NCBI GenBank assembly: GCA_963779925.1
Contig: CAVZZS010000010.1
Coordinates: 612 to 64,611, forward strand
Reading direction: 5' to 3'
Source of the DNA: an uncultured Nanoarchaeota archaeon
Lineage (GTDB): Archaea; Nanobdellota; Nanobdellia; Pacearchaeales; GW2011-AR1
Length of the DNA stretch: 64,000 bases
Numbering within the stretch: position 1 is the first letter of the stretch; every line of letters starts with the position of its first letter. Shown here piece by piece: positions 1-64,000 of the stretch. The position numbers and the translations under genes are program-made. Below the pieces are notes generated by a model. The model ran no database searches. It was not told the origin of the DNA and saw only the letters and a program-made list of their open reading frames with translations.

Positions 1-112
1 TGAAACAGCGCTTTATACGATTCTATTGCTCCGGCAGAAGGGAGTACTCTGGAACAAACAGTTCAACTTTTTCTTTGCCTTCTAGGAACTTATTATATGA
101 AAGTAATTACCG

Positions 113-421
113 CTAATTTAAATAGCTGGAACATCCAGATACAAGATTATTATTAAAGTTAGTTTCTGAAAAAAGATATTCCATATCTAAAACATCCAGG
201 ACATCTTCAATACCTTCAAGATTATGCTGTAGCTTTTTTAATACAATCTCTACATCCATGTTGTCAGAGTTCAAAAAATATTTATCCAACTCTCCAGCCT
301 CTTGTTTTTTTATCTTAGTTATATTGTCCAAGAAAGAGAAAATATCACCCAAATTGTCTAAGTCCTTATTGGAATAGTTCAGATCTCTTAGAGAAAATAT
401 GCCAGTCTGCAACTCTTTCAA
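113..421 (-). CDS. PhoU-like C-terminal fragment, probably part of one broken 113..1034 AbrB-PhoU regulator gene
   Basis: 102 aa ORF. DLDNLGDIF resembles the PhoU DLERIGD motif. It lies on the same strand directly downstream of the AbrB-domain ORF. It starts at TTG only. Confidence 0.4.
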   Translation of the reverse strand: MKELQTGIFSLRDLNYSNKDLDNLGDIFSFLDNITKIKKQEAGELDKYFLNSDNMDVEIVLKKLQHNLEGIEDVLDVLDMEYLFSETNFNNNLVSGCSSYLN

Positions 422-566
422 GTCTCCTGATTAATTCCAGATAGGTATTCATAAGGTACATATCATTTCATCTGGTTCTCTTTCGAATTGTTTTTATTTT
501 CCATTCGCATAAAAGAGTATTTTTTTGATAGGTTATTCAGAGAATCAACAGAATTTTCAAGCTTTT

Positions 567-1034
567 TTAATTCTTCAAAATCCTTTTTTCTAATTGTTCA
601 AACATCAGATTTATCAGATAAACCCCCCTTTTCATTATCTTCTCAAGGCTTATATCCATGTCCTTAAATGAAAGAGAAATCTCTACCAGTTTATCCTCTT
701 CAGTTGTTATGCTATATCCGTGAAAACGCTCGAGAATATCTCTGATTCTGCTGGATTCTTTTTCCTCTTTGCTGCCAAAGCTTATTTTGATATTATTAAT
801 GCCCTTTATGTAGCACATCCTTATGAATTCTCTTAGATTCTTTATCTTCTTGTATTCGACATAAAGGGGCTTATTATCTGGTTTATGATTTTCCGCATTG
901 ATAATAAGATTATTATTCAAGTTATCTATGAAAACAAAATCTTTTTCCTTCAGATGATTATGGGTTATCCAGTCTTTTGGCAGCGAAATAGAATAAGACC
1001 CTTTTCCTACAGACTGTATTCTTCTTGCTTCCAT
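567..1034 (-). CDS. AbrB/SpoVT-domain protein, N-terminal part of an archaeal PhoU-type regulator
   Basis: MEARRIQSVGKGSYSISLPKDW matches the SpoVT/AbrB swapped-hairpin N-terminus typical of archaeal PhoU-family regulators. At 155 aa it is about half the usual length. Confidence 0.6.
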   Translation of the reverse strand: MEARRIQSVGKGSYSISLPKDWITHNHLKEKDFVFIDNLNNNLIINAENHKPDNKPLYVEYKKIKNLREFIRMCYIKGINNIKISFGSKEEKESSRIRDILERFHGYSITTEEDKLVEISLSFKDMDISLEKIMKRGVYLINLMFEQLEKRILKN

Positions 1035-1187
1035 GAAATTAAACTGTTTTTGTTATTTTAATTGATTTCTCTATATCAGTATATACTTTAATATTAATTT
1101 GTATTCTATTTAGAGTATATAGTAATAAGTGAATCTATTGAAAGTATTCAGGCAGAAAATATAGTCTTGGCAGAATTAGAAAAATAG

Positions 1188-1501
1188 ATGAATGAAAAGA
1201 AAGAATTAATACTATTCATTAGAAATTCATTGGAAGTTTTAGCGGAGTATCAATTATTTCATGTTCCAGTTCTCGTTTCGCCAAATAATGGAAAAAATCT
1301 TGATGGTTTGTGTATTCCCAGTAAAAGTATAATTTTGGTAAGTAATGATGCTGTCTTAAGCGACAGGAAAAGACGGTTATGCACGAATTAATTCATGCGT
1401 ATGATTTTTTATACAAAGATAAATCTCTGGAAAGAGATACTAGGTCAAAGAGAAGAAAAATTGCAAAAATTGGTATATGGATAGCAAAGATACATATGTA
1501 A
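1188..1501 (+). pseudogene. SprT/WLM-like HExxH zinc metallopeptidase with an apparent -1 frame break
   Basis: The frame-3 ORF (67 aa) ends at 1391. The adjacent frame reads (R)QEKTVMHELIHAYDFLYK from about 1361. The HELIH motif is therefore separated from its N-terminal half. Confidence 0.5.
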
Positions 1502-1695
1502 TCACAAGCGCGCAGGCTTTAGCTAGACCAAATGATAAATTTCTGGATTCTCTAGAAAATCTTGCTAAAAGATTGGATGCGGAACTGATTGTCCTTCCTA
1601 TGATCGGAAATGCCGCTAGAGAAGACTATGACTTCGGAAATTTCTTCTCTAGATATAAGAGAGATATGGTCTTGAGTATTCAAAAAGAGAATTAA
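1477..1695 (+). CDS. N-terminal fragment of the downstream metallophosphoesterase gene
   Basis: 72 aa ORF in the same frame as 1705..2865, separated from it only by TAA at 1693. Confidence 0.4.
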   Translation: MDSKDTYVITSAQALARPNDKFLDSLENLAKRLDAELIVLPMIGNAAREDYDFGNFFSRYKRDMVLSIQKEN

Positions 1696-1704
1696 ACAAT
1701 AATA

Positions 1705-2865
1705 TTGGCATCGAGCAATTCAAATGTAAGGCCCGGTATCAAATTGACCCCCTTACAGGGTTGCAACGTTTTGCCCAGCGTGAAAGAAGCCTTGTTTTTG
1801 CAAGCCCAAAGCAAAGATGGGCTTACACTTCCCCACTCCAATTGCAAGATGCCAAAAGCACTGATTACAACTGGATCGGCTACTAGGCCAAATTATGCGA
1901 CCAGAAAGGATGTTAGCGCGGAAAGGCGCCGCCTCGGAAATATTGCAAAGGGAGATCATGAATATGGCGCAATTATTGTTGAAGTTGTCGGAAATAAAAA
2001 GTATCATTGGAGAAATATTGTTTCTCAAGCGGACGGAAAGTTCAATGATTTGGGAACTGAATATGATGGGAAAGAAACAAGGGCGGTAAAACCCCTTGCG
2101 ATGGTCTGCGGAGATTGGCACACAGGATATACAGATAAAAAAGTGCGTAAAACTACATTGAGGATGATTGAAGAATTTAAGCCGGAAAGATTGATCCTTC
2201 ATGATTTCTTTAATGGCCACAGTATTTCGCATCATATGCAAAAGCAATTAATCTATCAGATGATTCGGGAGGGAGCGGATAAAAATCATCTGTCTCTTGA
2301 AGTTGAGCTTGCATTATGTGGAAAAGAGCTGGAAAAGATTGCCAATCATGTAGGAAATGGCCAGATTTATATTCCCGAGTCGAATCATCTTGAATTCTTG
2401 GACCGATATCTTGACGAAGGCAGGTTTGTAAAAGACGCCATAAATGCGAGAGTTGCATTAAGATTGGCTTTAGCTTATGCTGATGGCTTGAATCCTGTTG
2501 AGGAAGGCATTCGATATGTTCATGGGAGTATACCTGAAAATGTGACATTTCTTACTCGTTGGGACGATCTGAAAGTTAACGGATACCAGCTTGGAAATCA
2601 TGGTGATACAGGACCCCAGGAGGGAAGAGGGAATATACTTACGAAAGAGAAAGATTTCGGGAAAAGCATTACGGGCCATGTTCATAAATCCGAAAAGCTA
2701 AGGCAAACATTTACGGTAGGAACAATGCTTCCATTCGATACTTTCTATATCAAGGGAAATCCAATTGCCTGGACGCATAGCCATGCTTTTGTGTATCCTA
2801 CAGGAGTTCAAGTGGTGAATATAATCGGAGGCCATTATTCTAGAGAAGACCGTGAAAAAAATTAG
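1705..2865 (+). CDS. calcineurin-like metallophosphoesterase (phage/plasmid-like)
   Basis: Motifs in canonical order: VCGDWHTG (DxH), LHDFFNGH, ESNHLEF (GNHE-like), LGNHGD, TGHVHKS (GHxH). It has only a TTG start and is visibly GC-richer than its surroundings. Confidence 0.7.
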   Translation: MASSNSNVRPGIKLTPLQGCNVLPSVKEALFLQAQSKDGLTLPHSNCKMPKALITTGSATRPNYATRKDVSAERRRLGNIAKGDHEYGAIIVEVVGNKKYHWRNIVSQADGKFNDLGTEYDGKETRAVKPLAMVCGDWHTGYTDKKVRKTTLRMIEEFKPERLILHDFFNGHSISHHMQKQLIYQMIREGADKNHLSLEVELALCGKELEKIANHVGNGQIYIPESNHLEFLDRYLDEGRFVKDAINARVALRLALAYADGLNPVEEGIRYVHGSIPENVTFLTRWDDLKVNGYQLGNHGDTGPQEGRGNILTKEKDFGKSITGHVHKSEKLRQTFTVGTMLPFDTFYIKGNPIAWTHSHAFVYPTGVQVVNIIGGHYSREDREKN

Positions 2866-2868
2866 TAA

Positions 2869-3627
2869 TTAGAAAGGTATCAAGTCCAAAGGCTGTTCAG
2901 TTTCTCCAAGCCATTGTGTCAGTCTTTTCAATTTCAGTTTGTCATCTGCAGAAATTATTTTATATTTCGCCTTGGGATGTCCGTTTCCTGAAAAAAGATA
3001 AGAGGACTCCTCCACTCCGCCCAAAAGGGGGAGCGATTCTTCTCTTTCTCTTGTAATCGCTTCAAGGACAGGAGTTCTTTCTTCAACAGTGGCCCTTAAT
3101 TGCTTATCGAATAAATCATAGTCCTCCGGATTGGATAACACATAAATGAAGCTGTTATTGGGAGCAGGAATAGTGATTCTTTCAAGATTATTCAAGTTTG
3201 GATAGATTTTGCTCAGCAAGTCTATTCTCTTTTTCCCTTCTTTTGTGGCAATTTCATAGTCTTTGTTGAATACGGCAAGGATATCCCTCCCATTGAGATT
3301 CTGCCATGCCTGGCATGTTCTTCTCTTCTCGTAATCCGTTTCTTCTATATGCAATGCATCTTCTTTCATGACTTCGGTAAGCTCCTCCAGAACCTTGTTG
3401 ACTTCTTCTTTTGTTCTCATGGTTCTTGAAACCGCAAATGCATAGAAAGCGAATTGGTGCGGGACAATGTACTGGTCTCCCCATCTGAATTTTATAGAAG
3501 CGAAAGGAATGTCCAAATCATTGGAAGTAACTTCATCGATTCGGTTTATCACATCATAATAATATGCTACTTTTATCGCTTTTGGATCTTTGAATTCTTG
3601 CTCGTCAAATAATCCGCCAAAGTTCAT
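2869..3627 (-). CDS. hypothetical protein
   Basis: 252 aa ORF with no recognisable motif. It lies immediately downstream of the nuclease ORF on the same strand. Confidence 0.5.
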   Translation of the reverse strand: MNFGGLFDEQEFKDPKAIKVAYYYDVINRIDEVTSNDLDIPFASIKFRWGDQYIVPHQFAFYAFAVSRTMRTKEEVNKVLEELTEVMKEDALHIEETDYEKRRTCQAWQNLNGRDILAVFNKDYEIATKEGKKRIDLLSKIYPNLNNLERITIPAPNNSFIYVLSNPEDYDLFDKQLRATVEERTPVLEAITREREESLPLLGGVEESSYLFSGNGHPKAKYKIISADDKLKLKRLTQWLGETEQPLDLIPF

Positions 3628-3665
3628 TTCTTCTCCAAAAATTTCAGCATAATCTTTCCATGTAG

Positions 3666-3929
3666 TTATAGCATAATGCAGCCCTGCTCTTCATTCAGAA
3701 CGCCTTTTTTTCCTTTTCCGGATTTTACTTCAATAGAAAGCCTTGGATTGAACCTGTTTTTTATCGAAATCAGATCTGGCCTTCGCCTTCCATTCGGATT
3801 TTTCATCATCATGAAAAGCCTTGAGACATAAAATTCAGAATCAGTGCCGAAAACCCCTGTCTTGTCGCTTCGTCCTTTTTTCATTAAAAAGTCTCTTTCG
3901 GAGGAGTTAAAAGCATATATGTAAAGCAA
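3666..3929 (-). CDS. PD-(D/E)xK nuclease, Hjc/restriction-endonuclease-like
   Basis: GTDSEFYVSRLF ... RRPDLIS ... LSIEVKSGKGKKGVLNEEQ follows the Hjc pattern (E, PD, ExK, Q). Confidence 0.55.
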   Translation of the reverse strand: MLYIYAFNSSERDFLMKKGRSDKTGVFGTDSEFYVSRLFMMMKNPNGRRRPDLISIKNRFNPRLSIEVKSGKGKKGVLNEEQGCIML

Positions 3930-3958
3930 TGACTAATATGTAGAAACAGGTATTTGCC

Positions 3959-5383
3959 CTACTTGCCTTTCTTTTTTCTGACTCTTTTTCTCTTTGCTAG
4001 AATAATAGATATTACTATGATAGCAATAGCTAAAATTGAAAATGCAACTATGATCAGGATTTTGTTTATATTGACTAAATTGCTATTCTGCTCAGCAAGA
4101 TTGTTTTGACTAGAATGATAGTTGTTTATCATAAAGGGTTCAGACAAGTCAAAAGAAATCTGTCCCAGGCTGTCAGTTGCAACAACTTCTACTATATAGT
4201 TTCCATCAGGAACAGAAGAGGAATCCCAAGAATAAGACAGGCTCTGTGAATTATTATTTGTAATTGTCTTATAAAAAGACCCGTCGGGATTCAGCAAAGA
4301 AATATTATAATATTGAATATTATATCCATTAGGTGAAATAGATTGGACATAGCCGATTGTAATAACTCCTGAATAAGTGTTATTAGTAGGAAAGTAAACA
4401 TGTGGGACGCTTGGAGAGATTCCCCCTAATTGAATTAAATCTGATCCGACTGAAGAGCAGCTTTGATTTCCTAGCATATCGCTCGCACAGGCGTAATAAT
4501 AGAATGTGTCTGTTCCAGAGTACTGGTGAAGATGGGCATCAAATGTATAAATCTGATTAGTCCATCCGGCCCCGTTGTTTCTTGATGTTTGCGCTGCAGT
4601 GGTTCTTGTTTCATTATTGATATAATAAATATACCAAAGTCCGGGGCCAATGCCTTTTCTAAGTAGAAAATAAGAAGTAGGAGTGACTTTTACCGTTCCA
4701 ATCATTCCCGTTGCAGGATTTATCGTTAATCCGACAAATTGATATTGGTTATTCATTTCTGAATCTGAAAAATTTTGCGTGGAGTTTAATGTTCCGAATT
4801 GGTAGCAATTTCGATTTGTGTCCGTCCTTCCGGAAACATAAGATGAATTGCAGTAAAATTCATACAATGGAGAGGCTCCAACAGATGAATTAGCCATGAA
4901 CATGAAGATATTATAGTCCTTTAAGCTTGAAACGCTAAGGAATTCCATCTTCACAGCGCTGTTATTTGTCAAAGTAACAAATGAGTGAGGGGTGTTTTCA
5001 AAAATGCTTTCATCCAAATTTGCCGTCGTGGGATAAACATCTCCATGATCAAGAACCGCTGAGTATAATGAATTGTTATTTGTCATGGTTTCATTGAAAA
5101 ATCCGGTCTCTGCTGTTGCATTTACATAATTAGATGCATCGCTGGAAGTCGAGTTAGTCTTGTAGAATAAAGTTACCGAAGAAGCATTTAACCCTGCTAA
5201 ATCGGTTATGGAATAGGCAATGTTTAGGTTTTGCGTAAATAAATTTAAAGTGTTTATATCTGCAGGAATTTTATTTGCAGAAGAAAACTGCGGAGGTTCA
5301 GCTAGAACCAGTATGCTGAAAAAGGTAATTAGAAATATTGACAACAATAAATTTTTACTGCTAAAAAAACTCTTTTTAATCAT
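3959..5383 (-). CDS. exported surface protein with many N-glycosylation sequons and a C-terminal TM anchor
   Basis: N-terminal hydrophobic signal. More than 20 NxS/T sequons. Ig-like C-terminal region (PDGNYIVEVVATDSLG). TM segment plus KRKRVRKKKGK tail. Confidence 0.7.
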   Translation of the reverse strand: MIKKSFFSSKNLLLSIFLITFFSILVLAEPPQFSSANKIPADINTLNLFTQNLNIAYSITDLAGLNASSVTLFYKTNSTSSDASNYVNATAETGFFNETMTNNNSLYSAVLDHGDVYPTTANLDESIFENTPHSFVTLTNNSAVKMEFLSVSSLKDYNIFMFMANSSVGASPLYEFYCNSSYVSGRTDTNRNCYQFGTLNSTQNFSDSEMNNQYQFVGLTINPATGMIGTVKVTPTSYFLLRKGIGPGLWYIYYINNETRTTAAQTSRNNGAGWTNQIYTFDAHLHQYSGTDTFYYYACASDMLGNQSCSSVGSDLIQLGGISPSVPHVYFPTNNTYSGVITIGYVQSISPNGYNIQYYNISLLNPDGSFYKTITNNNSQSLSYSWDSSSVPDGNYIVEVVATDSLGQISFDLSEPFMINNYHSSQNNLAEQNSNLVNINKILIIVAFSILAIAIIVISIILAKRKRVRKKKGK

Positions 5384-5444
5384 GCATCACAAAATCTCTT
5401 TTTATTATACATACTCGGTTTTAACATTTTTAAATGTTTTTTTT

Positions 5445-5918
5445 TCAAATTACTAATGCTTTGATTATCTTGATTTCCTGAAGAGGCCTGTCCTGGGCAT
5501 TCGTCTGTGTTTTTCCTATTTTTTCAACAACATCCATTCCTTCAATTACCCTGCCGAAAACCGGGTGCTTTCCATCAAGAAAATTGTTATTGGCTAAGTT
5601 TATGAAGAATTGGCTTCCCCCAGTATCGGGACCTGCATTTGCCATTGATATTGTTCCGCGCTTGTTTTCATCAAGTTTTGTCTCTGTAAACTCATCTCTT
5701 ATTTTATAACCCGGGCCGCCCATGCCTGTCCCGGTCGGATCTCCGCCCTGGATCATGAATCCGTCTATGATCCTGTGAAAAATCACCCCGTTATAGAATC
5801 CGGCTCTGACTAGCTTTTCAAAATTCCCGGAGGTTATAGGCATCTCTTTGTAGAGTTCTATAACTACGTCTCCCTGACTTGTTTCTAATTTAATCCTAGT
5901 ATCTTGATTTTCTGCCAT
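5445..5918 (-). CDS. ppiB: cyclophilin-type peptidyl-prolyl cis-trans isomerase
   Basis: FHRIIDGFMIQGGDPTGTGMGGPGY and SMANAGPDTGGSQFFI are signature cyclophilin blocks. Confidence 0.95.
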   Translation of the reverse strand: MAENQDTRIKLETSQGDVVIELYKEMPITSGNFEKLVRAGFYNGVIFHRIIDGFMIQGGDPTGTGMGGPGYKIRDEFTETKLDENKRGTISMANAGPDTGGSQFFINLANNNFLDGKHPVFGRVIEGMDVVEKIGKTQTNAQDRPLQEIKIIKALVI

Positions 5919-5946
5919 TTTAACAAAAAATAAGAGAAAAAATTAA

Positions 5947-6114
5947 TTAATATCTTCTTGGAGCTTTTTTAGCGTAACATTCTTTGCAATAAATTGGCTT
6001 GCCGGCTGTAGGTTTGAAAGGTACTTCGCAGTCTTTCTTGCATTCAGAGCAAACAGCTTTATGCATTTCTCTTGGTCCACTAAATCCACCCTGTCTTGAA
6101 TCATTAAATCCCAT
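5947..6114 (-). CDS. small zinc-ribbon protein with a CxxC-x17-CxxC domain
   Basis: My own translation in a frame not listed in the ORF track: MGFNDSRQGGFSGPREMHKAVCSECKKDCEVPFKPTAGKPIYCKECYAKKAPRRY. GGAGG lies 6 nt upstream of the ATG. Spacing between the Cys pairs is exactly 17 residues. Confidence 0.75.
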   Translation of the reverse strand: MGFNDSRQGGFSGPREMHKAVCSECKKDCEVPFKPTAGKPIYCKECYAKKAPRRY

Positions 6115-6210
6115 TGTTTTCCTCCATATCTATTTAATAACAATCTAGAACTTGTCTAGTTGATTAGTAAAGAACAATATTTTGAATATATAAACGTATG
6201 CTAATAGAAT

Positions 6211-6954
6211 TTATTTTGTCGCATATCCGCCAAGAATTGCAATATCATATGTGCCTAATGGAACCGGGGTTCCGCCCCCGCCTACTGCAGCGGATTCAGA
6301 AGAATAAAATCTCCAAGAGCCTCTAGCTTGAACAAAGAAATTATCCAGGAATTTTAATGTAACTGCTGCTCCCGCTTGAAAATCAGAACCGGCTGAAATA
6401 GGCAAATCAGCATTGCTGTTTCCAGAACCAGTCCATATGGTATCGCCTGCAAAGACTTCCAAATCTAATGGTCCTATTCTTGGAAGATGGTATGTTAAAT
6501 CTGCTGTAAAAAAATATTCTGGATTGTCTGCGGAAACTCCGGGATCTCCTTGAGTGTTGCCCGAGTATGTTTCATAAAAAGGCTGGTAAGCCTTGACATA
6601 ATTTGGTGATTCAGTCATAGCCCATGAAAATAAAACATCAGCTCCAAATCCGCTATCTCTATTTATGAATTCTGCATATATTTGAGGCATAGTGTCCAAT
6701 AAAGGCGTGTTACCAGGATCTGTTGTAGTAGCTCCCCAATCACTTGATGCAGGGGGGTTTCCAGCAACGCTGCCGGTTTCATAGCCTATACCCGCCCCGA
6801 ATCTGAATTCTATATTGGGTGCCGGACGAACATAATCTGGAAAGGTTTCTTTAGCCTGTTCAACCCAATCTTCTTGGGCAATCGCAGGAATTGCAACAGC
6901 AGCCGCTAATGTTCCTGCAACAATCAGAGGCGCTATTCTTCTTAATAAACCCAT
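6211..6954 (-). CDS. secreted protein with outer-membrane-like beta-barrel character
   Basis: Ala/Leu-rich Sec signal ending AIAQE. Repeated amphipathic alternating strands: IEFRFGAGIGYE, ADVLFSWAM, FFTADLTYHL, LDLEVFAG, AAVTLKF, FFVQARGSWRFY, YDIAILGGYAT. Visibly GC-richer. Confidence 0.55.
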   Translation of the reverse strand: MGLLRRIAPLIVAGTLAAAVAIPAIAQEDWVEQAKETFPDYVRPAPNIEFRFGAGIGYETGSVAGNPPASSDWGATTTDPGNTPLLDTMPQIYAEFINRDSGFGADVLFSWAMTESPNYVKAYQPFYETYSGNTQGDPGVSADNPEYFFTADLTYHLPRIGPLDLEVFAGDTIWTGSGNSNADLPISAGSDFQAGAAVTLKFLDNFFVQARGSWRFYSSESAAVGGGGTPVPLGTYDIAILGGYATK

Positions 6955-7014
6955 AAAAAATTTAATCTGCTCTTATTTATAAGGTTTTATATACAAAAGA
7001 AAAATATATTGTAC

Positions 7015-7872
7015 ATGGCAAATACATTCGGAAAAGCTAAACCTGAAAGGAACAAAAGTAACAGAATCAACAAGCATAGGCAGTCAATACCGACCATAAT
7101 AAACAATCTTATTTATCAGGCAGACATAATCCTGGAAGTTCTTGATGCCCGGTTCATTGAAAGGACAAGGCACCCGACTATTGAAAAAAAGATAAGATCT
7201 ATGCACAAAAAGATAATCTATGTCCTGAATAAGGCAGATTTGGTTGATACTCATGAAGTAGAAGAGAAACTGGAATTGGGAAAGCTGAATCCGCATGTGT
7301 TTTTCTCTTCTAAGGAGAAAAGAGGCGTTGTCGTTCTGAGGAATCTGATAAAAAAAGAGGCTAAGAAGATAGACAAGGATGCTGTTAATGTCGGCATCGT
7401 CGGATATCCCAACACTGGCAAGAGCTCTCTGATAAATTCTCTGATCTTGAAGGCTTCTGCAAGAGTCTCCCCAATTGCAGGCTATACTAAAACAATACAG
7501 AAGATAAGGCTGGCCAGAGGTATTTATCTCATTGACGCTCCGGGTATACTCCACCCTGAAGAAGGTATGACTATAAACAGAGAGAACACTGTAAGGCATT
7601 CGCAGATCGGGGCGATTGACTGGAACAAGATAAGAGACCCCGAGCTTGTAGTCGACAGCCTGATGAAAGAATATCCCAACTCTATTGAGAAGCATTACAA
7701 TCTTGAAGTAAAAAATGATTCCGAAGTTCTGATTGAAGAGCTTGGAAGAAAATTGAATTATTTGAAAAAAGGAAACCAGGTCGATGAGATCAGGACTGCA
7801 AAACAGATTCTGAGGGATTGGCAGGAAGGGAAAATAAAAATAGATAATTTCAACATTTCACAGAATTTATAA
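7015..7872 (+). CDS. circularly permuted ribosome-biogenesis GTPase (YlqF/RbgA-Nug family)
   Basis: G4 NKADL precedes G1 GYPNTGKSSLIN and G3 DAPG, which is the permuted order. The ATG at 7015 is preferred over the TTG at 7009. Confidence 0.8.
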   Translation: MANTFGKAKPERNKSNRINKHRQSIPTIINNLIYQADIILEVLDARFIERTRHPTIEKKIRSMHKKIIYVLNKADLVDTHEVEEKLELGKLNPHVFFSSKEKRGVVVLRNLIKKEAKKIDKDAVNVGIVGYPNTGKSSLINSLILKASARVSPIAGYTKTIQKIRLARGIYLIDAPGILHPEEGMTINRENTVRHSQIGAIDWNKIRDPELVVDSLMKEYPNSIEKHYNLEVKNDSEVLIEELGRKLNYLKKGNQVDEIRTAKQILRDWQEGKIKIDNFNISQNL

Positions 7873-7909
7873 ATATCAGCGGTATAATTATATCAAGAGA
7901 TGATTTTCG

Positions 7910-8251
7910 ATGAAGTATGAAATTGAAGAGCGAAAAGAAAAAGAGAAATACGGATTTATTGGGATGAATATTTTTGCAGCAAGAGCTCACGGAATTAATT
8001 GGCCCAAGAAACACGGACAGCATGTGATCAGAATTTACAAGAAAGTTCCAAAGAGCGTGAGGCTTCATACGATCCGCCATGAGGAATGCGAGCAGTATTT
8101 CATGAAGAATTTCCATTATTCCTACCATGATGCCCATCAGCTTGCCCTGAAATTTGAAAAATATGAGAAGCCTTTTCCAAAAAAGAATATTAAGAGAGAA
8201 CTTGAAAAAATCGGTTTGATTACAAGTAAAATAAAGGCAAAGAAAAAATGA
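7910..8251 (+). CDS. hypothetical basic protein
   Basis: 113 aa ORF whose stop overlaps the next start (ATGA). Confidence 0.45.
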   Translation: MKYEIEERKEKEKYGFIGMNIFAARAHGINWPKKHGQHVIRIYKKVPKSVRLHTIRHEECEQYFMKNFHYSYHDAHQLALKFEKYEKPFPKKNIKRELEKIGLITSKIKAKKK

Positions 8252-8703
8252 GTTATCCCCCTTATCCTAAGAAAAAACGAAGCGGAATGTGGATTATAGT
8301 TTTATTGGTTGTAGTAGGGGTTATTATTTATGCAAACAGCAAGGGGATTATAAATCTCGGCTCTCTGAATTTTGGAAATTTCAGCATGTCAGGAAACCAG
8401 AGTGGCACAGCATGCATACAGAAAGTTAATTCATGCGGCAGCATCATAAACCAGAAATATGGATCTAATGTGAATGTGTTAAACAGCACAATAGCGCAAA
8501 ATGCCAACGATGCAAATCAGTTTTTGGCAACATGGAAAAGTTCTTCAGAATCGGCAAGTATTGCAACTTACAATGTTTCTTCATATCCCATCACTTTGGT
8601 AGCAACGAGATTTGACAATACAGATGGGACAAAAACGCCTTATGTATTTATCTGCAAATCTGATGGAAATCTGGAAGAGAAAACAAATTCAGGTCTCTGC
8701 TGA
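8248..8703 (+). CDS. single-pass membrane protein with an extracellular domain
   Basis: Short basic N-terminus, one TM (WIIVLLVVVGVIIYA), and a Cys-containing ectodomain of about 110 aa. Confidence 0.5.
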   Translation: MSYPPYPKKKRSGMWIIVLLVVVGVIIYANSKGIINLGSLNFGNFSMSGNQSGTACIQKVNSCGSIINQKYGSNVNVLNSTIAQNANDANQFLATWKSSSESASIATYNVSSYPITLVATRFDNTDGTKTPYVFICKSDGNLEEKTNSGLC

Positions 8704-9537
8704 TTTTTTTGAGGTTAAGCCATTCGCAATTTTTATCTTACTCTCTATTTTGAATAATTTTTGCCGTATCCTTTCGCCTGTAATTCCGTATTCCTCGCCA
8801 AGGCTTTCATTAGTTCGGGGATAAGGAAAGCCGTTCAATCCATATTTTTTGTATAATATTTCTTTTTCTTCTGGCGTTAAATTCGCTTTTTTCAGGCTCT
8901 TTTGCAAAAATTGTTGATCATGTTCACTGTTCTCGCGTGTTTCCTGCTGCTGTTGAGGTCGATTATCAACTGCACGGGCTCCCCGTTCTTCTTCTCCATC
9001 ATCATAAGTAGAATCTATAGAGATAGGATCTGAAAATTGAAGAAGTTCTTCTACACTATCAACAGGCAAAGAAGAAATTTCTGCCAATTGCTCTATTGTT
9101 GGTTTTCTGCCATGTCTCTTCACATAATTTTCAGATTCTGAATTTAATCTGTCTGATTTTATTGCTTGATTAACCGGCAATTTAATAGTTCTGCTCTTAG
9201 ATATTATCGCATTTAGAATGGATTGTCTAATCCACCAGATTGCATATGCTCTAAAGTTTCGATTCTCTTTATTGGGATCATAGCGATCTATGCATTTCAT
9301 CAGTCCAATTCGGCCTTCCTGAATCAGATCTCCAAATTCCAGACTTCGCCTGTGTTTAAGATATCCCGTATAGTGTCCGGCAATAGCAGTTACTAAAGGG
9401 AGGTGAGTTTCAATTAATTTATCTTTAAGAGATTTATCTCTTGTATCTAGATATTCTCTGAATAATTCGTCAAAGTCCCAGCTATTATTCCACATATCCT
9501 TGCCATCTATATATCTTAAAAAAATATCTTTTGCCAT
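8689..9537 (-). CDS. bacterial-type sigma-70 family RNA polymerase sigma factor
   Basis: Region 2: DLIQEGRIGLMKCIDRYDP and FRAYAIWWIRQSILNAI. Region 3.0: SRTIKLPVNQ. Region 4: LTPEEKEILYKKYGL and SLGEEYGITGERIRQ. Confidence 0.85.
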   Translation of the reverse strand: MAKDIFLRYIDGKDMWNNSWDFDELFREYLDTRDKSLKDKLIETHLPLVTAIAGHYTGYLKHRRSLEFGDLIQEGRIGLMKCIDRYDPNKENRNFRAYAIWWIRQSILNAIISKSRTIKLPVNQAIKSDRLNSESENYVKRHGRKPTIEQLAEISSLPVDSVEELLQFSDPISIDSTYDDGEEERGARAVDNRPQQQQETRENSEHDQQFLQKSLKKANLTPEEKEILYKKYGLNGFPYPRTNESLGEEYGITGERIRQKLFKIESKIKIANGLTSKKSAET

Positions 9538-9584
9538 AAGTCAAAAAAATTTGTTTTGCTTAAAAGAGTATCTACTGAGAAAGA

Positions 9585-10886
9585 TTACTTTTGCTTAACC
9601 GGACTCTTTATCTCCTTTTGCCCGCCCATATAAGGCTGAAGAACGGTTGGAATTTTTATGCTTCCGTCAGCCATCTGATTATTTTCCATCACCGCAATCA
9701 GCGCTCTTGGAGAGGCAAGAACAGTATTATTGAGAGTATGGGCAAAATATCTCTGGCCTTTTCCTTCTATTTTAATATTGAGCCTCCTTGCCTGAGCATC
9801 GGTGAGATTGCTGCAGCTCCCTACTTCGAAATATTTCTTCTGCCTTGGGGACCATGCTTCAACATCGCAGCTCTTTGCCTTTAAGTCCGCCAGATCACCC
9901 GAGCATATTTCCAAAACTCTTAATGGGACATTTAATTCTTTAAAGACTTCAACGGTATAATTTTTCATCTTGTCATATAATTTGTAAGAATCTTCAGGCT
10001 CGCAGATTACAATCATTTCCTGCTTCTCAAACTGATGCAGCCTGTAAAAGCCTTTTTCTTCAATGCCATGGGAGCCGACTTCCTTTCTGAAGCAAGGAGA
10101 ATAGCTTGTCAGTTTAAGGGGAAGCTCTTTTGAGAGAAGTGTTTTGTCAATGAATCTTCCTATCATGGAATGCTCTGATGTTCCGATAAGATAGAGATCT
10201 TCGCCTTCAATTTTGTACATCATGTTGTCCATTTCCTTGAAGCTCATGACTCCTTCAACGACTTTTCTTCTTATCATGAATGGAGGTATTACATAGGTGA
10301 ATCCCTGCTTTATCATGTAATCTCTTGCAAATGCCAGCATTGATGAATGGAGGCGTGCAAGATCTCCCAGCAGGTAATAGAACCCGTTTCCGGATGTTTC
10401 CCTTGCAGAGTCAAAATCAACGCCGTTTAATTTCTCCGCGAGTTCAGCATGATTCAATATTTCATATTTTGGAACAGGAGGATTTCCTTTTGGAATCCTT
10501 TCTATTTCAACATTTTCAGAATCGTCTTTTCCTATTGGCACGGATTCATGGATTATGTTAGGAATCTGCTTCAATAATTGGTCTCTCTTTTCTTCAAGGG
10601 TCTTTGTTTTTTTCTCGCTGTTCGAGATTTTATCCGGAAGGTCTTTTGCTTCTTTGATCAGTTCCTTTGCTTTTTTTTCATTCTTGGCCTTTTTTGCCTG
10701 GTTGATATTTTCAGAAATCTCATTCCTCTGCTTTCTCAGCTTGTCGCCATTCTGCTTTTCCTTCCTCCACTTGTTGTCTAGTTCAAGAACTTGGTCGACA
10801 ACAGGCAGCTTGTCATGCTGGAACTTTTTCTTGATATTTGCCTTGACAATCTCCGGATTTTCCCTCAGAAGCTTGATGTCAATCAT
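9585..10886 (-). CDS. serS: seryl-tRNA synthetase
   Basis: N-terminal coiled-coil arm and class II core (FYRLHQFEKQEM, TSEHSMIGRF, GSCSNLTDAQARRL). Confidence 0.95.
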   Translation of the reverse strand: MIDIKLLRENPEIVKANIKKKFQHDKLPVVDQVLELDNKWRKEKQNGDKLRKQRNEISENINQAKKAKNEKKAKELIKEAKDLPDKISNSEKKTKTLEEKRDQLLKQIPNIIHESVPIGKDDSENVEIERIPKGNPPVPKYEILNHAELAEKLNGVDFDSARETSGNGFYYLLGDLARLHSSMLAFARDYMIKQGFTYVIPPFMIRRKVVEGVMSFKEMDNMMYKIEGEDLYLIGTSEHSMIGRFIDKTLLSKELPLKLTSYSPCFRKEVGSHGIEEKGFYRLHQFEKQEMIVICEPEDSYKLYDKMKNYTVEVFKELNVPLRVLEICSGDLADLKAKSCDVEAWSPRQKKYFEVGSCSNLTDAQARRLNIKIEGKGQRYFAHTLNNTVLASPRALIAVMENNQMADGSIKIPTVLQPYMGGQKEIKSPVKQK

Positions 10887-11024
10887 GGAAAATTTAATTG
10901 AATATTCTATTTAAATTTAATGAAATGGTTAAATTCTATTAGTTTTTTGTAATTATATCCAATCTATTTTCAAGAAAGATTTAATTCTAATAAAACTTAA
11001 AAAGCCAGTAATATTACGGCTTAT

Positions 11025-11786
11025 ATGAACCTTAAGGGGTTTTTTAAAATATTTCTAATGATTTCTCCATTAATTTTTTTAATTTTATACTTTTCCCTTA
11101 TTAATATTCATTCTTCCCAAAATAGCGATAATTCTTCCAAAAATGAATCACAAAATTTCACACTTGATAATTCTTATTTGACGCCTAATATAACTCAACC
11201 AAGTATTCAACAAACTCCAATCAAGTCTGCTGATCCAAGAGATAGCATGGATATTTGGTATTGGACATTACCAATTCATTATACTTTTTCAAAAGATAGC
11301 TCCTGTAGTGATGAAACAAAAATGCGAGTTCAAGATGCGATGAATATAATAAACAAGAATACAGATAATTATGTTTCTTTTCAAGAAGATTCTGATTTGA
11401 CTAATACAAGTGGGGATTATAAAGGAATTTATTTTTCTTGCATAGACCAATATAATGATACTCCAAGATCAGAAACTGAAGGAGATGCAAGTTTCTATTA
11501 TTACATTGGAACTAGAGAAATCTCTTCTGGTTCTATAGAATTATACAAACCAAATAGGGCTCAATACGAGTACTGCATGGGTTATCCTGATGTGGAAATA
11601 CATGAAATATTACATACAATGGGATTAGATCATATAACAGGTAGAGCAAGTATTATGAATTCAATTGCTCAAGAGGGATGTTTTAATTTAGACAAAGAGA
11701 TTTCAGATTGTTTAGAGTATATATATTCAAAAGGGCAACAAAATTATTCTTGCCAAGGAATTCCATTTCAGAGTGAAAGTCAATAA
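11025..11786 (+). CDS. secreted metzincin-type zinc metalloprotease
   Basis: Signal/TM N-terminus. HEILHTMGLDH matches HExxHxxGxxH, followed by SIMN (Met-turn). Confidence 0.8.
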   Translation: MNLKGFFKIFLMISPLIFLILYFSLINIHSSQNSDNSSKNESQNFTLDNSYLTPNITQPSIQQTPIKSADPRDSMDIWYWTLPIHYTFSKDSSCSDETKMRVQDAMNIINKNTDNYVSFQEDSDLTNTSGDYKGIYFSCIDQYNDTPRSETEGDASFYYYIGTREISSGSIELYKPNRAQYEYCMGYPDVEIHEILHTMGLDHITGRASIMNSIAQEGCFNLDKEISDCLEYIYSKGQQNYSCQGIPFQSESQ

Positions 11787-11799
11787 AAAGATAAATTTA

Positions 11800-12063
11800 T
11801 TATTCTGATTTCATCGAATTAATCAGAATTACCGCGCCAAGAGCGACAACAAATAATGCTACTATCCCCGTAATTATCCCACCAGACTGCAAGGTTCCTA
11901 TGACCCCCGCAGTGATTGAACCGGTATTGCAGGTAATAGTCTGATTCAAGCTGCAAGCCTTTATTCCGCCATCTGAAGAGCCTTTTACAACGCTGAAAAT
12001 GCCTAATATGCCTGCAAGTATAAGTGCCAATGACATTGCAATCATAAAACCTTTATTCTTCAT
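11800..12063 (-). CDS. small membrane protein carrying the shared C-terminal anchor module
   Basis: 87 aa with an N-terminal TM. The tail ITAGVIGTLQSGGIITGIVALFVVALGAVIL aligns with the tails of the two upstream genes. Confidence 0.5.
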   Translation of the reverse strand: MKNKGFMIAMSLALILAGILGIFSVVKGSSDGGIKACSLNQTITCNTGSITAGVIGTLQSGGIITGIVALFVVALGAVILINSMKSE

Positions 12064-12097
12064 TAATAGAAATATGGGAAGATTTATTTAAATCTTT

Positions 12098-12685
12098 TTA
12101 TTTTTCTTCAACTACAGGAAAATTCTTCTTGTATTTCTTTCTTGCTCTGACGATTATAATAGCAATCACAAGCACAACTGCGAATGCAACTATTCCGATT
12201 ATTCCGCCCGCAGAACTCAATGGGCTGGTAACTCCGCCTGTCAAGGGCGCTGAACTTGTAAATGGATTGCTTGTATTTGACAAAATAGTATCATTTGTCA
12301 TAACATTAGGAGAAAATAGGCTACCATTGGAAGAATTCTGGATTTCATTTGCAGGGAGAACATTCACAGTCCTGTTTGCTTTTGCAATATTTCCTGAAGA
12401 GTCTGTAGAAGTGTATAAGACATAATAAGTTCCAAGAGCGCTAGTATCCACAGCATTTACAGTCAGCATATGGACAGTTATATTACCATCACGATTATCT
12501 ATAGCATTTGCACCAGCATCAATATACTGGCTTCCCAAAGCTATGTTGACAATAGAATTACCATTTAAAGTTATTACTGGGGGAATAGTGTCAGGAGAAT
12601 ATGAACTCGCATTAATTCCTGCGGAAATCATAATGATAGATAATAAGAAAACAGATGATATAAACAATGCAGCTCTTTTATTCAT
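12098..12685 (-). CDS. surface protein with an Ig-like (DUF5011-type) domain and C-terminal anchor
   Basis: PPVITLNGNSIVNIALGSQYIDAGANAIDNRDGNIT ... YYVLYTSTDSSGN matches the DUF5011 pattern. Tail APLTGG-x11-TM-RARKKYKK. Confidence 0.7.
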   Translation of the reverse strand: MNKRAALFISSVFLLSIIMISAGINASSYSPDTIPPVITLNGNSIVNIALGSQYIDAGANAIDNRDGNITVHMLTVNAVDTSALGTYYVLYTSTDSSGNIAKANRTVNVLPANEIQNSSNGSLFSPNVMTNDTILSNTSNPFTSSAPLTGGVTSPLSSAGGIIGIVAFAVVLVIAIIIVRARKKYKKNFPVVEEK

Positions 12686-12738
12686 AAAAAGATTATAGAA
12701 AATTGATATTTAAAGTTATTCGTTCTTAATTGTATATT

Positions 12739-14606
12739 TTAATTCAAATTCTTATTTTTGTTCTTCTTTCTTACTCTAATAATTATTATTGCCAAAACCA
12801 ATATAACAAATGCTATAATTCCGATGATTCCTGTTGGTGATGTTAAAGCACCAATTGCTGCACCTGTTATCGGAGCAGTTGTAGTCGTTCCATTCACAGG
12901 AGTCTGAGTAGATGTAGTGTTTGCTATAGGAGAAGATATGTTAGTTATTGTTGTGTTTGTGTTAGTTGTATTAGCATTACTTGTAGGAGGGACATAACTT
13001 GCTCCTCCGCCTCCACCGCCTGCACTTGTACTTGTTCCGGAAATAGTTGAAGCAGGAACAGTTGGAAGATAAGTCATGAATTCAGTAAAATGCATTGTAC
13101 TAATTATCGTATCTGTTCCATTATCATAATAACAAATTCCAGATGTTTTAGCGCAAGTTTCCAAATCTGTTGTTGTATTTGCAGATATTTGTGTAAAAGT
13201 TAATCCCCCATCATTTGAATATGCTATATGCTTTCCTGTTACTCCTGGAATGGTTATATTTACCGGTTGACTGAAATTTAAATTATTTCCACCAACATCA
13301 ATAATTTCACCAAGTCCATTAACAAATCCATTAGGATAATAATCTCCAGGAACATTTGAAGTAGCTGCTGGTGCTCCAACATTTAATACTTGTGGAGCAT
13401 TTAATGTTCCATCCCATGTAGAATTTCCTGTAATATTTGTTCCAGAAGGAATTACAACTTGAATATTATTTAAATCATTTGAGGTTAAAATTATATTTGC
13501 TGGAACTGTAACATTTAATCTTCCTGAGTCATTTCCAGTCATAAAAGATGTCAAATTCAAGTAGGAAGTATCAGTGTCTGGAACAATATTTGCTTGAGAA
13601 AGGATAGTATATACTGCTTGTACTGATTCACTATTTACTTCTGAAACTTCATTCGTACCATCATTACCAGGAGCTGAATCATACCAGCCACCAATTATAC
13701 CCTTATAATTTTGATTACTTGTAAGCCATAATTGTCCATTTATTGCATCTTTAAAATCTCCAGCATCCATTAGTGCCATTATAGCATAAGCTGTATCTTG
13801 AACATATCCATTAGCATCACTCCAAGAACCATTCATCTGTTGAGATACAATTAAAGCATCTTTTGCGCTTGAATTTCCTGCTTCAACCAAACCAACTAAT
13901 CCAATAATGTATGTAGGATCAGATACATTTGTAATAATTAAAGGAGAGTTAGTATTAATAGTATTTATCAAGCTATTTGCCCAAGGAGAATTACCTGCCA
14001 TTTTAGCATCATCTATATAATTATACAAATCCCAGACAATTAATCCTTCATTGCTTGTTCCTCTATAAACTTTATTTGCTGTGAGCAAATCTGAACCAGA
14101 ACTATATGCATTCATAACTTTGTTCATCAAGAGGTTTGCTTCGGTTGTATAAGAATTAATCCTGCTAATATTCCCTAAATCATAAAGAAATTTTACATTA
14201 ACAGAATTAATGTTATTGCTAGTGGGATCACTATTGGGGTCAACCATTATCGTTGGAAGTTTATTAGTGTACATATTAAGCAGATAGTTTCCAGTCTTTT
14301 CTGCAGCCGTAAGATATGATATATTCCCAGTTATTTTATATGAATTTAACAAACTTTCAGCAGTTATTCCAGCTATATTCATATAAGTTGTTGAAGTTGG
14401 ACTAGTTGCATTTGTAATAGTCCAATCCCATGAACCATTTGCATTTTGCAAATTGACTAATCTATTAGAAGCGTTTATAATTGCAGTTTTTGCATCGGTA
14501 TATTGGCTAGTATTCAGATTTGTTTGTGCACTAACAACTCCTAGAAAGCCGATAAGAATTAAAGCAAATAGAGAGAGAGAGTTAAAAGATTAAATCTTTT
14601 ATTCAT
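12739..14606 (-). CDS. large surface protein with alpha/alpha-toroid (prenyltransferase/terpene-cyclase-like) repeats; its ATG is out of frame because of a (CT)6 tract
   Basis: The track ORF 12739..14451 starts at TTG without a signal peptide. The same frame stays open up to the ATG at 14606. Removing one CT unit gives MNKRFNLLTLSLFALILIGFLGVVSAQT. Repeats of NGSW..D type. Tail APITGA-x11-TM-RVRKKNKNK. Confidence 0.65.
14570..14581 (-). repeat. (CT)6 dinucleotide tract ((AG)6 on the plus strand) inside signal-peptide codons
   Basis: Plus strand reads agagagagagag at 14570..14581, starting 25 nt downstream of the ATG at 14606 on the minus strand. Confidence 0.9.
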
Positions 14607-14643
14607 GAAAAATCTAAAAGAACAGCGCTTTTAAATCTTTTTA

Positions 14644-14940
14644 TCAATGTGTTGAATTAGATTCCAAGTCTCCTAATTCATAGCTTCTAAGAACTTCATG
14701 ATACCATTTTCCATTCTGGCTTACGGCCTGATACTCCGCAGTAACTTCTTTTCCATTGGAGACATATTTCACTTCTATCATAAATTGCCCTGTTAGTCTT
14801 ATGCTCGCCCATTCCATAGATTTCAGGTCTAGTTCCATTGATTCGGGAATGAATGGTTGCGGGACAGGAATCTTTGGTCCTGCAGACACGGAAGTCAGCA
14901 GTGTAGCTGAAAGAAGAAGAATCCTGGCTAAATTTTTCAT
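14644..14940 (-). CDS. small secreted protein
   Basis: 98 aa with Ala/Leu-type signal MKNLARILLLSATLLTSVSAGP, followed by a beta-rich mature part. Confidence 0.55.
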   Translation of the reverse strand: MKNLARILLLSATLLTSVSAGPKIPVPQPFIPESMELDLKSMEWASIRLTGQFMIEVKYVSNGKEVTAEYQAVSQNGKWYHEVLRSYELGDLESNSTH

Positions 14941-14990
14941 CCAGTATAGATTCAGAATTCGTTTAAAAACATTGTTGCAAACTCTGGAAT

Positions 14991-15308
14991 TTATCTCAGC
15001 ATCAGCACTACTTGGACAATGCCCAATAAAGAAAGAACTATTGTAAGGATTAAAAGCAGTTTATTCGTCTTTTTTTGCCCCGCCTGATTAAGAAACTGTA
15101 TTCCCAAAGAAGTTATTCTGTATGAAACTGCGCTTGACAGGTTTGGCGTCCCTCTTGGAACTTTTTCTATCAATTTATTTCTCTCAAGGGTAGTTATAGT
15201 ATCCACATCAAAGCCGTCCACGCTCGTTAAAGTGCCGCTGCCTGTAACCATATCCTTAGGGAATATTCTCTCCAAATGCTCCAGTAATTTCAATGTAGAC
15301 TTTTCCAT
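14991..15308 (-). CDS. winged-helix-like protein with a C-terminal TM anchor
   Basis: 105 aa with a hydrophobic C-terminus LLLILTIVLSLLGIVQVVLML. Confidence 0.45.
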   Translation of the reverse strand: MEKSTLKLLEHLERIFPKDMVTGSGTLTSVDGFDVDTITTLERNKLIEKVPRGTPNLSSAVSYRITSLGIQFLNQAGQKKTNKLLLILTIVLSLLGIVQVVLMLR

Positions 15309-15339
15309 TTGATTATATGCAGATATATAGATAATAACA

Positions 15340-15347
15340 TTTTTAAA
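15340..15347 (+). promoter_or_regulatory. candidate TATA box (TTTTTAAA) for rps10
   Basis: Centred about 26 nt upstream of the ATG at 15369. The same spacing is seen at thyA, infB and serS, which is consistent with leaderless transcripts. Confidence 0.3.
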
Positions 15348-15368
15348 CTATTTCCTGAATATACTTTT

Positions 15369-15677
15369 ATGGTAAAAGCAAGAATCAAGCTCAACAGCAT
15401 AGATATAGAGATGCTAAATGAAATCTGCAATTCTATTAAAGATATTGCCGACAAATCAGGAGTCACAATCAGCGGCCCTGTTCCTCTGCCTACAAAAAAA
15501 CTGAAAATAACCACAAGAAAATCCCCATGTGGAAATGGGACAGCAACATTTGATAATTTTGAAATGAGAATTCACAAAAGATTGATTGATCTGCCTGCAA
15601 ATGAAAAAGTTTTGCACCACATCATGAGAATGAGAATTCCGAAGAACGTCAACATAAAAATAGAGATGAAGGAATAA
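15369..15677 (+). CDS. rps10: 30S ribosomal protein uS10
   Basis: KARIKLNSIDIEMLNEICNSI ... SGPVPLPTKKLKITTRKSPCG ... FEMRIHKRLIDL. The internal ATG at 15369 is preferred over the track start. Confidence 0.9.
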   Translation: MVKARIKLNSIDIEMLNEICNSIKDIADKSGVTISGPVPLPTKKLKITTRKSPCGNGTATFDNFEMRIHKRLIDLPANEKVLHHIMRMRIPKNVNIKIEMKE

Positions 15678-15728
15678 TTTGGATTTTCCGTCCATAAGTC
15701 TTATAAATCATTCATAGGATGAAGTGTT

Positions 15729-16343
15729 ATGGAAAAAAATAATTCTACCAAAGAAATAGAAGAAAAAATAATTGAAGTCGGGCTTAGAATAGCCAGAAGG
15801 GGAGAAGGCGCTTTGATCGTTCTCGGAAAAGCAAATTTCAAGCCTCTTGTCGAGCAGAAAGTTCCTCCGTTCAAAATCGTTGATAATCTGAAATTATTGG
15901 AATCCCTTGCATTGATTGATGGCGCTGTTATAATCAATCATGAAGGCATAATGGAGAATTATGGGGTCATGATTGAATCAAGAAAGACAATGCAGGGTTA
16001 TGGGACACGCCATAGTGCAGGATTGAATGCTTCTCTGATCAAAGGCACAACTGCTTTTGTAATCTCAGAAGAAGATAAAAAAATAAGAGTCTTCAAAGAG
16101 GGGAAGGTTGTGCTTCAGATAGATGCCCTTGAAAAAGGCATAGAAAAGAGGACCCCTGAAATCGGCGGGATTCTTGCAAGTATAGGTGCAGGGACAATCG
16201 GGACTCTCGGAGTTGGAATGCTCATTCCGAATATAGGATTGACTTTGATTCCAGGCGTGATAATATTCGGTTCGACATATTTTCTGCTCAAGAAATTAAA
16301 TGATGCAAACCAGAACAAGAAATTATGGTCCTGGTTCTTTTAA
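15729..16343 (+). CDS. DisA_N/DAC-domain protein (putative diadenylate cyclase) with a C-terminal membrane region
   Basis: GEGALIVLGK, LIDGAVIIN, GTRHSAGLNAS and AFVISEEDKKIRVFKEGK follow the DAC pattern (GALIV, DGA, RHR, SEE). The C-terminus has two hydrophobic segments. Confidence 0.6.
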   Translation: MEKNNSTKEIEEKIIEVGLRIARRGEGALIVLGKANFKPLVEQKVPPFKIVDNLKLLESLALIDGAVIINHEGIMENYGVMIESRKTMQGYGTRHSAGLNASLIKGTTAFVISEEDKKIRVFKEGKVVLQIDALEKGIEKRTPEIGGILASIGAGTIGTLGVGMLIPNIGLTLIPGVIIFGSTYFLLKKLNDANQNKKLWSWFF

Positions 16344-16367
16344 TAATAATACTCTGCAATAGATTTC

Positions 16368-16375
16368 TTTAAAAA
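16368..16375 (+). promoter_or_regulatory. candidate TATA box (TTTAAAAA) for thyA-tmk
   Basis: Centred about 28 nt upstream of the ATG at 16399. Confidence 0.3.
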
Positions 16376-16398
16376 CGAAATAGATTAATTCTCATTTA

Positions 16399-17193
16399 AT
16401 GGAACAGTATCTTGATCTCGCAAAATATATTCTAGATCATGGAAAGGAAAAGAATGATAGAACAGGCACAGGGACAAAAAGTATTTTTGGTTATCAGATG
16501 CGGTTTAATCTAAGAGAAAACTTTCCGCTTTTAACTACAAAAAAGATTAACACCAAAGCTGTTCTTGAAGAATTATTATGGTTTTTAAGAGGAGAAACAA
16601 ATGTCCGGTCTCTTCAGTCAAAGGGAATTCATATATGGGATGAATGGGCGGATGAAAGCGGAAATTTGGGTCCAGTCTATGGAAAGCAATGGAGAAGTTG
16701 GCCAACTCCAGATGGAAAGTATATAGATCAGATAACAGAAACTATTGATAGAATAAAAAAAGATCCTGATTCAAGAAGGCATGTAATCTGCTCTTGGAAT
16801 GTAGCAGATATAGACAGAATGGCTTTGGCCCCATGTCATTGTTTATTCCAATTTTATGTTGCAGATGGGGAATTATCTTGTCAATTATACCAAAGAAGCG
16901 GCGATGTTTTTTTGGGGGTTCCTTTCAATATTGCGAGCTATTCAGCACTGACTCTTATGGCTGCGCAGGTAACAGGTTTAAAGCCGAGAGATTTTGTGCA
17001 TACATTAGGCGATGCACATCTTTATAAAAATCATCTTGAACAAATAGAACTGCAACTTACACGAACTCCAAGACCTTTGCCGCAATTGAAGTTAAATCCG
17101 GACGTAAAAGATATTTTGAAATTCAGATTTGAAGATTTTGAGTTTAAAGGATATGATCCATATCCATTTATTAAGGCAGATATAGCTGTTTAA
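16399..17193 (+). CDS. thyA: thymidylate synthase (ThyA type)
   Basis: Full-length match to ThyA blocks: [45 protein letters not shown]. Confidence 0.97.
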
Positions 17194-17194
17194 A

Positions 17195-17848
17195 ATGCCC
17201 GCAAAAAAGGGTTTATTCATTGTATTCGAAGGTGTTGATGGCAGCGGAACATCCACTCAAGCTCATAAGCTCAATGAAAAAATTAAGAGGCTTGACAAAT
17301 ATCAGGATGTTTTGGAAACTCATGAGCCTTGGAGAAACCAAGAGATAAAAAGAAAACTTAAGGAAGATAAAGATGCTTATTCTGAGCCGCTGGAAACGGC
17401 GGAGCTTTACATCGGAGACAGGACCGATCATTCTTATATTTTGATAAAACCAAATCTTGATGCGGGGGTAATTGTCTTATGCGTAAGATACAAGATGTCA
17501 ACGTATAGTTTCCAGCAGGCCCAAGGTCTCGATATTAACAGATTAATCAAAATGCACAATAATCGGGGCATTCTCACTCCAGATGTTACTTTTTTCATTG
17601 ATGTCTCAAAAGAAGTTGCAGAGGAACGAACCAGGAAAAGGGGCCCGCTTGAAAAGTTCGAGATAAATTCAGAATTTGTAGACAAGGCGATTAAGAACTA
17701 CCGAGAACTTGTATCCTTTTCAGAAAAAAATCCCGAATTATTGGGAAAAGTCATAAGAATAGATGGAAATCGTTCAATAGAACAAGTCGCGGAAGAAATT
17801 TACCAAAATTTTCTGCCGATTTACAATAATTGGGTTAAGTCAGATTAA
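17195..17848 (+). CDS. tmk: thymidylate kinase
   Basis: P-loop FIVFEGVDGSGTSTQ and a DR motif region. Placed 1 nt after the thyA stop. Confidence 0.85.
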   Translation: MPAKKGLFIVFEGVDGSGTSTQAHKLNEKIKRLDKYQDVLETHEPWRNQEIKRKLKEDKDAYSEPLETAELYIGDRTDHSYILIKPNLDAGVIVLCVRYKMSTYSFQQAQGLDINRLIKMHNNRGILTPDVTFFIDVSKEVAEERTRKRGPLEKFEINSEFVDKAIKNYRELVSFSEKNPELLGKVIRIDGNRSIEQVAEEIYQNFLPIYNNWVKSD

Positions 17849-17884
17849 TTTTATAAACAAACTATTTCTTCAAAATCGTATTAT

Positions 17885-17965
17885 GCCCACGTCGCATAAT
17901 GGTATTGCACAAGCTTGGAAAGCTTGGCCCGAAAGGGCTCGCAGGTTCGATTCCTGCCGTGGGCG
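17885..17965 (+). tRNA. tRNA-Ser (anticodon GGA), CCA not encoded
   Basis: Folded by hand. Acceptor GCCCACG/CGTGGGC. 3-bp D stem gca/tgc. Anticodon stem caagc/gcttg with loop ttGGAaa. Long variable arm gcccgaaagggctc. T arm gcagg-ttcgatt-cctgc. Discriminator G. Confidence 0.85.
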
Positions 17966-18044
17966 TCCAAAAAAAGGGAATACTTATTAATCTAAATTCC
18001 TCTTTCATATTATGTTTTGGAGAATGGATTTATAGCGGTTTAAA

Positions 18045-18656
18045 ATGAACATTACAAATCTAATAGGGATTGTTTCTTTTCTTTTATACTGTATATATTT
18101 CGTGCTGTTCTTCATGATACATCTAAAGAACAAAGAGTATAATGCAACAAAGCACGCAGTGAGCGACTATGACATTGGCAGCACGCACAAATTATTCCAA
18201 GTTTATATTTGGGTCGGCATCTTTGGGAGTCTGTCTTTGTCAGGAGCTTTCTTTTTGTCAGCAGATCCCATGTTCCACATAGTAATTCCTCTTCTCCTGA
18301 TCTCAATGGTTGTTTGCCGAATAGGATTGTCAATGTTCAAGACTGACATCGAAGGTAAAAAATTGACCCCGAAAGGGATTATCCATTATCTGTTTGCAAT
18401 TGGCTCATTTGCATTAGCTTATATTATCATTGCCAAAGTAGATGCTCTGTTTTTGAAGCAAGTATTGCCAAATGGAGTCAATCTGGCGATTCAAATTTAT
18501 GGTTATGCAATTATGGCTGCTCTAATTGGCGTTGGTATTACCATGTTTAAACCATTGCGCCGTTTCTTTGCCTTAATTGAACGGCTATATCTGGTACTTG
18601 TAAGCTCTTGGTTTTTAGTAATTAGCGCCGTATTTGCTATAATCGGCAAGTTATAA
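18045..18656 (+). CDS. polytopic membrane protein
   Basis: 203 aa with about six hydrophobic segments. Confidence 0.55.
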   Translation: MNITNLIGIVSFLLYCIYFVLFFMIHLKNKEYNATKHAVSDYDIGSTHKLFQVYIWVGIFGSLSLSGAFFLSADPMFHIVIPLLLISMVVCRIGLSMFKTDIEGKKLTPKGIIHYLFAIGSFALAYIIIAKVDALFLKQVLPNGVNLAIQIYGYAIMAALIGVGITMFKPLRRFFALIERLYLVLVSSWFLVISAVFAIIGKL

Positions 18657-18734
18657 TATGTCAAGCATAGCGGTTAATGATCATATCTTTTCAAAAAAGC
18701 AAATACTTATTAATTGAAAATTATCTTATTTTTC

Positions 18735-20057
18735 ATGGTTAGAGAAAAAATATTACTCGTAAGAGCTCCTAATTTATACAAATCGGATCAATGGAAAAAG
18801 CAAAGGGTACTAAGGACCCCTACAAATCTAGCTCTTCTTGCTTCGTATATAAGAGAAGAGGGAAATTATGATCCGAAAATTGTTGATTTTGAAACCTATG
18901 ACCTGAATAACATATCTGAAATATCGGATGTAATTCTCAGCCAGAATGCGAGATATATCGGTTTCTCTACATTGACTCCCCGTTTTCCGACGATATTGAG
19001 AATTGCCCAAGAAGTAAAGAAATCAGATAAAGATGTTAAAATCATAGTTGGTGGTCCTCATATTACTGGAAGGCCGCAAGACTGCAAGTATGGACCTATA
19101 GACTATGGAGTTATAGGAGAAGGAGAGCAGACATTTTTGGATTTGCTTGACAGTCTGACTTCAAAGCAAGATCCGCAAAACATTCCAAACTTAGTCTATA
19201 AGCAAGGGGAGAATGTAACAGTCAATCCAAGAAGGCCTTTTATCGGAGAACTGGATTCATTGCCCCTTCCCGCTTGGGATTTATTGCAGCTAAAAGAATA
19301 CTTAGACCCGACATTTTTCGAGGGCCCTCATGTTGGAATTTTTACATCCCGTGGATGCGCATATGATTGCATCTTCTGTGCATCTAAAGTAACATGGCAG
19401 CGTAAGATTAGACATAGAAGTATCGATAATATAGTTGGAGAATTGACCGAATTAAAAGATAGATGGGCTGTTAAAAATCTTTATTTTTACGACGATAATG
19501 TCGCGATAAATGAAGAACGTGCCATCACTCTATTTAATAAGATAAAGGAGATGAATTTCAAATATCAAATCCAGCTCAGAGCGGATTCTGTAACTCCTAA
19601 ACTTGCTTTGGCGCTGAAAGATTCAGGTTGCGTATCAGCAGCGATAGGTGTTGAAACAGGAAACGAGGAAATGCTAAAATTCATCCACAAAAAAGAAACA
19701 AAAGAAGAAATCAGAAGTGCGATTAAAGTGCTAAAAGAAGCAAGAGTCCCAGTTACAACCAGTTACATAATCGGCTTGCCGGGAGATACTAAAGAGACTG
19801 TAGAAGAAACAATACAATTTGCTAAAGAGCTTGATACGGAGCAGATGAAATTTATGCTCTTAACGCCCTGCCCTGGTACCGAAGTATATCAAATGGCTGT
19901 TGATGCGGGGAAATTAGATCCGGACGATTTAAAGCAGATGGAAAAGACAACCTTTTATGATACTACTGAAGTTAACCTTTCAAAATTAACCATTGATGAA
20001 TTGTTGCATTATCAGGATGTCGCATATAATGAGCTTGAAAAGCATGCAAAGCCCTGA
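18735..20057 (+). CDS. B12-binding-domain radical SAM protein
   Basis: N-terminal Rossmann-like B12 domain (IIVGGPHITG). SRGCAYDCIFCAS matches CxxxCxxC. ATG at 18735. Confidence 0.8.
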   Translation: MVREKILLVRAPNLYKSDQWKKQRVLRTPTNLALLASYIREEGNYDPKIVDFETYDLNNISEISDVILSQNARYIGFSTLTPRFPTILRIAQEVKKSDKDVKIIVGGPHITGRPQDCKYGPIDYGVIGEGEQTFLDLLDSLTSKQDPQNIPNLVYKQGENVTVNPRRPFIGELDSLPLPAWDLLQLKEYLDPTFFEGPHVGIFTSRGCAYDCIFCASKVTWQRKIRHRSIDNIVGELTELKDRWAVKNLYFYDDNVAINEERAITLFNKIKEMNFKYQIQLRADSVTPKLALALKDSGCVSAAIGVETGNEEMLKFIHKKETKEEIRSAIKVLKEARVPVTTSYIIGLPGDTKETVEETIQFAKELDTEQMKFMLLTPCPGTEVYQMAVDAGKLDPDDLKQMEKTTFYDTTEVNLSKLTIDELLHYQDVAYNELEKHAKP

Positions 20058-20097
20058 TTTTAAGAAAATTTATAAGTAATTTCTTCTTTAGAATCAA

Positions 20098-20481
20098 ATG
20101 AAAAGGGGATGGATTGATGTAATTCTAGTAGTTCTGGTATTCTTGGTAATTATAGGAGTCGTTTTAATAATACAAAGGGCAGCTCCGATTCATCCGAAAT
20201 CATCAGGTCACATCAATGTTTCTGTAACAGCAACGCATAATATTATCCTGGCGGATTATTCATTTACACCGTCACAATTGATAATAGGGGTCGGAGATAC
20301 TGTTGTCTGGACAAATAATGCCCCGACAGGGCATACGGTAACATCGGATAACGGAAATGAATTAAATTCTCCAACAATTGCAAGCGGAAGAACTTATTCT
20401 CATACTTTCAATACTGCGGGAACTTATAACTATCATTGTTCAATTCATCCCTCGATGATTGGTCAAATAATTGTTTTATAA
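20098..20481 (+). CDS. membrane-anchored cupredoxin (plastocyanin/amicyanin-like blue copper protein)
   Basis: N-terminal TM. Copper ligands are in GHTVTS and YNYHCSIHPSMIG (C-x2-H-x2-M). Confidence 0.8.
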   Translation: MKRGWIDVILVVLVFLVIIGVVLIIQRAAPIHPKSSGHINVSVTATHNIILADYSFTPSQLIIGVGDTVVWTNNAPTGHTVTSDNGNELNSPTIASGRTYSHTFNTAGTYNYHCSIHPSMIGQIIVL

Positions 20482-20526
20482 TTCTATTACATAAAATCTT
20501 ATAAAGGATTTATAGTCTATTTTTTT

Positions 20527-21165
20527 ATGACAACTAGGAGATTCGGACTTTTGGCTTTTCTTGGACTATTAGCTCTTTCTTCAACTTCTGAAGCGCAGGG
20601 AATTTATCTCAAAACCTCAGGCGGAGTATCTTTTGGTTCCGATAAGATTATAGAGAAGAATTATGGTACAATGCCCCTATTCAACATAGGAATTGGCATA
20701 GATGCAAAAAATGGATGGGCTGGCGAATTCGATTTTTTCCAAACCTCGAAACAAGGGCCGGTTATCAATTATTCAAGATTTAATGCTATTCCAAGAATGA
20801 TATTGCCATTTCCTGAAGATATAAGCAAAAGTTCAGAAATAGACGCATATAAAGTAGAATTGCGAGTGTCAAAATCTTTTGGTAAAAAAGGGGAACTTCA
20901 GTCATATGTGGGAATGGATTTATCCTATGAAATGGCTACCCAATCTGTAGCTGAAACTGTAAACGGAACGGCATCATCTTATTCATATGACATGAGCCTG
21001 TATGGTGCAGGAGTATTTGCAGGAGTAGTCATTCCAATTTCAAAGAATACTTCATTCTTTCTTGAAGGTCTTGCTGATGTTATACCTGTGCCTAATTCTC
21101 AAGTAAAAGATGCGACAGATTTTGGCGGAAATTCTGTTATTGTGGGAGTGGAATATTCTTTCTAA
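20527..21165 (+). CDS. outer-membrane-protein-like beta-barrel protein (OmpA/OmpW-size)
   Basis: Signal MTTRRFGLLAFLGLLALSSTSEAQG. First strand GIYLKTSGGVSFG. Alternating amphipathic strands throughout. C-terminal strand VIVGVEYSF ends in Phe. Confidence 0.65.
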   Translation: MTTRRFGLLAFLGLLALSSTSEAQGIYLKTSGGVSFGSDKIIEKNYGTMPLFNIGIGIDAKNGWAGEFDFFQTSKQGPVINYSRFNAIPRMILPFPEDISKSSEIDAYKVELRVSKSFGKKGELQSYVGMDLSYEMATQSVAETVNGTASSYSYDMSLYGAGVFAGVVIPISKNTSFFLEGLADVIPVPNSQVKDATDFGGNSVIVGVEYSF

Positions 21166-21166
21166 A

Positions 21167-21544
21167 ATGGTATCTTTAATGCAGATAGCTATTCCTCAAC
21201 CAAGTATAAAGGGAATAAAACAGATATTAACAGACCGGGGATATTATATAACTCCCGATTATGGTTTAATTAAAGAGAATCCGACAAGTGAATATGCGCT
21301 AGGCGCAGTAAGAAAAAGATCTTTTCTGTCTTATCGTCCTAAAAAATTGTATCATCCTGAAAAAGTGGTCTTTTCTTTTTCCATTCCGGAAGATGAAGCA
21401 ATGAAAAGCCAAATTGAATCAGAAGCGGGAAAATTATTGAAGATCTTAAATGAAGAATGTATTCTTTATGTAAATCTAACAGGAATGCAGGCTCATAGCT
21501 TATTTGAAATAGTTCCCAATAGGCTATATAGAGAGATAGCATAA
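21167..21544 (+). CDS. hypothetical protein
   Basis: The ATG lies 1 nt after the preceding stop. The upstream part of the track ORF overlaps the previous gene and is rejected. Confidence 0.45.
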   Translation: MVSLMQIAIPQPSIKGIKQILTDRGYYITPDYGLIKENPTSEYALGAVRKRSFLSYRPKKLYHPEKVVFSFSIPEDEAMKSQIESEAGKLLKILNEECILYVNLTGMQAHSLFEIVPNRLYREIA

Positions 21545-21574
21545 TTTTATAAAATCAGATATATCATTTACAAC

Positions 21575-21889
21575 ATGGACAAAGAAATAGGAAAAATCAA
21601 TAAAAATCCGACAACGGATATCGTGGTAAGGATTGATGATTTCGGCGATAGAAGAGGATTGACAATAAGGGAATATGTAAGCAGCGACAAATATACCGGA
21701 TTTACAAAATCTGGAGTAAGGATTCTTGCAAATGATTTCAAAAAATTCAAAGAAATGGTTAATTCAATTTCTGAAAGGGAAATGGAAGAAGGCCCATCCG
21801 GAAATGGAAATCACCAGGAAACATTTTCAGAAAAAGTCAAAACCGAAAAGCCAGGAATGGGAAAAGATTACGAATTGCCTGATTATTAA
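21575..21889 (+). CDS. PC4/p15-like ssDNA-binding protein
   Basis: IVVRIDDFGDRRGLTIREYVSSDKYTGFTKSGVRIL resembles the PC4 core (f.g...vdIRe...pTkkGi.l). Confidence 0.5.
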   Translation: MDKEIGKINKNPTTDIVVRIDDFGDRRGLTIREYVSSDKYTGFTKSGVRILANDFKKFKEMVNSISEREMEEGPSGNGNHQETFSEKVKTEKPGMGKDYELPDY

Positions 21890-21912
21890 TTCATAAGGTT
21901 TAAAATCTATTT

Positions 21913-22296
21913 TTGTATAATTTGTTCATGAAAAAAAAGGTAGTCAATGCATTAGCAACAATGTTTATTATATTGGTAATTGGAGGAACTTTATTCTTTG
22001 TAATAGAGAGACCATCAGCTGTTACAGTCTCTGCAGATGCTGCACAATATATCGGAAATCATTCAATAGTCTATGTCCAGGCAGGATGTGTACACTGTAA
22101 AGATCAGGAAGATTTATTCGGAAATAACTGGAAGTATATTAATTCATTAGACTGCATTGCCAGTCAGACAAATACACAGATATGCATAAATGAAAATATA
22201 ACAGGAACGCCCACCTGGGTCATAAATGGAAAACAATATGTAGGAGAACAGTCAATTCAAACATTGGAAAATTTAACAGGTTATATGGGTAAATGA
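21913..22296 (+). CDS. membrane-anchored thioredoxin-fold protein (CxxC)
   Basis: N-terminal TM. Active site GCVHC. Cis-Pro region TGTPTWVINGK. Confidence 0.7.
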   Translation: MYNLFMKKKVVNALATMFIILVIGGTLFFVIERPSAVTVSADAAQYIGNHSIVYVQAGCVHCKDQEDLFGNNWKYINSLDCIASQTNTQICINENITGTPTWVINGKQYVGEQSIQTLENLTGYMGK

Positions 22297-22997
22297 CAGA
22301 CGTTTTAACATTAGGAAAAATAACTTCTCTTGCATTGGTCAATTCTGTTAATCCTTGCCAGATCGCCATGCTTATTCTAGTACTGGTCGCAATCTTAACG
22401 CAAAATCCGGGAAAAAGAAAAAAGGTTTTATTATCTGGTTTTGCATTTATAGCTGCAGTATATATTGGATATTTATTCTATGGAATAGTCTTGGTTCAGT
22501 TATTCCAGGCATTTACAGAATTCTTAAGGCAAGGCTCAGTTTATGTAAATTATATCTTTGCGGCTCTTTCTATGCTCGTTGGAGGATTGCAGATTAAAGA
22601 TTTCTTCTTTTACAAAAGGGGAAGTTTTGCTACAGAAATGCCGCTTTCCTTCCGCCCAAAAGCAAAAAGGATTATCAACAAGATTACATCTCCAATCGGG
22701 GCATTCATTGTAGGATTTGTTATAACGCTTTTCCTGGGACCTTGCACGATGGCGCCATTATTGATTGCGACAGAATCTTTGTCGCAATTAGGGATACTTG
22801 GAGCGCTTCCATGGCTGTTGTATTTCAATTTCATAATAGTGCTTCCACTGATAGTGATTACGTTAATAATTTATGCAGGATTTACGACAGCAGAAAGTGT
22901 CTCCCAATGGAAAGAGAAAAATGTTAGAATCCTTCATTTAATTGCCGGAATTTTATTGTTCGGTATAGGGTTGGCTATCTTGTTGGGTTGGCTGTAA
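22293..22997 (+). CDS. ccdA: CcdA/DsbD-family thiol:disulfide electron-transfer membrane protein
   Basis: Six TM segments with the paired motifs NPCQIAML and GPCTMAPLL. The start overlaps the thioredoxin stop. Confidence 0.8.
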   Translation: MTDVLTLGKITSLALVNSVNPCQIAMLILVLVAILTQNPGKRKKVLLSGFAFIAAVYIGYLFYGIVLVQLFQAFTEFLRQGSVYVNYIFAALSMLVGGLQIKDFFFYKRGSFATEMPLSFRPKAKRIINKITSPIGAFIVGFVITLFLGPCTMAPLLIATESLSQLGILGALPWLLYFNFIIVLPLIVITLIIYAGFTTAESVSQWKEKNVRILHLIAGILLFGIGLAILLGWL

Positions 22998-23345
22998 ACC
23001 TTCAACTAATGCATCTAGATCTTTTAAACCAAAAGGTTTTCTCAAGTAGCCGCTTGCTCCAGCTTCGTCTAAGGCTTCCCTTGAAATTTCTCTGCCGCTC
23101 ATAAGATATAACGGTATATTCTTGCCAAAATCTTTTCTTATTATTTTTATAGCTTCAAGACCCTTGATAGGGGATCTCATATCGTTATCCGTAAGAACCA
23201 TATCATATTCAGCCTGTTTAATCTTCTCTAAAAGTTCCTCTGCATTCTGGCATGATTCTACTTCAAGGCCTTTCTGTTCAAGATAAGAACTAAGAAAAGA
23301 CCTGATTAATTCTTCATCATCGATAATAATAATTCTCTTTGGCAT
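22953..23345 (-). CDS. stand-alone response-regulator receiver domain (CheY-like)
   Basis: IIIIDDEE, phospho-acceptor context MVLTDNDM, conserved S/T in YLMSGR, and the K in LRKPF. Confidence 0.8.
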   Translation of the reverse strand: MPKRIIIIDDEELIRSFLSSYLEQKGLEVESCQNAEELLEKIKQAEYDMVLTDNDMRSPIKGLEAIKIIRKDFGKNIPLYLMSGREISREALDEAGASGYLRKPFGLKDLDALVEGLQPTQQDSQPYTEQ

Positions 23346-23393
23346 ATTATAACACTTTTAAGAACACTTTTAAAGTTTTTTATAAAAGAAAAA

Positions 23394-23807
23394 TTATTGG
23401 TATCTCTTGGCCGCTTCATTCATTCTTTGTTTAAATTCTGTAAGCCCTTCATCTTCTACAACACTACGCGTTTTTGTAGAGCTCTCAAGTTGACCATAGC
23501 CTGCAATTGTCTTCAATAATTCAGATGTTCTTTTTATGTCATTTCCATCTTCTAATCTTATTAAGTATTCTTTTGAAAGTTCCCCATGAGAGGTGTACGG
23601 GATTCCTTCCTCATCCATATAAGCTCTTAATGCATTATAGATATCAACTCTTTCCAAACTTAAAGTCGAACTTCCAGTAGTGGTACTATTTTCAAGAGCA
23701 TCCCAGGCGGCACGAGTCGTGGAATCAATATTGTCCGCATTTAATATAAAAAGCAAATTCTTCTTTTTTGAAGGAAGGGACTTTTGCAATATTTTTATGC
23801 TTGACAT
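23394..23807 (-). CDS. hypothetical protein
   Basis: 137 aa ORF directly upstream of the receiver gene on the same strand. Confidence 0.45.
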   Translation of the reverse strand: MSSIKILQKSLPSKKKNLLFILNADNIDSTTRAAWDALENSTTTGSSTLSLERVDIYNALRAYMDEEGIPYTSHGELSKEYLIRLEDGNDIKRTSELLKTIAGYGQLESSTKTRSVVEDEGLTEFKQRMNEAAKRYQ

Positions 23808-23827
23808 ATTTTTTTATATAGCTCAAT

Positions 23828-23837
23828 CTTTAAAAAT
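23828..23837 (+). promoter_or_regulatory. candidate TATA box (TTTAAAAATA) for infB
   Basis: Centred about 28 nt upstream of the ATG at 23861. Confidence 0.3.
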
Positions 23838-23860
23838 AAATCTATGTTTCAAGATATACA

Positions 23861-25621
23861 ATGGAACCCAAAAATATACGCCAGCCGATAATTACCGTAT
23901 GCGGGCATGTAGATCATGGAAAAACATCTTTGCTCGACAAGATTAGGCAGAGCTCTGTTCAGAAAACAGAAGCGGGGGGGATTACACAAAAGATCTCTTT
24001 TACATTATACCCTATAGACATGCTAAGAAAAGCTTTTCCTTTGATCGATGAAACTGGAACAAAACTGGATATCCCTGGTTTCTTGTTTATTGACACGCCA
24101 GGACATGCTGCATTTACAAATCTGCGAAAAAGGGGCGGAAGCCTTGCAGATCTGGCGATATTGGTAATAGACATAAATGAGGGAATAAAGCCGCAGACCG
24201 CAGAAGTAATCCAAATCTTGAAATTAAATAAAACCCCTTTCATAATTGCATTGAATAAAATCGACAATATTTCAGGATGGCGTTTGTCAAAGAACAGTAC
24301 GAGGGATTTGAAAGAAAATATAGATTCGCAGCCTCCAAATATAAAGCAGCTTTTTGATGAAAAATATCTAACGCTTGTTGCCGCTCTTAATAGTTTTGGA
24401 TTTGATTCTGATTTATATTACAACATCTCCGACTTTACAAAAAAGATTGCTCTTGTTCCCTGTTCCGCACGAACCGGAGAAGGAATTCCAGAATTGATCA
24501 TGATGCTCTGCGGATTAAGCCAGAAATATCTTCAGGACAAATTAACATTGGGCGAGAAGGCAAGGGGAGTCATTTTGGAAATAAAGAAAGAAAAAGAAAT
24601 GAATTACGTTGAGGCAATTCTTTATGATGGAGAACTTTCAAGAAAAGATGAAATTGCTGTCGCAGATTTGGATGGGAAAGCGATAATAACAAAGATCAGA
24701 CTGCTAGAAGAAATTCTTCCCTTGAGTTCAAAATTCTTCTCAAAGGAGGAAGTGAAAGCAGCAACAGGATTAAGACTGCAGTTGATTGAAAAGGCAGAAA
24801 TTCTTCCAGGAATGCCTTTTGTTGAATTTTCAGGCAATAAAGAAGAGATTGAAAAAACATTCAAGAAGGAAATTTCTGAAAATATAAAGACAGACAAGCA
24901 GGGGATAATTGCAAAGGCGGATTCTCTTGGAAGCTTGGAAGCTCTTCTCTTTTTGCTGCGGCAAAGCAATATTCCAATTGTTAAAGCGGGAATCGGGAAA
25001 ATAAGCAAGACAGATATAATTTCTGCAAAGGCCAGTCTTGAAATCAACGAGTTGGATACTGTAATTGTAGGATTTAATGTTTCAATAGATGAAGAGGCAA
25101 AAGCTCTTGCGGAACAAGGTACGAAAGTAAAAATTATCACCGATGATGTTGTATACAAATTAATCGAGAATCTGGTTGAATTCAGGGAAGCAAAAGGAAG
25201 GGAAATAGAAAAGAAAAGGCTGATGAGCCTCGCCTCTCTCTGCAAAATAAAGATTCTGCCCCAGTATGTTTTCAGAAATACAAGTCCTGCAATTTTTGGA
25301 ATAAGAGTTGAAGCTGGAAAATTGGTGCATGGCGTAAGTTTGATTGATAAAAGTGATGAAAAAGCAGGAAGAATAAAAAATATCCAATCCGAAAATCATT
25401 CCGTAGACGAAGCAACAGAAGGCATGGAAGTTGCAGTTTCAATTCCCGGTTCAAATTTTGAAAGAAAATTAAAAGACAAGGAATTTTTATATTCAGATAT
25501 TTCGGATTCGCAGTTTAGGAATTTCAGGAAGAACAAAGATCTATTGTCTTCGCAGGAAATTTCTGCATTGCAGGAAATCGCAGTAATCAAGCGAGAGAAA
25601 AATCCGGAATGGGGAAAATAG
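23861..25621 (+). CDS. infB: translation initiation factor aIF5B (IF2 homologue)
   Basis: GHVDHGKTSLLD, DTPGH and NKID G-motifs. At 586 aa the length and domain order are those of aIF5B. Confidence 0.95.
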   Translation: MEPKNIRQPIITVCGHVDHGKTSLLDKIRQSSVQKTEAGGITQKISFTLYPIDMLRKAFPLIDETGTKLDIPGFLFIDTPGHAAFTNLRKRGGSLADLAILVIDINEGIKPQTAEVIQILKLNKTPFIIALNKIDNISGWRLSKNSTRDLKENIDSQPPNIKQLFDEKYLTLVAALNSFGFDSDLYYNISDFTKKIALVPCSARTGEGIPELIMMLCGLSQKYLQDKLTLGEKARGVILEIKKEKEMNYVEAILYDGELSRKDEIAVADLDGKAIITKIRLLEEILPLSSKFFSKEEVKAATGLRLQLIEKAEILPGMPFVEFSGNKEEIEKTFKKEISENIKTDKQGIIAKADSLGSLEALLFLLRQSNIPIVKAGIGKISKTDIISAKASLEINELDTVIVGFNVSIDEEAKALAEQGTKVKIITDDVVYKLIENLVEFREAKGREIEKKRLMSLASLCKIKILPQYVFRNTSPAIFGIRVEAGKLVHGVSLIDKSDEKAGRIKNIQSENHSVDEATEGMEVAVSIPGSNFERKLKDKEFLYSDISDSQFRNFRKNKDLLSSQEISALQEIAVIKREKNPEWGK

Positions 25622-25668
25622 GTAGTGTAGTTCACAAACCTTTTTAAGGGATATTTCAGAGTTCATAC

Positions 25669-26715
25669 ATGGATTATAGAAGAGCCGAGATTTTAAGCGG
25701 AGGAGCAGGAAAAGGTTTCTGTTATACTGGATATATAAAAGCAAAAGAAGATTTGGGAATAACTGATAGCGATCTTGGAGAAAAAAGTTTAAAATTTGCG
25801 GCTTCAATTGGGTCATATTATGCAGCAGGTCTTTCTTTAGGTGTAAAGGCAGGCGAAATAGAGAGATTTACAGAAAATAATAAAAAATTAATGGGCAATC
25901 TGTTCAAGCCCAGGCTTGACAGGATTATGTCTGCATTGGCAGGCTTAGGAAATCTCGGTAATCCTCGTTCTATAGAAAACTGCAATGGCGATGATCCCGA
26001 TTCTCTTCCTGATACGGGGTTATGTGATATAAGAAATCTTGAAAGGATCGCAAGGGTATTTACTGGCGATAAAAAGCTAAAAGATGTGAAAGACTTGAAT
26101 ATTATAGTAACAGACAGGCAGACATTCAAGCCAATTGTGATGAATTATAAGACATTTCCAGATGTTTATGTCTATGAAGCAATCATGGCTAGTTCCGCTT
26201 TTCTTCCAGCTTTCTCTCCAGTAATTATAAAAAATGAAGGGTTAAAAACAATCGTAATGGATGGCGGATTATCAAATAATGTCCCGTTGGATTTGGCATT
26301 ATTAGAAGAATCAGTCAGAGAAATTGTTTGTGTTGATTTATCATATGCCTCGGCTGTTAGAAAGATTCCTGTAACTGGAAATTTTATCTGGGACTATTCT
26401 CTTGAATCATTTTCTGCAGGGGCTCAAAAAACTAGAGGAATATTCGAGGCTCAGAAATTAGATTACGATAAAATCGCAAAAGATAGGATAGTTGAAATGG
26501 AATGTAACGGCAAAAAACAAGTATTATATCTAACCCCAAACATTCATTATACTAGATCATTCAGATCTGATACCGATAATGTAAGAGAGTTATCTGAAAA
26601 AGGATATGAAGAATTCAGAGAAGCATTAAAGGAATTTGAAGAATATAAAAAAGGGAATAAGCCCGCCTTTGGAACATATTCTTGTAGTGACTCTGATTCT
26701 AAAGTTTCTATTTAG
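25669..26715 (+). CDS. patatin-like phospholipase
   Basis: GGAGKG oxyanion motif, AASIGS (GxSxG variant) and MDGGLSNNVPL (catalytic DGG). Confidence 0.7.
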   Translation: MDYRRAEILSGGAGKGFCYTGYIKAKEDLGITDSDLGEKSLKFAASIGSYYAAGLSLGVKAGEIERFTENNKKLMGNLFKPRLDRIMSALAGLGNLGNPRSIENCNGDDPDSLPDTGLCDIRNLERIARVFTGDKKLKDVKDLNIIVTDRQTFKPIVMNYKTFPDVYVYEAIMASSAFLPAFSPVIIKNEGLKTIVMDGGLSNNVPLDLALLEESVREIVCVDLSYASAVRKIPVTGNFIWDYSLESFSAGAQKTRGIFEAQKLDYDKIAKDRIVEMECNGKKQVLYLTPNIHYTRSFRSDTDNVRELSEKGYEEFREALKEFEEYKKGNKPAFGTYSCSDSDSKVSI

Positions 26716-27898
26716 TAACGACTTCGCCCCAGCCGATAAGTCTCCAATGTCCATTCAGATTTCTTGCAATTCCAAGGTTATCTCCTTTTAATGCAATTAC
26801 CGGAATGTTCAGAGATAATTCTATTTCATCTCCCTTTATTTTTTCCACTATGCCGACAGTTATGGTAGTATTAATGCTCAGCATAAGCATTTCTTTTGTC
26901 TTTATAGGGTCTATAGCCTGATTTTCCGCAACTCCAAGAACTTCCTTGAACAAGGAATAATTAATTTTTAGATGATGAGTTATGTCAGGAAGAATTCCAA
27001 TCTTAGAAACAAGGCATCCTGTTAAAGAATCTGCTTTTGTAAGGGAAGGATCAAGGCTTGTTTCAATTGCAAGACTAACTCCGGGACCTGCTTCCTTTAC
27101 GGGTTCATCGCCTTTGTGCAAAGATAAAATCTTTGTGGTCAATGTTTGGTATGTTTTCTGGTTTGCTTTTTTCATGCTCAATCCAGGCTTGATTTCAATT
27201 TCATCGCCGACCTTTAATTCACCTTTTTTCAGGATTCCGCCTAAAACTCCGCCCTTCATATTTTTGATTTCTATTCCTGGCCTGTTGACATCAAAGCTTC
27301 TTGCGACAAGAAAAATTGGATCTGATTTCAAATCTCTTTCGGGAACTTCAAGTTTGCAGATTTCTTCAAGAAGCTTGTCAATGTTTATTTCCTGCTGAGC
27401 CGATACAGGAATTATCGGAGCATTTTCAACCGGTGTTCCTTTCAGGAAATTTTTAATCTCTCTGTAATTTTCCAGCACTTTTTCTCTGCTGATTAAGTCA
27501 ATCTTATTCTGGACAACAATTAAATTCTTTATCTTTTTGGCAAGCAAAACCATGAAGTGCTCTCGTGTCTGCGGCTTTATTCCCTCATTAGCCGCGATTA
27601 CAAGAATTGCAGCATCAATGATTGCCGCACCAGAAAGCATAGTTGCCATAAGCATTTCATGGCCGGGCGCGTCAATAAAGCTCACATATCTTACCGGTTT
27701 CCCTTTCTTTTGGGTGTTATAATTATCTCCGTCCTTGTAAATTACAGCATCTGCATATCCTAGCTTTATTGTAATTCCCCTCTTTAGTTCTTCAGAATGT
27801 GTATCGGTTACTTTTCCAGTGAGTTTTCTAAGAAGAGTGGTCTTACCATGATCAATGTGACCTACAACTCCAATATTTAAAGAAGATATATTTTCCAT
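26708..27898 (-). CDS. eif2g: translation initiation factor aIF2 gamma subunit
   Basis: NIGVVGHIDHGKTTL, SEELKRGITIKLGYA, DAPGHE, QNKIDL. Confidence 0.95.
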   Translation of the reverse strand: MENISSLNIGVVGHIDHGKTTLLRKLTGKVTDTHSEELKRGITIKLGYADAVIYKDGDNYNTQKKGKPVRYVSFIDAPGHEMLMATMLSGAAIIDAAILVIAANEGIKPQTREHFMVLLAKKIKNLIVVQNKIDLISREKVLENYREIKNFLKGTPVENAPIIPVSAQQEINIDKLLEEICKLEVPERDLKSDPIFLVARSFDVNRPGIEIKNMKGGVLGGILKKGELKVGDEIEIKPGLSMKKANQKTYQTLTTKILSLHKGDEPVKEAGPGVSLAIETSLDPSLTKADSLTGCLVSKIGILPDITHHLKINYSLFKEVLGVAENQAIDPIKTKEMLMLSINTTITVGIVEKIKGDEIELSLNIPVIALKGDNLGIARNLNGHWRLIGWGEVVTK

Positions 27899-27940
27899 AA
27901 AAGTTTAACAAAAAGTGCATTAAAAAAAGTTTGGGTCTAT

Positions 27941-28399
27941 CTAAGCAGCTGCCTTTTCTTCAACAGCTTCCTTTTTTTCAGCTTTATTCTGTTCAGGGAA
28001 AAGTTCAGAAAGTTTCTTGTGTCCTTCCTTCAAAACTTTCAAATTAATCTGAACAGTCGCAGAAGAAATTGTTTTACCCCTTACGGTCTTTCTCAATCTC
28101 AAACCTTTTGGCCTGTTTTTTGAACGCAATCTTTTCCCTTCTTTCTTTGGTCTCTTTTTCATTCCTTTTCCAAAGCCCAAAAGAACCTTCTTTAATCCAA
28201 CGCCTTCAACATCTTCCATTGAAGGAAATCCTGCAATATCGCTTGCGCCGGTTATTTCAAATTCATAACCGCCCAATTCGGGAGAAATCTCAGTTCCTTC
28301 TACTTTATCATGAAGTGACTTTCCAGCTAAATCTTCCTTGTCTGATTCTATCTTGAACGTTCTTCCGTTCTTTTCAGACATGTTTATTTTGAATACCAT
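27941..28399 (-). CDS. rps6e: 30S ribosomal protein S6e
   Basis: FKINMSEKNGRTFKIE ... GYEFEITGASDIAGFP ... RLRKTVRG. Confidence 0.9.
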   Translation of the reverse strand: MVFKINMSEKNGRTFKIESDKEDLAGKSLHDKVEGTEISPELGGYEFEITGASDIAGFPSMEDVEGVGLKKVLLGFGKGMKKRPKKEGKRLRSKNRPKGLRLRKTVRGKTISSATVQINLKVLKEGHKKLSELFPEQNKAEKKEAVEEKAAA

Positions 28400-28485
28400 A
28401 ATTATGATATCAAAAATCGGTTTTTAAAACTTTTCGGGCGGGAAAATATAGAAAATTTGATAAATAACAGGGGACTTTTTGCCCG

Positions 28486-29295
28486 ATGAAAGTCTTTTCT
28501 CATTCCAGATTAAGCACTTTTGAGCAGTGCAATCTAAAATACAAATTCAGGTACATAGACAATATTATCCCTGAAATTGAAAAAACGATTGAAGCGCATC
28601 TTGGGAGCATCGTGCACCAGACTTTGGAATGGCTTTATTCGGAAGTGAAGGAAAAAAGGATTCCAACAATTGATGATATGATTGTTTATTTTTCAAAAAG
28701 TTGGATGGAAGAAAATAAAGAAACTTTGATGCAGAATAATAATGATGAGCAGAAGTATTTCAATAAAGGAGTAAAATATTTGCTCGATTATTACAATAGA
28801 TACAAGCCTTTTGAGGACAATACAATTTATGTTGAAAAGGAAATTTCAATAGATTTGGATGAAAAAGGCGAATTCAAAATAAGGGGTTTCATTGATCGGC
28901 TTGCATATAATCTTGCTACAAAAGAATATGAAATTCATGATTACAAAACTTCCAATACAATGCCGCAGGGAGATAAAATCGAAAAGGACAGGCAGCTGGC
29001 GCTTTATTCCATCGCGATAAAAGAGATGTTTGGGCAAGATAAAGAGGTAAGATTAATCTGGCATTATCTTTTCTTCAACAAAAGGATAGAATCGAAGAGG
29101 ACTGATGAACAGCTTCTCCAATTAAAAAAAGATACACTTGAGCTAATAAGGATAATAGAATCAACGACAGAATTTTCTCCTAACAAATCGCATTTATGCA
29201 ATTGGTGCGCATACAAGCCTATCTGTCCTGCATGGAATAATGTAAAAGAATACATGCCAAAATTTGAGAAGCAGAAAAAGCTTGGGGATTTTTAA
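28486..29295 (+). CDS. PD-(D/E)xK nuclease of the RecB/Cas4 type with a four-Cys cluster
   Basis: N-terminal Cys (EQCNLKYKF), FIDRL, EIHDYKT, QLALY, and C-terminal CNWCAYKPIC. Confidence 0.75.
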   Translation: MKVFSHSRLSTFEQCNLKYKFRYIDNIIPEIEKTIEAHLGSIVHQTLEWLYSEVKEKRIPTIDDMIVYFSKSWMEENKETLMQNNNDEQKYFNKGVKYLLDYYNRYKPFEDNTIYVEKEISIDLDEKGEFKIRGFIDRLAYNLATKEYEIHDYKTSNTMPQGDKIEKDRQLALYSIAIKEMFGQDKEVRLIWHYLFFNKRIESKRTDEQLLQLKKDTLELIRIIESTTEFSPNKSHLCNWCAYKPICPAWNNVKEYMPKFEKQKKLGDF

Positions 29296-31839
29296 TTTGC
29301 AACTTCCAATCCAAGTTCATGGACCTTAACCAAATCAGTCACAGTATCGCCTTCTTGAAGCTTTACAATTCTTACGCCTTGTGTCGCTCTTCCCATTACC
29401 CTGATATTCTGCAAGGTAGTTCGTATCACCATTCCTTTTGCAGTGGTTATAATGATATTGTCATTTCCGTTGATGGAAACAGTCGTAACTACCTCTCCAG
29501 TTTTGTCGGAGATTTTCAAATTGATTACTCCTTTTCCGCCTCTTGCGGTTTTTCTGTAATCTTCAACATTTGTTCTTTTTCCGTATCCATTATGTGTTAT
29601 TGTCAAGACTTCCTTTGTCCTTAATATTTCCAAACTGACTACTTCATCATTCTTTTCCATCCTTATTCCGGTAACGCCATAGCTTGCTCTTCCCATTGAA
29701 CGGACATCATTGCTGTTGAACCTGATTGCCTGTCCTTTCTTTGTCGCAAGCAGCACTTCTTCTCCGGATTTGATGATTTGGGCATCAATAAGCACATCAG
29801 AATTATCCAATGGAAGATTAATCGCCCTTATTCCTGAAGCTCTTGGCTTTGAGAAGTTGGACAAGGACATTTTCTTTACAAATCCTTTTCTTGTTACCAA
29901 AAATAAAGAATCGTTAAAATCACTCATTGCGATGATGTTGGTAATTTTCTCGTCCTTGACTTCAATCAGATTAATGAGTGCTTTGCCTTTGCTGTACCTG
30001 TCTGCTTCGGGGATTTCGTATGCTTTCAGGAATAAAACTCTGCCATTCGATGTGAAGAACATCAGATAATCATGAGTGGAGCAGCTTATTATCTGTTTGA
30101 CAAAATCACCTGTAGCCAAATTATTGCCTATGACCCCTTTTCCGCCTCTTCTCTGTTCTTTGTAGGTTCCGATGTCAATTCTCTTGCAGTATCCTTTTTC
30201 TGTAACAGTCACTATAACTTCTTTTTTCTGGACAAGATCCTTTTCGGCAATTTCGCCGATTCTCTTGACAACCTGGGTTTTTCTATCATCGCCATATTTT
30301 TCTTTAAGAGATTTTACGTCCTTGACAATTATCTTAAGAACCTCTTTAATATCCCCAAGGATTTTTTCATATTCCACAATTTTCAATTTCAGGGTTTCAT
30401 GCTCTTCTTTCAACTTATCCTGTTCAAGCGCAGTTAACTGCCTTAATCTTGTTTCAAGAATTGCCTCTGCCTGTCTTTTCGTGAAATTGAATTTCTTGAT
30501 TAAATTTTCAGCGGCTTCTTCTCTGGATTTCTTGATTATGCTTATAATTTCATCCAGATTTTTCAAAGCGACCAAAAGCCCTTCGACAATTTCGAGCCTT
30601 TCTTTTGCTTTCTTTAAATCATAGGCTGTTCTTTTTGTTATAATCTGTTTTCTGTAATTTACAAATTCTTCAAGTATGTGCTTCAAATTCAGGACTCTTG
30701 GCTGCGTTCCGACCAAAGCCAGGAAATTTGCGTTAAAAGAATCCTGCAATCGCGTATATTTGTAAAGGCTATTGCTGATATATTTTGAATTAACTCCTTT
30801 TTTAAGTTCAATGACAATTCTTATTTTTCCCTTGGAAGATTCATCCCTTAAATCAGATACTCCGATTAATTTCTTGTTCTGTATGAGATTAGCAATCTGT
30901 TCTACTAGCGTGGATTTGTTTAGCATATAGGGAATTTCCGTAATGACAATTTTCTCCTTGCCCTTTGATTCTTCGGTTGTTATTTTCCCGCGCAAAATTA
31001 ATCTGCCTTTTCCTGTTCTGTATAAATCTACAATGTCGCCGGAAAGACTTCCTCCGGTCGGGAAATCAGGTCCTGTAACAATCTGGCATAATTCTTCAAT
31101 AGTGATATTTTCATTCTTTACATATTCAACAATTGCATCGCAAATTTCAGTAAGATTATGCGGAGGGATATTTGTGGCCATGCCGACCGCTATTCCAGAT
31201 GCGCCATTGATCATTAAATTAGGAAGTTTGGATGGAAGCAATTCAGGCTCTTTTAAGGAATTGTCAAAATTAGGAATAAATTTAACGGTCTCCTTGTCAA
31301 TATCCTCGATCATTTCATTTGAAATCTGAGCCATTTTTGCTTCGGTGTAACGCATTGCAGCAGCGCGGATCTCCGTCAATGCTTCCAAAGTTACCCTGGC
31401 CAAAAACCAGAGGATAACGCAATGAGAATTTCTGGGCCATTCTTACTAATGCATCATAAACAGCCACATCGCCATGAGGATGATATTTACCAAGAACATC
31501 TCCGACAATTCTTGCGCATTTTTTAGTCTGCTTGTTGGATTGCAGCCCAAGTAAATTCATAGAATATAAAATTCTTCGCTGAACGGGTTTCAATCCATCT
31601 TCGACTGATGGCAAAGCTCTTGCAACAATAACCGACATGGCATAATCAAGGTAGGACTTTTTGACTTCTTCAGAAATTTCAGTATTGATTATGTTTTTGC
31701 TTCCGGAAAGTTTGCCTTGGGAATCCTTTTCTTCTTCGCCTTCATCTTCTTCAACAGATTCTTCATCTTCAAGGCTTTCTTCTATTTCTTCCTGTTCTTC
31801 ATCAGGATTCTCTTCTGTAAAATCTTCATCGTCTGCCAT
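29292..31839 (-). CDS. gyrA: DNA gyrase subunit A, split into two overlapping ORFs by a +1 frame disruption
   Basis: 174 aa ORF (31315..31839): [15 protein letters not shown] ... [10 protein letters not shown]. 703 aa ORF (29292..31403): [15 protein letters not shown] onward, with six beta-pinwheel repeats. Skipping one nt within 31358..31368 gives [12 protein letters not shown]. Confidence 0.9.
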
Positions 31840-32135
31840 TAGATTACCTCCGCTCCTTGTTCATCCAAATATTTCATGAACTGTTCTTCACTTAATTCGT
31901 CTTCTTTGATATTAGTTCCTTTCCATCCGCATTTTTTGCATTCCCATTCTCCCTTGTTCTTCCCTTCTTCTTCGCCTAAAACAACCCCCACTTCATCGCT
32001 TCCGCATTTAGGGCATCTTCTTAATCTGAAGGTCTTTTCTGCTTTCTTCTTTTTTGCAACTCCGTGAGATTTTTCCCAATCTGACTTTGAGTCAAATCCT
32101 TCCCTTATCCAATCTGGCGTCGCAAGCTTTCCCAT
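31839..32135 (-). CDS. zinc-ribbon protein
   Basis: CPKCGS ... CKKCGW. Its stop overlaps the gyrA ATG by 1 nt. Confidence 0.6.
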
Positions 32136-32519
32136 TTAATTTAAGCTCCCTAAAAATTTTTTAATTGCGTGGGAGCAAGGGGGGATTATTTTTAATCCGC
32201 CGATTTCTTCTTTTGAAAAGAAAGCAACACCTGCCCCTTCTCCTATTGATATTTTGTCAATATTGTTAAGCTTAGACAAAAAGATATGATAATTTATGCC
32301 GTCTTTTTCACTGTAAACAAAATCAAATAAGGATTTTATAGGTATTTCAAAACCAATTTCTTCTTTAAGTTCCCTTTCCATTTCATCTTTCATGTTATCA
32401 GATTCAGCTCTTCCTCCGAATAAGCTCCACATGCCTGGAAATTTTTTGTAATCAAGAGTCTTCTTCTGGAGTAAAATCTCTCCATTATCGTTTAATATGA
32501 TTCCCAATACCGCATCCAT
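32136..32519 (-). CDS. NUDIX hydrolase
   Basis: Nudix box GGRAESDNMKDEMERELKEEIGFE. The internal ATG at 32519 lies 1 nt after the gyrB stop and is preferred over the track start at 32582. Confidence 0.8.
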   Translation of the reverse strand: MDAVLGIILNDNGEILLQKKTLDYKKFPGMWSLFGGRAESDNMKDEMERELKEEIGFEIPIKSLFDFVYSEKDGINYHIFLSKLNNIDKISIGEGAGVAFFSKEEIGGLKIIPPCSHAIKKFLGSLN

Positions 32520-32520
32520 G

Positions 32521-34464
<1,944 letters not shown>

Positions 34465-34534
34465 TTATGATGAAAAAAGACAGAAATAGTTTATAAAGAT
34501 TTCTACAAGAAAAATACAATTTATCGTCGGTAAA

Positions 34535-34729
34535 TTATTGTTTTGCCTTTACTGATTTTGCCTTAGGATTAGTATCTGATTTTAATATCCATCTGACCTT
34601 TCTTTTGCCCATTTTCATGTTTTTTCTGCACTTTGAAGAGCAAAGATACTTGACATTTCCGTCAGTCTTGACTATTGTAAGGCCCCTTGGAAATTCATAC
34701 TGTTTACCGCAATAAGAGCATTTAGGCAT
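34535..34729 (-). CDS. rpl24e: 50S ribosomal protein L24e
   Basis: CSYCGKQYEFPRGLTIVKTDGNVKYLCSSKC. Confidence 0.9.
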   Translation of the reverse strand: MPKCSYCGKQYEFPRGLTIVKTDGNVKYLCSSKCRKNMKMGKRKVRWILKSDTNPKAKSVKAKQ

Positions 34730-35043
34730 TAGCTGTAAACTCCTTTTGTGACTTTTGATTTAATTCTTCTTGCTTCAATTTCTGTCTCTCTGAGCATTAA
34801 AAAATCGCCGATTCTTACAGGTCCTTTGACATTCCTTCTTAAGGACCTTCCCGCATCTCTTCCTTGTTCTACCTTGCATCTTACTTGGGTTATTTCTCCC
34901 CTGAATCCTGTTCTTCCAACAATTTCTTCAACAATAGCAGGAACAGCTTCGCCTACAATCTTCTCGCTTCCCTTAGAACCGCCTTGTTTCTTTTCCTGTT
35001 GCGTTTTTTGTTGTTGCTGTTTTGTTTGCTGTTGTTTTGCCAT
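34729..35043 (-). CDS. rps28e: 30S ribosomal protein S28e with a Q/K-rich N-terminal extension
   Basis: [16 protein letters not shown] ... [24 protein letters not shown]. Confidence 0.9.
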
Positions 35044-35053
35044 GTGAATATGA

Positions 35054-35347
35054 TTACTTTAGTTTAGAAATATCAACTTTACCAGCATCAATTATTGCAA
35101 CAGAAGATGTAGCGACTGGCAAACCTGCAGCAATGCCTAATTTTTTCTTGTTATCTACTTCTACACAATGAATTCCTTTTTCTTTGCATAAAAGAGGAAG
35201 ATGATGAACAATTTCTTTTGGTTCTACGTCAGCAGCATAAATTACTAATTTGGCGGTACCCCTTTCTATTGCTTTAGTCACTTCATTTGTGCCTTTCTCA
35301 ATTTTTCCTTCCTTTCTTACTTTTTCAATGATTTCGTATGCGTCCAT
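35054..35347 (-). CDS. rpl7ae: 50S ribosomal protein L7Ae
   Basis: [25 protein letters not shown] ... [10 protein letters not shown]. Canonical L7Ae-S28e-L24e gene order. Confidence 0.9.
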
Positions 35348-35450
35348 GTTATGTAATGAGGAATAGTATCCTCCCTATTTAGTCATCGGATAAAATATGG
35401 TGAAAAATTTAGTTTATAAAATTTGCTATCGACCATTTTTTTATATAGAA

Positions 35451-36557
35451 TTAAGGACTAGTAATATTTACGTAAAACTGAGCATATGCAGTATTGCCTG
35501 CATTATCGGTAGCTGAACAACTTACTTGGGTTGTTCCTATCGTAAAATTAAATCCTGAAATAGGATTGCATGTCACTGTATCTGTGCCGTCAACAATATC
35601 TGTTGCAGTCGGTAGGGTGTAAGTAATTGTAGCTCCAGATACAGAAGTATTCCCTTGTGCTATATTGGATGGAACATTTGATATTACAGGGGGAGTTGTA
35701 TCTTGAACGATTATGTTAAATGTAGAGGTTCCGGTAAGTCCCAAAGAATCTGTAGAAGAACAAGTTACTTTTGTTGATCCTAAGGGAAATAGCGACCCGG
35801 CAGTTGGACTACAAGTTACTATATCCGAACCATCAACATAGTCTGTTACAGCAGGTATTGCATAATTAACTGTATTCCCAGATGATGATGTAGCTTCCTG
35901 TTTTATATCTGAAGTAGAAGAAATTACGGGAGGAATTGTATCCTTAACTATTACATTAAATGTAATATGTGCTGTATTACTTGCATTATCCGTGGCTGTA
36001 CATCTTACTTGTGTTGTTCCTATTGAAAAAGTAGAGCCGGAAGGAGGATTACAGCTTACTGCATCAATGCTGCCATTGCTGTAGTCTACTGCAACCGGTG
36101 TGAATGTTACAACGGTTCCGATTGAACTTGTAGAATCCACTGTTTGACTAGACACTGGAGAGAATATAGGATCATTAACAGTTACTTCTTGACCGGCTGT
36201 TGCATTAAGTCCGGCAGCGTTTATAGCAGTCCATATAACTGTTGTTGTTCCTGTAGGAAAACCCCCGGCAGGGGCATTATTTGTGACAGTGGGAGAGATA
36301 CCTGAAGGATCAGTTGCATTTGGAGTGCCGAGAGAGGAAATTGTTGTCAATGTTCCTGTAGCATTTATTGTAATGTCTGGAGGTGGAAGTATGCTGGGAG
36401 GAAGTCCTGCTTTAGATAAACTCTGATTTATGATTGTTGAATTATTTGCAGTTTTCGAATTAGATGATACTGCTCTTGTTATAAAAAAAGCCAATAAACC
36501 CAAGACAATTAATATGCCGACTACAAAAACAATCCTAATTTTCCCTCTTTTAGCCAT
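35451..36557 (-). CDS. membrane-anchored surface protein with about four HYR (hyalin-repeat) domains
   Basis: N-terminal TM anchor. Repeated unit DT.PPVIS ... G..V.Y..P.ATD.VDG ... V.C.P..GS.F..G.T.V.C.ATD..GN. Confidence 0.75.
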   Translation of the reverse strand: MAKRGKIRIVFVVGILIVLGLLAFFITRAVSSNSKTANNSTIINQSLSKAGLPPSILPPPDITINATGTLTTISSLGTPNATDPSGISPTVTNNAPAGGFPTGTTTVIWTAINAAGLNATAGQEVTVNDPIFSPVSSQTVDSTSSIGTVVTFTPVAVDYSNGSIDAVSCNPPSGSTFSIGTTQVRCTATDNASNTAHITFNVIVKDTIPPVISSTSDIKQEATSSSGNTVNYAIPAVTDYVDGSDIVTCSPTAGSLFPLGSTKVTCSSTDSLGLTGTSTFNIIVQDTTPPVISNVPSNIAQGNTSVSGATITYTLPTATDIVDGTDTVTCNPISGFNFTIGTTQVSCSATDNAGNTAYAQFYVNITSP

Positions 36558-36624
36558 GATAACTACCGAATAGAAATATCTTTTAAAGTTTTGTGGATTA
36601 AATGTCCTTTATGCAATTTTTCGC

Positions 36625-36894
36625 TCAAAAAGGCCAGTTATTGGGCAGGTCTCCATCTAAGTACCATCTGCCGTCAAATAGGACCATCTTATACATTTGA
36701 TTAGAGATAGCATCTCGACAATAGCCAAAGTCGCTTGATTGGTTTATAACCTCCAAACCCCGCCATTTGCAGTACCCGTCAAAGGTTGAATGGGCATTGT
36801 AAGTCGTAATTACTTGATAAATCATAAAACCTATTATAGCAAAAAACAATAAAACAGAAATTGCTAAAGAAATAATAAGAATTTTCTTTTTCAT
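36625..36894 (-). CDS. small membrane-anchored protein
   Basis: 89 aa with an N-terminal TM and a Cys- and Trp-containing ectodomain. Confidence 0.45.
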   Translation of the reverse strand: MKKKILIISLAISVLLFFAIIGFMIYQVITTYNAHSTFDGYCKWRGLEVINQSSDFGYCRDAISNQMYKMVLFDGRWYLDGDLPNNWPF

Positions 36895-36940
36895 ATTCTA
36901 AAAATAAAACCGAATTATATAAGGGTTATGAATAAAGATT

Positions 36941-37939
36941 CTATTTTCTCCAAGTCACTTCAACATCATCTGTTCTTTGCTTTGGCTTTATGTCTAATTT
37001 ATCAAGATCTCTATAGGAAACTTTTATTCCAGATTTGAAAAGAATCTCCCCGGCGAATGCGATCATCGCCCCGTTGTCAACAAGCAGAGAATTATCCGGG
37101 ACAAATAGTTCGGTTTTTTTCAATCTTTCCCCACACATTTTTTTTGACATGTCTTTCAATCTCGAATTGCATGCAACACCGCCGGCCAGTAAAAGTTCTC
37201 TCTTATCTGTATAGGCCAAAGCTCTCTCGGCAACTTCAACCAGCATTGCAAAAACAGTCTCTTGCATAGAATAGGCCAAATCTTCGGGGGAATATTTCTT
37301 AGATTCCACTTTTTGCTTTAGATTTGTCAAAATTCCTGAAAGCGCAATATCCATACCCTTGACTGTGTAAGGCAGTTCAATATAATTCTTGCCCTGTTCG
37401 GCAAGCTTCTGTACTTTTGGGCCGCCAGGAAATCCAATCCCTAAAAATCTCGCAAAATTGTCGATAAAATTCCCGACACCAATATCTAAAGTCTCTCCGA
37501 AAATTCTGTATTTTCCAGAAGCATATGCTATGACCTGAGTATTCGCGCCTGAAGTGTAAAGCATTACAGGATCTTTTGAGCCGGTGATTTTTCCGACTTC
37601 AAGATGCGCAATGCAGTGATTGACTGGAACAATTGGCTTTCTTAATTTCAGCGACAGCGATTTAGTGAACCTTATTCCTTCCATTAGGCAGGGAGACAAA
37701 CCGGGGCCTTGAGAAAATGCAACCACATCAATATCTTTTTCCTCAATTTCAGCGTCATTCAGCGCTTTCTCATAGATTTCTTTCCCTTTTTCTTTGTGGT
37801 GCTTAGCAGCATCAACAGGGATTATTCCGCCTTTCTCCGTGGTATAAGTATCCTTGACATTTGCAAGAATTTTTCCGTCCCTGACAATCCCTATACCGAA
37901 TGTATGCGCTGTAGATTCAATCCCCAAAACAATAGTCAT
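36941..37939 (-). CDS. kae1: tRNA N6-adenosine threonylcarbamoyltransferase Kae1
   Basis: LGIESTAHTFGIG, HCIAHLE, GGVACN. The ATG at 37939 is preferred. There is no fused Bud32 domain. Confidence 0.92.
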   Translation of the reverse strand: MTIVLGIESTAHTFGIGIVRDGKILANVKDTYTTEKGGIIPVDAAKHHKEKGKEIYEKALNDAEIEEKDIDVVAFSQGPGLSPCLMEGIRFTKSLSLKLRKPIVPVNHCIAHLEVGKITGSKDPVMLYTSGANTQVIAYASGKYRIFGETLDIGVGNFIDNFARFLGIGFPGGPKVQKLAEQGKNYIELPYTVKGMDIALSGILTNLKQKVESKKYSPEDLAYSMQETVFAMLVEVAERALAYTDKRELLLAGGVACNSRLKDMSKKMCGERLKKTELFVPDNSLLVDNGAMIAFAGEILFKSGIKVSYRDLDKLDIKPKQRTDDVEVTWRK

Positions 37940-38015
37940 AAATGCTAGAGATAAATCGCATTTATAAAATTTATAAAACAAGATTAAAATAAAAAAAATT
38001 AATTAAAAGCTGGCT

Positions 38016-38162
38016 TTACTTTTTTTTCTTTTTTTTAGTAGTAGCCTTTTTTCTTTTTCCGCCTCTAGCCATCTTTGCTTCGCAGACGTTCCCCTTGCCA
38101 TCTACATAATAAAGATACCCCGGCTTTCTCTTAACGGCATTTTTAGTAACTATAGTACCCAT
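38016..38162 (-). CDS. small lysine-rich basic protein
   Basis: 48 aa counted from the internal ATG, with GGAGG 8 nt upstream. KPGYLYYVDGKGNV core and a poly-K tail. Confidence 0.45.
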   Translation of the reverse strand: MGTIVTKNAVKRKPGYLYYVDGKGNVCEAKMARGGKRKKATTKKKKKK

Positions 38163-38204
38163 TAATCTTATCCTCCTTTTTGATGAATAAAAAAACCTCA
38201 TCTT

Positions 38205-38552
38205 CTATTTAAACTTTTCTATATCGACGATAACACTTTTGTTTTTCTTGTTGAGTGGTATCTCAACAAAAGATGAAAAGTTTTCTGAAGGGCAGATATG
38301 GGGCAAAAATGGCTTCACTTTCCTGATTTCTATGATCTTTCCCCCGTCATCAATCCAGATTGCAATGAATGGGAAAAAGACAAACAGCGAATGTATCGCA
38401 AGCCTTACGGGCTTGGGAAATTCAAACAGCAGGATTTTTGCATTCTCCCTTCTTGAGAACATTAGCCCGATGATTCGCCTGAATCCTCTTGCGATATTCG
38501 CTTCTATGGGAATTTTCTTACGCCCAAAATTTAAAATGATTCTCTTTTTCAT
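38205..38552 (-). CDS. DUF192-family protein
   Basis: RGFRRIIGLMF ... IHSLFVFFPFIAIWIDDGGKII matches the DUF192 pattern. Confidence 0.6.
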   Translation of the reverse strand: MKKRIILNFGRKKIPIEANIARGFRRIIGLMFSRRENAKILLFEFPKPVRLAIHSLFVFFPFIAIWIDDGGKIIEIRKVKPFLPHICPSENFSSFVEIPLNKKNKSVIVDIEKFK

Positions 38553-38916
38553 TTGTCCTCTTTTTATACTCTTTATAATATAAATTCACATTTCTCTCGC
38601 AGACAAAGTCATGATGCTTGAATCCGCCGCCGAAGGTTTTTGGAATGTGCATCAGTTCATGCATTATAATTTTAATTTGCTCTTCTTCATCCATTTTGTC
38701 GAATCTTTCTGAAATGAACTCAAGGGCATAATATGCTTCAACGCCGATTGTCTTTTGCAGTATTTTTCCGAGGGCGTGGCATCTCGCGATTGTTCCGCGC
38801 GAAGAGCTCCCATAGCTTCTGAAGCATTTGATCCTTTCAAGTTTTATATGAGGAAACATTATTCTGGAAATCTCTTCCGCTTTTCTTTGCAGCTCCGGCG
38901 CATCTTCGTATCTCAT
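38518..38916 (-). CDS. predicted HExxH zinc metallopeptidase (SprT/COG4900-like)
   Basis: IIMHELMHIPKTFGGGFKHH. Confidence 0.6.
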   Translation of the reverse strand: MRYEDAPELQRKAEEISRIMFPHIKLERIKCFRSYGSSSRGTIARCHALGKILQKTIGVEAYYALEFISERFDKMDEEEQIKIIMHELMHIPKTFGGGFKHHDFVCERNVNLYYKEYKKRTNEKENHFKFWA

Positions 38917-39278
38917 TTCAAGTCAAAATCCCAGAAATTTAATTGTCCTTTTGCAGCAATCGGTTCAATTCTCGCAGGATCATCCAGCACAAATCCAAAA
39001 TCGCCCCACTCCCGAGAGGCCAAATGCAGATTTTTGTCTCTGTTAAATTCTTCATCATTGCCGTATTTTTTAACATCGGTCAATTTCGCTTTGCCAAGGA
39101 TAGAACCCAATGGCAGTTCATTAAATCCAAATCTCTTCATTGCTTCTGTATCAGAATTCTTCGGAGCATGAATAAGAAACTCGCCCCTGAAATTTGTATT
39201 CCACTTTCTCAATTCAATCTTTTTTCGGCCTTGTAAAATCAGCTCTGCAAAGGGTTGTTTTATTGAAAGAGTCTTCAT
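38913..39278 (-). CDS. ASCH-domain protein
   Basis: LSIKQPFAELILQGRKKIELRKW and the overall size are typical of ASCH domains. Confidence 0.7.
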   Translation of the reverse strand: MKTLSIKQPFAELILQGRKKIELRKWNTNFRGEFLIHAPKNSDTEAMKRFGFNELPLGSILGKAKLTDVKKYGNDEEFNRDKNLHLASREWGDFGFVLDDPARIEPIAAKGQLNFWDFDLK

Positions 39279-39318
39279 GCATTTTTAATTGCACAAATAC
39301 TTATTAAACTTTTCAGAA

Positions 39319-39531
39319 TTATTCTTTAATCTCAAGGATTTTGTTCTTAGATTTCAGCCCTATTTTGATTTTCGCATCAGCCTTAAAATAATCATGCACC
39401 AGCTTTACAAGCTCCGCATTTGCCTTGTTGTCCTCGGGCGGAGATTTCAGATAAGCAATGTAAGTGTCGCCACTTTCTTTGATTAATTGCTGTTTTCCAG
39501 ATGAAGGTTTGACTCTTACGTAGATTCTCAT
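39319..39531 (-). CDS. DUF167 (YggU-like) protein
   Basis: IYVRVKPSSGKQQL ... PEDNKANAELVKLV. Confidence 0.65.
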   Translation of the reverse strand: MRIYVRVKPSSGKQQLIKESGDTYIAYLKSPPEDNKANAELVKLVHDYFKADAKIKIGLKSKNKILEIKE

Positions 39532-39534
39532 GGA

Positions 39535-40007
39535 TTATCTAGCAGAAGGCGCTTTATATGGTCTTCCTAATGCCTGATAAATCTCTTTTTCAGTTTTTCC
39601 TGCAACTTTTCTCCCGTTGGACTTTCTGAACAGCCCGTGATTTGTCAGCTTGAAGCCCTGTTTTTCCGCAATGATCCTCAATCCGATGTTGGCGCCTTTT
39701 TTGCCTGAGTATGCCAGGAGCGTGCACCCCACTCTTCCGGGATTGTAAAGAATAGCTGAAGATCGATTTCATCAATTCTGAAAAACATCTCCTTGTCTCC
39801 GCCCTGCAGAAATTTTCCTTTCTTGCTTAATTTTTCTTTTATCTTTTCTTTGCTGTTTTCATTTTTTGCGATCAGGACAATATCGATATCTCTAGGATTT
39901 GGTTTTCCTCTTCTTATGCTGCCTGCAATTTCAATTCTTCTGCAAAAAGGCCTTAATTCTTGAACAACTTTTCTTGCAAGGCTGAGAACTCTTTCACCCC
40001 TATTCAT
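39535..40007 (-). pseudogene. minimal Pol-beta/PolX-like nucleotidyltransferase with a -1 frame break at a G4 run
   Basis: Upstream ORF: IEIAGSIRRGKPNPRDIDIVL ... IPEEWG. Downstream ORF: (G)CTLLAYSGKKGANIGLRIIAEKQGFKLTNHGLF ... EKEIYQALGRPYKAPSAR. The break is at CCCC 39727..39730 on the plus strand. Confidence 0.65.
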
Positions 40008-40038
40008 GGAAACTGAAAGCACAAGAAACTTATAAATT

Positions 40039-41685
40039 TTATCTGAATTTTGCCCAATCGTAAATCGGGCTTTCAACAGCAGTTCTTACAGAAGAAACCG
40101 AACTAGAGACTGTTCCGTCACCATAAATATAATCTCCGGGGAAAACAGAATCAACTGCCGCCTGGGCTGTTGGAGCATTCAAGATATAGTAATCTGCATA
40201 ATTCCTCAAATTAAATTTGCCTTGCTGTGTTTCAATAACAACCACGGCATGGGCGATGAAAGGCCCCCTTAATCCGACAGCATAAACATTTTTGTAGTTA
40301 AATGCTCTAGACTCGATATAAGGCGATAAATTTCCGTTTATATCCCTGCAAACGCCATAGCCATAAATTTCATATTCTTCTTGCGCTGAAAAAGTCCCGT
40401 CATGGTCTTTCTGTGATATGCAAGAAATTAATCTGGATAAATCCTGTTCCGAATGTATTTTTGAGATGGCCTCTTCTAATGTATCCCCAAATTGTGCATG
40501 AAGGGCGGCTAAATCAGGTGAATCGGGATAGTGAAGATAAGGGGGATTGGCGTTTACTGTGGAATTATGAAAATTATTTCTCAATCTGCTTTCCCTATTC
40601 ATGCTTGTATCTAATTGTGTCGAGTATTGAATTCCGAAAACATTGTTCTGTGAATTATAATAAAATTCAAGATTCCCGCCATTAAATTTCTCGCCTATTC
40701 CTGCAACGACGGTAAACTGGTCTGGTGCTAAAAAATCCATGAGCTCCGATGCTTTTCCTTTCAAATAAAAGCCATTCTTGAAAAGGGCAAATGCGCTAAC
40801 GTCAAATTGCAGTTCATTTCTGGTGGGCGCAATAAATTCATCTATGCTATAATTTGGTTTTGTAATCAGGCTTATATCGCATTCCAGACTGGCCTTTCTG
40901 CTTTCATCATGAAGACTTGCTCCAATCATGTTCGTTAAATTGAATGGCGAGGGATTATAGAACTGCCCGTCAAAAGTCCCCATATAGCTCAAATCAAAAT
41001 ATTTTGTTCCAAGCTCTAAACCGCCCTTGACATTGAGGTGATCAAAGGGATATGCCATGCTGCCAGAATCATATTCTGAAGTGCCGATTAAATTTATGAA
41101 ATCTTGAGTTTCCTGAGGATCAGCATAGTATTTGCTTCCTATAACAGAAAGCCAAGGGAAGAAGCTAAAGGATTTGAAATCAAATTTTTCTCCTAAATCA
41201 GCATTCCATCCTATTGCATAAAGTGTAAGGGGAGTTTCAAACTTTCCATAGCCAAGCGCAGAAAAGTCGACGCTCGTATTTGGCATATTAATTTTGGCGC
41301 CAGTCATGGAAAAATCAAGCCAGTCAAAAGGCCTTAAGCCCGCCTGCACTTTCATTATATCTGAGTCTTGAAGCAGGGTTTCAGTTGATAAATCCCCATA
41401 TGAAAATCCGGCATAAAAATTCTTGTTTCCAATAACTCCATCAGCATTATTTATTCTTGGAGAATCAGAATATTGCATATCAGAGGCAAAATCAAGTTCC
41501 CAGTCATTCCCTAAGGATAAACTTGAATCAAAGCTGAAGCTTTTATTGTCAATACTCCCTTTAAGATCAATTATCGAACTACTATCTTCTTTTATGATGG
41601 TGCTCTCTAGTGGATTCCCAAATAAAGCTCCTGCTGCCAAGCTCAAAGCCAATGCTATTGGTGCAACTTTCTTCATAATTTTCAT
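40039..41685 (-). CDS. secreted two-domain protein: beta-barrel-like N-terminal region plus a transglutaminase-like Cys/His C-terminal domain
   Basis: Signal MKIMKKVAPIALALSLAAGALFG. About 350 aa of alternating aromatic/polar strands. C-terminus YGYGVCRD ... FIAHAVVVIE ... NYADYY (Cys-His-Asp candidates). Confidence 0.5.
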   Translation of the reverse strand: MKIMKKVAPIALALSLAAGALFGNPLESTIIKEDSSSIIDLKGSIDNKSFSFDSSLSLGNDWELDFASDMQYSDSPRINNADGVIGNKNFYAGFSYGDLSTETLLQDSDIMKVQAGLRPFDWLDFSMTGAKINMPNTSVDFSALGYGKFETPLTLYAIGWNADLGEKFDFKSFSFFPWLSVIGSKYYADPQETQDFINLIGTSEYDSGSMAYPFDHLNVKGGLELGTKYFDLSYMGTFDGQFYNPSPFNLTNMIGASLHDESRKASLECDISLITKPNYSIDEFIAPTRNELQFDVSAFALFKNGFYLKGKASELMDFLAPDQFTVVAGIGEKFNGGNLEFYYNSQNNVFGIQYSTQLDTSMNRESRLRNNFHNSTVNANPPYLHYPDSPDLAALHAQFGDTLEEAISKIHSEQDLSRLISCISQKDHDGTFSAQEEYEIYGYGVCRDINGNLSPYIESRAFNYKNVYAVGLRGPFIAHAVVVIETQQGKFNLRNYADYYILNAPTAQAAVDSVFPGDYIYGDGTVSSSVSSVRTAVESPIYDWAKFR

Positions 41686-41735
41686 GAAAATCTCTGCACA
41701 GGATGTTTTTTAAAACTTGTTTTTATGATTATACC

Positions 41736-42920
41736 ATGCTTATTGGACTTATAGGAAAGCCATCCGTGGGAAAAAGCACATTTTTCAAGGCAGCAACGCT
41801 CGCGGAAGTCGAAATTGCACCATATCCTTTTACTACAATAAAACCGAATCACGGAGTTGGTTATGTAAGAGTAGACTGCATTGACAAGGAATTTAATACT
41901 CAGTGCAACCCTAATCATGGATTCTGCATAAACCATCAGAGATTTGTCCCGATTGATTTGCTGGATGTCGCGGGATTGGTTCCTGGCGCAAGCGAGGGAA
42001 AGGGGCTAGGAAACCAGTTCTTGGATGATCTAAGGGAAGCAGATGTTTTTATCCATATTATAGACACCTCCGGAACAACGGACGAAGAGGGAAAAGAGAC
42101 AGAGAACCATGATGTTTCAAAAGATGTCCTGTTCCTTGAAGATGAGCTGAATAAGTGGTACCATAACATATTCTTGAAAGTCTGGAAAAGCTTTGTCAGA
42201 AAATCGGAAATTGAAGAGGTTAATTTCGCACAGGCTGTAATGAAGCAATTCTCGGGCCTGAAGGTGAATGAAGAGCAGATCAAAAAAGTTTTGAGAAACT
42301 TGAATTTCAATCCGCGACCAAGCCAGTGGAATGACGAAGAAATAAAGAAATTCACTTCCGAATTAAGGAAAGAAAGCAAGCCAATGATAATCGCGGCTAA
42401 TAAAATAGACACTCCAAAGGGAAAGGAGAATTATGAAAAGCTCGTAAAGAAATTTCCGGATTTGATAATTCTGCCTTGTTCTTCCGATTCGGAATTGGCG
42501 CTAAGAGAAGCCACAAAAGCTAATATGATAGAATATGTTCCCGGAGACAGGGATTTCAAAGTTATTGGAAACTTAAATGAAGCCCAGGAAGAGGCATTGA
42601 AAAAGATAAAGAAAAATGTCCTTCATGTTTTTGAAACGGGAACGGGAGTTCAGGCAATTCTGAATAAGGCAGTGTTTGAATTGCTAAAGTATATCGCAAT
42701 TTTCCCCGCAGGAGCTACAAAACTTAAAGACAGCAAAGGAAGAATCCTGCCTGATTGCTTTTTATTGCCCCCTGAAAGCACGGCTATAGATTTTGCCTAT
42801 TATCTTCATACAGATTTCGGGAAGAATTTTATAAGAGCAATTGATGCACGGACAAAAAAGACTCTTGGAAGGGATTACAAGCTAAAGAACAGGGATGCAC
42901 TTGAAATTGTCAGCAGATAA
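41736..42920 (+). CDS. Obg-family GTPase/ATPase of the YchF/DRG type with a C-terminal TGS-like domain
   Basis: GLIGKPSVGKSTFF, YPFTTIKPNHG, DVAGLV, ANKID. ATG at 41736. Confidence 0.85.
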   Translation: MLIGLIGKPSVGKSTFFKAATLAEVEIAPYPFTTIKPNHGVGYVRVDCIDKEFNTQCNPNHGFCINHQRFVPIDLLDVAGLVPGASEGKGLGNQFLDDLREADVFIHIIDTSGTTDEEGKETENHDVSKDVLFLEDELNKWYHNIFLKVWKSFVRKSEIEEVNFAQAVMKQFSGLKVNEEQIKKVLRNLNFNPRPSQWNDEEIKKFTSELRKESKPMIIAANKIDTPKGKENYEKLVKKFPDLIILPCSSDSELALREATKANMIEYVPGDRDFKVIGNLNEAQEEALKKIKKNVLHVFETGTGVQAILNKAVFELLKYIAIFPAGATKLKDSKGRILPDCFLLPPESTAIDFAYYLHTDFGKNFIRAIDARTKKTLGRDYKLKNRDALEIVSR

Positions 42921-42992
42921 AATTCAAGATACACAATCTTTTTATAGGACATTTCTCTCTAAAAAAAATGAAAGAGCTGAAAGGAGGTAAAA

Positions 42993-43793
42993 ATGGCTGA
43001 AGAAAAAATAGAGAAGCACGAACATGAACATCACGAAGCTAAGACAGTTACCTTAAAGAAAAGCACTTTATGGGGAGTTGGTGTCTTTGTCCTTTTGGCT
43101 TTACTTGTAGCAAGCGTATTCACAGGAGGATTTGGAATAATGAAAACTACGGGCAATGCGGCAAACACAGGCAATACAGCTAATACCGGGTACATACAAT
43201 CCTAGCGTATTCATTATTTAACTCGGATTTGTATCCTTCATTGGGTCCAAGCAATGCAAAGGCTACTGTGATTGAAGTTGCTGATTTCCAATGCCCATAT
43301 TGTGCATTAGCTTCAGGATTGCCTAATTGGACATCTCCAATACCAGGGAACCCAATATGCTATTTAATAGGTGCTGCAGCAAATGCTGAACAATTGGCTC
43401 AGCAAGGAAGATACAATTTATATTTGTACCATGGAGCTTCTTAGATGCAAGCACAAGAGTTCAGGCTATATGCAGCAGAAGCAGCATATTGTGCAGCGGA
43501 CCAAGGACAAATTTTGGCGAAATGCATGATGCAATATATAAAGCAAGTGATGGAACAAGTGAAGATACTGGAAAATATTCAAAAGCAAATTTAACAATAA
43601 TTGCACAAGGTATTTCTGGATTAGATATGACGAAGTTTAATACTTGCTTGAGTACGGATGCGGATTTGGCAAGAGTTCAACAAGTACGACAGATGTACAA
43701 AGTTCAGGAGTAACTGGAACACCTGCAATGTTTGTAAATGGGCAGTTCATTAATCCTACATTAAGTGCTGTACAAGCTGCAATTGGTCAGTAA
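42993..43793 (+). pseudogene. membrane-anchored DsbA-like thiol:disulfide oxidoreductase, broken into at least five reading-frame segments
   Basis: Segments read in three frames: TM anchor; ATVIEVADFQCPYC; GKIQFIFVPWSFLD; YAAEAAYCAADQGQ; FGEMHDAIYKASDG ... LDMTKFNTCLS; SGVTGTPAMFVNGQ. Confidence 0.7.
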
Positions 43794-43880
43794 ATTTATT
43801 TTTTATTTTTTTATTTTTTAGATTTCAAATAGAATAAGGAGGCTCATAATCCTTAAAAATCTCCTTTTCTTCTTTTTTTG

Positions 43881-45188
43881 ATGAATTTGGAAACTAAAAG
43901 TTTTCTTGGATGGACTGCGATAATTCTAATGTCCTTAGTTCCAGTTTTCCTTCTCTTTGTATTTGGGAATGGAATAAATGGGTTCAGCAGTTTTTCATCA
44001 TCACTATATAGTCTAGGAAGGATATTCGCGCTTGTTGGTGTAACTCTATTTGCCCTGAATTTTGTCTTATCTACAAGGTTAAAGTTCCTTGAAGAGATCT
44101 TTGGCGGACTCGATAAAGTCTATCTTGTCCATGGAATTGTTGGCGGAGCTGCTTTTATGCTTATTCTTGCCCATCCAATCTTTCTTGTTGCAAATTTGAT
44201 TCCAAATCATATCGTCCAGGCCGCGGATTATTTTATTCCAGGAGGAATCCTTGCTCTTGATTTCGGATTAATTGCAATCATCGGGCTTATTACTCTGATT
44301 TTTGTAACTTTTTTTACAAGAATGAAATACAACAAATGGAAATTTACCCATGAATTTATGGGGGGCATCTTTTTCTTGGTTATTTTGCATATGTTGTTGA
44401 TCGATGACTCTGTTGCAATTGATAGCATCTTCATAGGATATAATTTGTTTGTACTAATAATCGCTTTAATAGGGGGAAGTGCCATTGTATATAATTGGAT
44501 TATAAGAAGAAAGGATAAAAAATACCCAATTTATAAAATTGAAAATATAAAAATAAATAACAATGTGATTGAATTGCAATTAGAGTCGGAATCAGAAAAT
44601 CTTTCTTATCAGTCCGGGCAATTTGTGTTCCTGAAATTTTATAACGAAAAACTTACAAAAGAATCTCATCCATTTTCAATTTCATCAAGAAGCAATAATA
44701 AAACAATAAAAATTTTCATAAAAGAGTCTGGAGATTTCACTAATGAATTAAAGTCTCTGAAAGTCGGAGATAAAGTCTCTGTGGAGGGCCCCTATGGAAA
44801 GTTTAATTTCAAGAATTATAAAGAGAAAAGGCAGCTGTGGATTGCAGGCGGAATAGGAATAACTCCTTTCTTAGGGATGATTGATGAACTCGAAGAAAAT
44901 CCGGATATGGAGATTATTTTATTTTACACATTTAAAGAAAATTATATTGTAGGCAAAGAAGTTTTGGACAAAATCGATAAAATAAAAAATCTTAAATTTG
45001 TTCCATGGAATTCTGGGAAAAGAGGGAAAATCAATATAGGAAAGATAATTGAAATGAGCGGGAGCCTGAAAGACAAAGAAATTTTGATTTGCGGCCCCGG
45101 GGAACTAAAAGAGTCTATAATTAGTGGATTAAAAGACTTGAGAATCAAAAAAGATAAGATTCATGAGGAGGTTTTTGACTTGAAATGA
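43881..45188 (+). CDS. NOX/ferric-reductase-like flavocytochrome (FRD transmembrane domain plus FAD/NAD(P)-binding domain)
   Basis: Two His pairs spaced 13 and 12 residues apart (HGIVGGAAFMLILAH; HEFMGGIFFLVILH). HPFSISS FAD motif. GGIGITPF NAD(P)H motif. Terminal CGP. Confidence 0.8.
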   Translation: MNLETKSFLGWTAIILMSLVPVFLLFVFGNGINGFSSFSSSLYSLGRIFALVGVTLFALNFVLSTRLKFLEEIFGGLDKVYLVHGIVGGAAFMLILAHPIFLVANLIPNHIVQAADYFIPGGILALDFGLIAIIGLITLIFVTFFTRMKYNKWKFTHEFMGGIFFLVILHMLLIDDSVAIDSIFIGYNLFVLIIALIGGSAIVYNWIIRRKDKKYPIYKIENIKINNNVIELQLESESENLSYQSGQFVFLKFYNEKLTKESHPFSISSRSNNKTIKIFIKESGDFTNELKSLKVGDKVSVEGPYGKFNFKNYKEKRQLWIAGGIGITPFLGMIDELEENPDMEIILFYTFKENYIVGKEVLDKIDKIKNLKFVPWNSGKRGKINIGKIIEMSGSLKDKEILICGPGELKESIISGLKDLRIKKDKIHEEVFDLK

Positions 45189-45280
45189 GGTTAAAAAAAT
45201 TAAGAGTTATAGTTGCAGTAGAAATAATTCTTTTTTTATCGACAGTTGGGGGAATTATAATTTTTAGTTTAATAAAATAA
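45185..45280 (+). CDS. possible 31 aa single-TM micro-protein
   Basis: My own translation: MRLKKLRVIVAVEIILFLSTVGGIIIFSLIK. Its ATG overlaps the TGA of the preceding gene (ATGA). Confidence 0.3.
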   Translation: MRLKKLRVIVAVEIILFLSTVGGIIIFSLIK

Positions 45281-45327
45281 AACAGATAGTCCATAAGTCT
45301 TTTAAATCAGATTTTGCAATATAATAA

Positions 45328-46317
45328 ATGCCAACTGTACAGGTAAAAAATTTGACAAAAAAGTTTGGTGATTTAGTTGCAGTAGACAAAATCTCTTTCA
45401 ATATAAATGAAGGAGAAATTTTCGGGCTGCTTGGGCCAAATGGTGCCGGAAAAACAACAACAATTTCCATGCTGTCAACAATACTAAGGCCTACTTCAGG
45501 TGAAGCGCTGGTAAATAATTTTAATATCGCAAAAGATTCAAATAATGTAAGAAAGTCTATAGGAATTGTATTTCAGGATCCTAGTCTTGATGATGAATTA
45601 ACGGGATATGAAAATATGGATTTTCATGGAAGACTATACAATATTCCGAAAGAGATTAGAAAAACACGAATTTTAGAATTGCTAAGGCTTGTTGGACTTG
45701 AAGACAGAAAAAATTCGCTCGTCAAAACTTTCTCTGGAGGTATGAAAAGAAGGCTTGAAATAGCACGGGGATTGCTTCATCAGCCTAAAGTTTTGTTTTT
45801 GGATGAGCCGACAATTGGCCTTGATCCCCAAACAAGAAACTATATCTGGGATTACATAAAAAAATTAAACAAAGAAAAGAAAATTACTATCATTCTTACT
45901 ACGCATTATATGGATGAAGCAGATAAGCTCTGTGATAATCTTGCAATAATGAACAAAGGAAAGATTGTTGCAAGCGGAAATCCTAAAAATCTGAAAGAGG
46001 CCATTGGTGGTGATGTGATTACAATTCAATCTCGCGAGAATCACAAATTAAAAGAGAAATTAGAAAAGCTTTCATGGATTAAAGAAGTAAAAGAACATGA
46101 TGGTTCAATCACAATAAGCCTAAAAAATGCTGAAAAACATGTAGCAGAAATTGTAAAAATCTCCGATAAAAATAGAATAGCAATCAGTTCAATCTCGATT
46201 CATGAACCGACTCTTGAAGATGTTTTTTTGCATTTTACCGGGAAAACCATATATGAGGAAGAATCGGATTCAAAAGAGCATATGCGCCTACGTGGAAGAT
46301 TATGGAGGGGAAGATAA
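45328..46317 (+). CDS. ABC transporter ATP-binding protein (ABC-2/DrrA type)
   Basis: Walker A GPNGAGKTT, signature FSGGMKRRL, Walker B LFLDEPT. Confidence 0.9.
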   Translation: MPTVQVKNLTKKFGDLVAVDKISFNINEGEIFGLLGPNGAGKTTTISMLSTILRPTSGEALVNNFNIAKDSNNVRKSIGIVFQDPSLDDELTGYENMDFHGRLYNIPKEIRKTRILELLRLVGLEDRKNSLVKTFSGGMKRRLEIARGLLHQPKVLFLDEPTIGLDPQTRNYIWDYIKKLNKEKKITIILTTHYMDEADKLCDNLAIMNKGKIVASGNPKNLKEAIGGDVITIQSRENHKLKEKLEKLSWIKEVKEHDGSITISLKNAEKHVAEIVKISDKNRIAISSISIHEPTLEDVFLHFTGKTIYEEESDSKEHMRLRGRLWRGR

Positions 46318-47069
46318 TGTCAATGCAAGGAGTCTATACAATCTGGCTGAGAAACATCAAAAGATTTTTGCGTTCAAAAAGCAGAATAATTGGAAGCCTT
46401 GGACCTCCTCTGCTTATTTTATTCGTGATTGGATTTGGATTGAATTCAGTAGTAAAGATATCCGGAGGGATTAGCTTCACAGAGTTCCTCATTCCGGGAA
46501 TCATTTCAATGAGTGTTTTATTTGCATCTGTATTTTCGGGAATCCAGATAATTTGGGATAAGCAGTTTGGATTTCTCAAAGAAACTCTCGTGGCTCCTGT
46601 TTCGCGATTTCAGATTATGCTAGGACAGACATTAGGCGGAGCAACGACTTCATTCTTGCAAGGCCTATTAATTATGATTATATCCCTAGTGATAGAACTT
46701 CATACAACAACAGTAACAGGATTCTTAATCGCATTCGCCTTTATGATACTTATCGGCATAGCTTTCACAGCTCTTGGCGTTGCAATTGCTTCAAGAATGG
46801 AAGATATGAATGGATTCAGTTTGATAATAAACTTCATAGTAATGCCGGTCTTTGTTATTTCAGGCGCATTGTTCCCTATAAACAGCCTTCCTTCATGGGC
46901 TCAGACAATAACCTTATTTGACCCATTGACTTACGGCGTTGATGGAATAAGAAATGGATTGCTCGGAGTATCAAATTTGAACCCCATAATAGACCTTCTA
47001 GTCCTTAGCGGATTTGTAATAATAATGCTAGTCATTGGCTCTTATTCTTTTAAAAAGATGAAATTTTAA
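46317..47069 (+). CDS. ABC-2 type transporter permease
   Basis: Six TM segments. The ATG overlaps the ATPase stop (TAATG). Confidence 0.8.
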   Translation: MSMQGVYTIWLRNIKRFLRSKSRIIGSLGPPLLILFVIGFGLNSVVKISGGISFTEFLIPGIISMSVLFASVFSGIQIIWDKQFGFLKETLVAPVSRFQIMLGQTLGGATTSFLQGLLIMIISLVIELHTTTVTGFLIAFAFMILIGIAFTALGVAIASRMEDMNGFSLIINFIVMPVFVISGALFPINSLPSWAQTITLFDPLTYGVDGIRNGLLGVSNLNPIIDLLVLSGFVIIMLVIGSYSFKKMKF

Positions 47070-47779
47070 TCAAATTTTTCATAGAATATCTGCTTTTCTT
47101 CAAAACCTAACGACTGCAATTTCTTTTTAACATCTTCAATCATTTCCTTTAGTCCGCAAATATAAAAATTACCGGTAAAATTATGTGTAGTATACTTATC
47201 TAAAAAATCTTGCACATATCCTTTGTCCAATGGACTATTCTTTGGATTGCTAAATATATTATAGAATTTGAAATTAGTGTGCTCTTTTGATAATCTCCCA
47301 AATTCTTTATCATATAGGCTGTCTTCTTCACTTCTTGCAGATTTTAATAAGATTATTTCTTTGTCAAAATTTCGGCTCAATAAATCCGCAATAATTCCTC
47401 TAAAGGGGGCAATTCCGACTCCGGCTGCGATAAAAATCAGATCTTTATTAAAATCATTTACAGTAAATTTTCCTGCAGGTCCGAATAGTTCAACTTCATT
47501 ACCCTGTTTTAATGTTTTTATGAATTCAGAGGCCAGTCCATTTGGGACAATCTTAATGCAAAATTCGATGAAAGTATTTTTTTTCTTTGGAGAATTAGAA
47601 ATTGAAAAGGGCTTTCTGATCTTCTTTCCATCTCCTCTGATAATGCTTAAAGAGAGATATTGCCCTGCCTTGAATTCGAAATTATCTGGAACAGAGAGCC
47701 GAATGCATTTTACATCATGAGTCAGGTTCTTTGTTTCCAAAACATTTGAATTAAAAATTTTAATCACTGGAAGTTTCAT
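47066..47779 (-). CDS. FNR-family FAD/NAD(P)H oxidoreductase
   Basis: RKPFSISNSP (RxYS-type FAD motif) and AAGVGIAPF (NAD(P)H motif). It is the last gene of the suf strand. Confidence 0.7.
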   Translation of the reverse strand: MKLPVIKIFNSNVLETKNLTHDVKCIRLSVPDNFEFKAGQYLSLSIIRGDGKKIRKPFSISNSPKKKNTFIEFCIKIVPNGLASEFIKTLKQGNEVELFGPAGKFTVNDFNKDLIFIAAGVGIAPFRGIIADLLSRNFDKEIILLKSARSEEDSLYDKEFGRLSKEHTNFKFYNIFSNPKNSPLDKGYVQDFLDKYTTHNFTGNFYICGLKEMIEDVKKKLQSLGFEEKQIFYEKFD

Positions 47780-48524
47780 TCTTTAGCCAATTATACCCTT
47801 TTTGTTCAAGATGATTGACAAAGCCACCATTCTCTTCCAATACTATCTTTCCATCAACCATGACAAAAACCCGGTCTGGTTCTATATATTCCAATATCCT
47901 CTTATAATGGGTTATGACAAGAATGTATTTATCTTTATTTGCGAAATTCTTAATCCCTTTTGCAACCACTCTCAGAGCATCAATATCAAGTCCAGAATCA
48001 GTTTCATCAAGGATCGCAACTTTCGGATTAAGTATCAGCATTTGGAGAATCTCAGACTTTTTCTTTTCTCCTCCGGAAAATCCCTGATTCAGATATCTGT
48101 CAAAGAATTTTTCATCCATGTCAAGCAACTTGGCTTTTTCTCTAAGCATTTCATAAAGCTCAAGAACAGACTTTTTACCATCTGAATATACCGAGTTATA
48201 AGCAGTTCTGAGAAAACTGGATAAATTTACTCCGGGAATTTCTTTCGGGTATTGAAAAGATAGGAAAATTCCTCTTTTTGCTCTTTCATCCGGGGTTAAG
48301 TTTGTTATGTCTTCCCCATCAAGTATAATCTCTCCTGAAATTATTTTATATTTTGGATGTCCCGCCAATGCATTTGAAAGACTAGTTTTACCGCTTCCAT
48401 TTGGCCCCATAAGAGCATAAATTTTCCCTTTTTCAAGTTTCATATTCACACCCCTAAGTATTTCTTTTCTATTGCCCAAATCATCCATAACTTCAACATG
48501 CAAATTTCTTATTTCCAATGCCAT
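47760..48524 (-). CDS. sufC: Fe-S cluster assembly ATPase SufC
   Basis: GPNGSGKTSL, GFSGGEKKKSEILQ, AILDETDSGLD. Confidence 0.93.
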   Translation of the reverse strand: MALEIRNLHVEVMDDLGNRKEILRGVNMKLEKGKIYALMGPNGSGKTSLSNALAGHPKYKIISGEIILDGEDITNLTPDERAKRGIFLSFQYPKEIPGVNLSSFLRTAYNSVYSDGKKSVLELYEMLREKAKLLDMDEKFFDRYLNQGFSGGEKKKSEILQMLILNPKVAILDETDSGLDIDALRVVAKGIKNFANKDKYILVITHYKRILEYIEPDRVFVMVDGKIVLEENGGFVNHLEQKGYNWLKNETSSD

Positions 48525-48525
48525 T

Positions 48526-48882
48526 TTAATTTAATTTTTTCAGAGCATCCAGCGGGAAAAGCTCGCACCCCATTCTTGTGGGGGTTATTTTCACGCCAAG
48601 AAATTTATCTATGTCTTCTTTGCTCAATTTTTTTATTTCTTCAATTTTCATCCCTTTAATGTGCTCTATCAATGCTTCTGCGGAGATCATGCTGACAAAA
48701 CATAATTTTCCATTAAATCTCGCATCGGCAATTTTATCTCCTTCAAGTTTTAATTCGATAATTATTTCATCATTGCACAAAGGATTTTTGTGGCTTACTT
48801 CATGGGTCTTATCTTTAAGATTTCCGAAATTTGGTCTTTCAGAATACAGTTCCAAAATCCTTTCTTTGTACATATTTTCCAT
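48526..48882 (-). CDS. sufU: SufU/IscU-like Fe-S scaffold or sulfur-transfer protein
   Basis: Three conserved Cys contexts: NPLCND, GKLCFVS, RMGCELFP. Confidence 0.75.
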   Translation of the reverse strand: MENMYKERILELYSERPNFGNLKDKTHEVSHKNPLCNDEIIIELKLEGDKIADARFNGKLCFVSMISAEALIEHIKGMKIEEIKKLSKEDIDKFLGVKITPTRMGCELFPLDALKKLN

Positions 48883-48883
48883 T

Positions 48884-50287
48884 TTAGCAGACAGAATTTT
48901 CTATTTCAAGTTCTATTAATTTATTTAATTCAGCAGCATATTCAAGAGGCAATTCTTTGATTACGGGCTCTATAAAGCCCGCAACAATCATTTTAGTTGC
49001 TTCTTCTTCGCTTAATCCACGAGACATAAGGTAGAACAACTGGTCTTCGCCAATTTTTCCGACAGCAGCTTCATGGGAGACCTCAACATTATTTTCAGAG
49101 ACTTCCATGCTTGGGAAAGTTTTTGCCTTGCTTAGATTGTCAAGCATTAATCCATCACACCTGACACTTGCCTTTGAATTTATGCATCCTTTCTTTATCT
49201 CAACCAAGCCTCTATAGGAAGTTATTCCGCCGTCCTTGCATATGCTTTTGCTTATTACATTGCATTTGGTATTTGATGCAAGATGATAAACTTTGCAGCC
49301 AGTGTCCTGATTCTGCCCTTTTCCAGCATAAGCAATTCCGACATAATCTGTTCTTGCATTTTCTCCAATAAGAACACTGCATGGATAAAGCATTGTTGTT
49401 TTGCTCCCCATATTTCCATTAACCCATTCCATTATTCCATTTTCATGGACAATTCCCCTCTTCGTATTGAGATTGTAAGTATTCTTGCTCCAATTTTCAA
49501 TGCTGGAATACCGGACTCTTGCATTCTTTAGCACATGAATCTCAACGCATCCGGCATGGAGAGAATTTTCAGAATAAACAGGTGCAGAACAGCCTTCAAT
49601 ATAATGAAGGACGGATCCCTCGTCTGCGATTATCAATGTATGTTCAAATTGCCCTCCTTTTTTTGCATTCATTCTGAAATAAGCCTGCAAAGGCATTTCA
49701 ACTTTTACACCTTTAGGGACATAAATGAACGTTCCCCCACTCCAAACAGCAGAGTGTAAGGCCGCAAATTTATGCAATGCAGGGGAAATACAATTAGTCA
49801 TAAAATATTTCTGCACAAGCTCCGGATATTTTTGGACTGCTTCATCCATATCTAAGAAGATAACGCCCTGCTCTTCCAGGCTTTTTTTAAGATTATGATA
49901 GACAACCTCCGATTCATACTGTGCCCCTGCTCCGGCAAGAGACTTCTTCTCTGCTTCAGGAATTCCCAATCTTTCAAAGGTTTTTTTAATTGCAGATGGA
50001 ACATCTTCCCAGTTCCTTGAATTCTTTAATGCATTTGGCTTAAGATAGAAGTGTATATCATCTAAGTTCAAGTCTGATAAATCTGGACCCCAAGTAGGCA
50101 TGGACTTTTTATTAAAAATCTCCAGCCCTTTTAATCGCTTATTAAGCATCCATTCGGGTTCATTCTTATCTTTTGAAATTTGTCTTACTATTTCTTCGTT
50201 CAATCCCGTTTCTGCCTTAAATTTCAAATCTTCTGGATTATAATGGTCAAATGCTTCTCTAACAACTTCAAAATTTGTCTGTTCCAT
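48884..50287 (-). CDS. sufB: Fe-S cluster assembly protein SufB
   Basis: 467 aa with conserved blocks throughout (HSAVWSGGTFIYVPKG, HTLIIADEGS, RGLSEEEA). Confidence 0.95.
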   Translation of the reverse strand: MEQTNFEVVREAFDHYNPEDLKFKAETGLNEEIVRQISKDKNEPEWMLNKRLKGLEIFNKKSMPTWGPDLSDLNLDDIHFYLKPNALKNSRNWEDVPSAIKKTFERLGIPEAEKKSLAGAGAQYESEVVYHNLKKSLEEQGVIFLDMDEAVQKYPELVQKYFMTNCISPALHKFAALHSAVWSGGTFIYVPKGVKVEMPLQAYFRMNAKKGGQFEHTLIIADEGSVLHYIEGCSAPVYSENSLHAGCVEIHVLKNARVRYSSIENWSKNTYNLNTKRGIVHENGIMEWVNGNMGSKTTMLYPCSVLIGENARTDYVGIAYAGKGQNQDTGCKVYHLASNTKCNVISKSICKDGGITSYRGLVEIKKGCINSKASVRCDGLMLDNLSKAKTFPSMEVSENNVEVSHEAAVGKIGEDQLFYLMSRGLSEEEATKMIVAGFIEPVIKELPLEYAAELNKLIELEIENSVC

Positions 50288-50312
50288 AAAATTAACTATT
50301 GTTAATATTTTT

Positions 50313-50332
50313 TAAGGCTTGCGGTAAGGCTT
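50313..50332. promoter_or_regulatory. direct repeat TAAGGCTT-N4-TAAGGCTT in the sufB / HTH-regulator divergent intergenic region (candidate operator)
   Basis: The 8-mers at 50313..50320 and 50325..50332 are identical. They lie between the sufB ATG (50287) and the regulator ATG (50359). Confidence 0.35.
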
Positions 50333-50358
50333 AAATATGCAAAGAAGCTAAAGTTATT

Positions 50359-50726
50359 ATGAAAAAGACTATGCCCAGGAAATTGAAGTCTGGTATCTAA
50401 TTCCGGCACTGCGAAGAGAGCTTGCAAGAATCTTTATCGAAGATTATGGATTGAAGCAAAAAAAGGCTGCAGAATGTCTGGGAATAACGGAAGCGGCAAT
50501 TTCTCAGTATTTGAAATCAAAAAGGGGCGGAGAAATAAAGTTTTCAGATAAAGCTCTGAAAGAGATAAAAAAGTCAGCAAAAGAAGTAATAGAAAACAAT
50601 GAAGATGTAATGAAAAAAATATATGAATTATGTGTTTCTTTAAGAAAATCAAAAGTTATGTGTGATTTTCACAGGTTACAAGATAAGAGGATTCCCAAGA
50701 GTTGCGATGTTTGCCTGAGGGATTAA
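50359..50726 (+). CDS. HTH transcription regulator with a C-terminal Cys cluster; the N-terminus is out of frame at an A5 run
   Basis: The frame of the track ORF (TTG 50451) is open back to 50352 and reads EKDYAQEIEVWYLIPALRRELARIFIEDYGL. The ATG at 50359 is in another frame. One extra A in 50362..50366 gives MKKDYAQEIEVWY. HTH: AAECLGITEAAISQYLKSKRG. Cysteines: C-x11-C-x16-C-x2-C. Confidence 0.6.
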
Positions 50727-51051
50727 CGTTCCAGAATGAAAAATTGATTATAGGCACTTCTTTAGTAACTGGACTGGACTCTAAAAGTTGTGTTAAAGAA
50801 GATTCTATTCTGTAGTGTCGGTCTTGCGCTATCAATTTTACTTTTTTCTCTCCAATATAAGATGTACGTCTATAACCGGCTACTTCAATTTCCATACTTA
50901 GGGGTTGCCTTTTGCTGTCAAGATTAATCTGTTCAATGTACACCAAAACTCCGCCATTTAGATGTTGTTCACGAATTGCACTTATACTAGAATTATAAAC
51001 ATCATTTTCTGCGTCAAGCTGTGGATAATCCCAAAGATCATATCTCTCCAT
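50656..51051 (-). CDS. hypothetical protein
   Basis: 131 aa ORF. Its 3' end overlaps the convergent regulator by 71 nt, so the C-terminus is doubtful. Confidence 0.35.
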   Translation of the reverse strand: MERYDLWDYPQLDAENDVYNSSISAIREQHLNGGVLVYIEQINLDSKRQPLSMEIEVAGYRRTSYIGEKKVKLIAQDRHYRIESSLTQLLESSPVTKEVPIINFSFWNVNPSGKHRNSWESSYLVTCENHT

Positions 51052-51076
51052 AACGGATTAGTTATCTGATTGTCTT

Positions 51077-51325
51077 TTAAGGATTTCTATTTCTTATACT
51101 ATTAAATTTTTCAATTATAATATTAACATCTTTCAGCATCATCGTCACTGTTTCTTCATCCATTCCATGCATTTTTGCGCCCATTTCAAGGGTGTCTGCG
51201 CCAGAAAAATGGCACCCCACACAATGCAACCCATATCCCATTAAAATAGGAGCGGCTTCAGGATATTTGGTGATTATATCTATCAAAAACATGTCTTTTA
51301 TAACAAATTTTTTTTCTTTTCTCAT
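51077..51325 (-). CDS. DUF1858 / hybrid-cluster-protein-associated redox disulfide domain protein
   Basis: IIITKYPEAAPILMGYGLHCVGCHFSGADTLEMGAKMHG. The internal ATG at 51325 is preferred. Confidence 0.65.
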   Translation of the reverse strand: MRKEKKFVIKDMFLIDIITKYPEAAPILMGYGLHCVGCHFSGADTLEMGAKMHGMDEETVTMMLKDVNIIIEKFNSIRNRNP

Positions 51326-51393
51326 CTTAACGATAGTTAATATAAAAAATAAAGTTTTTATACGTTTAAAAATCTTATTTGTATAGAAAGAGA

Positions 51394-52098
51394 ATGGAAT
51401 TAATAATAAAAGATAATAAAAGAGAAGCTGTGAAAAAAGCGGCATCAATAATATCTAAGCTTGTCAAGAAAAAACCTAATGCAATCTTAGCATTGGCGAC
51501 AGGCTCAACTATGATCCCGCTCTACAGAGAATTGTCAAGCCTGTATAAAAAAAAGGAAATAGATTTCTCTCAGGTTACGACTTTTAATCTTGATGAATAT
51601 GCCGATATCGCTTTCAATAATTCTGAAAGTTATCATTATTATATGAATAAAAATCTCTTCGACAAGGTCAATATACAAAAATGCAATACGCACTTCCCTT
51701 CATCAGAAGGAAAGGAGTATGAAGAAGAGATTAAGGAAATGGGGGGGATTGACTTGAGCATATTGGGAATTGGAGTAAATGGGCATATTGCATTCAATGA
51801 ACCAGGCTCTTCATTCAAAAGCAAGACAAGAGAGGTCAAATTATCAGAAAAGACGATTAAAACAAATTCCAAATTGTTTCCAAGTATAAAGAAAGTTCCG
51901 AAAGAGGCCTATACTGTCGGGATAGAAACCATAATGAAATCAAGAGAAATTGTTCTTCTTGCATTCGGTTCAAAAAAAGCAGATGCAATTGCAGACGCAG
52001 TAAAGAGTCCTATGACAAAAAAATCGCCTGCTTCAGTATTAAGAAAGCACAAAAATACCTTATTTATTCTGGACAAAAAGGCTGCTAAAAAATTATAA
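51394..52098 (+). CDS. nagB: glucosamine-6-phosphate deaminase / 6-phosphogluconolactonase family
   Basis: LALATGSTMIPLY, FNLDEY, GIGVNGHIAFNEPGS. Confidence 0.8.
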   Translation: MELIIKDNKREAVKKAASIISKLVKKKPNAILALATGSTMIPLYRELSSLYKKKEIDFSQVTTFNLDEYADIAFNNSESYHYYMNKNLFDKVNIQKCNTHFPSSEGKEYEEEIKEMGGIDLSILGIGVNGHIAFNEPGSSFKSKTREVKLSEKTIKTNSKLFPSIKKVPKEAYTVGIETIMKSREIVLLAFGSKKADAIADAVKSPMTKKSPASVLRKHKNTLFILDKKAAKKL

Positions 52099-52132
52099 TA
52101 AACCTTAAATATTAATCTAAGAAGTATTTGAT

Positions 52133-52729
52133 ATGGAAAAGAGCGAAGCGTTGGTTGTTGTTGCCCACCCCGATGATGAGACTATATGGATGGGCGGTAC
52201 AATTCTGAGAAACAAAAATTGGAAATGGACAATTTTTTCTCTGTGCAGATCAAAGGATCCAGATAGGAAGCCAAAATTCGAACAAGCCTGCAAGATCTAC
52301 AATGCAAATGCAATAATATCAAACCTAGACGATGAAATTCTTCAGCCGATAAATCTTAATGAAATCATAAGAATCATAAAAATATCCTTGCCTCAAAAAA
52401 ATTATGATATAATCTTTACGCATGGAAAAAATGGGGAATATGGCCATATTAGGCATATTGAAGTCCATAATGCAATCGAAGAAATGGTAAAAAACAAGGA
52501 ATTAACTGCAAGAAAGGTTTACTTTTTTAATTATAAAAAAGGGGAAAATATTCCATACCCTAAATTAAAAGTTCCAGAGCCTATAGATTCTTCAGATTTA
52601 GTCTTAAATTTAAATGAGCAAGAATTAGAATCGAAGAAAAAAATCATCAAGAATGTTTATGGATATCCTAATGAGAAAGGATTTGAACTAATGAGTTGCA
52701 ATAAAATGGAGAGCTTTTCTTTAAAATGA
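52133..52729 (+). CDS. PIG-L/LmbE-family N-acetylglucosaminyl deacetylase
   Basis: VVVAHPDDETIWMGGT and a downstream HxxH (HIRHIEVH). Confidence 0.8.
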   Translation: MEKSEALVVVAHPDDETIWMGGTILRNKNWKWTIFSLCRSKDPDRKPKFEQACKIYNANAIISNLDDEILQPINLNEIIRIIKISLPQKNYDIIFTHGKNGEYGHIRHIEVHNAIEEMVKNKELTARKVYFFNYKKGENIPYPKLKVPEPIDSSDLVLNLNEQELESKKKIIKNVYGYPNEKGFELMSCNKMESFSLK

Positions 52730-53874
52730 AAATTCTTGTGCTATATCCTCATCCAGTTGAGCCAGATGGCGTAAGTTTGCAGGGGCATTATCTTATCAAG
52801 GGATTAAGAGAGCTGGGCGTTGAAGTAATGCCTTGTGACAGGGGAAACAGTCTTGAAAAATTGTACGTATACAAATCATTTAAACCGGACGTGGTTATCG
52901 GGCTGGGTTTCTGGGGAGATACTCCTGAAATTGTTCACAGCCCTATAAATCATGGATTAAAAGTAGTTCCTTGGTTTAATGCCGATGGCTGGGTTGCAAA
53001 TTACCATCATACATTAAATGATCTGCCTCTGCTTGTTGCAACAAGCAATTGGGTCAAGCAAACTTACATGAGGGACGGACTTAAGGGGGATAACATCCAA
53101 GTCTGTCACATCGGTTATGACCCTGAAACATTCCACCCAACAAATGATTCTGAAAGCATAAAAAAATTGAGAGGGCTTCTTGGAATTCAGGATGACGAAA
53201 AAATGATTTTCACCGCTGGAGGCGATGTAACCAGCAAAGGAGCGCAGGAAATGTTCAAGGCTATTGCTAAGTTAAATGATGAGTTTCCAAATTGGAAATA
53301 TGTATTGAAAACAAATGAAAGTTTTTCTGCAGATGATCATGGGCATGAAGAAGAAGACTTGATTGAAGAATTGGGGCTCGACAAAAGCAGGATAATATAC
53401 TTGCAGGGAAAATATTCTCCTGAATTTATGGCTTCACTATTAAATGCGTGCGATATTTATGCGGCTCCATCAAGATTAGAGGGCTTCGGCATGATACAAG
53501 TAGAGGCAATGGCCTGCGGGAAGCCGGTAATCTCGATAAATGTCGGTGGCCCAAAAGATACAATTGTTCATGAAAAAACAGGCTTTCTTGTCGATGTTGA
53601 AACCGAGATAAAGCTTCCAAGCGAATGGGCCTATGATTGGATGGGATTTGAAGATAAGCATAAAATAGTCTTCGATAAGCCAAAGACATTTGCATATCGT
53701 GCGAATATAGATCAACTAGCAGAATATACCTTGAAATTATTGAAAGATGATTCTTTAAGAGAGCAAATGGGAAAAGATGCGGCAGAACATGCGCTGAATA
53801 ATTTCCATTACAGGGTTACTGCACAAAGAATGCTTAATTTAATCAACGAGCATGTTCTGAACAAAAAAGATTAG
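52726..53874 (+). CDS. GT4-family glycosyltransferase
   Basis: EGFGMIQVEAMACGKPVIS (E-x7-E region). Confidence 0.8.
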   Translation: MKILVLYPHPVEPDGVSLQGHYLIKGLRELGVEVMPCDRGNSLEKLYVYKSFKPDVVIGLGFWGDTPEIVHSPINHGLKVVPWFNADGWVANYHHTLNDLPLLVATSNWVKQTYMRDGLKGDNIQVCHIGYDPETFHPTNDSESIKKLRGLLGIQDDEKMIFTAGGDVTSKGAQEMFKAIAKLNDEFPNWKYVLKTNESFSADDHGHEEEDLIEELGLDKSRIIYLQGKYSPEFMASLLNACDIYAAPSRLEGFGMIQVEAMACGKPVISINVGGPKDTIVHEKTGFLVDVETEIKLPSEWAYDWMGFEDKHKIVFDKPKTFAYRANIDQLAEYTLKLLKDDSLREQMGKDAAEHALNNFHYRVTAQRMLNLINEHVLNKKD

Positions 53875-54992
53875 ACTTTTTCAAGAGAATTCATTACATC
53901 CTGCAAAGAAAGTCTCTTCACTTCAGTCAAACTATCAGCAGCTCCAAGAAACACGAGCAGGTCATCTCCATCTTGCACTAATCCCGTTGGAAAGATAACA
54001 TTATTCACATATCCTTTCTCTTCATAGTTTTCTGTTGGAGCAAGAATCGGTCCATTAGATTTTGCAATAATCTTCCTCGGATTTTTCAAATCAAGCAATA
54101 CTGCTCCAACCTCATATTTTGATATGACTTTGACAATGCTAGAGCCAGAAACAATGACGGGGGCATCAGCATTTTTTTCAATTACTCCATGATAAAAAAG
54201 AAGCCAGCCTTTTTTTGTCTTTATTGGAGGAGGACCTGCACCAGCTCTTCTATAATCCCAAGCTCCTTTCTTCGATAATTTAAGAGGTTTATTTTCTCCC
54301 CATTCAATTAGGTCTTTAGATGAAGCAACCCAAATATGGGGTGGCGTGAATTCAAAACTTCCTTCAGGACGATTAAAAGCATAATATTTATTATTTATTT
54401 TCTGAGGAAAAAGGACGACATCTTTATTCTGTTCGGAAAAAATTATTCCTTTCCTCTTCCAGTTTATGCAATCTTTCGAAATAGCCAAAGATGTTGAAAC
54501 ATTTTCTTGGTTGGATAGAGAAACATAAGTCATAGCATATCCATTGCCGATTTTTACAATTCTTGGATCTTCAACACCAAACTCCCCATTGTTTTCTAAT
54601 CCGGTAAATGTTGGGTTTTTATCAATTGATTTAATCTTAAATCCGGTTTTGTCCAATACAATTTTTCTAAAGTGGGACATATATAATAATCTTTTAGTAG
54701 CATCTTTGAAGATTATATCTTTTTTAGATTTCGATCTCGCATCCCCTTTTTTGAACCGATCAAATTCTATCTTGCATATTTTTTCCCCCGTGCATCGCGG
54801 AGCATAATAATACTTATTATCTTCACTATATCCTTGCTTCATTTGTTCTGCAACACGAACATAGAGAGCTATATCGCCATTCGGCAATCTTGTCGCAGCA
54901 GGATTAAAAGTCCCCACAACCTCAAATTTATTAGAACTAGGTTTGATGTCTTTGGGAGTAATCAGCACAGCCTCTTTTTTTACAGGAATCAT
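53871..54992 (-). CDS. GH130-family glycoside phosphorylase/hydrolase (DUF377 beta-propeller)
   Basis: VGTFNPAATRL, GVEDPRIVKIG, WDYRRAGAGPPP. Confidence 0.7.
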   Translation of the reverse strand: MIPVKKEAVLITPKDIKPSSNKFEVVGTFNPAATRLPNGDIALYVRVAEQMKQGYSEDNKYYYAPRCTGEKICKIEFDRFKKGDARSKSKKDIIFKDATKRLLYMSHFRKIVLDKTGFKIKSIDKNPTFTGLENNGEFGVEDPRIVKIGNGYAMTYVSLSNQENVSTSLAISKDCINWKRKGIIFSEQNKDVVLFPQKINNKYYAFNRPEGSFEFTPPHIWVASSKDLIEWGENKPLKLSKKGAWDYRRAGAGPPPIKTKKGWLLFYHGVIEKNADAPVIVSGSSIVKVISKYEVGAVLLDLKNPRKIIAKSNGPILAPTENYEEKGYVNNVIFPTGLVQDGDDLLVFLGAADSLTEVKRLSLQDVMNSLEKV

Positions 54993-55022
54993 GTTATAAA
55001 ATTATTCTGGAAGTATAAAAAT

Positions 55023-56147
55023 TTATCCAATTAAAACTCTTTTTTCTTTCAAAGATTCATAAGCAACAATGTACATTGCAGCATTCCATCCTTGATAACC
55101 CTCTACGCTTGCTTCAGTTCTTCCTATTTCTCCTGTTTGTCCGTTTAGCCATTCAGCAAAATTCCCACTATTCTTCATATTGGCTTCAGCTAGTTTAATC
55201 AATTGGGTCTCAGCTTCTTTGAATTTTTTCATTTTTATGAGAGCAAGGACATAAAATCCGCCGATGAATGTCCAAATCCCCGCATTGAGATAATGCCAGG
55301 GTTTTCCTGCAGCGCAATCCAGAAAATAATCTTGCCAGTCTTTGCTGCCTGGTTTTATTGGAGGATAAATTGCTTTAACTGGATAGGGTTGATTTATCTT
55401 ATTCTTTTTTATGTATGATAAAATCTTTTCAGCTTTGTCTTTATCGGTAAGTTCAAAGAGAATTGCCAATAAATTTCCGAGTGTATCAAACCATTCGCCT
55501 TTTTCATGATATTTTCCATGATTTTTCCATCTCCAAGGCAGGTAAAAATTTTCCCCCCACAATCCAAAGTCTTTATTATTATTGACAACAGATTTCACTT
55601 TCTCTGCATCTTTGTTCATTCCTGCCAATTTCAAAGCATGATAATACAAAGCCTGCGTATTTATTGTGTGCCCATATCTGTGTGGAAATGCATCCTGCCA
55701 ATCAGTGGTTGGCAATTGTTCTGGCATGGAATCTTCTCCCGTATCCTGGCATGCAAGCCATTCAAAGGCCCGATCAATATTTTTCTTATATCTATTGAAT
55801 AAAGAACTGTCCTTGTATTTGTTTTTGTAATTATAATGTCCGATTATAAACCACAAAGTAGAATCAATTGACATGTAATCTACATGGTGCTTTCTACTGG
55901 AATATTTATCTACTGCATTGGGGATTTGTCCTTTTGCTGATTGATTCTCCGCCAAGGTAATAAGGGACTTTTTTATTGTCTCTCTCATTTTTTTATCATT
56001 AAGCAGAGAAGCCCCCAGAGAAATTATCATTGAATCTCTTCCAAAAACCATATCATAGCCGGGATATGCGGCAAAAAATCCATGAGATGTAGAGCACTTG
56101 TTCAAAATCCAGGTTGCCTTTTCATAAGCTTCTTTTATCAATTCCAT
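55023..56147 (-). CDS. (alpha/alpha)6-barrel glycosidase, amylo-alpha-1,6-glucosidase (GDE_C)-like
   Basis: FGRDSMISLGA, WQDAFPHRYGH, YLNAGIWTFIGG. Confidence 0.6.
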   Translation of the reverse strand: MELIKEAYEKATWILNKCSTSHGFFAAYPGYDMVFGRDSMIISLGASLLNDKKMRETIKKSLITLAENQSAKGQIPNAVDKYSSRKHHVDYMSIDSTLWFIIGHYNYKNKYKDSSLFNRYKKNIDRAFEWLACQDTGEDSMPEQLPTTDWQDAFPHRYGHTINTQALYYHALKLAGMNKDAEKVKSVVNNNKDFGLWGENFYLPWRWKNHGKYHEKGEWFDTLGNLLAILFELTDKDKAEKILSYIKKNKINQPYPVKAIYPPIKPGSKDWQDYFLDCAAGKPWHYLNAGIWTFIGGFYVLALIKMKKFKEAETQLIKLAEANMKNSGNFAEWLNGQTGEIGRTEASVEGYQGWNAAMYIVAYESLKEKRVLIG

Positions 56148-56153
56148 TTTAAA

Positions 56154-58355
56154 TCACAAGTCCATTAAGTATAGCCTTGCCATCAAATAAGAAATTGTAG
56201 ACTCCGCACCTTGATTAAGATTGATTGCATTCTCACCGAGGCCGTCAAAACAACCGCCAGTTGTGGAATCGTAGACAACCTGATTTAAGCTATTTTTCCC
56301 GATAAACCACTGAAATGTCTGTAATGCATATTTCTTGTATCTCTCATCTCTCATAATCTTGTAAGCAAGAATCAAAGACTGAATCATGTAAGATGCTTCT
56401 ATTGGCTGCTGGTCATACTCTGCTTTTTTCCCGTCCTTAAAGTACCATCCTCTCTGCCCGACCGGAACAAAGATTTCTTCATTGAATGTTTTTGACAAAA
56501 GAAAGTCCAGACTTTCCAAGCCCACATCTAGATATTCGCGCCTTCCCGTAGAGAGGTATGCATATAATAATGCTTCCGGCAATTTGCTATTGGCATAAGA
56601 CATGTATGGCTCAAACCATCTCCATGTTGGATTAGATGAGGCCTTGTAAAGGGTTATCAAATCATTTGCAAGCTTTTCTATTTGTTTTCTTATTTTCGTC
56701 GAATTTGCAACTCTGTTGTAAAAATACAGTCCTTGAAGTATAAAAGATATGGATCTTGGTGAGCCTATTTTATCTGAAGCTATAATTGCTTTTCTGATTA
56801 TTGCCTCTGCTTCTCTTTTAAAATCATCAGGAATGTGGGGTGATGAAATCATGTATCCCAAAGCCCAAATCGCTCTGCCATGCGCATCTTCGCTCCACTG
56901 ATCTCTGTTTATGCTTTTATCTTTGGCTACGAAGTTGTATAATTTGCCATCTCTCTTCTGTACATATTTTATGTAATTAAGGTAAGTCTTTATCAAATCA
57001 AGCTGCTTGAATTCTCTAAATTTCTCATAATGCTTTGTGCATACAAGGATTGCTCTTGCATTGTCGTCAAGGGTATAACCTGAATTTTCATCAGGATTAG
57101 TTTGAATTGCAAATTGTATGATTCCAAAATTGTCTGTTAATTTTATCAAATGGGACGTATCTATCTCAGGCAAGGATTCGAATTCTTTTTCCTTCAAATC
57201 AAGATATTTATTGAAAACATCGCAGTAATGCATTGCAACATTAGGCCAGGTCATGGACCTTGTGTAATAATAAGAGTTTTTTTCCATCTGTTGCCTCAAA
57301 TTAGAATTTCCCAATAGATTCAAAATTGCCTTCTCAAATTCCTTTGGTTTTCCAAATCCCACTAATATCCCCCTGTCATCACTAATCATGTCTTGTGCAT
57401 GGAGAAATGATGTAGAGACTACAGCTCGTCCGCAACCCATTGCATAAGAGAGAGTCCCAGATGTGATCTGATTCGGATTCATGCTGGAAGAGATATAGAT
57501 ATCAGTGGCTTTAAGATATTGGATTATCTCATCTAGAGTAAGATATTTATTATAGAATTTGACATTTTTTTCCAGGTTTAATTTTTTTACTTTTTCAGTC
57601 AGAAAGTTTCGATAAGCTTCTCCATGCTCTTTTCTTACTATCGGATGGGTCTCTCCAATTATTAGGTAAATTAAGTTAGGATATTTTTCTACTATCTTTG
57701 GAAGAGATTCTATAACATGCTCGTAGCCTTTTCCCGAGCTTATCATGCCAAAAGAGGATAAAATTATTTTTCCTTCATAACCAAGACGGGCTTTTTCGCT
57801 TTCTTGTCCATCAAAAGAAACCTTAGGAATGCCATGGGGAATGAGATGAATCGGCGTATTTACATGATAGACTTCTCTTAAAATCTCGACAGCCTTATTG
57901 GTCATGACAATAATCTCTTCAACCTTTTCTGAGATTGCCTTGACAACCTTTCTCAATTGAGGATCGGGATCTGGCATGACTGAGTGAAATGTGATTATTA
58001 CCGGCTTGTTGACGATTTCAAGGAATGCAAGCAAATAATCTCCCCACTCGCCCCTGAAGATTCCAAACTCATGCTGTATATTGACAAGTTTTATCCTCGG
58101 AGAATCATTTATCTGCTTCGCAGCTTCAATATAATCGTTCATGTCTGTATCGCTTATCTGATAAATAACTTCCGGCGGATAATTGTAGATGTTGACGCCA
58201 TTGCTGTTCATAGCTATGACGCCGGCTTTAGAATTTTTTGGAAGCCTCTCGTTTATCGACGCAACTATGTCTTTAGTAAACGTTGCAATGCCGCACTCTC
58301 TTGGAGGATAAGTCGCAAGAAAAACTATATCAGACTCGTTAAAGCTTCGCTTCAT
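56154..58355 (-). CDS. two-domain protein: N-terminal GT4 glycosyltransferase plus a C-terminal alpha-helical toroid-like domain
   Basis: FLATYPPRECGIATFTKD and GCGRAVVST blocks in the first 390 aa or so. The remaining 340 aa or so are helical and W/Y-rich. Confidence 0.7.
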   Translation of the reverse strand: MKRSFNESDIVFLATYPPRECGIATFTKDIVASINERLPKNSKAGVIAMNSNGVNIYNYPPEVIYQISDTDMNDYIEAAKQINDSPRIKLVNIQHEFGIFRGEWGDYLLAFLEIVNKPVIITFHSVMPDPDPQLRKVVKAISEKVEEIIVMTNKAVEILREVYHVNTPIHLIPHGIPKVSFDGQESEKARLGYEGKIILSSFGMISSGKGYEHVIESLPKIVEKYPNLIYLIIGETHPIVRKEHGEAYRNFLTEKVKKLNLEKNVKFYNKYLTLDEIIQYLKATDIYISSSMNPNQITSGTLSYAMGCGRAVVSTSFLHAQDMISDDRGILVGFGKPKEFEKAILNLLGNSNLRQQMEKNSYYYTRSMTWPNVAMHYCDVFNKYLDLKEKEFESLPEIDTSHLIKLTDNFGIIQFAIQTNPDENSGYTLDDNARAILVCTKHYEKFREFKQLDLIKTYLNYIKYVQKRDGKLYNFVAKDKSINRDQWSEDAHGRAIWALGYMISSPHIPDDFKREAEAIIRKAIIASDKIGSPRSISFILQGLYFYNRVANSTKIRKQIEKLANDLITLYKASSNPTWRWFEPYMSYANSKLPEALLYAYLSTGRREYLDVGLESLDFLLSKTFNEEIFVPVGQRGWYFKDGKKAEYDQQPIEASYMIQSLILAYKIMRDERYKKYALQTFQWFIGKNSLNQVVYDSTTGGCFDGLGENAINLNQGAESTISYLMARLYLMDL

Positions 58356-58431
58356 GTTCGCCTCTTTGAATAGAATAGCAATCTGCAGCTTTTAAAGATT
58401 TTGTTTCACAGCGATTTTGTAATCTGCGCAC

Positions 58432-59040
58432 TCAGTGAGAGCTCAAGAAATATTCATTGACAGCTTTCCAGTTGATAACATTAAAAAAATTGTCAACGTA
58501 TTCGTCTCTCTTGTTTTGATACTTCAAATAATAAGCGTGCTCCCATACATCGACGCACAAAAGAGGGATTTTCCCATTGGTGATAGGGTTATCTTGATTT
58601 GACGTGCTGACAATTTCGAGCTTTCTGTTAGTGGGATTTAGAACAAGCCATGCCCATCCGCTTCCGAATTGTCCTAGAGCTGCTTTCTTGAATTGTTCTT
58701 GAAATTGTTCGAAGCTTCCGAAATTTTTTTTGATTGCAGTCAAAATTTCTCCAGTCGGCTTGACATTTTTTTTCAAAATCATCCAGAAAATGCTGTGATT
58801 CAGGTGTCCGCCGCCATGATTTCTAATGGCGGTCCTTATTTCTTCTGAAACTGAATTCAGATTCTTTATTAAATCGTAAATTGGTTTGTCCTGCAGTTCT
58901 TCATGCCCTTCGAGAGCCTCATTTAATTTCTTGACGTAAGTCGCATGGTGTTTATCATGATGAATCCGCATGGTTCTTTCATCTATATAAGGCTCGAGAG
59001 AGTCATAAGCATACCCAAGTTCTGGCAATTCATAAACCAT
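58432..59040 (-). CDS. sod: Fe/Mn superoxide dismutase
   Basis: [41 protein letters not shown] at 59040. Confidence 0.95.
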
Positions 59041-59085
59041 TATTAACAATAGTGAATCTTTTTTAAAAACTTTTTGGATATAGTA

Positions 59086-59355
59086 TCACAAATCAAATTC
59101 TTCGATAAATTCTATAATAGATTTATATCTGTCCAAGAATTTGTAACCCTTATCAGTTAAAGTGATAAATTTTTCATCATTATGGGTTGTTTCTTTTATG
59201 AATCCCCCAGCAATCAACTCATTATAATAGTCCTTGAATCTAGAAGAAGACATTCGCGATTTTCTCAATAATATCGTTGGCTTTATTGCATTTCTATTTT
59301 CTTGGATAACCCTTAGTGTATCTTTTAAGATTTCTAATTTCTCTCTTTTGGCCAT
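59086..59355 (-). CDS. winged-helix DNA-binding protein (COG3432-like)
   Basis: REKLEILKDTL ... KPTILLRKSRMSSSRFKDYYNELIAGGFI ... LTDKGYKFL. Confidence 0.6.
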   Translation of the reverse strand: MAKREKLEILKDTLRVIQENRNAIKPTILLRKSRMSSSRFKDYYNELIAGGFIKETTHNDEKFITLTDKGYKFLDRYKSIIEFIEEFDL

Positions 59356-60033
59356 TTAATCACCAGATTTTTTGAGAACTTTATAAAGAATCACCAAAAA
59401 TATTCCCAAAGACATAAGATAAATAATGAGCTTAAGAGATTCCAAAAAGATAGGAACCAAGATGTTGAAAACATTTAATATGAAGAATATAAACAAAAGG
59501 AGGTAAGTCATCAGCAAATTATTTTTCTTTTTCAGTTTATGCTTTTGATTATATGAAGCTATGCCGACCATTATGATAGCAGAAACGAGAAGTAGAATAT
59601 TTATACCGATATAAAATATTTCATTTCTAAAGAAAATACTTGCAAAGGCGATTATAATTGCGATAGCATGACAGATGTAAGGCATTTTAGATCTGTCTTT
59701 AAATTTCTTCCAAGACATACTATAAACAAGATAGAAAATAGAAAGCGAACTTAGATACATGAAGACAAAGAGCGCAAAATAATCAAATATCATCGGATAG
59801 ATTCCTAGTACTTGCGAATTAAAAGAGATTGTTATGAATTCAATAATAAACCTAAAGAGGTATGCAATAGCAAAAAATAAGAATGCCTGACGAAAATATT
59901 TTATTCCCTTGTAAGAGCTTAGTTCATATAACTCCTTAGTTCCAAAATAGATCATAAGGCTGCAGACTATAACAACAAAAGAGTAAATTATTTCAGCTCC
60001 AATTCCTAAATTTATGGGGGGTAATGGTGGCAT
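59356..60033 (-). CDS. polytopic membrane protein
   Basis: 225 aa with about seven hydrophobic segments. Its stop abuts the wHTH gene start. Confidence 0.5.
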   Translation of the reverse strand: MPPLPPINLGIGAEIIYSFVVIVCSLMIYFGTKELYELSSYKGIKYFRQAFLFFAIAYLFRFIIEFITISFNSQVLGIYPMIFDYFALFVFMYLSSLSIFYLVYSMSWKKFKDRSKMPYICHAIAIIIAFASIFFRNEIFYIGINILLLVSAIIMVGIASYNQKHKLKKKNNLLMTYLLLFIFFILNVFNILVPIFLESLKLIIYLMSLGIFLVILYKVLKKSGD

Positions 60034-60126
60034 TTTATTCTATAGAAACGGGAATATTTAAAGATTTATAACGAAGATGGACTTAAGGTCCACTTTATTT
60101 AAAAGCAAAATGCTAATAGTTTATTT

Positions 60127-60417
60127 ATGCCTAGCAAAAATAGAAATAAAGTAATTAAGAAGAATGCAAAAAGAATGTGGATTACTGGTTTAATAGTATT
60201 AGCAGTAATTTCTGCAGGTATTACTGTTTACCTTATTTATTCACATAATCATCAACCAACAAACTCAGGGCCAAACCCCGGGCAATTCCGAGGAAATCAT
60301 AGGAATTTTACATTCTGGGGCAATAATTCTACAGGGCAAATGCCAAGATTTAATGGGAATTACACAGGACAACCTCCCAAATTCAATAATAATTATACCG
60401 GAGCAGTACCACAATGA
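60127..60417 (+). CDS. small TM protein with tandem N-x-(S/Y)-T-G-x-x-P-x-F-N repeats
   Basis: One TM, then NNSTGQMPRFN / GNYTGQPPKFN / NNYTGAVPQ. The stop overlaps the ABC ATPase start. Confidence 0.45.
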   Translation: MPSKNRNKVIKKNAKRMWITGLIVLAVISAGITVYLIYSHNHQPTNSGPNPGQFRGNHRNFTFWGNNSTGQMPRFNGNYTGQPPKFNNNYTGAVPQ

Positions 60418-61124
60418 ATTCGGTAATAAGAATGGATGATGTTTGGAAAAGATACCAAATGGGAAAAACTATTGGGCTGACCGTACTTAAAGAAATAGAT
60501 ATCTGCATAAACAAAGGAGAGTTTGTTGCAATTAATGGACCAAGTGGTTCTGGAAAGTCTACAATGGTAAATCTGATTGGAGCTCTTGATAGACCATCCT
60601 GGGGCACAATTTATCTCAATGAAAAGAATATAGCAGAGATGAGCGAATCATCTTTAGCTTTTCTCAGAGGAAAAACAATCGGATTTATTTTCCAGCAGTT
60701 TAACTTAATACATGATTTAACAGCACTTCAAAATGTTATGCTTCCAATGGAAATTGTTAACGTACCAGAAAAAGAAGCAGAAAAAAAAGCAATAGAGCTT
60801 CTTACAAAACTTGGACTTGGAGAGAGGTTAAATCACAAGCCAACAGAATTATCAGGAGGTCAGCAGCAAAGAGTTGCGATTGCAAGAGCTCTCGCAAATG
60901 ATCCGGAAGTTATTCTCGCCGATGAACCTACCGGGAATCTCGACAGCCAAACAGGAGAATTCATAATGAGATTTTTAGAAGACTTAAATGAAAAAAGTGG
61001 TAAGACAATTATACTTGTAACACATGATCTTGATTTAATGCGTCATGCAAAAAAAGTAATACACATAAAAGATGGTCGAATTGAAAAGCAAATTGAAAAT
61101 AAAAAGAGGATAAGGACAAAATGA
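60414..61124 (+). CDS. ABC transporter ATP-binding protein (MacB/LolD/FtsE type)
   Basis: GPSGSGKST, FIFQQFNL, LSGGQQQRVAIARAL, ILADEPTGNLD. Confidence 0.92.
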   Translation: MNSVIRMDDVWKRYQMGKTIGLTVLKEIDICINKGEFVAINGPSGSGKSTMVNLIGALDRPSWGTIYLNEKNIAEMSESSLAFLRGKTIGFIFQQFNLIHDLTALQNVMLPMEIVNVPEKEAEKKAIELLTKLGLGERLNHKPTELSGGQQQRVAIARALANDPEVILADEPTGNLDSQTGEFIMRFLEDLNEKSGKTIILVTHDLDLMRHAKKVIHIKDGRIEKQIENKKRIRTK

Positions 61125-62227
61125 AAAAAATATTCTTCTTGTTTATCTTTATTTCACTAGCATTACTATGCCTAGTTTCTGCGCAGACTTCGACTACAGT
61201 TAATTACACGACTTCAAGTAATCAGGGATTAGTCGTAACCCAGCTTAAATATTCGCCATATCCTGCAAATCCTGGAGAGTATATCGATCTTTGGATTGAA
61301 GCACAAGTAGTCGGAACTATTACCCCTTCAAATGCGACATTTATGTTAAGTCCCCAGTATCCCTTCTCATTGGATTATAGTGATTCGGGAGTAAGAAGTT
61401 TTGGGCAACTAGGTACAACACCAGTCGTTATGCATTTCAAGGTAAAAATTGATCAGAATGCAACTCAAGGAGACAATGAACTGGATTTGTATTATAGCAC
61501 AAGCGGATCAAGTTCTGTTAATAATGTATGGACTTTGCAGCCATTTAATATCTCGGTCGCAAATTCACAAACCGATTTTGATTTAGTAGTTCAGGATTAT
61601 ACATCTTCTGCAACATCAATAGCAATTGCAAATACCGGAGAGAATACTGCAAACTCTTTGATTGTAAGAATACCTACTCAATCAAATTTCAAGGTTTCTG
61701 GAGCTACAGGGCAAATTGTTGGAAATTTAAATTCTGGTGATTATACTATAGCAACTTTTGATTTAACTGCTGCAACAAGAAACAATAATGGAACATTAGC
61801 AATTGAATTGGATTATACTGATGCAATCGGGGTAAGAAGAACAATAATAAAAGATATTTCTCTCTCCAGTTTCTTGTCTAATTCTTCATATCCAATTTCT
61901 GGTCTAGACACACTCGGCAGTGGTTCAGGGAATAATAGCTCTGGAGGAAGTTTTCCAACTGGCTTTCAGGGCGGCAATTTTCCAGGGGGGTACAGAAGGA
62001 CAACTACAAGTATATTTAGCAATGGGTGGTTCTGGGGGGCAGTCGGATCAGTTTTAGTAATGATTGGAGGAGTTTTATTTTTTAGATTCAAAAAGAAAAA
62101 ACATGATCATAAAAATCTGGAACATTCAAAAAAGATTATTGATGATCTTAAAATAAAAAAATCAGAAAAAGAGAATTCTAAAAAGATACCTGACTGGGTA
62201 TTAGAAGAGAGTAATAAGAAGAGATAG
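61121..62227 (+). CDS. exported S-layer-domain-like (COG1361-type) protein with a C-terminal TM
   Basis: Signal peptide, two beta-sandwich-like halves (YSPYPANPGEYIDLWIE ...), and a G-rich linker followed by a TM and K-rich tail. Confidence 0.55.
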   Translation: MKKIFFLFIFISLALLCLVSAQTSTTVNYTTSSNQGLVVTQLKYSPYPANPGEYIDLWIEAQVVGTITPSNATFMLSPQYPFSLDYSDSGVRSFGQLGTTPVVMHFKVKIDQNATQGDNELDLYYSTSGSSSVNNVWTLQPFNISVANSQTDFDLVVQDYTSSATSIAIANTGENTANSLIVRIPTQSNFKVSGATGQIVGNLNSGDYTIATFDLTAATRNNNGTLAIELDYTDAIGVRRTIIKDISLSSFLSNSSYPISGLDTLGSGSGNNSSGGSFPTGFQGGNFPGGYRRTTTSIFSNGWFWGAVGSVLVMIGGVLFFRFKKKKHDHKNLEHSKKIIDDLKIKKSEKENSKKIPDWVLEESNKKR

Positions 62228-62231
62228 TAAA

Positions 62232-63512
62232 ATGAGACTTAAAAAAGCCGTCTCACTTGCGTGGAACACTTTAATCCACAGCAAACTGAGAAGCTGGTTA
62301 ACGATAATAGGAATTGTTATAGGAATAGGTGCCGTCGTGTCAATTATTTCTGTAAGTCAAGGCGCAAAAATGTCTTTGCAAAATCAACTTGGTAGTCTCG
62401 GAGCGGATATATTAAGTGTAAGCTCCGGAGCTTCAAGAGCCGCAGGTCCTGAATCACAATTTTTTGGAGGTGGCGGAGGCGGAGGAGGGACGGTGGGAGG
62501 ATATAATCTAAAGACTACATCAACTTCCAAAAACCTAACGCAAAAAGATGTATCCATAATTAAGACTATTCCAAATGTAGAGTATGTAATGGGATCTTTG
62601 TCTGGGCGATCTAGTGTAAGTTATCTAAGCAAAACTGCAACGATAAGTATTGAAGGAGTTGATCCGTCTATTTGGAGCAATTTCATAACAACAAAATTAT
62701 CTGATGGAAGGTATTTGACTTCAAGCGATTCAAACTCGGTAGTAGTAGGGTATAATGTAGCAAATTCCATATTTACTGGATTATCCTTGAACCAGAAGAT
62801 TTCAATTAATGGAACAGTCTTTAATGTAATTGGTATATTAAAGAGCAGTGGAGGGCAAACGGATTCCCAGATTTTTATGCCTTTAACAATGGCAAGACCA
62901 ATAGTAGACACTATTGGAAGCACGGATTTTGGATCAATTGAAGTGAAAATTTCTAGTACTGATTTAACTAATCAAACAATTAACAATATAACGAGTGTAC
63001 TGATGATGGAAAGAGGAATTCTTCAGACAAGCAAAGTAGATTTCTCGGTAACTTCTCCTACAGCAATTCAAGCAACAATATCTTCCTCTCTTAACTCTAT
63101 ATCAATATTTCTTGCGGCAATAGCTGCAATTTCTTTATTGGTTGGGGCAATTGGAGTTTCCAATACAATGTTCACATCTGTACTTGAAAAAACAAAAGAA
63201 ATTGGAATAATGAAAGCGATAGGAGCCAAAAATAGAGATATCTTAATGATATTCTTGTTTAAATCAGGGATGCTTGGCTTAGTAGGAGGAATTGGGGGAG
63301 TATTAGTCGGTATTATTGGATCACTTGTAATCGGGCAAATGGGGGGAATCTCAATTGGACTTGGAAGAGGGGGAGTCTTCTCTTCATACTTAAGTCCAGG
63401 ATTGTTAATTGGTGCGTTCATCGCATCGATATTAATAGGAATGATTGCCGGCGCTATTCCCGCATATAGGGCTTCAAAATTGAGCCCGATTGAAGCATTA
63501 AGGTATGAATGA
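62232..63512 (+). CDS. ABC transporter permease, MacB/FtsX family
   Basis: N-terminal TM, large extracytoplasmic domain, and a C-terminal FtsX 3-TM bundle (GIMKAIGAKNRDIL). Confidence 0.88.
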   Translation: MRLKKAVSLAWNTLIHSKLRSWLTIIGIVIGIGAVVSIISVSQGAKMSLQNQLGSLGADILSVSSGASRAAGPESQFFGGGGGGGGTVGGYNLKTTSTSKNLTQKDVSIIKTIPNVEYVMGSLSGRSSVSYLSKTATISIEGVDPSIWSNFITTKLSDGRYLTSSDSNSVVVGYNVANSIFTGLSLNQKISINGTVFNVIGILKSSGGQTDSQIFMPLTMARPIVDTIGSTDFGSIEVKISSTDLTNQTINNITSVLMMERGILQTSKVDFSVTSPTAIQATISSSLNSISIFLAAIAAISLLVGAIGVSNTMFTSVLEKTKEIGIMKAIGAKNRDILMIFLFKSGMLGLVGGIGGVLVGIIGSLVIGQMGGISIGLGRGGVFSSYLSPGLLIGAFIASILIGMIAGAIPAYRASKLSPIEALRYE

Positions 63513-63548
63513 TGAAGAATTTTTAAATGCTAAAAGGTTTTTATCTGA

Positions 63549-64000
63549 ATGACAGAAATCATAAAACTTGAGGGGGTCTGGAAGATTTATAATGAGGGCG
63601 AAGAAAATCAGGTAATAGCTCTGAAAGATATCAATCTTCATGTCAAGAAAGGAGATTTTATCGCAGTAATGGGCCCGAGCGGAAGCGGAAAAAGCACCGC
63701 TATGAATCTTGTAGGAAGCCTTGATATCCCCACAAGAGGAAAAATTTTCCTTGATCTGCATAATATTTCTCATCTAAGCGAATCAGATCTGGCCCAGGTC
63801 CGAGGTCGGAGAATTGGATTTATATTCCAGCAGTTTAATCTGATTCCAAATTTGACCGCAAAAGAAAATGTAATGCTCCCCATGATGTTTCAGGGAGTTG
63901 ATGAATTAAAAAGAGAAAGAAAAGCTGAAATATTATTGAATATGATTGAGCTTGGAAACAGGATGGACCACTATCCTTCAGAATTATCAGGAGGTCAGCA
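63549..64000 (+). CDS. second MacB-type ABC ATP-binding protein (5' partial; runs off the window)
   Basis: My own translation: MTEIIKLEGVWKIYNEG ... GPSGSGKSTAMNL ... FIFQQFNLIPNLTAKENV ... ELSGGQ. It is absent from the ORF track because there is no stop within the window. Confidence 0.9.
   Translation, partial: MTEIIKLEGVWKIYNEGEENQVIALKDINLHVKKGDFIAVMGPSGSGKSTAMNLVGSLDIPTRGKIFLDLHNISHLSESDLAQVRGRRIGFIFQQFNLIPNLTAKENVMLPMMFQGVDELKRERKAEILLNMIELGNRMDHYPSELSGGQ

Follow-up and report, generated by a model that had tools for sequence, protein, structure and literature searches.

A predicted eight-stranded outer-membrane-type beta-barrel encoded by a resident gene of a DPANN archaeon

Background

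Transmembrane beta-barrels of the OmpA, OmpX and Opa type count as hallmarks of diderm bacteria and their organelle descendants, as does the Omp85 machinery responsible for their insertion; stray archaeal matches to such barrels are usually dismissed as contamination. The small eight-stranded barrels OmpA, OmpX and PagP fold into bilayers in vitro without a dedicated insertase; likewise, OmpX, Ail and OmpA-TM do so in vitro without BAM. No Omp85/BamA, Skp/SurA, Lol, Lpt or TolC is known from archaea.

Several groups of bacterial proteins are comparable to the archaeal barrel described here. The neisserial proteins NspA and Opa (PF02462) are eight-stranded and of similar size, and the Opa pattern of conserved strands combined with hypervariable external loops recurs in the archaeal family. 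NspA is the best PDB match by both profile and structure, with 15% identity in the structural alignment. Unlike these proteins, the archaeal barrel has a conserved first loop (L1) with a short helix, and its owner is an archaeon without evident BAM or outer membrane. The OMP_b-brl family (PF13505; representative OprH of Pseudomonas; COG3637, "opacity protein and related surface antigens") shares with it the signal peptide, the class of length and an aromatic residue at the C-terminus; PF13505 is a bacterial outer-membrane family, whereas the sub-family studied here is almost confined to DPANN contigs. Enterobacterial OmpX, Ail and OmpA-TM likewise consist of eight antiparallel strands with short turns on the periplasmic side, and their interior is polar and charged. 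Their strands protrude past the membrane, similarly to predicted strands beta4-beta6 of the archaeal protein, which measure 20-23 residues, although the single protein gives no detectable sequence-level match to this group. In contrast to full-length OmpA, it has no OmpA_C peptidoglycan-binding domain, because it ends at the last barrel strand.

Bdellovibrio PopA (Bd0427) and Neisseria PorB offer a functional analogy only, being barrels that end in the membrane of a prey or host cell (PMC12228718). PopA, a pentameric assembly that traps lipids, is of larger size, and for both proteins BAM carries out the initial assembly in the producer's own outer membrane. The only characterised archaeal outer-membrane protein, the pore Ihomp1 (Imp1227) of Ignicoccus hospitalis, is alpha-helical and unrelated in sequence and fold (PMC3422733). 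In the literature we found no description of OMP-type barrels in Nanoarchaeota, Woesearchaeota or Pacearchaeota.

Results

The barrel gene and its signal peptide

The analysed stretch of DNA, 64 kb in length, is referred to as the window, and all coordinates are given within it. The barrel gene spans 20527..21165 on the plus strand. Its translation yields the 212-residue protein (P0001) quoted in the original prediction, and its annotation as an OMP-type eight-stranded barrel draws on the reading frame, family, predicted structure and composition. Neither GC content (0.377 versus 0.367 +/- 0.029 for the window) nor codon usage (rank 29 of 65 window genes) is atypical.

The N-terminus, MTTRRFGLLAFLGLLALSSTSEA|QG, comprises, as judged heuristically by eye, a basic n-region followed by some 12 residues of hydrophobic core, with small residues at positions -3 and -1. 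Cleavage, placed in the same way, is predicted at SEA|QG, after residues 1-23 (20527..20595, plus strand). In the AlphaFold2 model the leader forms a helix (residues 6-18) apart from the barrel, and full-length family members possess an equivalent hydrophobic leader with a small residue followed by Q or D. These sequence features and the modelled helix predict a Sec-type signal peptide. A Tat signal, suggested by the sequence TRRF, was rejected because the RR pair is not conserved across the family.

Promoter and neighbouring genes

A TATA-like element, CTTATAAAGG, is located 28 nt 5' of the ATG (20498..20507, plus strand) and is a putative promoter. TATA-like hexamers 5' of 65 window genes display a sharp peak at -29 to -27 (36 occurrences), which is the position of the barrel gene hexamer (-28/-27). 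Both flanking genes, syntenic and outside the cassette, have TATA boxes of their own: the gene for a membrane-anchored cupredoxin upstream (20098..20481, plus strand; Copper-bind 3.3e-11, Cupredoxin_1 6.2e-9) at -29/-28 and the gene for a PC4-like small protein downstream (21575..21889, plus strand) at -29 to -27. The latter protein matches Pfam PC4 weakly, and its homologue at locus L083 is recorded as PC4.

The barrel gene had been described as directly downstream of the cupredoxin gene, with its stop codon abutting the next ATG, in a native-looking operon. The positions are correct: the cupredoxin gene ends 45 nt upstream, and the stop codon TAA (21163-21165) is separated by one base from an ATG at 21167. 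As to the operon, the TATA box at -28 makes joint transcription of the barrel and cupredoxin genes improbable, so a single operon of the two was not upheld, while the ORF that starts at 21167 (21167..21544, plus strand; 125 aa) looks coupled to the barrel and is the only neighbour to do so. This partner ORF has neither a signal peptide nor a known family; Pfam, NCBIfam, PHROGs and PADLOC give no match, and its best PDB profile match (E=0.016) is a chance one. A role as export chaperone would be speculation and is not adopted. Functional coupling between barrel and cupredoxin was rejected, because the closest relative (locus L002) keeps the cupredoxin without the barrel and three loci of the family lack the cupredoxin.

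Family membership

On its own, the barrel protein stays below every Pfam threshold (hmmscan, E<=1). The only hit is Opacity (PF02462), with 16.3 bits versus a cutoff of 21; PF13505, OmpW and OmpA domains give no match. Used as single query, it found no match in NCBIfam or PDB by phmmer, only itself in a word-indexed search of 5.8 billion proteins and nothing in a scan of 185,579 species-representative genomes, which is an insensitive census.

Exhaustive phmmer/HMMER search of 1.84e9 representatives, on the other hand, retrieved 14 matches at E<1e-3 (9e-21 to 6e-5), corresponding to about a dozen relatives with 25-40% identity. Among the 11 members aligned, eight match OMP_b-brl (PF13505; best 6.1e-14), seven match Opacity at E<=1 (best 6.5e-7) and three match OmpW (PF03922), weakly (best 1.8e-4). 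Precomputed PF13505 matches exist for P0012, P0014 and P0016, and P0014 bears the JGI name "opacity protein-like surface antigen". When compared with PDB, the family profile retrieves NspA (1p4t, E=1e-4), followed by Opa60, NalP and OmpW (OmpW chains at E=0.14-0.83).

Since the lone protein misses both Pfam gathering scores and PDB phmmer matches, its assignment rests on transitive, profile-level and structural evidence. This evidence identifies it as a true homologue of the bacterial small outer-membrane barrels (OMP_b-brl/Opacity/NspA/OmpX-Ail/OmpA-TM group). Homology to PF13505 is established via intermediates and the family profile, a direct HMM match at gathering score being absent. Accordingly, of the families originally named (OmpW, OmpA-TM, OMP_b-brl), OMP_b-brl is retained through relatives, profile and structure, whereas membership in OmpW and in the full-length OmpA family is not.

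The family is sparsely represented in databases. Family profile A1 and the signal-peptide-trimmed profile A3 recovered just 3-4 proteins from the word-indexed database, which therefore contains few members. Family pattern A2 detected only the contig of locus L007 in the insensitive census of 185,579 species-representative genomes and only the P0004 contig in a metagenome scan. A hand-built motif pattern gave 15 matches in species-representative genomes, the real one being a single Woesearchaeota contig, again that of L007. No family member was found in the viral contigs scanned. Neither the barrel nor the partner ORF nor the PC4-like protein has a match in the phage and defence libraries. Comparison with all window ORFs of at least 60 aa (phmmer) revealed no paralogue. 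ORF 6211..6954, one of the other barrel candidates of the original prediction, has a similar signal peptide but was rejected as a paralogue: it aligns with the barrel over that peptide only (hhalign probability 20%) and is no detectable relative.

Predicted structure and topology

AlphaFold2 supplied with the 11-sequence family alignment predicts an eight-stranded barrel with confidence (pLDDT 83.1, pTM 0.74). The model depends on this alignment; the single sequence gives a useless one (pLDDT 30). Strands comprise residues 23-37, 48-60, 64-76, 99-118, 125-145, 148-170, 175-185 and 201-211. Both the first strand, GIYLKTSGGVSFG, and the last strand, VIVGVEYSF, had been proposed from sequence and coincide with strands of the model. 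Of the 8-10 strands anticipated, exactly eight are present, and nine or ten are not supported. A Foldseek comparison with PDB yields 75 matches at E<=1e-3, the best 50 of which are all bacterial outer-membrane barrels. NspA (5.6e-8), OmpA-TM, Ail, OmpX and OmpW are leading; others include OprF-N and Legionella porin III (TMq 0.73), and OmpW and OprG reach a TMq of up to 0.60. The membrane-proximal halves of the strands have a dyad hydrophobicity of 2.64 versus 1.48 +/- 0.38 in shuffled sequences (reached by 20 of 5000, p ~0.004), in keeping with an alternation of residues that face lipid and lumen. A closed barrel of eight antiparallel membrane-spanning strands is thereby predicted, its predicted lumen-facing positions being rich in charged and polar residues, among them the nearly invariant R113 and E180, similar to plugged barrels of the OmpA/OmpX type.

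Turns on the side of the termini are near-constant in length (2-3, 5-7 and 4 residues in nearly all family members), whereas loops on the opposite side vary: L2 from 4 to 22, the L3 tip from 11 to 21 and L4 from 14 to 26 residues. L2 (residues 77-98; 20755..20820, plus strand), putatively external, is the longest of the family in the window protein (22 residues); it is modelled with low confidence (pLDDT ~53-59) and has a gap fraction of 0.50. L1 (residues 38-47, SDKIIEKNYG; 20638..20667, plus strand) is the best-conserved loop, 10 residues long and gapless in 11 of 11 sequences, with a mean top-residue frequency of 0.55. Residues 40-46 form a short helix in the model, and Y46 and G47 are nearly invariant.

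The last strand carries a beta-signal-like motif, GNSVIVGVEYSF (21127..21162, plus strand), with G at -5, Y at -2 and F at the terminus. The C-terminus G-V-E-Y-S-F fits the beta-signal G-x-x-aromatic-x-aromatic. F212, the terminal Phe pointed out in the original prediction, is conserved in at least 90% of the family, and G200/G201 are nearly invariant or invariant. Eight of 11 members end in F; the other three add one to three residues after it (K, LK or SK). The supposed recognition by BAM stands as a resemblance, there being no BAM component in evidence: among about 55 ORFs scanned across the 64 kb we found none for Omp85/BamA, POTRA, Skp, SurA, Lol, Lpt or TolC. Conservation of the terminal Phe could reflect folding or stability rather than recognition by a machinery.

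Archaeal residence and evolution of the locus

The contig contains the archaeal markers aIF5B, aIF2-gamma, S6e, Kae1 and S10. Its aIF5B is 90% identical to that of a Woesearchaeota MAG and 61-81% identical to those of about 80 loci, nearly all of which are labelled Nano-, Pace- or Woesearchaeota. Archaeal genes flank the barrel on both sides, S10 at 15.3 kb and aIF5B at 23.9 kb. Three independent assemblies, which derive from different runs or samples, agree in their junctions; among them are a Logan assembly (99.98% identical over 6.2 kb) and an ENA strain (97.7% identical). The barrel gene is thus established as a resident of a DPANN archaeon (Nanoarchaeota, Woesearchaeota/Pacearchaeota group).

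Homologues in other DPANN genomes, for which a search had been proposed, do occur: five of six family-bearing loci are DPANN, and one of them (L088) carries L37ae, Spt5 and prefoldin. The cupredoxin-barrel-small ORF-PC4 block is common to the window, L007 and L083, and homologues of the partner ORF directly follow the barrel in both other loci (4-nt overlap in L007, 1-nt gap in L083). Between window and L007, the barrels are 32% identical versus 79% for aIF5B, so the barrel is fast-evolving. No substitution separates the barrels of two strains whose nearby DUF998 and radical SAM genes diverge by 3-4%. The family is small and fast-diverging, and its members with known context are almost all DPANN.

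At L002 the barrel and the partner ORF were lost together, between the same flanking genes; the cupredoxin and the TATA-like element are retained. A scar remains, in which the promoter, ATG and 10 signal-peptide codons are fused to ...YSF-TAA-A-ATG. Positions 21153-21169, covering the last 10 nt of the final strand, the stop codon and the next ATG, are identical in the scar (17 of 17). Comparison of the two sequences shows that the ancestor shared by the window organism and L002 possessed the barrel and that L002 deleted it later. At loci L002-L006 and L081 the PC4-like gene adjoins Trx/DsbD/aIF5B without a barrel, and near aIF5B or SerRS the barrel is absent from all but one DPANN locus examined there. 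The gene is dispensable, as its deletion in L002 and its absence from most related loci show.

Discussion

We consider the gene to have been acquired from bacteria long ago and to persist in a Nanoarchaeota clade, where it would encode a dispensable, fast-evolving surface barrel that probably acts as an anchor or adhesin at the host interface (probability roughly 0.55). The family would descend from an old transfer from bacteria to archaea. From its own archaeal TATA promoter the gene would be transcribed together with the 125-aa partner ORF, as a bicistron with a short leader or none. The archaeal Sec system may export the precursor, with cleavage following SEA. The mature barrel of 189 residues may then fold into a lipid bilayer without a dedicated insertase and serve as a non-channel membrane anchor that displays the conserved L1 and three hypervariable loops, L2-L4. 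By analogy with Opa, NspA, Ail and OmpX it would act as an adhesin or contact protein between symbiont and host. Such a role is consistent with the strong attachment of Pacearchaeota to their hosts (PMC7906910) and with the classification of OMP_b-brl under adhesion in OMPdb (PMC9581022).

It is unlikely, in our estimate, that the clade keeps the barrel and its BAM-type signal for a bacterial-type outer membrane, be it that of a Gram-negative host or a self-built one. Were the archaeon itself diderm, the barrel would be a true component of its outer membrane and expose the variable loops to the environment. Confinement of length variation to the loops opposite the termini is expected under such exposure, both the signal peptide and the beta-signal-like C-terminus are conserved, diderm archaea are known (Ignicoccus, ARMAN and Altiarchaeum; PMC8871954) and a possible distal PopA relative has been noted in Altiarchaeales (PMC12228718). 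Yet 64 kb of sequence contain no gene for outer-membrane biogenesis, and loss in the closest relative together with absence from most related loci would be odd for a structural component of an outer membrane. Moreover, the characterised archaeal precedent, Ihomp1, is alpha-helical (PMC3422733), and imaged ultrasmall groundwater cells, either CPR or DPANN, lack an outer membrane (PMC7906910), which makes a diderm archaeon rather improbable. The beta-signal could instead be meant for another cell: released, handed over at contact or carried in vesicles, the barrel would enter the outer membrane of a Gram-negative host as tether or conduit, either because host BAM reads the signal or by unaided entry. 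Conservation of the G-x-x-Y-x-F terminus in an archaeon without evident BAM speaks for this effector role, as do many bacterial-type genes of the lineage, including sigma-70 at 8689..9537. Castelle et al. 2021 explicitly raise the question of bacterial hosts for some DPANN (PMC8204110), ultrasmall cells have been seen attached to Gram-negative hosts, Pacearchaeota being strongly attached (PMC7906910), and PopA and PorB are precedents for barrels moved into the membrane of another cell (PMC12228718). Nevertheless, BAM works from the periplasmic side, and a route there from outside the host is not evident; the motif may be conserved for folding, and no secretion or injection apparatus adjoins the gene. 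We therefore hold a host-directed effector to be quite improbable.

A role as channel for small molecules, of the OmpW/OprG or OmpA-pore type and serving the uptake of hydrophobic or small solutes, would suit the dependence of DPANN on imported lipids and metabolites (PMC6349945), and OmpW does appear among the matches of three family members, as do OmpW and OprG among structural ones. On both levels, however, it is outscored by Opacity, NspA and OMP_b-brl; the predicted lumen, charged and polar with conserved R113 and E180, differs from the hydrophobic OmpW channel, and variation centred on loops and easy loss are not expected of a transporter, so that we regard this function as very doubtful. 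The patchy distribution, outright deletion in L002 and very low sequence conservation (25-40%) could also be read as marks of a functionless passenger, a horizontally acquired bacterial gene drifting to loss. This is highly implausible given intact ORFs in at least six loci despite 60-75% divergence, with signal peptide, strand and turn lengths, invariant glycines and terminal Phe all retained. Composition is fully ameliorated, the promoter is at canonical distance, strains divergent in DUF998 and radical SAM genes have an unchanged barrel, and the block is syntenic across species whose aIF5B is 79% identical. The original prediction itself named an assembly chimera as a possible refutation, and binning contamination belongs with it: a Gram-negative fragment would be joined to archaeal DNA. 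The protein type is otherwise bacterial, and NCBI labels some related MAG contigs as bacterial (L003 "Omnitrophota", L019 "bacterium"), so such bins can be mislabelled. This explanation was tested and rejected, and we give it next to no weight: three independent assemblies have identical junctions, S10 and aIF5B lie on both sides on the same contig, the block recurs in two other DPANN species (L007 and L083), L002 has a scar between the same flanks, and GC content, codon usage and archaeal-type TATA spacing are native. The two other refuting outcomes named there, a structure prediction without a barrel and a lack of OMP-family similarity, did not arise either, and the original interpretation is supported.

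Residence of the barrel gene in an archaeon is demonstrable from junctions, cross-species synteny, deletion scar and native composition and promoter. It raises the questions of how an OMP-type barrel is inserted without BAM, in which membrane it is located and whether its beta-signal makes contact with BAM of a bacterial host. It bears on whether some DPANN have bacterial hosts, as asked by Castelle et al. 2021 (PMC8204110), and on the firm attachment of Pacearchaeota to host cells (PMC7906910). If the barrel enters a host outer membrane, episymbiosis between archaea and bacteria would gain its first molecular handle; if the archaeon builds its own, an archaeal outer membrane that contains beta-barrels would do so. 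If it is merely a rarely retained surface protein, it would provide a clean example of cross-domain transfer and domestication, in a class of membrane proteins thought to depend on native machinery. As the protein is small and cofactor-free and should refold readily, it lends itself to biochemical work despite coming from an uncultured organism.

Two observations concern individual family members. Phase variation was considered for the frameshifted allele P0002, in which the last strand is lost, and was rejected: its contig contains 27 gap openings, some of them in aIF5B, so the frameshift is a sequencing artefact. Locus L084 might appear bacterial owing to a Sigma70 match. This was dismissed, as the window has a syntenic sigma-70 gene and the SerRS of L084 is closest to that of Nanoarchaeia (60-71% identity to Nanoarchaeia/Woesearchaeota versus at most 44% to bacteria).

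The barrel gene and its relatives

The 212-codon ORF at 20527..21165 (+) is intact, and its translation is exactly the sequence for which an outer-membrane-like beta-barrel had originally been predicted. At the N-terminus, n, h and c regions are arranged as in a Sec signal peptide, and the protein ends with ...GVEYSF. Upstream, 45 nt separate the barrel gene from the end of the adjoining cupredoxin gene (20098..20481 (+), Pfam Copper-bind 3.3e-11); downstream, the TAA stop (21163-21165) is separated by one base from the ATG of the next ORF (21167). No paralogues of the barrel were found within the window. GC content (0.377 vs 0.367 +/- 0.029 in the window) and codon usage (rank 29 of 65 window genes) of the gene are typical. 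Its TATA-like box lies at -28, where the window-wide peak is -29 to -27, a position that fits archaeal short-leader or leaderless promoters. TATA-like hexamers concentrate at these distances from start codons across the window (36 occurrences vs background of 1-4 per position), implying that most transcripts of this organism have a very short leader or none.

Judged by the single sequence, the protein is nearly an orphan. Its sole Pfam match is Opacity, below threshold (16.3 bits vs cutoff 21); no match was obtained in NCBIfam or PDB (phmmer), and a word-indexed search of 5.8 billion proteins returned only the barrel itself. When 1.84 billion cluster representatives were searched exhaustively with HMMER, 14 proteins were retrieved at E<1e-3, of which about ten are full-length relatives (roughly 180-235 aa, 25-40% identity). 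Relatives with intact N-terminus begin with a signal peptide, and nearly all end with ...G(V/I/L)(K/E/R)(Y/F/H/N)xF. All three Pfam families suggested by the original prediction are matched by aligned family members: OMP_b-brl by 8 of 11 (best 6.1e-14), Opacity by 7 and OmpW by 3. In PDB, the family profile matches NspA (1p4t, E=1e-4), then Opa60, the NalP translocator and OmpW; one member bears the automatic JGI name "opacity protein-like surface antigen". The family is homologous to bacterial OMP_b-brl/Opacity/NspA-type small barrels, and the window protein, itself under Pfam thresholds, would work like them. With its own score under these thresholds, the window barrel is not a strict member of this class, whose defining context is a BAM-assembled outer membrane; it is assigned to the class by homology.

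Two proteins from the HMMER search are noteworthy. In the family member P0011 (389 aa), the barrel is preceded by an N-terminal extension of 210 residues and a linker rich in Pro/Gln, and a giant protein of 3681 aa (P0015) has four matches to residues 15-60 of the window protein.

Predicted structure

A single-sequence AlphaFold2 model was meaningless (pLDDT 30). With the 11-sequence family alignment, the predicted barrel was obtained as a confident model (pLDDT 83.1, pTM 0.74), in which a signal-peptide helix is followed by eight long antiparallel strands. Foldseek search of PDB with this model gave 75 matches at E<=1e-3; all 50 listed are bacterial outer-membrane barrels, including NspA, OmpA-TM, Ail, OmpX, OmpW, OprF-N, OprG and Legionella T4SS porin III. 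Among viral structures, phage-encoded OMP barrels were matched.

The predicted topology behaves as that of a real OMP would. The three termini-side turns are of near-constant length across the family (2-3, 5-7 and 4 residues), and length variation is confined to L2 (4-22 residues, longest in the window protein), the beta5-beta6 hairpin tip (11-21) and L4 (14-26). L1 is exceptional among the loops, being constant in length, carrying conserved SDxxxQxxYG and bearing a short helix. Hydrophobic/polar alternation in membrane-proximal strand halves reaches 2.64 vs 1.48 +/- 0.38 in shuffles, a value attained by 20 of 5000.

Archaeal origin of the contig and the family

The contig carrying the barrel gene is archaeal. 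Its aIF5B (23861..25621) shares 90% identity with that of a Woesearchaeota MAG; with about 80 species-representative loci, almost all of which carry Nano-, Pace- or Woesearchaeota labels, identity is 61-81%. Genes for aIF2-gamma with eIF2_C, ribosomal S6e, Kae1, uS10 and a YGR210-type GTPase are also present, on both sides of the barrel gene. Two contigs with aIF5B 72-80% identical to that of the window (L003 and L019) were submitted under the names "Omnitrophota bacterium" and "bacterium", probably through mislabelling or mis-binning of DPANN contigs. Bacterial-type genes occur on the contig as well (sigma-70, 8689..9537; gyrase A/B; DAC domain; patatin-like phospholipase; MacB/FtsX); such genes, sigma-70 among them, have been described in DPANN, especially Woesearchaeota, genomes (Castelle et al. 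2021, PMC8204110).

The region had looked like a native operon, and it was independently reproduced twice: window 17768-23979 in the Logan assembly of run ERR11571142 (99.98% identity) and 17962-24603 in an ENA long-read-style contig from another sample (97.7% identity). Because of these assemblies, the native GC content and codon usage and the TATA-like box at -28, assembly chimerism is so improbable that we regard it as excluded. An apparent +1 A "frameshift allele" of the barrel (P0002) was rejected as an artefact, since it is one of 27 gap openings in the ENA contig that also affect essential genes. Between the window and the strain contig L104, homology stops at 17962, a position within the 3' end of tRNA-Ser(GGA) (17884-17969); upstream of the break, L104 1-3433 carries Transglut_core and HTH_11 genes in place of Tmk/ThyA. 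This tRNA site may be an integration or rearrangement hotspot.

Homologues were compared between DPANN and bacteria, as had been proposed. Five of six barrel-family loci inspected are DPANN and one is uninformative (L087, a short locus with a TrmB-like regulator); none is clearly bacterial. L007, a GTDB-representative Woesearchaeota MAG with aIF5B 79% identical to that of the window, contains the block of cupredoxin, barrel, small ORF and PC4-like genes, inverted and placed on the other side of aIF5B. The same four-gene block as in the window is found in L083. The closest relative, P0004, is encoded on L088 together with eL43 (L37ae), Spt5-NGN, uL11 and prefoldin. L084 shares SerRS, sigma-70 and 151-aa-ORF synteny with window 8248-10886, and identity of its SerRS is 60-71% with Nanoarchaeia/Woesearchaeota but does not exceed 44% with bacterial SerRS. 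Among 80 DPANN loci, L007 alone has a family member near aIF5B; 80 loci around SerRS, few of them archaeal, yielded none. When 185,579 species genomes were scanned with a motif, the L007 contig alone was recovered. All these scans are insensitive and gave a sparse census; by the loci inspected, the barrel family is a DPANN family, small and patchy.

Evolution of the barrel and its partner

In the closest relative, L002, gene order is the same (cupredoxin, PC4-like, Trx, DsbD, RR, aIF5B) and the cupredoxin-to-PC4-like interval is about 150 nt. This interval is a scar of three collinear pieces: the barrel TATA box and ATG followed by 10 codons of family-type signal peptide (MNLLKKFAKI...); fused to it, ...YSF-TAA-A-ATG, identical in 17/17 nt to window 21153-21169; and the promoter of the PC4-like gene. 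Therefore the common ancestor possessed both the barrel and the downstream ORF, and L002 has lost them by deletion. The scar and the synteny in L007 and L083 show vertical residence in the clade, not recent acquisition. The scar (L002 3867-4020) contains a mini-ORF of 16 codons (3912-3962, MNLLKKFAKIGSRYSF), with signal-peptide codons in frame with ...YSF-stop.

The barrel gene is dispensable, and its product evolves fast: identity between window and L007 is 32% for the barrel, 79% for aIF5B, 62% for cupredoxin and 50% for the PC4-like protein. Start and stop codons of the barrel and its partner (100-125 aa; 21167..21544 (+) in the window) abut or overlap in all three species (window, L007, L083), and the two form a cassette gained or lost as a unit. 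The partner is missing from three other family loci; it belongs to no recognisable family and has no signal peptide.

Possible function and alternative explanations

Our analysis shows that a DPANN archaeon has, as a native protein, an 8-stranded barrel of OMP type that carries an export signal. This is a known fold and superfamily in an unexpected domain of life and cell plan, with evidence of long residence. In full-text literature searches, OMP-type barrels were nowhere found described for Nanoarchaeota, Woesearchaeota or Pacearchaeota; the nearest remark concerns a possible distal PopA relative in Altiarchaeales (PMC12228718).

We propose that the gene was acquired long ago from a bacterium and would share with the partner ORF a transcript that starts from the barrel gene's own promoter. 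The precursor would be exported by Sec, cleaved after SEA and inserted unaided into the bilayer while folding; OmpA, OmpX and PagP fold unaided into bilayers in vitro. Omp85, Skp, SurA, Lol, Lpt and TolC domains were absent from roughly 55 ORFs scanned across 64 kb, and the sole characterised archaeal outer-membrane protein is alpha-helical (PMC3422733). The barrel would act as a non-channel anchor presenting one conserved and three hypervariable loops; by analogy, this suggests an adhesin or contact protein where symbiont and host meet. Adhesin roles of Opa, NspA, Ail and OmpX are in line with this proposal; it also agrees with the OMPdb class "adhesion" for OMP_b-brl (PMC9581022) and with strong attachment of Pacearchaeota to hosts (PMC7906910).

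Other readings concern location and activity. The archaeon might possess its own outer membrane, which is unlikely. Delivery into the outer membrane of a Gram-negative host would account for the conserved beta-signal and has precedents in PopA and PorB (PMC12228718), and is likewise improbable in our estimate. OmpW is among the family's matches, and an OmpW-like channel is a still more doubtful reading: polar strand faces of the barrel hold many charges, including nearly invariant R113 and E180, unlike the hydrophobic channel of OmpW and closer to plugged barrels of OmpA/OmpX type. That the gene is a drifting passenger is very unlikely. An archaeal barrel, the function and localisation of which we infer, would surprise specialists; it makes BAM-independent barrel biogenesis and possible bacterial hosts of DPANN testable questions.

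Other genes in the window

Two secreted proteins, at 6211-6954 (-) (247 aa) and 40039-41685 (-) (548 aa), have no Pfam match and carry signal peptides in barrel-family style (MGLLRRIAPL...AIAQ; MKIMKKVAPIALALSLAAG...). They are probably the other "barrel candidates" of the original prediction. The 247-aa protein is not a detectable family relative (hhalign probability 20%, signal peptide only). Further predicted surface or secreted proteins are a bacterial Ig-like/HYR protein with C-terminal anchor (12098-12685 (-)), a four-HYR-domain protein (35451-36557 (-)) and a secreted matrixin-type (M10) metallopeptidase (11025-11786 (+)); in L084, an M10 peptidase gene likewise adjoins the barrel gene.

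The sigma-70 gene (8689-9537 (-); Sigma70_r2 63 bits, plus r3 and r4) has a homologue at L084 3410-4222, syntenic with SerRS and the 151-aa membrane ORF on this DPANN contig, which also bears a barrel-family member. Other bacterial-type genes encode a DAC (diadenylate cyclase) domain protein (15729-16343 (+)) and a patatin-like phospholipase (25669-26715 (+)); the latter may be relevant to a lipid-scavenging symbiont. Gyrase A is represented by two overlapping ORFs, 29292-31403 (-) and 31315-31839 (-); the 174-aa ORF covers the DNA_topoisoIV model up to position 86 and the 703-aa ORF covers positions 85-431, which suggests a frameshift, sequencing error or split gene. A run of small genes at 38205-39278 (-), with DUF192, "putative phage metallopeptidase" (7e-23) and ASCH domains, is possibly a mobile-element remnant.

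Follow-up and report, generated by a model that had tools for sequence, protein, structure and literature searches.

Transmembrane beta-barrels of the outer-membrane protein (OMP) class are regarded as a hallmark of diderm bacteria and of the organelles descended from them, and we know of no outer membrane or Omp85/BamA-type assembly machinery in DPANN archaea. A search of the literature found no earlier description of OMP-like barrels in DPANN or Woesearchaeota, and the nearest precedent is a passing remark on a possible PopA relative in Altiarchaeales (PMC12228718). Castelle et al. 2021 (PMC8204110) explicitly left open the existence of bacterial hosts for DPANN. CPR-C4, from Candidate Phyla Radiation bacteria, is an experimentally active cysteine protease that cleaves casein, and is a remote homologue of vasohibin belonging to the transglutaminase-like cysteine protease clan (PMC9108980). 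It is a homodimeric protein of approximately 221 aa with a Zn site formed by Asp residues, and its Cys61/His93 pair is completed by a third element, the backbone carbonyl of a Leu located 22 residues after the His (PMC9108980). The gene described here appears to combine features of both types of system.

The window (the whole stretch of DNA analysed, 64,000 nucleotides) includes an ORF at 40039..41685, which runs from an ATG to a TAA codon and has a predicted product of 548 aa. The ORF is on the minus strand, which the preliminary description of this DNA had not specified. The signal MKIMKKVAPIALALSLAAGALFG and the other peptides quoted in that description, including GYGVCRD, FIAHAVVVIE and NYADYY, are all present in the translation. 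This is a genuine gene and not a chance ORF, as it has 15 homologues sharing 49-62% identity as well as more remote relatives, its synteny is kept, and it is preceded by a TATA-like box. The box (TTTTAAAAAA, 41706..41715, minus strand) was identified by reading the sequence and lies approximately 25 nt 5' of the start codon. The 548-aa ORF is preceded by no Shine-Dalgarno sequence, and together these features suggest an archaeal promoter and a leaderless or near-leaderless mRNA. The gene downstream has a TATA-like element of its own. A scan for sigma-70 promoters and intrinsic terminators was uninformative, with counts not above those for shuffled sequences. Based on the ORF list and the full-length family, the whole gene (40039..41685, minus strand) predicts an exported protein of two domains, a barrel and a cysteine protease domain. 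The architecture by itself, i.e. a barrel joined to a Cys-His papain-fold domain, is assigned with high confidence.

The 15 full-length homologues bring the family to 16 members, and the remoter relatives reach approximately 18% identity. The preliminary description had called for the taxonomic distribution of the domain fusion to be established. An exhaustive profile search of 1.84 billion proteins recovered 22 representatives only, almost all of them from DPANN archaea. Repeat homology searches with broader alignments added no new members, a metagenome scan for further members found four close loci only, and a family HMM had no match among the unannotated ORFs beside the homologues. Orthologues with 32-62% identity retain the same downstream genes across independent assemblies. 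Archaeal core genes (L7Ae, S28e, L24e, Kae1 and a YchF-like GTPase) are found near the close orthologues, the intermediate relatives adjoin the archaeal markers DTD2, RFC and NreA, and the gene is also present in a Candidatus Woesearchaeota MAG. The gene is archaeal and is conserved as a lineage gene among DPANN archaea of the Woesearchaeota type. A mis-binned bacterial gene was rejected because genes for archaeal ribosomal proteins and Kae1 are located <5 kb away in several independent assemblies. A viral or mobile origin was also rejected, with no IMG/VR match, no significant BFVD fold match and a stable chromosomal position. The genomic context pointed to no functional partner.

The sole bacterial case is P0032, a protein from the FCB group that includes a signal peptide, is beta-rich and shares the protease domain. 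Homology of the barrel to P0032 was not demonstrable (E ~1e-3 against a database of 10 sequences, the matches being fragmentary). Neither P0032 nor P0028 has a relative among the GTDB representative genomes. The protein had originally been counted as the third of its kind in the window, implying paralogues, but no paralogue was found there by phmmer or BLAST, and the other OMP-like ORFs look alike without being homologous. At least two other ORFs with signal peptides in the window look OMP-like. One of these ends in GVEYSF, which corresponds to the canonical beta-signal G-x-x-aromatic-x-Phe, and has a weak Opacity-porin match. The two small OMP-like ORFs have no significant family match, and a comparison with 185,579 representative genomes yielded no close relative. 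The window also encodes a patatin-like phospholipase and other secreted proteins, and no Omp85/BamA-like gene was found among the ORFs scanned in its 64 kb.

A Sec-type signal peptide occupies residues 1-23 (41617..41685, minus strand). Its n-, h- and c-regions were read from the sequence, the n-region being MKIMKK and the h-region VAPIALALSLAAGALF, and it gives the predicted protein the N-terminal Sec signal that is characteristic of OMPs. A helix at residues 8-21 in the AF2 model has low pLDDT. Classical cleavage sites of the AxA type are found in distant orthologues (LHA/QE, LSA/EE and VQA/EE). In the close family, the predicted cleavage site is spanned by a motif, L[FL]GNPLE[ST]T (41599..41625, minus strand), and G23, N24, P25, L26 and T29 are invariant in the alignment of these Woesearchaeota sequences. 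The motif is missing from the sequences of the distant relatives.

Residues 39-355 (40621..41571, minus strand) are predicted to form an antiparallel, OMP/porin-like beta-barrel of 18 strands, at the upper end of the 14-18 strands that had been suggested. The AF2 model of the full protein, built from a shallow alignment of 16 sequences, has a pLDDT of 75.6 and a pTM of 0.68. DSSP assigns 18 long up-down strands of 7-17 residues to it, forming 18 consecutive next-neighbour hairpins. A soluble solenoid or propeller, which the preliminary description had named as the outcome that would speak against a barrel, was not obtained for the N-terminal region. When the barrel was compared with the PDB using Foldseek, all 50 matches listed were membrane beta-barrels, nearly all of them bacterial outer-membrane proteins. 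The best match has an E value of 2.4e-5 and prob ~1.0, and 18-strand MOMP and OccD/OprD barrels are included. Comparison of the predicted barrel with real OMPs gives modest TM-scores (TMt 0.38-0.45, with an rmsd >8 A).

The alternating strand pattern noted earlier is far beyond chance. One face of the strands is 73% hydrophobic and 5% charged, with corresponding values of 26% and 24% for the opposite face, and the pattern has z=6.5 for hydrophobicity and z=3.5 for charge relative to 2000 within-strand shuffles. The strands thus show the dyad repeat of OMPs, with a hydrophobic face towards the lipid and a polar face towards the lumen. Long variable loops and short turns also alternate as they do in OMPs. 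The odd connections (3, 3, 10, 18, 25, 7, 12, 2 and 4 aa) hold most of the indels of the family, and the even connections (2, 3, 2, 8, 3, 5, 4 and 2 aa) show near-zero length variation across it. In the family alignment the lumen face is conserved more strongly than the lipid face, and the only strand residues with ≥90% conservation across the broad family, K112, G116, H216 and K309, all face the lumen. The last barrel strand, …F-G351-I-Q-Y354-S-T, is a partial match to the beta-signal in which the G and the Y/F are conserved and the final aromatic residue is replaced by Thr, and the strand is internal to the protein. The aromatic girdle is weak, with a fraction of 0.26-0.27 at strand ends versus 0.19 mid-strand. 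Membership of an OMP family could not be assigned by sequence, with no Pfam or NCBIfam match for the full protein at E≤10. No recognisable OMP family was recovered by the exhaustive profile search, in which the matches outside the family were low-scoring repeat proteins only, and no OMP Pfam domain was found in the relatives that were scanned. A PDB sequence search with the full protein returned nothing usable.

Judging from the predicted structure, residues 39-355 are probably a membrane-embedded beta-barrel. Alternatively, the AF2 barrel could be artefactual and this region a soluble or oligomeric beta structure, such as an adhesin, a substrate-binding module or a lipid-shuttling barrel, making the product a secreted cysteine protease. 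The alignment behind the model is shallow at 16 sequences, pLDDT falls to 56-75 in several of the barrel strands, and the organism has no known outer membrane. Dyad hydrophobicity can also be shown by beta-sandwiches. However, a soluble fold is unlikely given 18 consecutive next-neighbour hairpins with strands of 7-17 residues, a hydrophobic face that is nearly free of charge (5%), a strict alternation of loops and turns with indels on one side only, and leading fold matches that are all membrane barrels with prob ~1.0.

The protease domain is connected to the final barrel strand by a linker of approximately 34 residues (356-389; 40519..40620, minus strand), in which AF2 pLDDT is <50 for residues 365-389. 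Because the number of strands is even, the N-terminus and the C-terminal domain are both placed on the same, short-turn side of the predicted barrel. As this is the equivalent of the periplasmic side, the topology is compatible with a barrel resident in the envelope of the archaeon itself, in a lineage with an outer lipid layer or another unusual envelope, where the protease would face a periplasm-like space in the manner of the OmpA C-domain. Support comes from the gene itself, which resembles a core gene, is inherited vertically and keeps its synteny, and from the at least two further OMP-like ORFs with signal peptides in the window, one ending in GVEYSF. This arrangement is nevertheless considered improbable, as there is no report of diderm Woesearchaeota, the 64-kb window has yielded no Omp85/BamA-like gene, and the two small ORFs lack significant family matches and close relatives in the representative genomes. 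A still less likely arrangement, for which the chances appear slim, resembles the inverse autotransporters (type Ve), with the barrel exporting its own C-terminal protease via the lumen to the loop side, where it would be displayed or released. The order of domains is the same, the disordered linker is long enough to span the barrel, and the lumen-facing K112, H216 and K309 could touch a threaded linker. But the 12-strand IAT barrel and Ig-like or lectin passenger that define type Ve are not seen here: 18 strands are predicted, no IAT barrel, LysM or Ig-like passenger was detected among Pfam and NCBIfam families at E≤10, and intimin and invasin are not among the top 50 structural matches.

Residues 390-548 (40042..40518, minus strand) are predicted by AF2 and Foldseek to be a cysteine protease-like domain with a papain fold of the CPR-C4/vasohibin type. 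The model of this domain alone has a pLDDT of 89.4 and a pTM of 0.80. The top five Foldseek matches in the PDB are all CPR-C4 chains (prob 1.00, TMq 0.55-0.56, E 4e-3 to 1.7e-2), so the domain superposes on a solved member of the clan, and at E 4e-3 and 11-14% identity this likeness is moderate and at the level of the fold only. The remaining matches are weak and mostly papain-fold enzymes (USPs, Josephin, FMDV Lpro and NTAQ1). The sole PDB profile match for the domain, DotU (E=0.33), was dismissed as chance.

Cys446 (codon 40348-40350) lies in the putative active-site motif G-Y-G-V-C446-R-D-I-N-G-N (40330..40362, minus strand) and is the first residue of helix 446-461 in the DSSP assignment for the AF2 model. 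The helix is followed by a 4-strand antiparallel sheet (466-473, 478-485, 491-495 and 498-504), and the model therefore has the alpha+beta core of the clan, with the Cys at a helix N-terminus on an antiparallel sheet. His479 (codon 40249..40251, minus strand), the putative general base, is the second residue of strand 478-485, located 33 residues after Cys446, and corresponds to the conserved downstream His that members of the clan carry on a sheet strand. The transglutaminase/papain-like fold proposed in the preliminary description is thus borne out by the predicted positions of the Cys and the His and by a best match that is a validated cysteine protease of the clan.

Only four columns are invariant in the 23 domain sequences compared, which reach down to 18% full-length identity, and C446 and H479 are among them. 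Within the Cys motif, C446 and G451 are found in 23/23 sequences and G442 in 22/23. Of the Cys-His-Asp triad that had been suggested, the first two members are therefore conserved. The third, the Asp of NYADYY (D498), is not a conserved triad member because an Asp is present in only 7 of the 23 relatives. The best candidate for the third residue is Asn495 (codon 40201..40203, minus strand), which follows the His by 16 residues and lies last in the adjacent antiparallel strand, a position that we take to match the His159-Asn175 arrangement of papain. Residues at position 495 are N10/D8/E2/Q1/S2 (n=23). N503, which is in an LNAPT motif, is an alternative candidate (N16/D5/K1/G1, n=23), with N495 the most likely from the sequence pattern. 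In vasohibin the element that orients the His is a backbone carbonyl, as in CPR-C4. Because the third element of CPR-C4 is a Leu backbone carbonyl and no side chain is used, the geometry proposed for the third residue in the present domain is uncertain.

HMM searches for Transglut_core, C39 and C70, recommended in the preliminary description, found none of these in the full protein, nor Vasohibin or any other Pfam or NCBIfam family, at E≤10, and a Pfam/NCBIfam scan of the 23 domain sequences gave scattered noise matches only. By analogy with CPR-C4, which has been characterised, residues 390-548 would on balance be expected to have peptidase chemistry. The domain might instead be a transglutaminase, an amidase or deamidase (NTAQ1-like), a deubiquitinase-like isopeptidase or a cell-wall amidase of the NlpC/P60 type, which is rather unlikely. 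Its GVCRD, H-A-V-V-V-I-E and N/D-A-P-T motifs recall the Transglut_core consensus, which we take to be G-x-C-x-D-F-A … H-A-W-x-E … D-P-T, a resemblance that serves as a lead only. The weak fold matches also include NTAQ1, DUBs and a phage 'transglutaminase' (BFVD), and an attack on peptidoglycan has been suggested for some Woesearchaeota (PMC8204110). However, no match to Transglut_core, NLPC_P60 or another HMM was obtained at E≤10, and the sole strong structural neighbour is a casein-active protease (PMC9108980).

The best explanation for the whole, favoured with moderate confidence, is a Sec-exported envelope protein of two domains, a membrane barrel and a tethered cysteine hydrolase. The signal peptide at residues 1-23 would direct Sec export, and residues ~39-355 would form an 18-strand porin-like barrel with a hydrophobic exterior facing the lipid and a polar, acidic lumen that is better conserved than the exterior. 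The flexible linker of approximately 34 residues would tether a papain-fold hydrolase of the CPR-C4/vasohibin type, in which Cys446 would be the nucleophile, His479 the base and Asn495 most likely the orienting residue. The topology would be like that of OmpA, with a membrane barrel and a soluble domain on the cis side. The barrel would anchor the enzyme to a lipid bilayer, either on the surface of the cell or where two cells meet, and may also serve as a channel, and the tethered enzyme would be expected to cut peptide or isopeptide/amide bonds in proteins beside that membrane. Assignment of the membrane, whether the outer membrane of a diderm partner, an undescribed archaeal outer layer or the archaeon's own membrane, is speculative, as is the proposal that the substrates are envelope or partner-derived proteins.

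One more specific version of this two-domain envelope protein, which is not an exclusive alternative to it, is that a diderm bacterial partner receives the barrel in its outer membrane, where the barrel would act as a conduit for nutrients or peptides or as an anchor, with the protease in the inter-cell space. The predicted barrel does resemble bacterial OMPs, and P0032, from the diderm FCB group, has the same protease domain, which is compatible with a bacterial origin of that module at least. The patatin-like phospholipase and other secreted proteins are encoded in the same window, and bacterial hosts or prey have been proposed for some Woesearchaeota (PMC8204110, PMC9723730). Yet this version is viewed as unlikely, since no host is known, insertion of OMPs normally requires BAM on the periplasmic side, barrel homology to P0032 is not demonstrable, and no linkage to a lytic transglycosylase or toxin gene was seen in any locus examined. 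The broader proposition that Woesearchaeota-type DPANN archaea have genuine transmembrane barrels of the OMP type, for an outer membrane of their own or for that of a diderm bacterial partner, is rated slightly more probable but still unlikely, and the examples would be the present family and perhaps also the two small barrel-like ORFs in the window.

A conserved, syntenic barrel family in DPANN archaea that are presumed to be monoderm would challenge the view of such barrels as a hallmark of diderm bacteria, or would point to the membrane of a bacterial partner. If these are genuine OMPs, Archaea would have their first demonstrated barrel system of the OMP class, and if the barrel is inserted into a host membrane, it would be direct molecular evidence of an interaction between some DPANN and bacteria. 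For the question of bacterial hosts of DPANN, the 548-aa protein is a concrete target that can be expressed and tested, and it offers a lead, open to experiment, on how symbiotic archaea contact other cells. The predicted structure would extend the CPR-C4/vasohibin-like fold to archaea, in a membrane-tethered form, and may hint at the physiological role of the CPR-C4 protease class in ultra-small symbionts. The family is at present without a Pfam or NCBIfam model and is definable as a new one.

The combination of a porin-like barrel and a tethered papain-type cysteine protease is undescribed before, and each of the known systems shares only part of it. The type Ve proteins intimin and invasin have the same order of signal peptide, N-terminal barrel, linker and C-terminal functional domain, but their barrels have 12 strands rather than 18 and their passengers are Ig-like/lectin adhesins. 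OmpA also has a barrel followed by a soluble C-terminal domain, on what is by the inferred topology the same side as the N-terminus and short turns. However, OmpA has 8 strands and a non-catalytic, peptidoglycan-binding OmpA_C domain, for which there is no Pfam match in the 548-aa protein, in place of 18 strands and a Cys-His hydrolase domain. The 18-strand outer-membrane barrels, Campylobacter MOMP [5LDT, 5LDV] and Pseudomonas OccD/OccK of the OprD family [3SY9, 2QTK], are the top Foldseek matches. Like them, the protein is predicted to have a signal peptide and then an up-down beta-meander of 18 long strands, with a hydrophobic exterior, a polar lumen, and long loops on the side opposite the short turns. 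It differs from them in having no sequence homology at the level of Pfam/NCBIfam families (E≤10), modest TM-scores, and no terminal aromatic beta-signal, the latter because a further domain follows the barrel, and in being encoded by an archaeon without a known outer membrane or BAM machinery. For the C-terminal domain, CPR-C4 [7OB6, 7OB7, 7PJO] is the best and sole strong structural match. There is no detectable sequence similarity between the two in a PDB profile search, and identity in the structural alignment is 11-14%. A barrel domain is present here but none is described for CPR-C4, nor are the terms 'signal peptide', 'transmembrane' or 'secreted' mentioned (PMC9108980). Nonetheless, in both the Cys begins a helix and the His is carried by the sheet that follows, with a spacing of 32 residues in CPR-C4 and 33 here, and both come from ultra-small, presumably symbiotic prokaryotes.

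The ORF at 40039..41685 (minus strand), referred to here as the barrel-protease gene, has an ATG start and a TAA stop, predicts a protein of 548 aa, and is a real gene. Both its position and all of the peptides cited from it in the preliminary description were recovered. Full-length homologues of 536-575 aa, 15 in addition to this one, share 49-62% identity with the predicted protein, and when 1.84 billion cluster representatives were searched exhaustively with a profile, just 22 proteins were retrieved at E≤1e-3, some with identity as low as ~18-32%. A TTTTAAAAAA element is located ~25 nt upstream of the ATG and no Shine-Dalgarno sequence precedes this codon, an arrangement that fits an archaeal TATA box and a leaderless or near-leaderless mRNA. 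As the gene downstream carries a TATA-like element of its own, the barrel-protease gene is probably transcribed as a monocistronic unit. This downstream gene, which predicts a PolX-thumb-like protein, was called at 39678-40076 (minus strand) from a TTG, overlapping the 3′-end of the barrel-protease gene. The likely true start is an ATG near 40008 (MNRGERVLS…) with a TTTATAA element ahead of it, so that overlap of the two genes is unlikely. A motif, L[FL]GNPLE[ST]T, at 41599-41625 (minus strand) spans the predicted signal-peptide cleavage site. G23, N24, P25, L26 and T29 are invariant in the 16 close family members. The motif, which distant orthologues lack, may be an element for processing, sorting or plugging that is specific to this lineage.

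The AlphaFold2 model of the whole protein, run on a 16-sequence alignment (pLDDT 75.6, pTM 0.68), contains a low-confidence N-terminal helix that is the signal peptide, 18 long antiparallel strands over residues 39-355, a linker (356-389; pLDDT below 50 over 365-389) and a compact C-terminal domain. All 50 matches listed by Foldseek against the PDB are membrane beta-barrels, nearly all of them bacterial outer-membrane proteins (OMPs). They include the 18-stranded Campylobacter MOMP and the OccD/OccK (OprD) family, as well as OmpG, OmpU/OmpT, Omp32, LptD, BamA and TonB-dependent receptors (best E 2.4e-5, prob ~1.0, with TM-scores of only 0.38-0.45). Barrel hallmarks were scored on the alignment in place of model coordinates. 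The strands are 73% hydrophobic and 5% charged on one face and 26% and 24% on the opposite face, a contrast that exceeds 2000 within-strand shuffles by z=6.5 for hydrophobicity and z=3.5 for charge. Long and short strand connections alternate. Most of the indels of the family fall in the long, odd-numbered connections, which reach 25 aa and in one case include two short helices; the even-numbered ones span 2-8 aa and hardly vary in length. Conservation is higher on the polar face than on the hydrophobic one, and K112, G116, H216 and K309, the only strand residues that are ≥90% conserved in the broad family, all lie on the polar face, an indication of a functional lumen. A girdle of aromatic residues is only faintly present, the match of the last strand (FGIQYST) to the bacterial beta-signal is partial, and closure of the predicted barrel rests on the model.

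Residues 385-548 were modelled separately from 23 sequences (pLDDT 89.4, pTM 0.80). The best five PDB matches are chains of the cysteine protease CPR-C4 (7OB6, 7OB7, 7PJO; prob 1.00, TMq 0.55-0.56, E 4e-3 to 1.7e-2), and weaker matches are mostly papain-fold enzymes, namely USP deubiquitinases, a Josephin-type clippase, FMDV leader protease and NTAQ1. CPR-C4 comes from a Candidate Phyla Radiation bacterium, has demonstrated protease activity on labelled casein, and uses the triad Cys61-His93-Leu115(carbonyl) (PMC9108980). In the model, Cys446 is the first residue of helix 446-461 and His479 the second of strand 478-485, a spacing of 33 residues compared with 32 in CPR-C4. Both are invariant in 23/23 sequences, and G451 and A510 are the only other invariant columns. 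The preliminary description, which saw an outer-membrane-like protein joined to a transglutaminase-like domain, was essentially right on the barrel and the papain-type fold, but erred in taking the Asp of NYADYY (D498) as the third triad residue, as Asp is found there in only 7 of the 23 sequences. The leading candidate for this role is position 495, where all 23 sequences have N, D, E, Q or S; the next antiparallel strand ends at this position, 16 residues past His479, the spacing of His159 and Asn175 in papain. N503 of the LNAPT motif (N or D in 21/23) is the alternative, and a backbone carbonyl is a further candidate. No peptidase or transglutaminase HMM matched, even at E≤10, so the predicted membership of the transglutaminase-like clan is by fold and active-site geometry only.

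The barrel region is homologous across the database relatives P0017-P0025 (E 1e-34 to 1e-49). P0028 is detected at 6e-12 with a broader profile, and homology of P0031 and P0033 in this region is only marginal. All of these proteins carry the same C-terminal domain except P0025, a 359 aa record that ends with the barrel. P0026 (207 aa) consists of the domain alone and may be a fragment. P0032 was matched through the protease domain only and is on a bacterial contig, where argC and recQ adjoin and the enolase shares 73-76% identity with enolases of Calditrichota, Ignavibacteria, KSB1 and Zixibacteria. P0032 also combines a signal peptide with ~330 aa of beta-rich N-terminal sequence, for which homology to the archaeal barrel was not demonstrable. 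These features and the protease domain indicate that a similar architecture is probably present in at least one diderm bacterium.

The window is archaeal, with genes for S28e, L7Ae, Kae1, gyrase and a YchF-related GTPase within a few kb. The position of the orthologue is unchanged across independent assemblies. In close orthologues, the gene is divergent from a YchF-like GTPase gene and upstream of genes for the small PolX-thumb protein, a PF1765-like protein, ASCH, a metallopeptidase and Kae1, with L7Ae/S28e/L24e nearby, and downstream synteny is retained for the 32% identical orthologue P0018. Among 185,579 GTDB species representatives, the only match was to a Candidatus Woesearchaeota MAG. 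Distant members of the family adjoin archaeal markers, namely DTD2-type tRNA deacylase, RFC and Ack/Pta, or NreA, and one member is on a 652 kb contig beside a 2568 aa beta-helix surface protein. Relatives were absent from viral contigs. The constant archaeal context and this absence rule out a contaminant or mobile element, and the gene is vertically inherited and lineage-restricted in Woesearchaeota-type DPANN archaea. Immediately upstream of it in two divergent lineages is a gene for a secreted Gly-rich protein of ~390-410 aa with a signal peptide, GNYGAG repeats and a CTY[DN]W motif (8786-9946 in locus L001 and 479-1711 in L008, both plus strand). The copies are 64% identical and the gene is missing from the window.

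Computation shows an exported protein in which a porin-like barrel is joined by a flexible tether to a Cys-His papain-fold domain on the turn side, and this two-domain architecture is held with high confidence. The barrel would sit in a bilayer and, given its conserved polar lumen, may conduct solutes; the tethered enzyme would cut peptide or isopeptide/amide bonds near that membrane. The protease chemistry is drawn from CPR-C4, and hydrolase function is assigned to the predicted domain with moderate confidence. Confidence in any location or substrate is low. Neither outer membranes nor Omp85 machinery are known from this DPANN group, and the candidate membranes, all speculative, are that of a partner cell, on whose envelope the protein might act as the preliminary description proposed, an undescribed outer layer and the cell's own. 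Some Woesearchaeota have been proposed to attach to or prey on bacteria, on the basis of lytic transglycosylases, TlyC-type toxins and many bacterial-type genes (PMC8204110, PMC9723730). This literature, together with two further OMP-like signal-peptide ORFs, a patatin-like phospholipase and a sigma-70 gene in the window, is compatible with both putative readings, insertion into the membrane of a partner cell and residence in an outer layer of the archaeon itself.

The first of these ORFs (20527-21165, plus strand; 212 aa) has a bacterial-style signal peptide, MTTRRFGLLAFLGLLALSSTSEAQG, and an OMP-like composition. It terminates in …VGVEYSF*, a canonical G-x-x-aromatic-x-Phe OMP beta-signal (GVEYSF), and has a weak, sub-threshold match to Pfam Opacity-porin (E=0.011); NCBIfam gave no match and the GTDB representative genomes no close relative. 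The ORF shares no homology with the barrel-protease protein and is probably the outer-membrane-like protein 1 or 2 of the preliminary description. The second (6211-6954, minus strand; 247 aa), also OMP-like in composition, has the signal peptide MGLLRRIAPLIVAGTLAAAVAIPAIAQE, is rich in Gly, Ser, Thr and aromatic residues, has no Pfam or NCBIfam matches, and is a candidate small barrel or envelope protein. The phospholipase (25669-26715, plus strand; Pfam E=9e-20) could attack membranes or scavenge lipids in an organism for which dependence on a partner is expected. The bacterial-type sigma-70 family protein (8689-9537, minus strand) has regions 2, 3 and 4 and is encoded on this archaeal contig; prevalence of such proteins in Woesearchaeota has been reported (PMC8204110). 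Further predicted surface proteins are a membrane-anchored protein with four HYR repeats (35451-36557, minus strand; Pfam E=4.6e-39) and a membrane-anchored matrixin-like (M10) metallopeptidase (11025-11786, plus strand; E=1.9e-5). A DisA-type diadenylate cyclase (DAC) domain protein (15729-16343, plus strand) represents a bacterial-type c-di-AMP synthase in an archaeon. GyrA (29292-31839, minus strand), which also has an acidic N-terminal extension, is apparently split into a 174 aa N-terminal ORF (31315-31839) and a 703 aa remainder (29292-31403) that overlap by ~90 nt in different frames; a frameshift, programmed frameshifting or an error in sequencing could account for the split.

The barrel-protease gene is real, conserved, archaeal and unannotated, the two-domain architecture of its product is well supported, and this product is directly open to testing by expression, refolding and localisation. 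No earlier account was found in the literature of a CPR-C4/vasohibin-like protease joined to a porin-like barrel, or of OMP-class barrels that are conserved in DPANN archaea. Each module can be placed in a known fold class, but by sequence neither belongs to a described family. As the number of strands is even (18), the N-terminus and the C-terminal domain would both exit on the short-turn side, as in OmpA, and the counterpart in a diderm bacterium would be an unremarkable OMP carrying an enzyme domain in the periplasm; what is surprising is the organism and not the folds.
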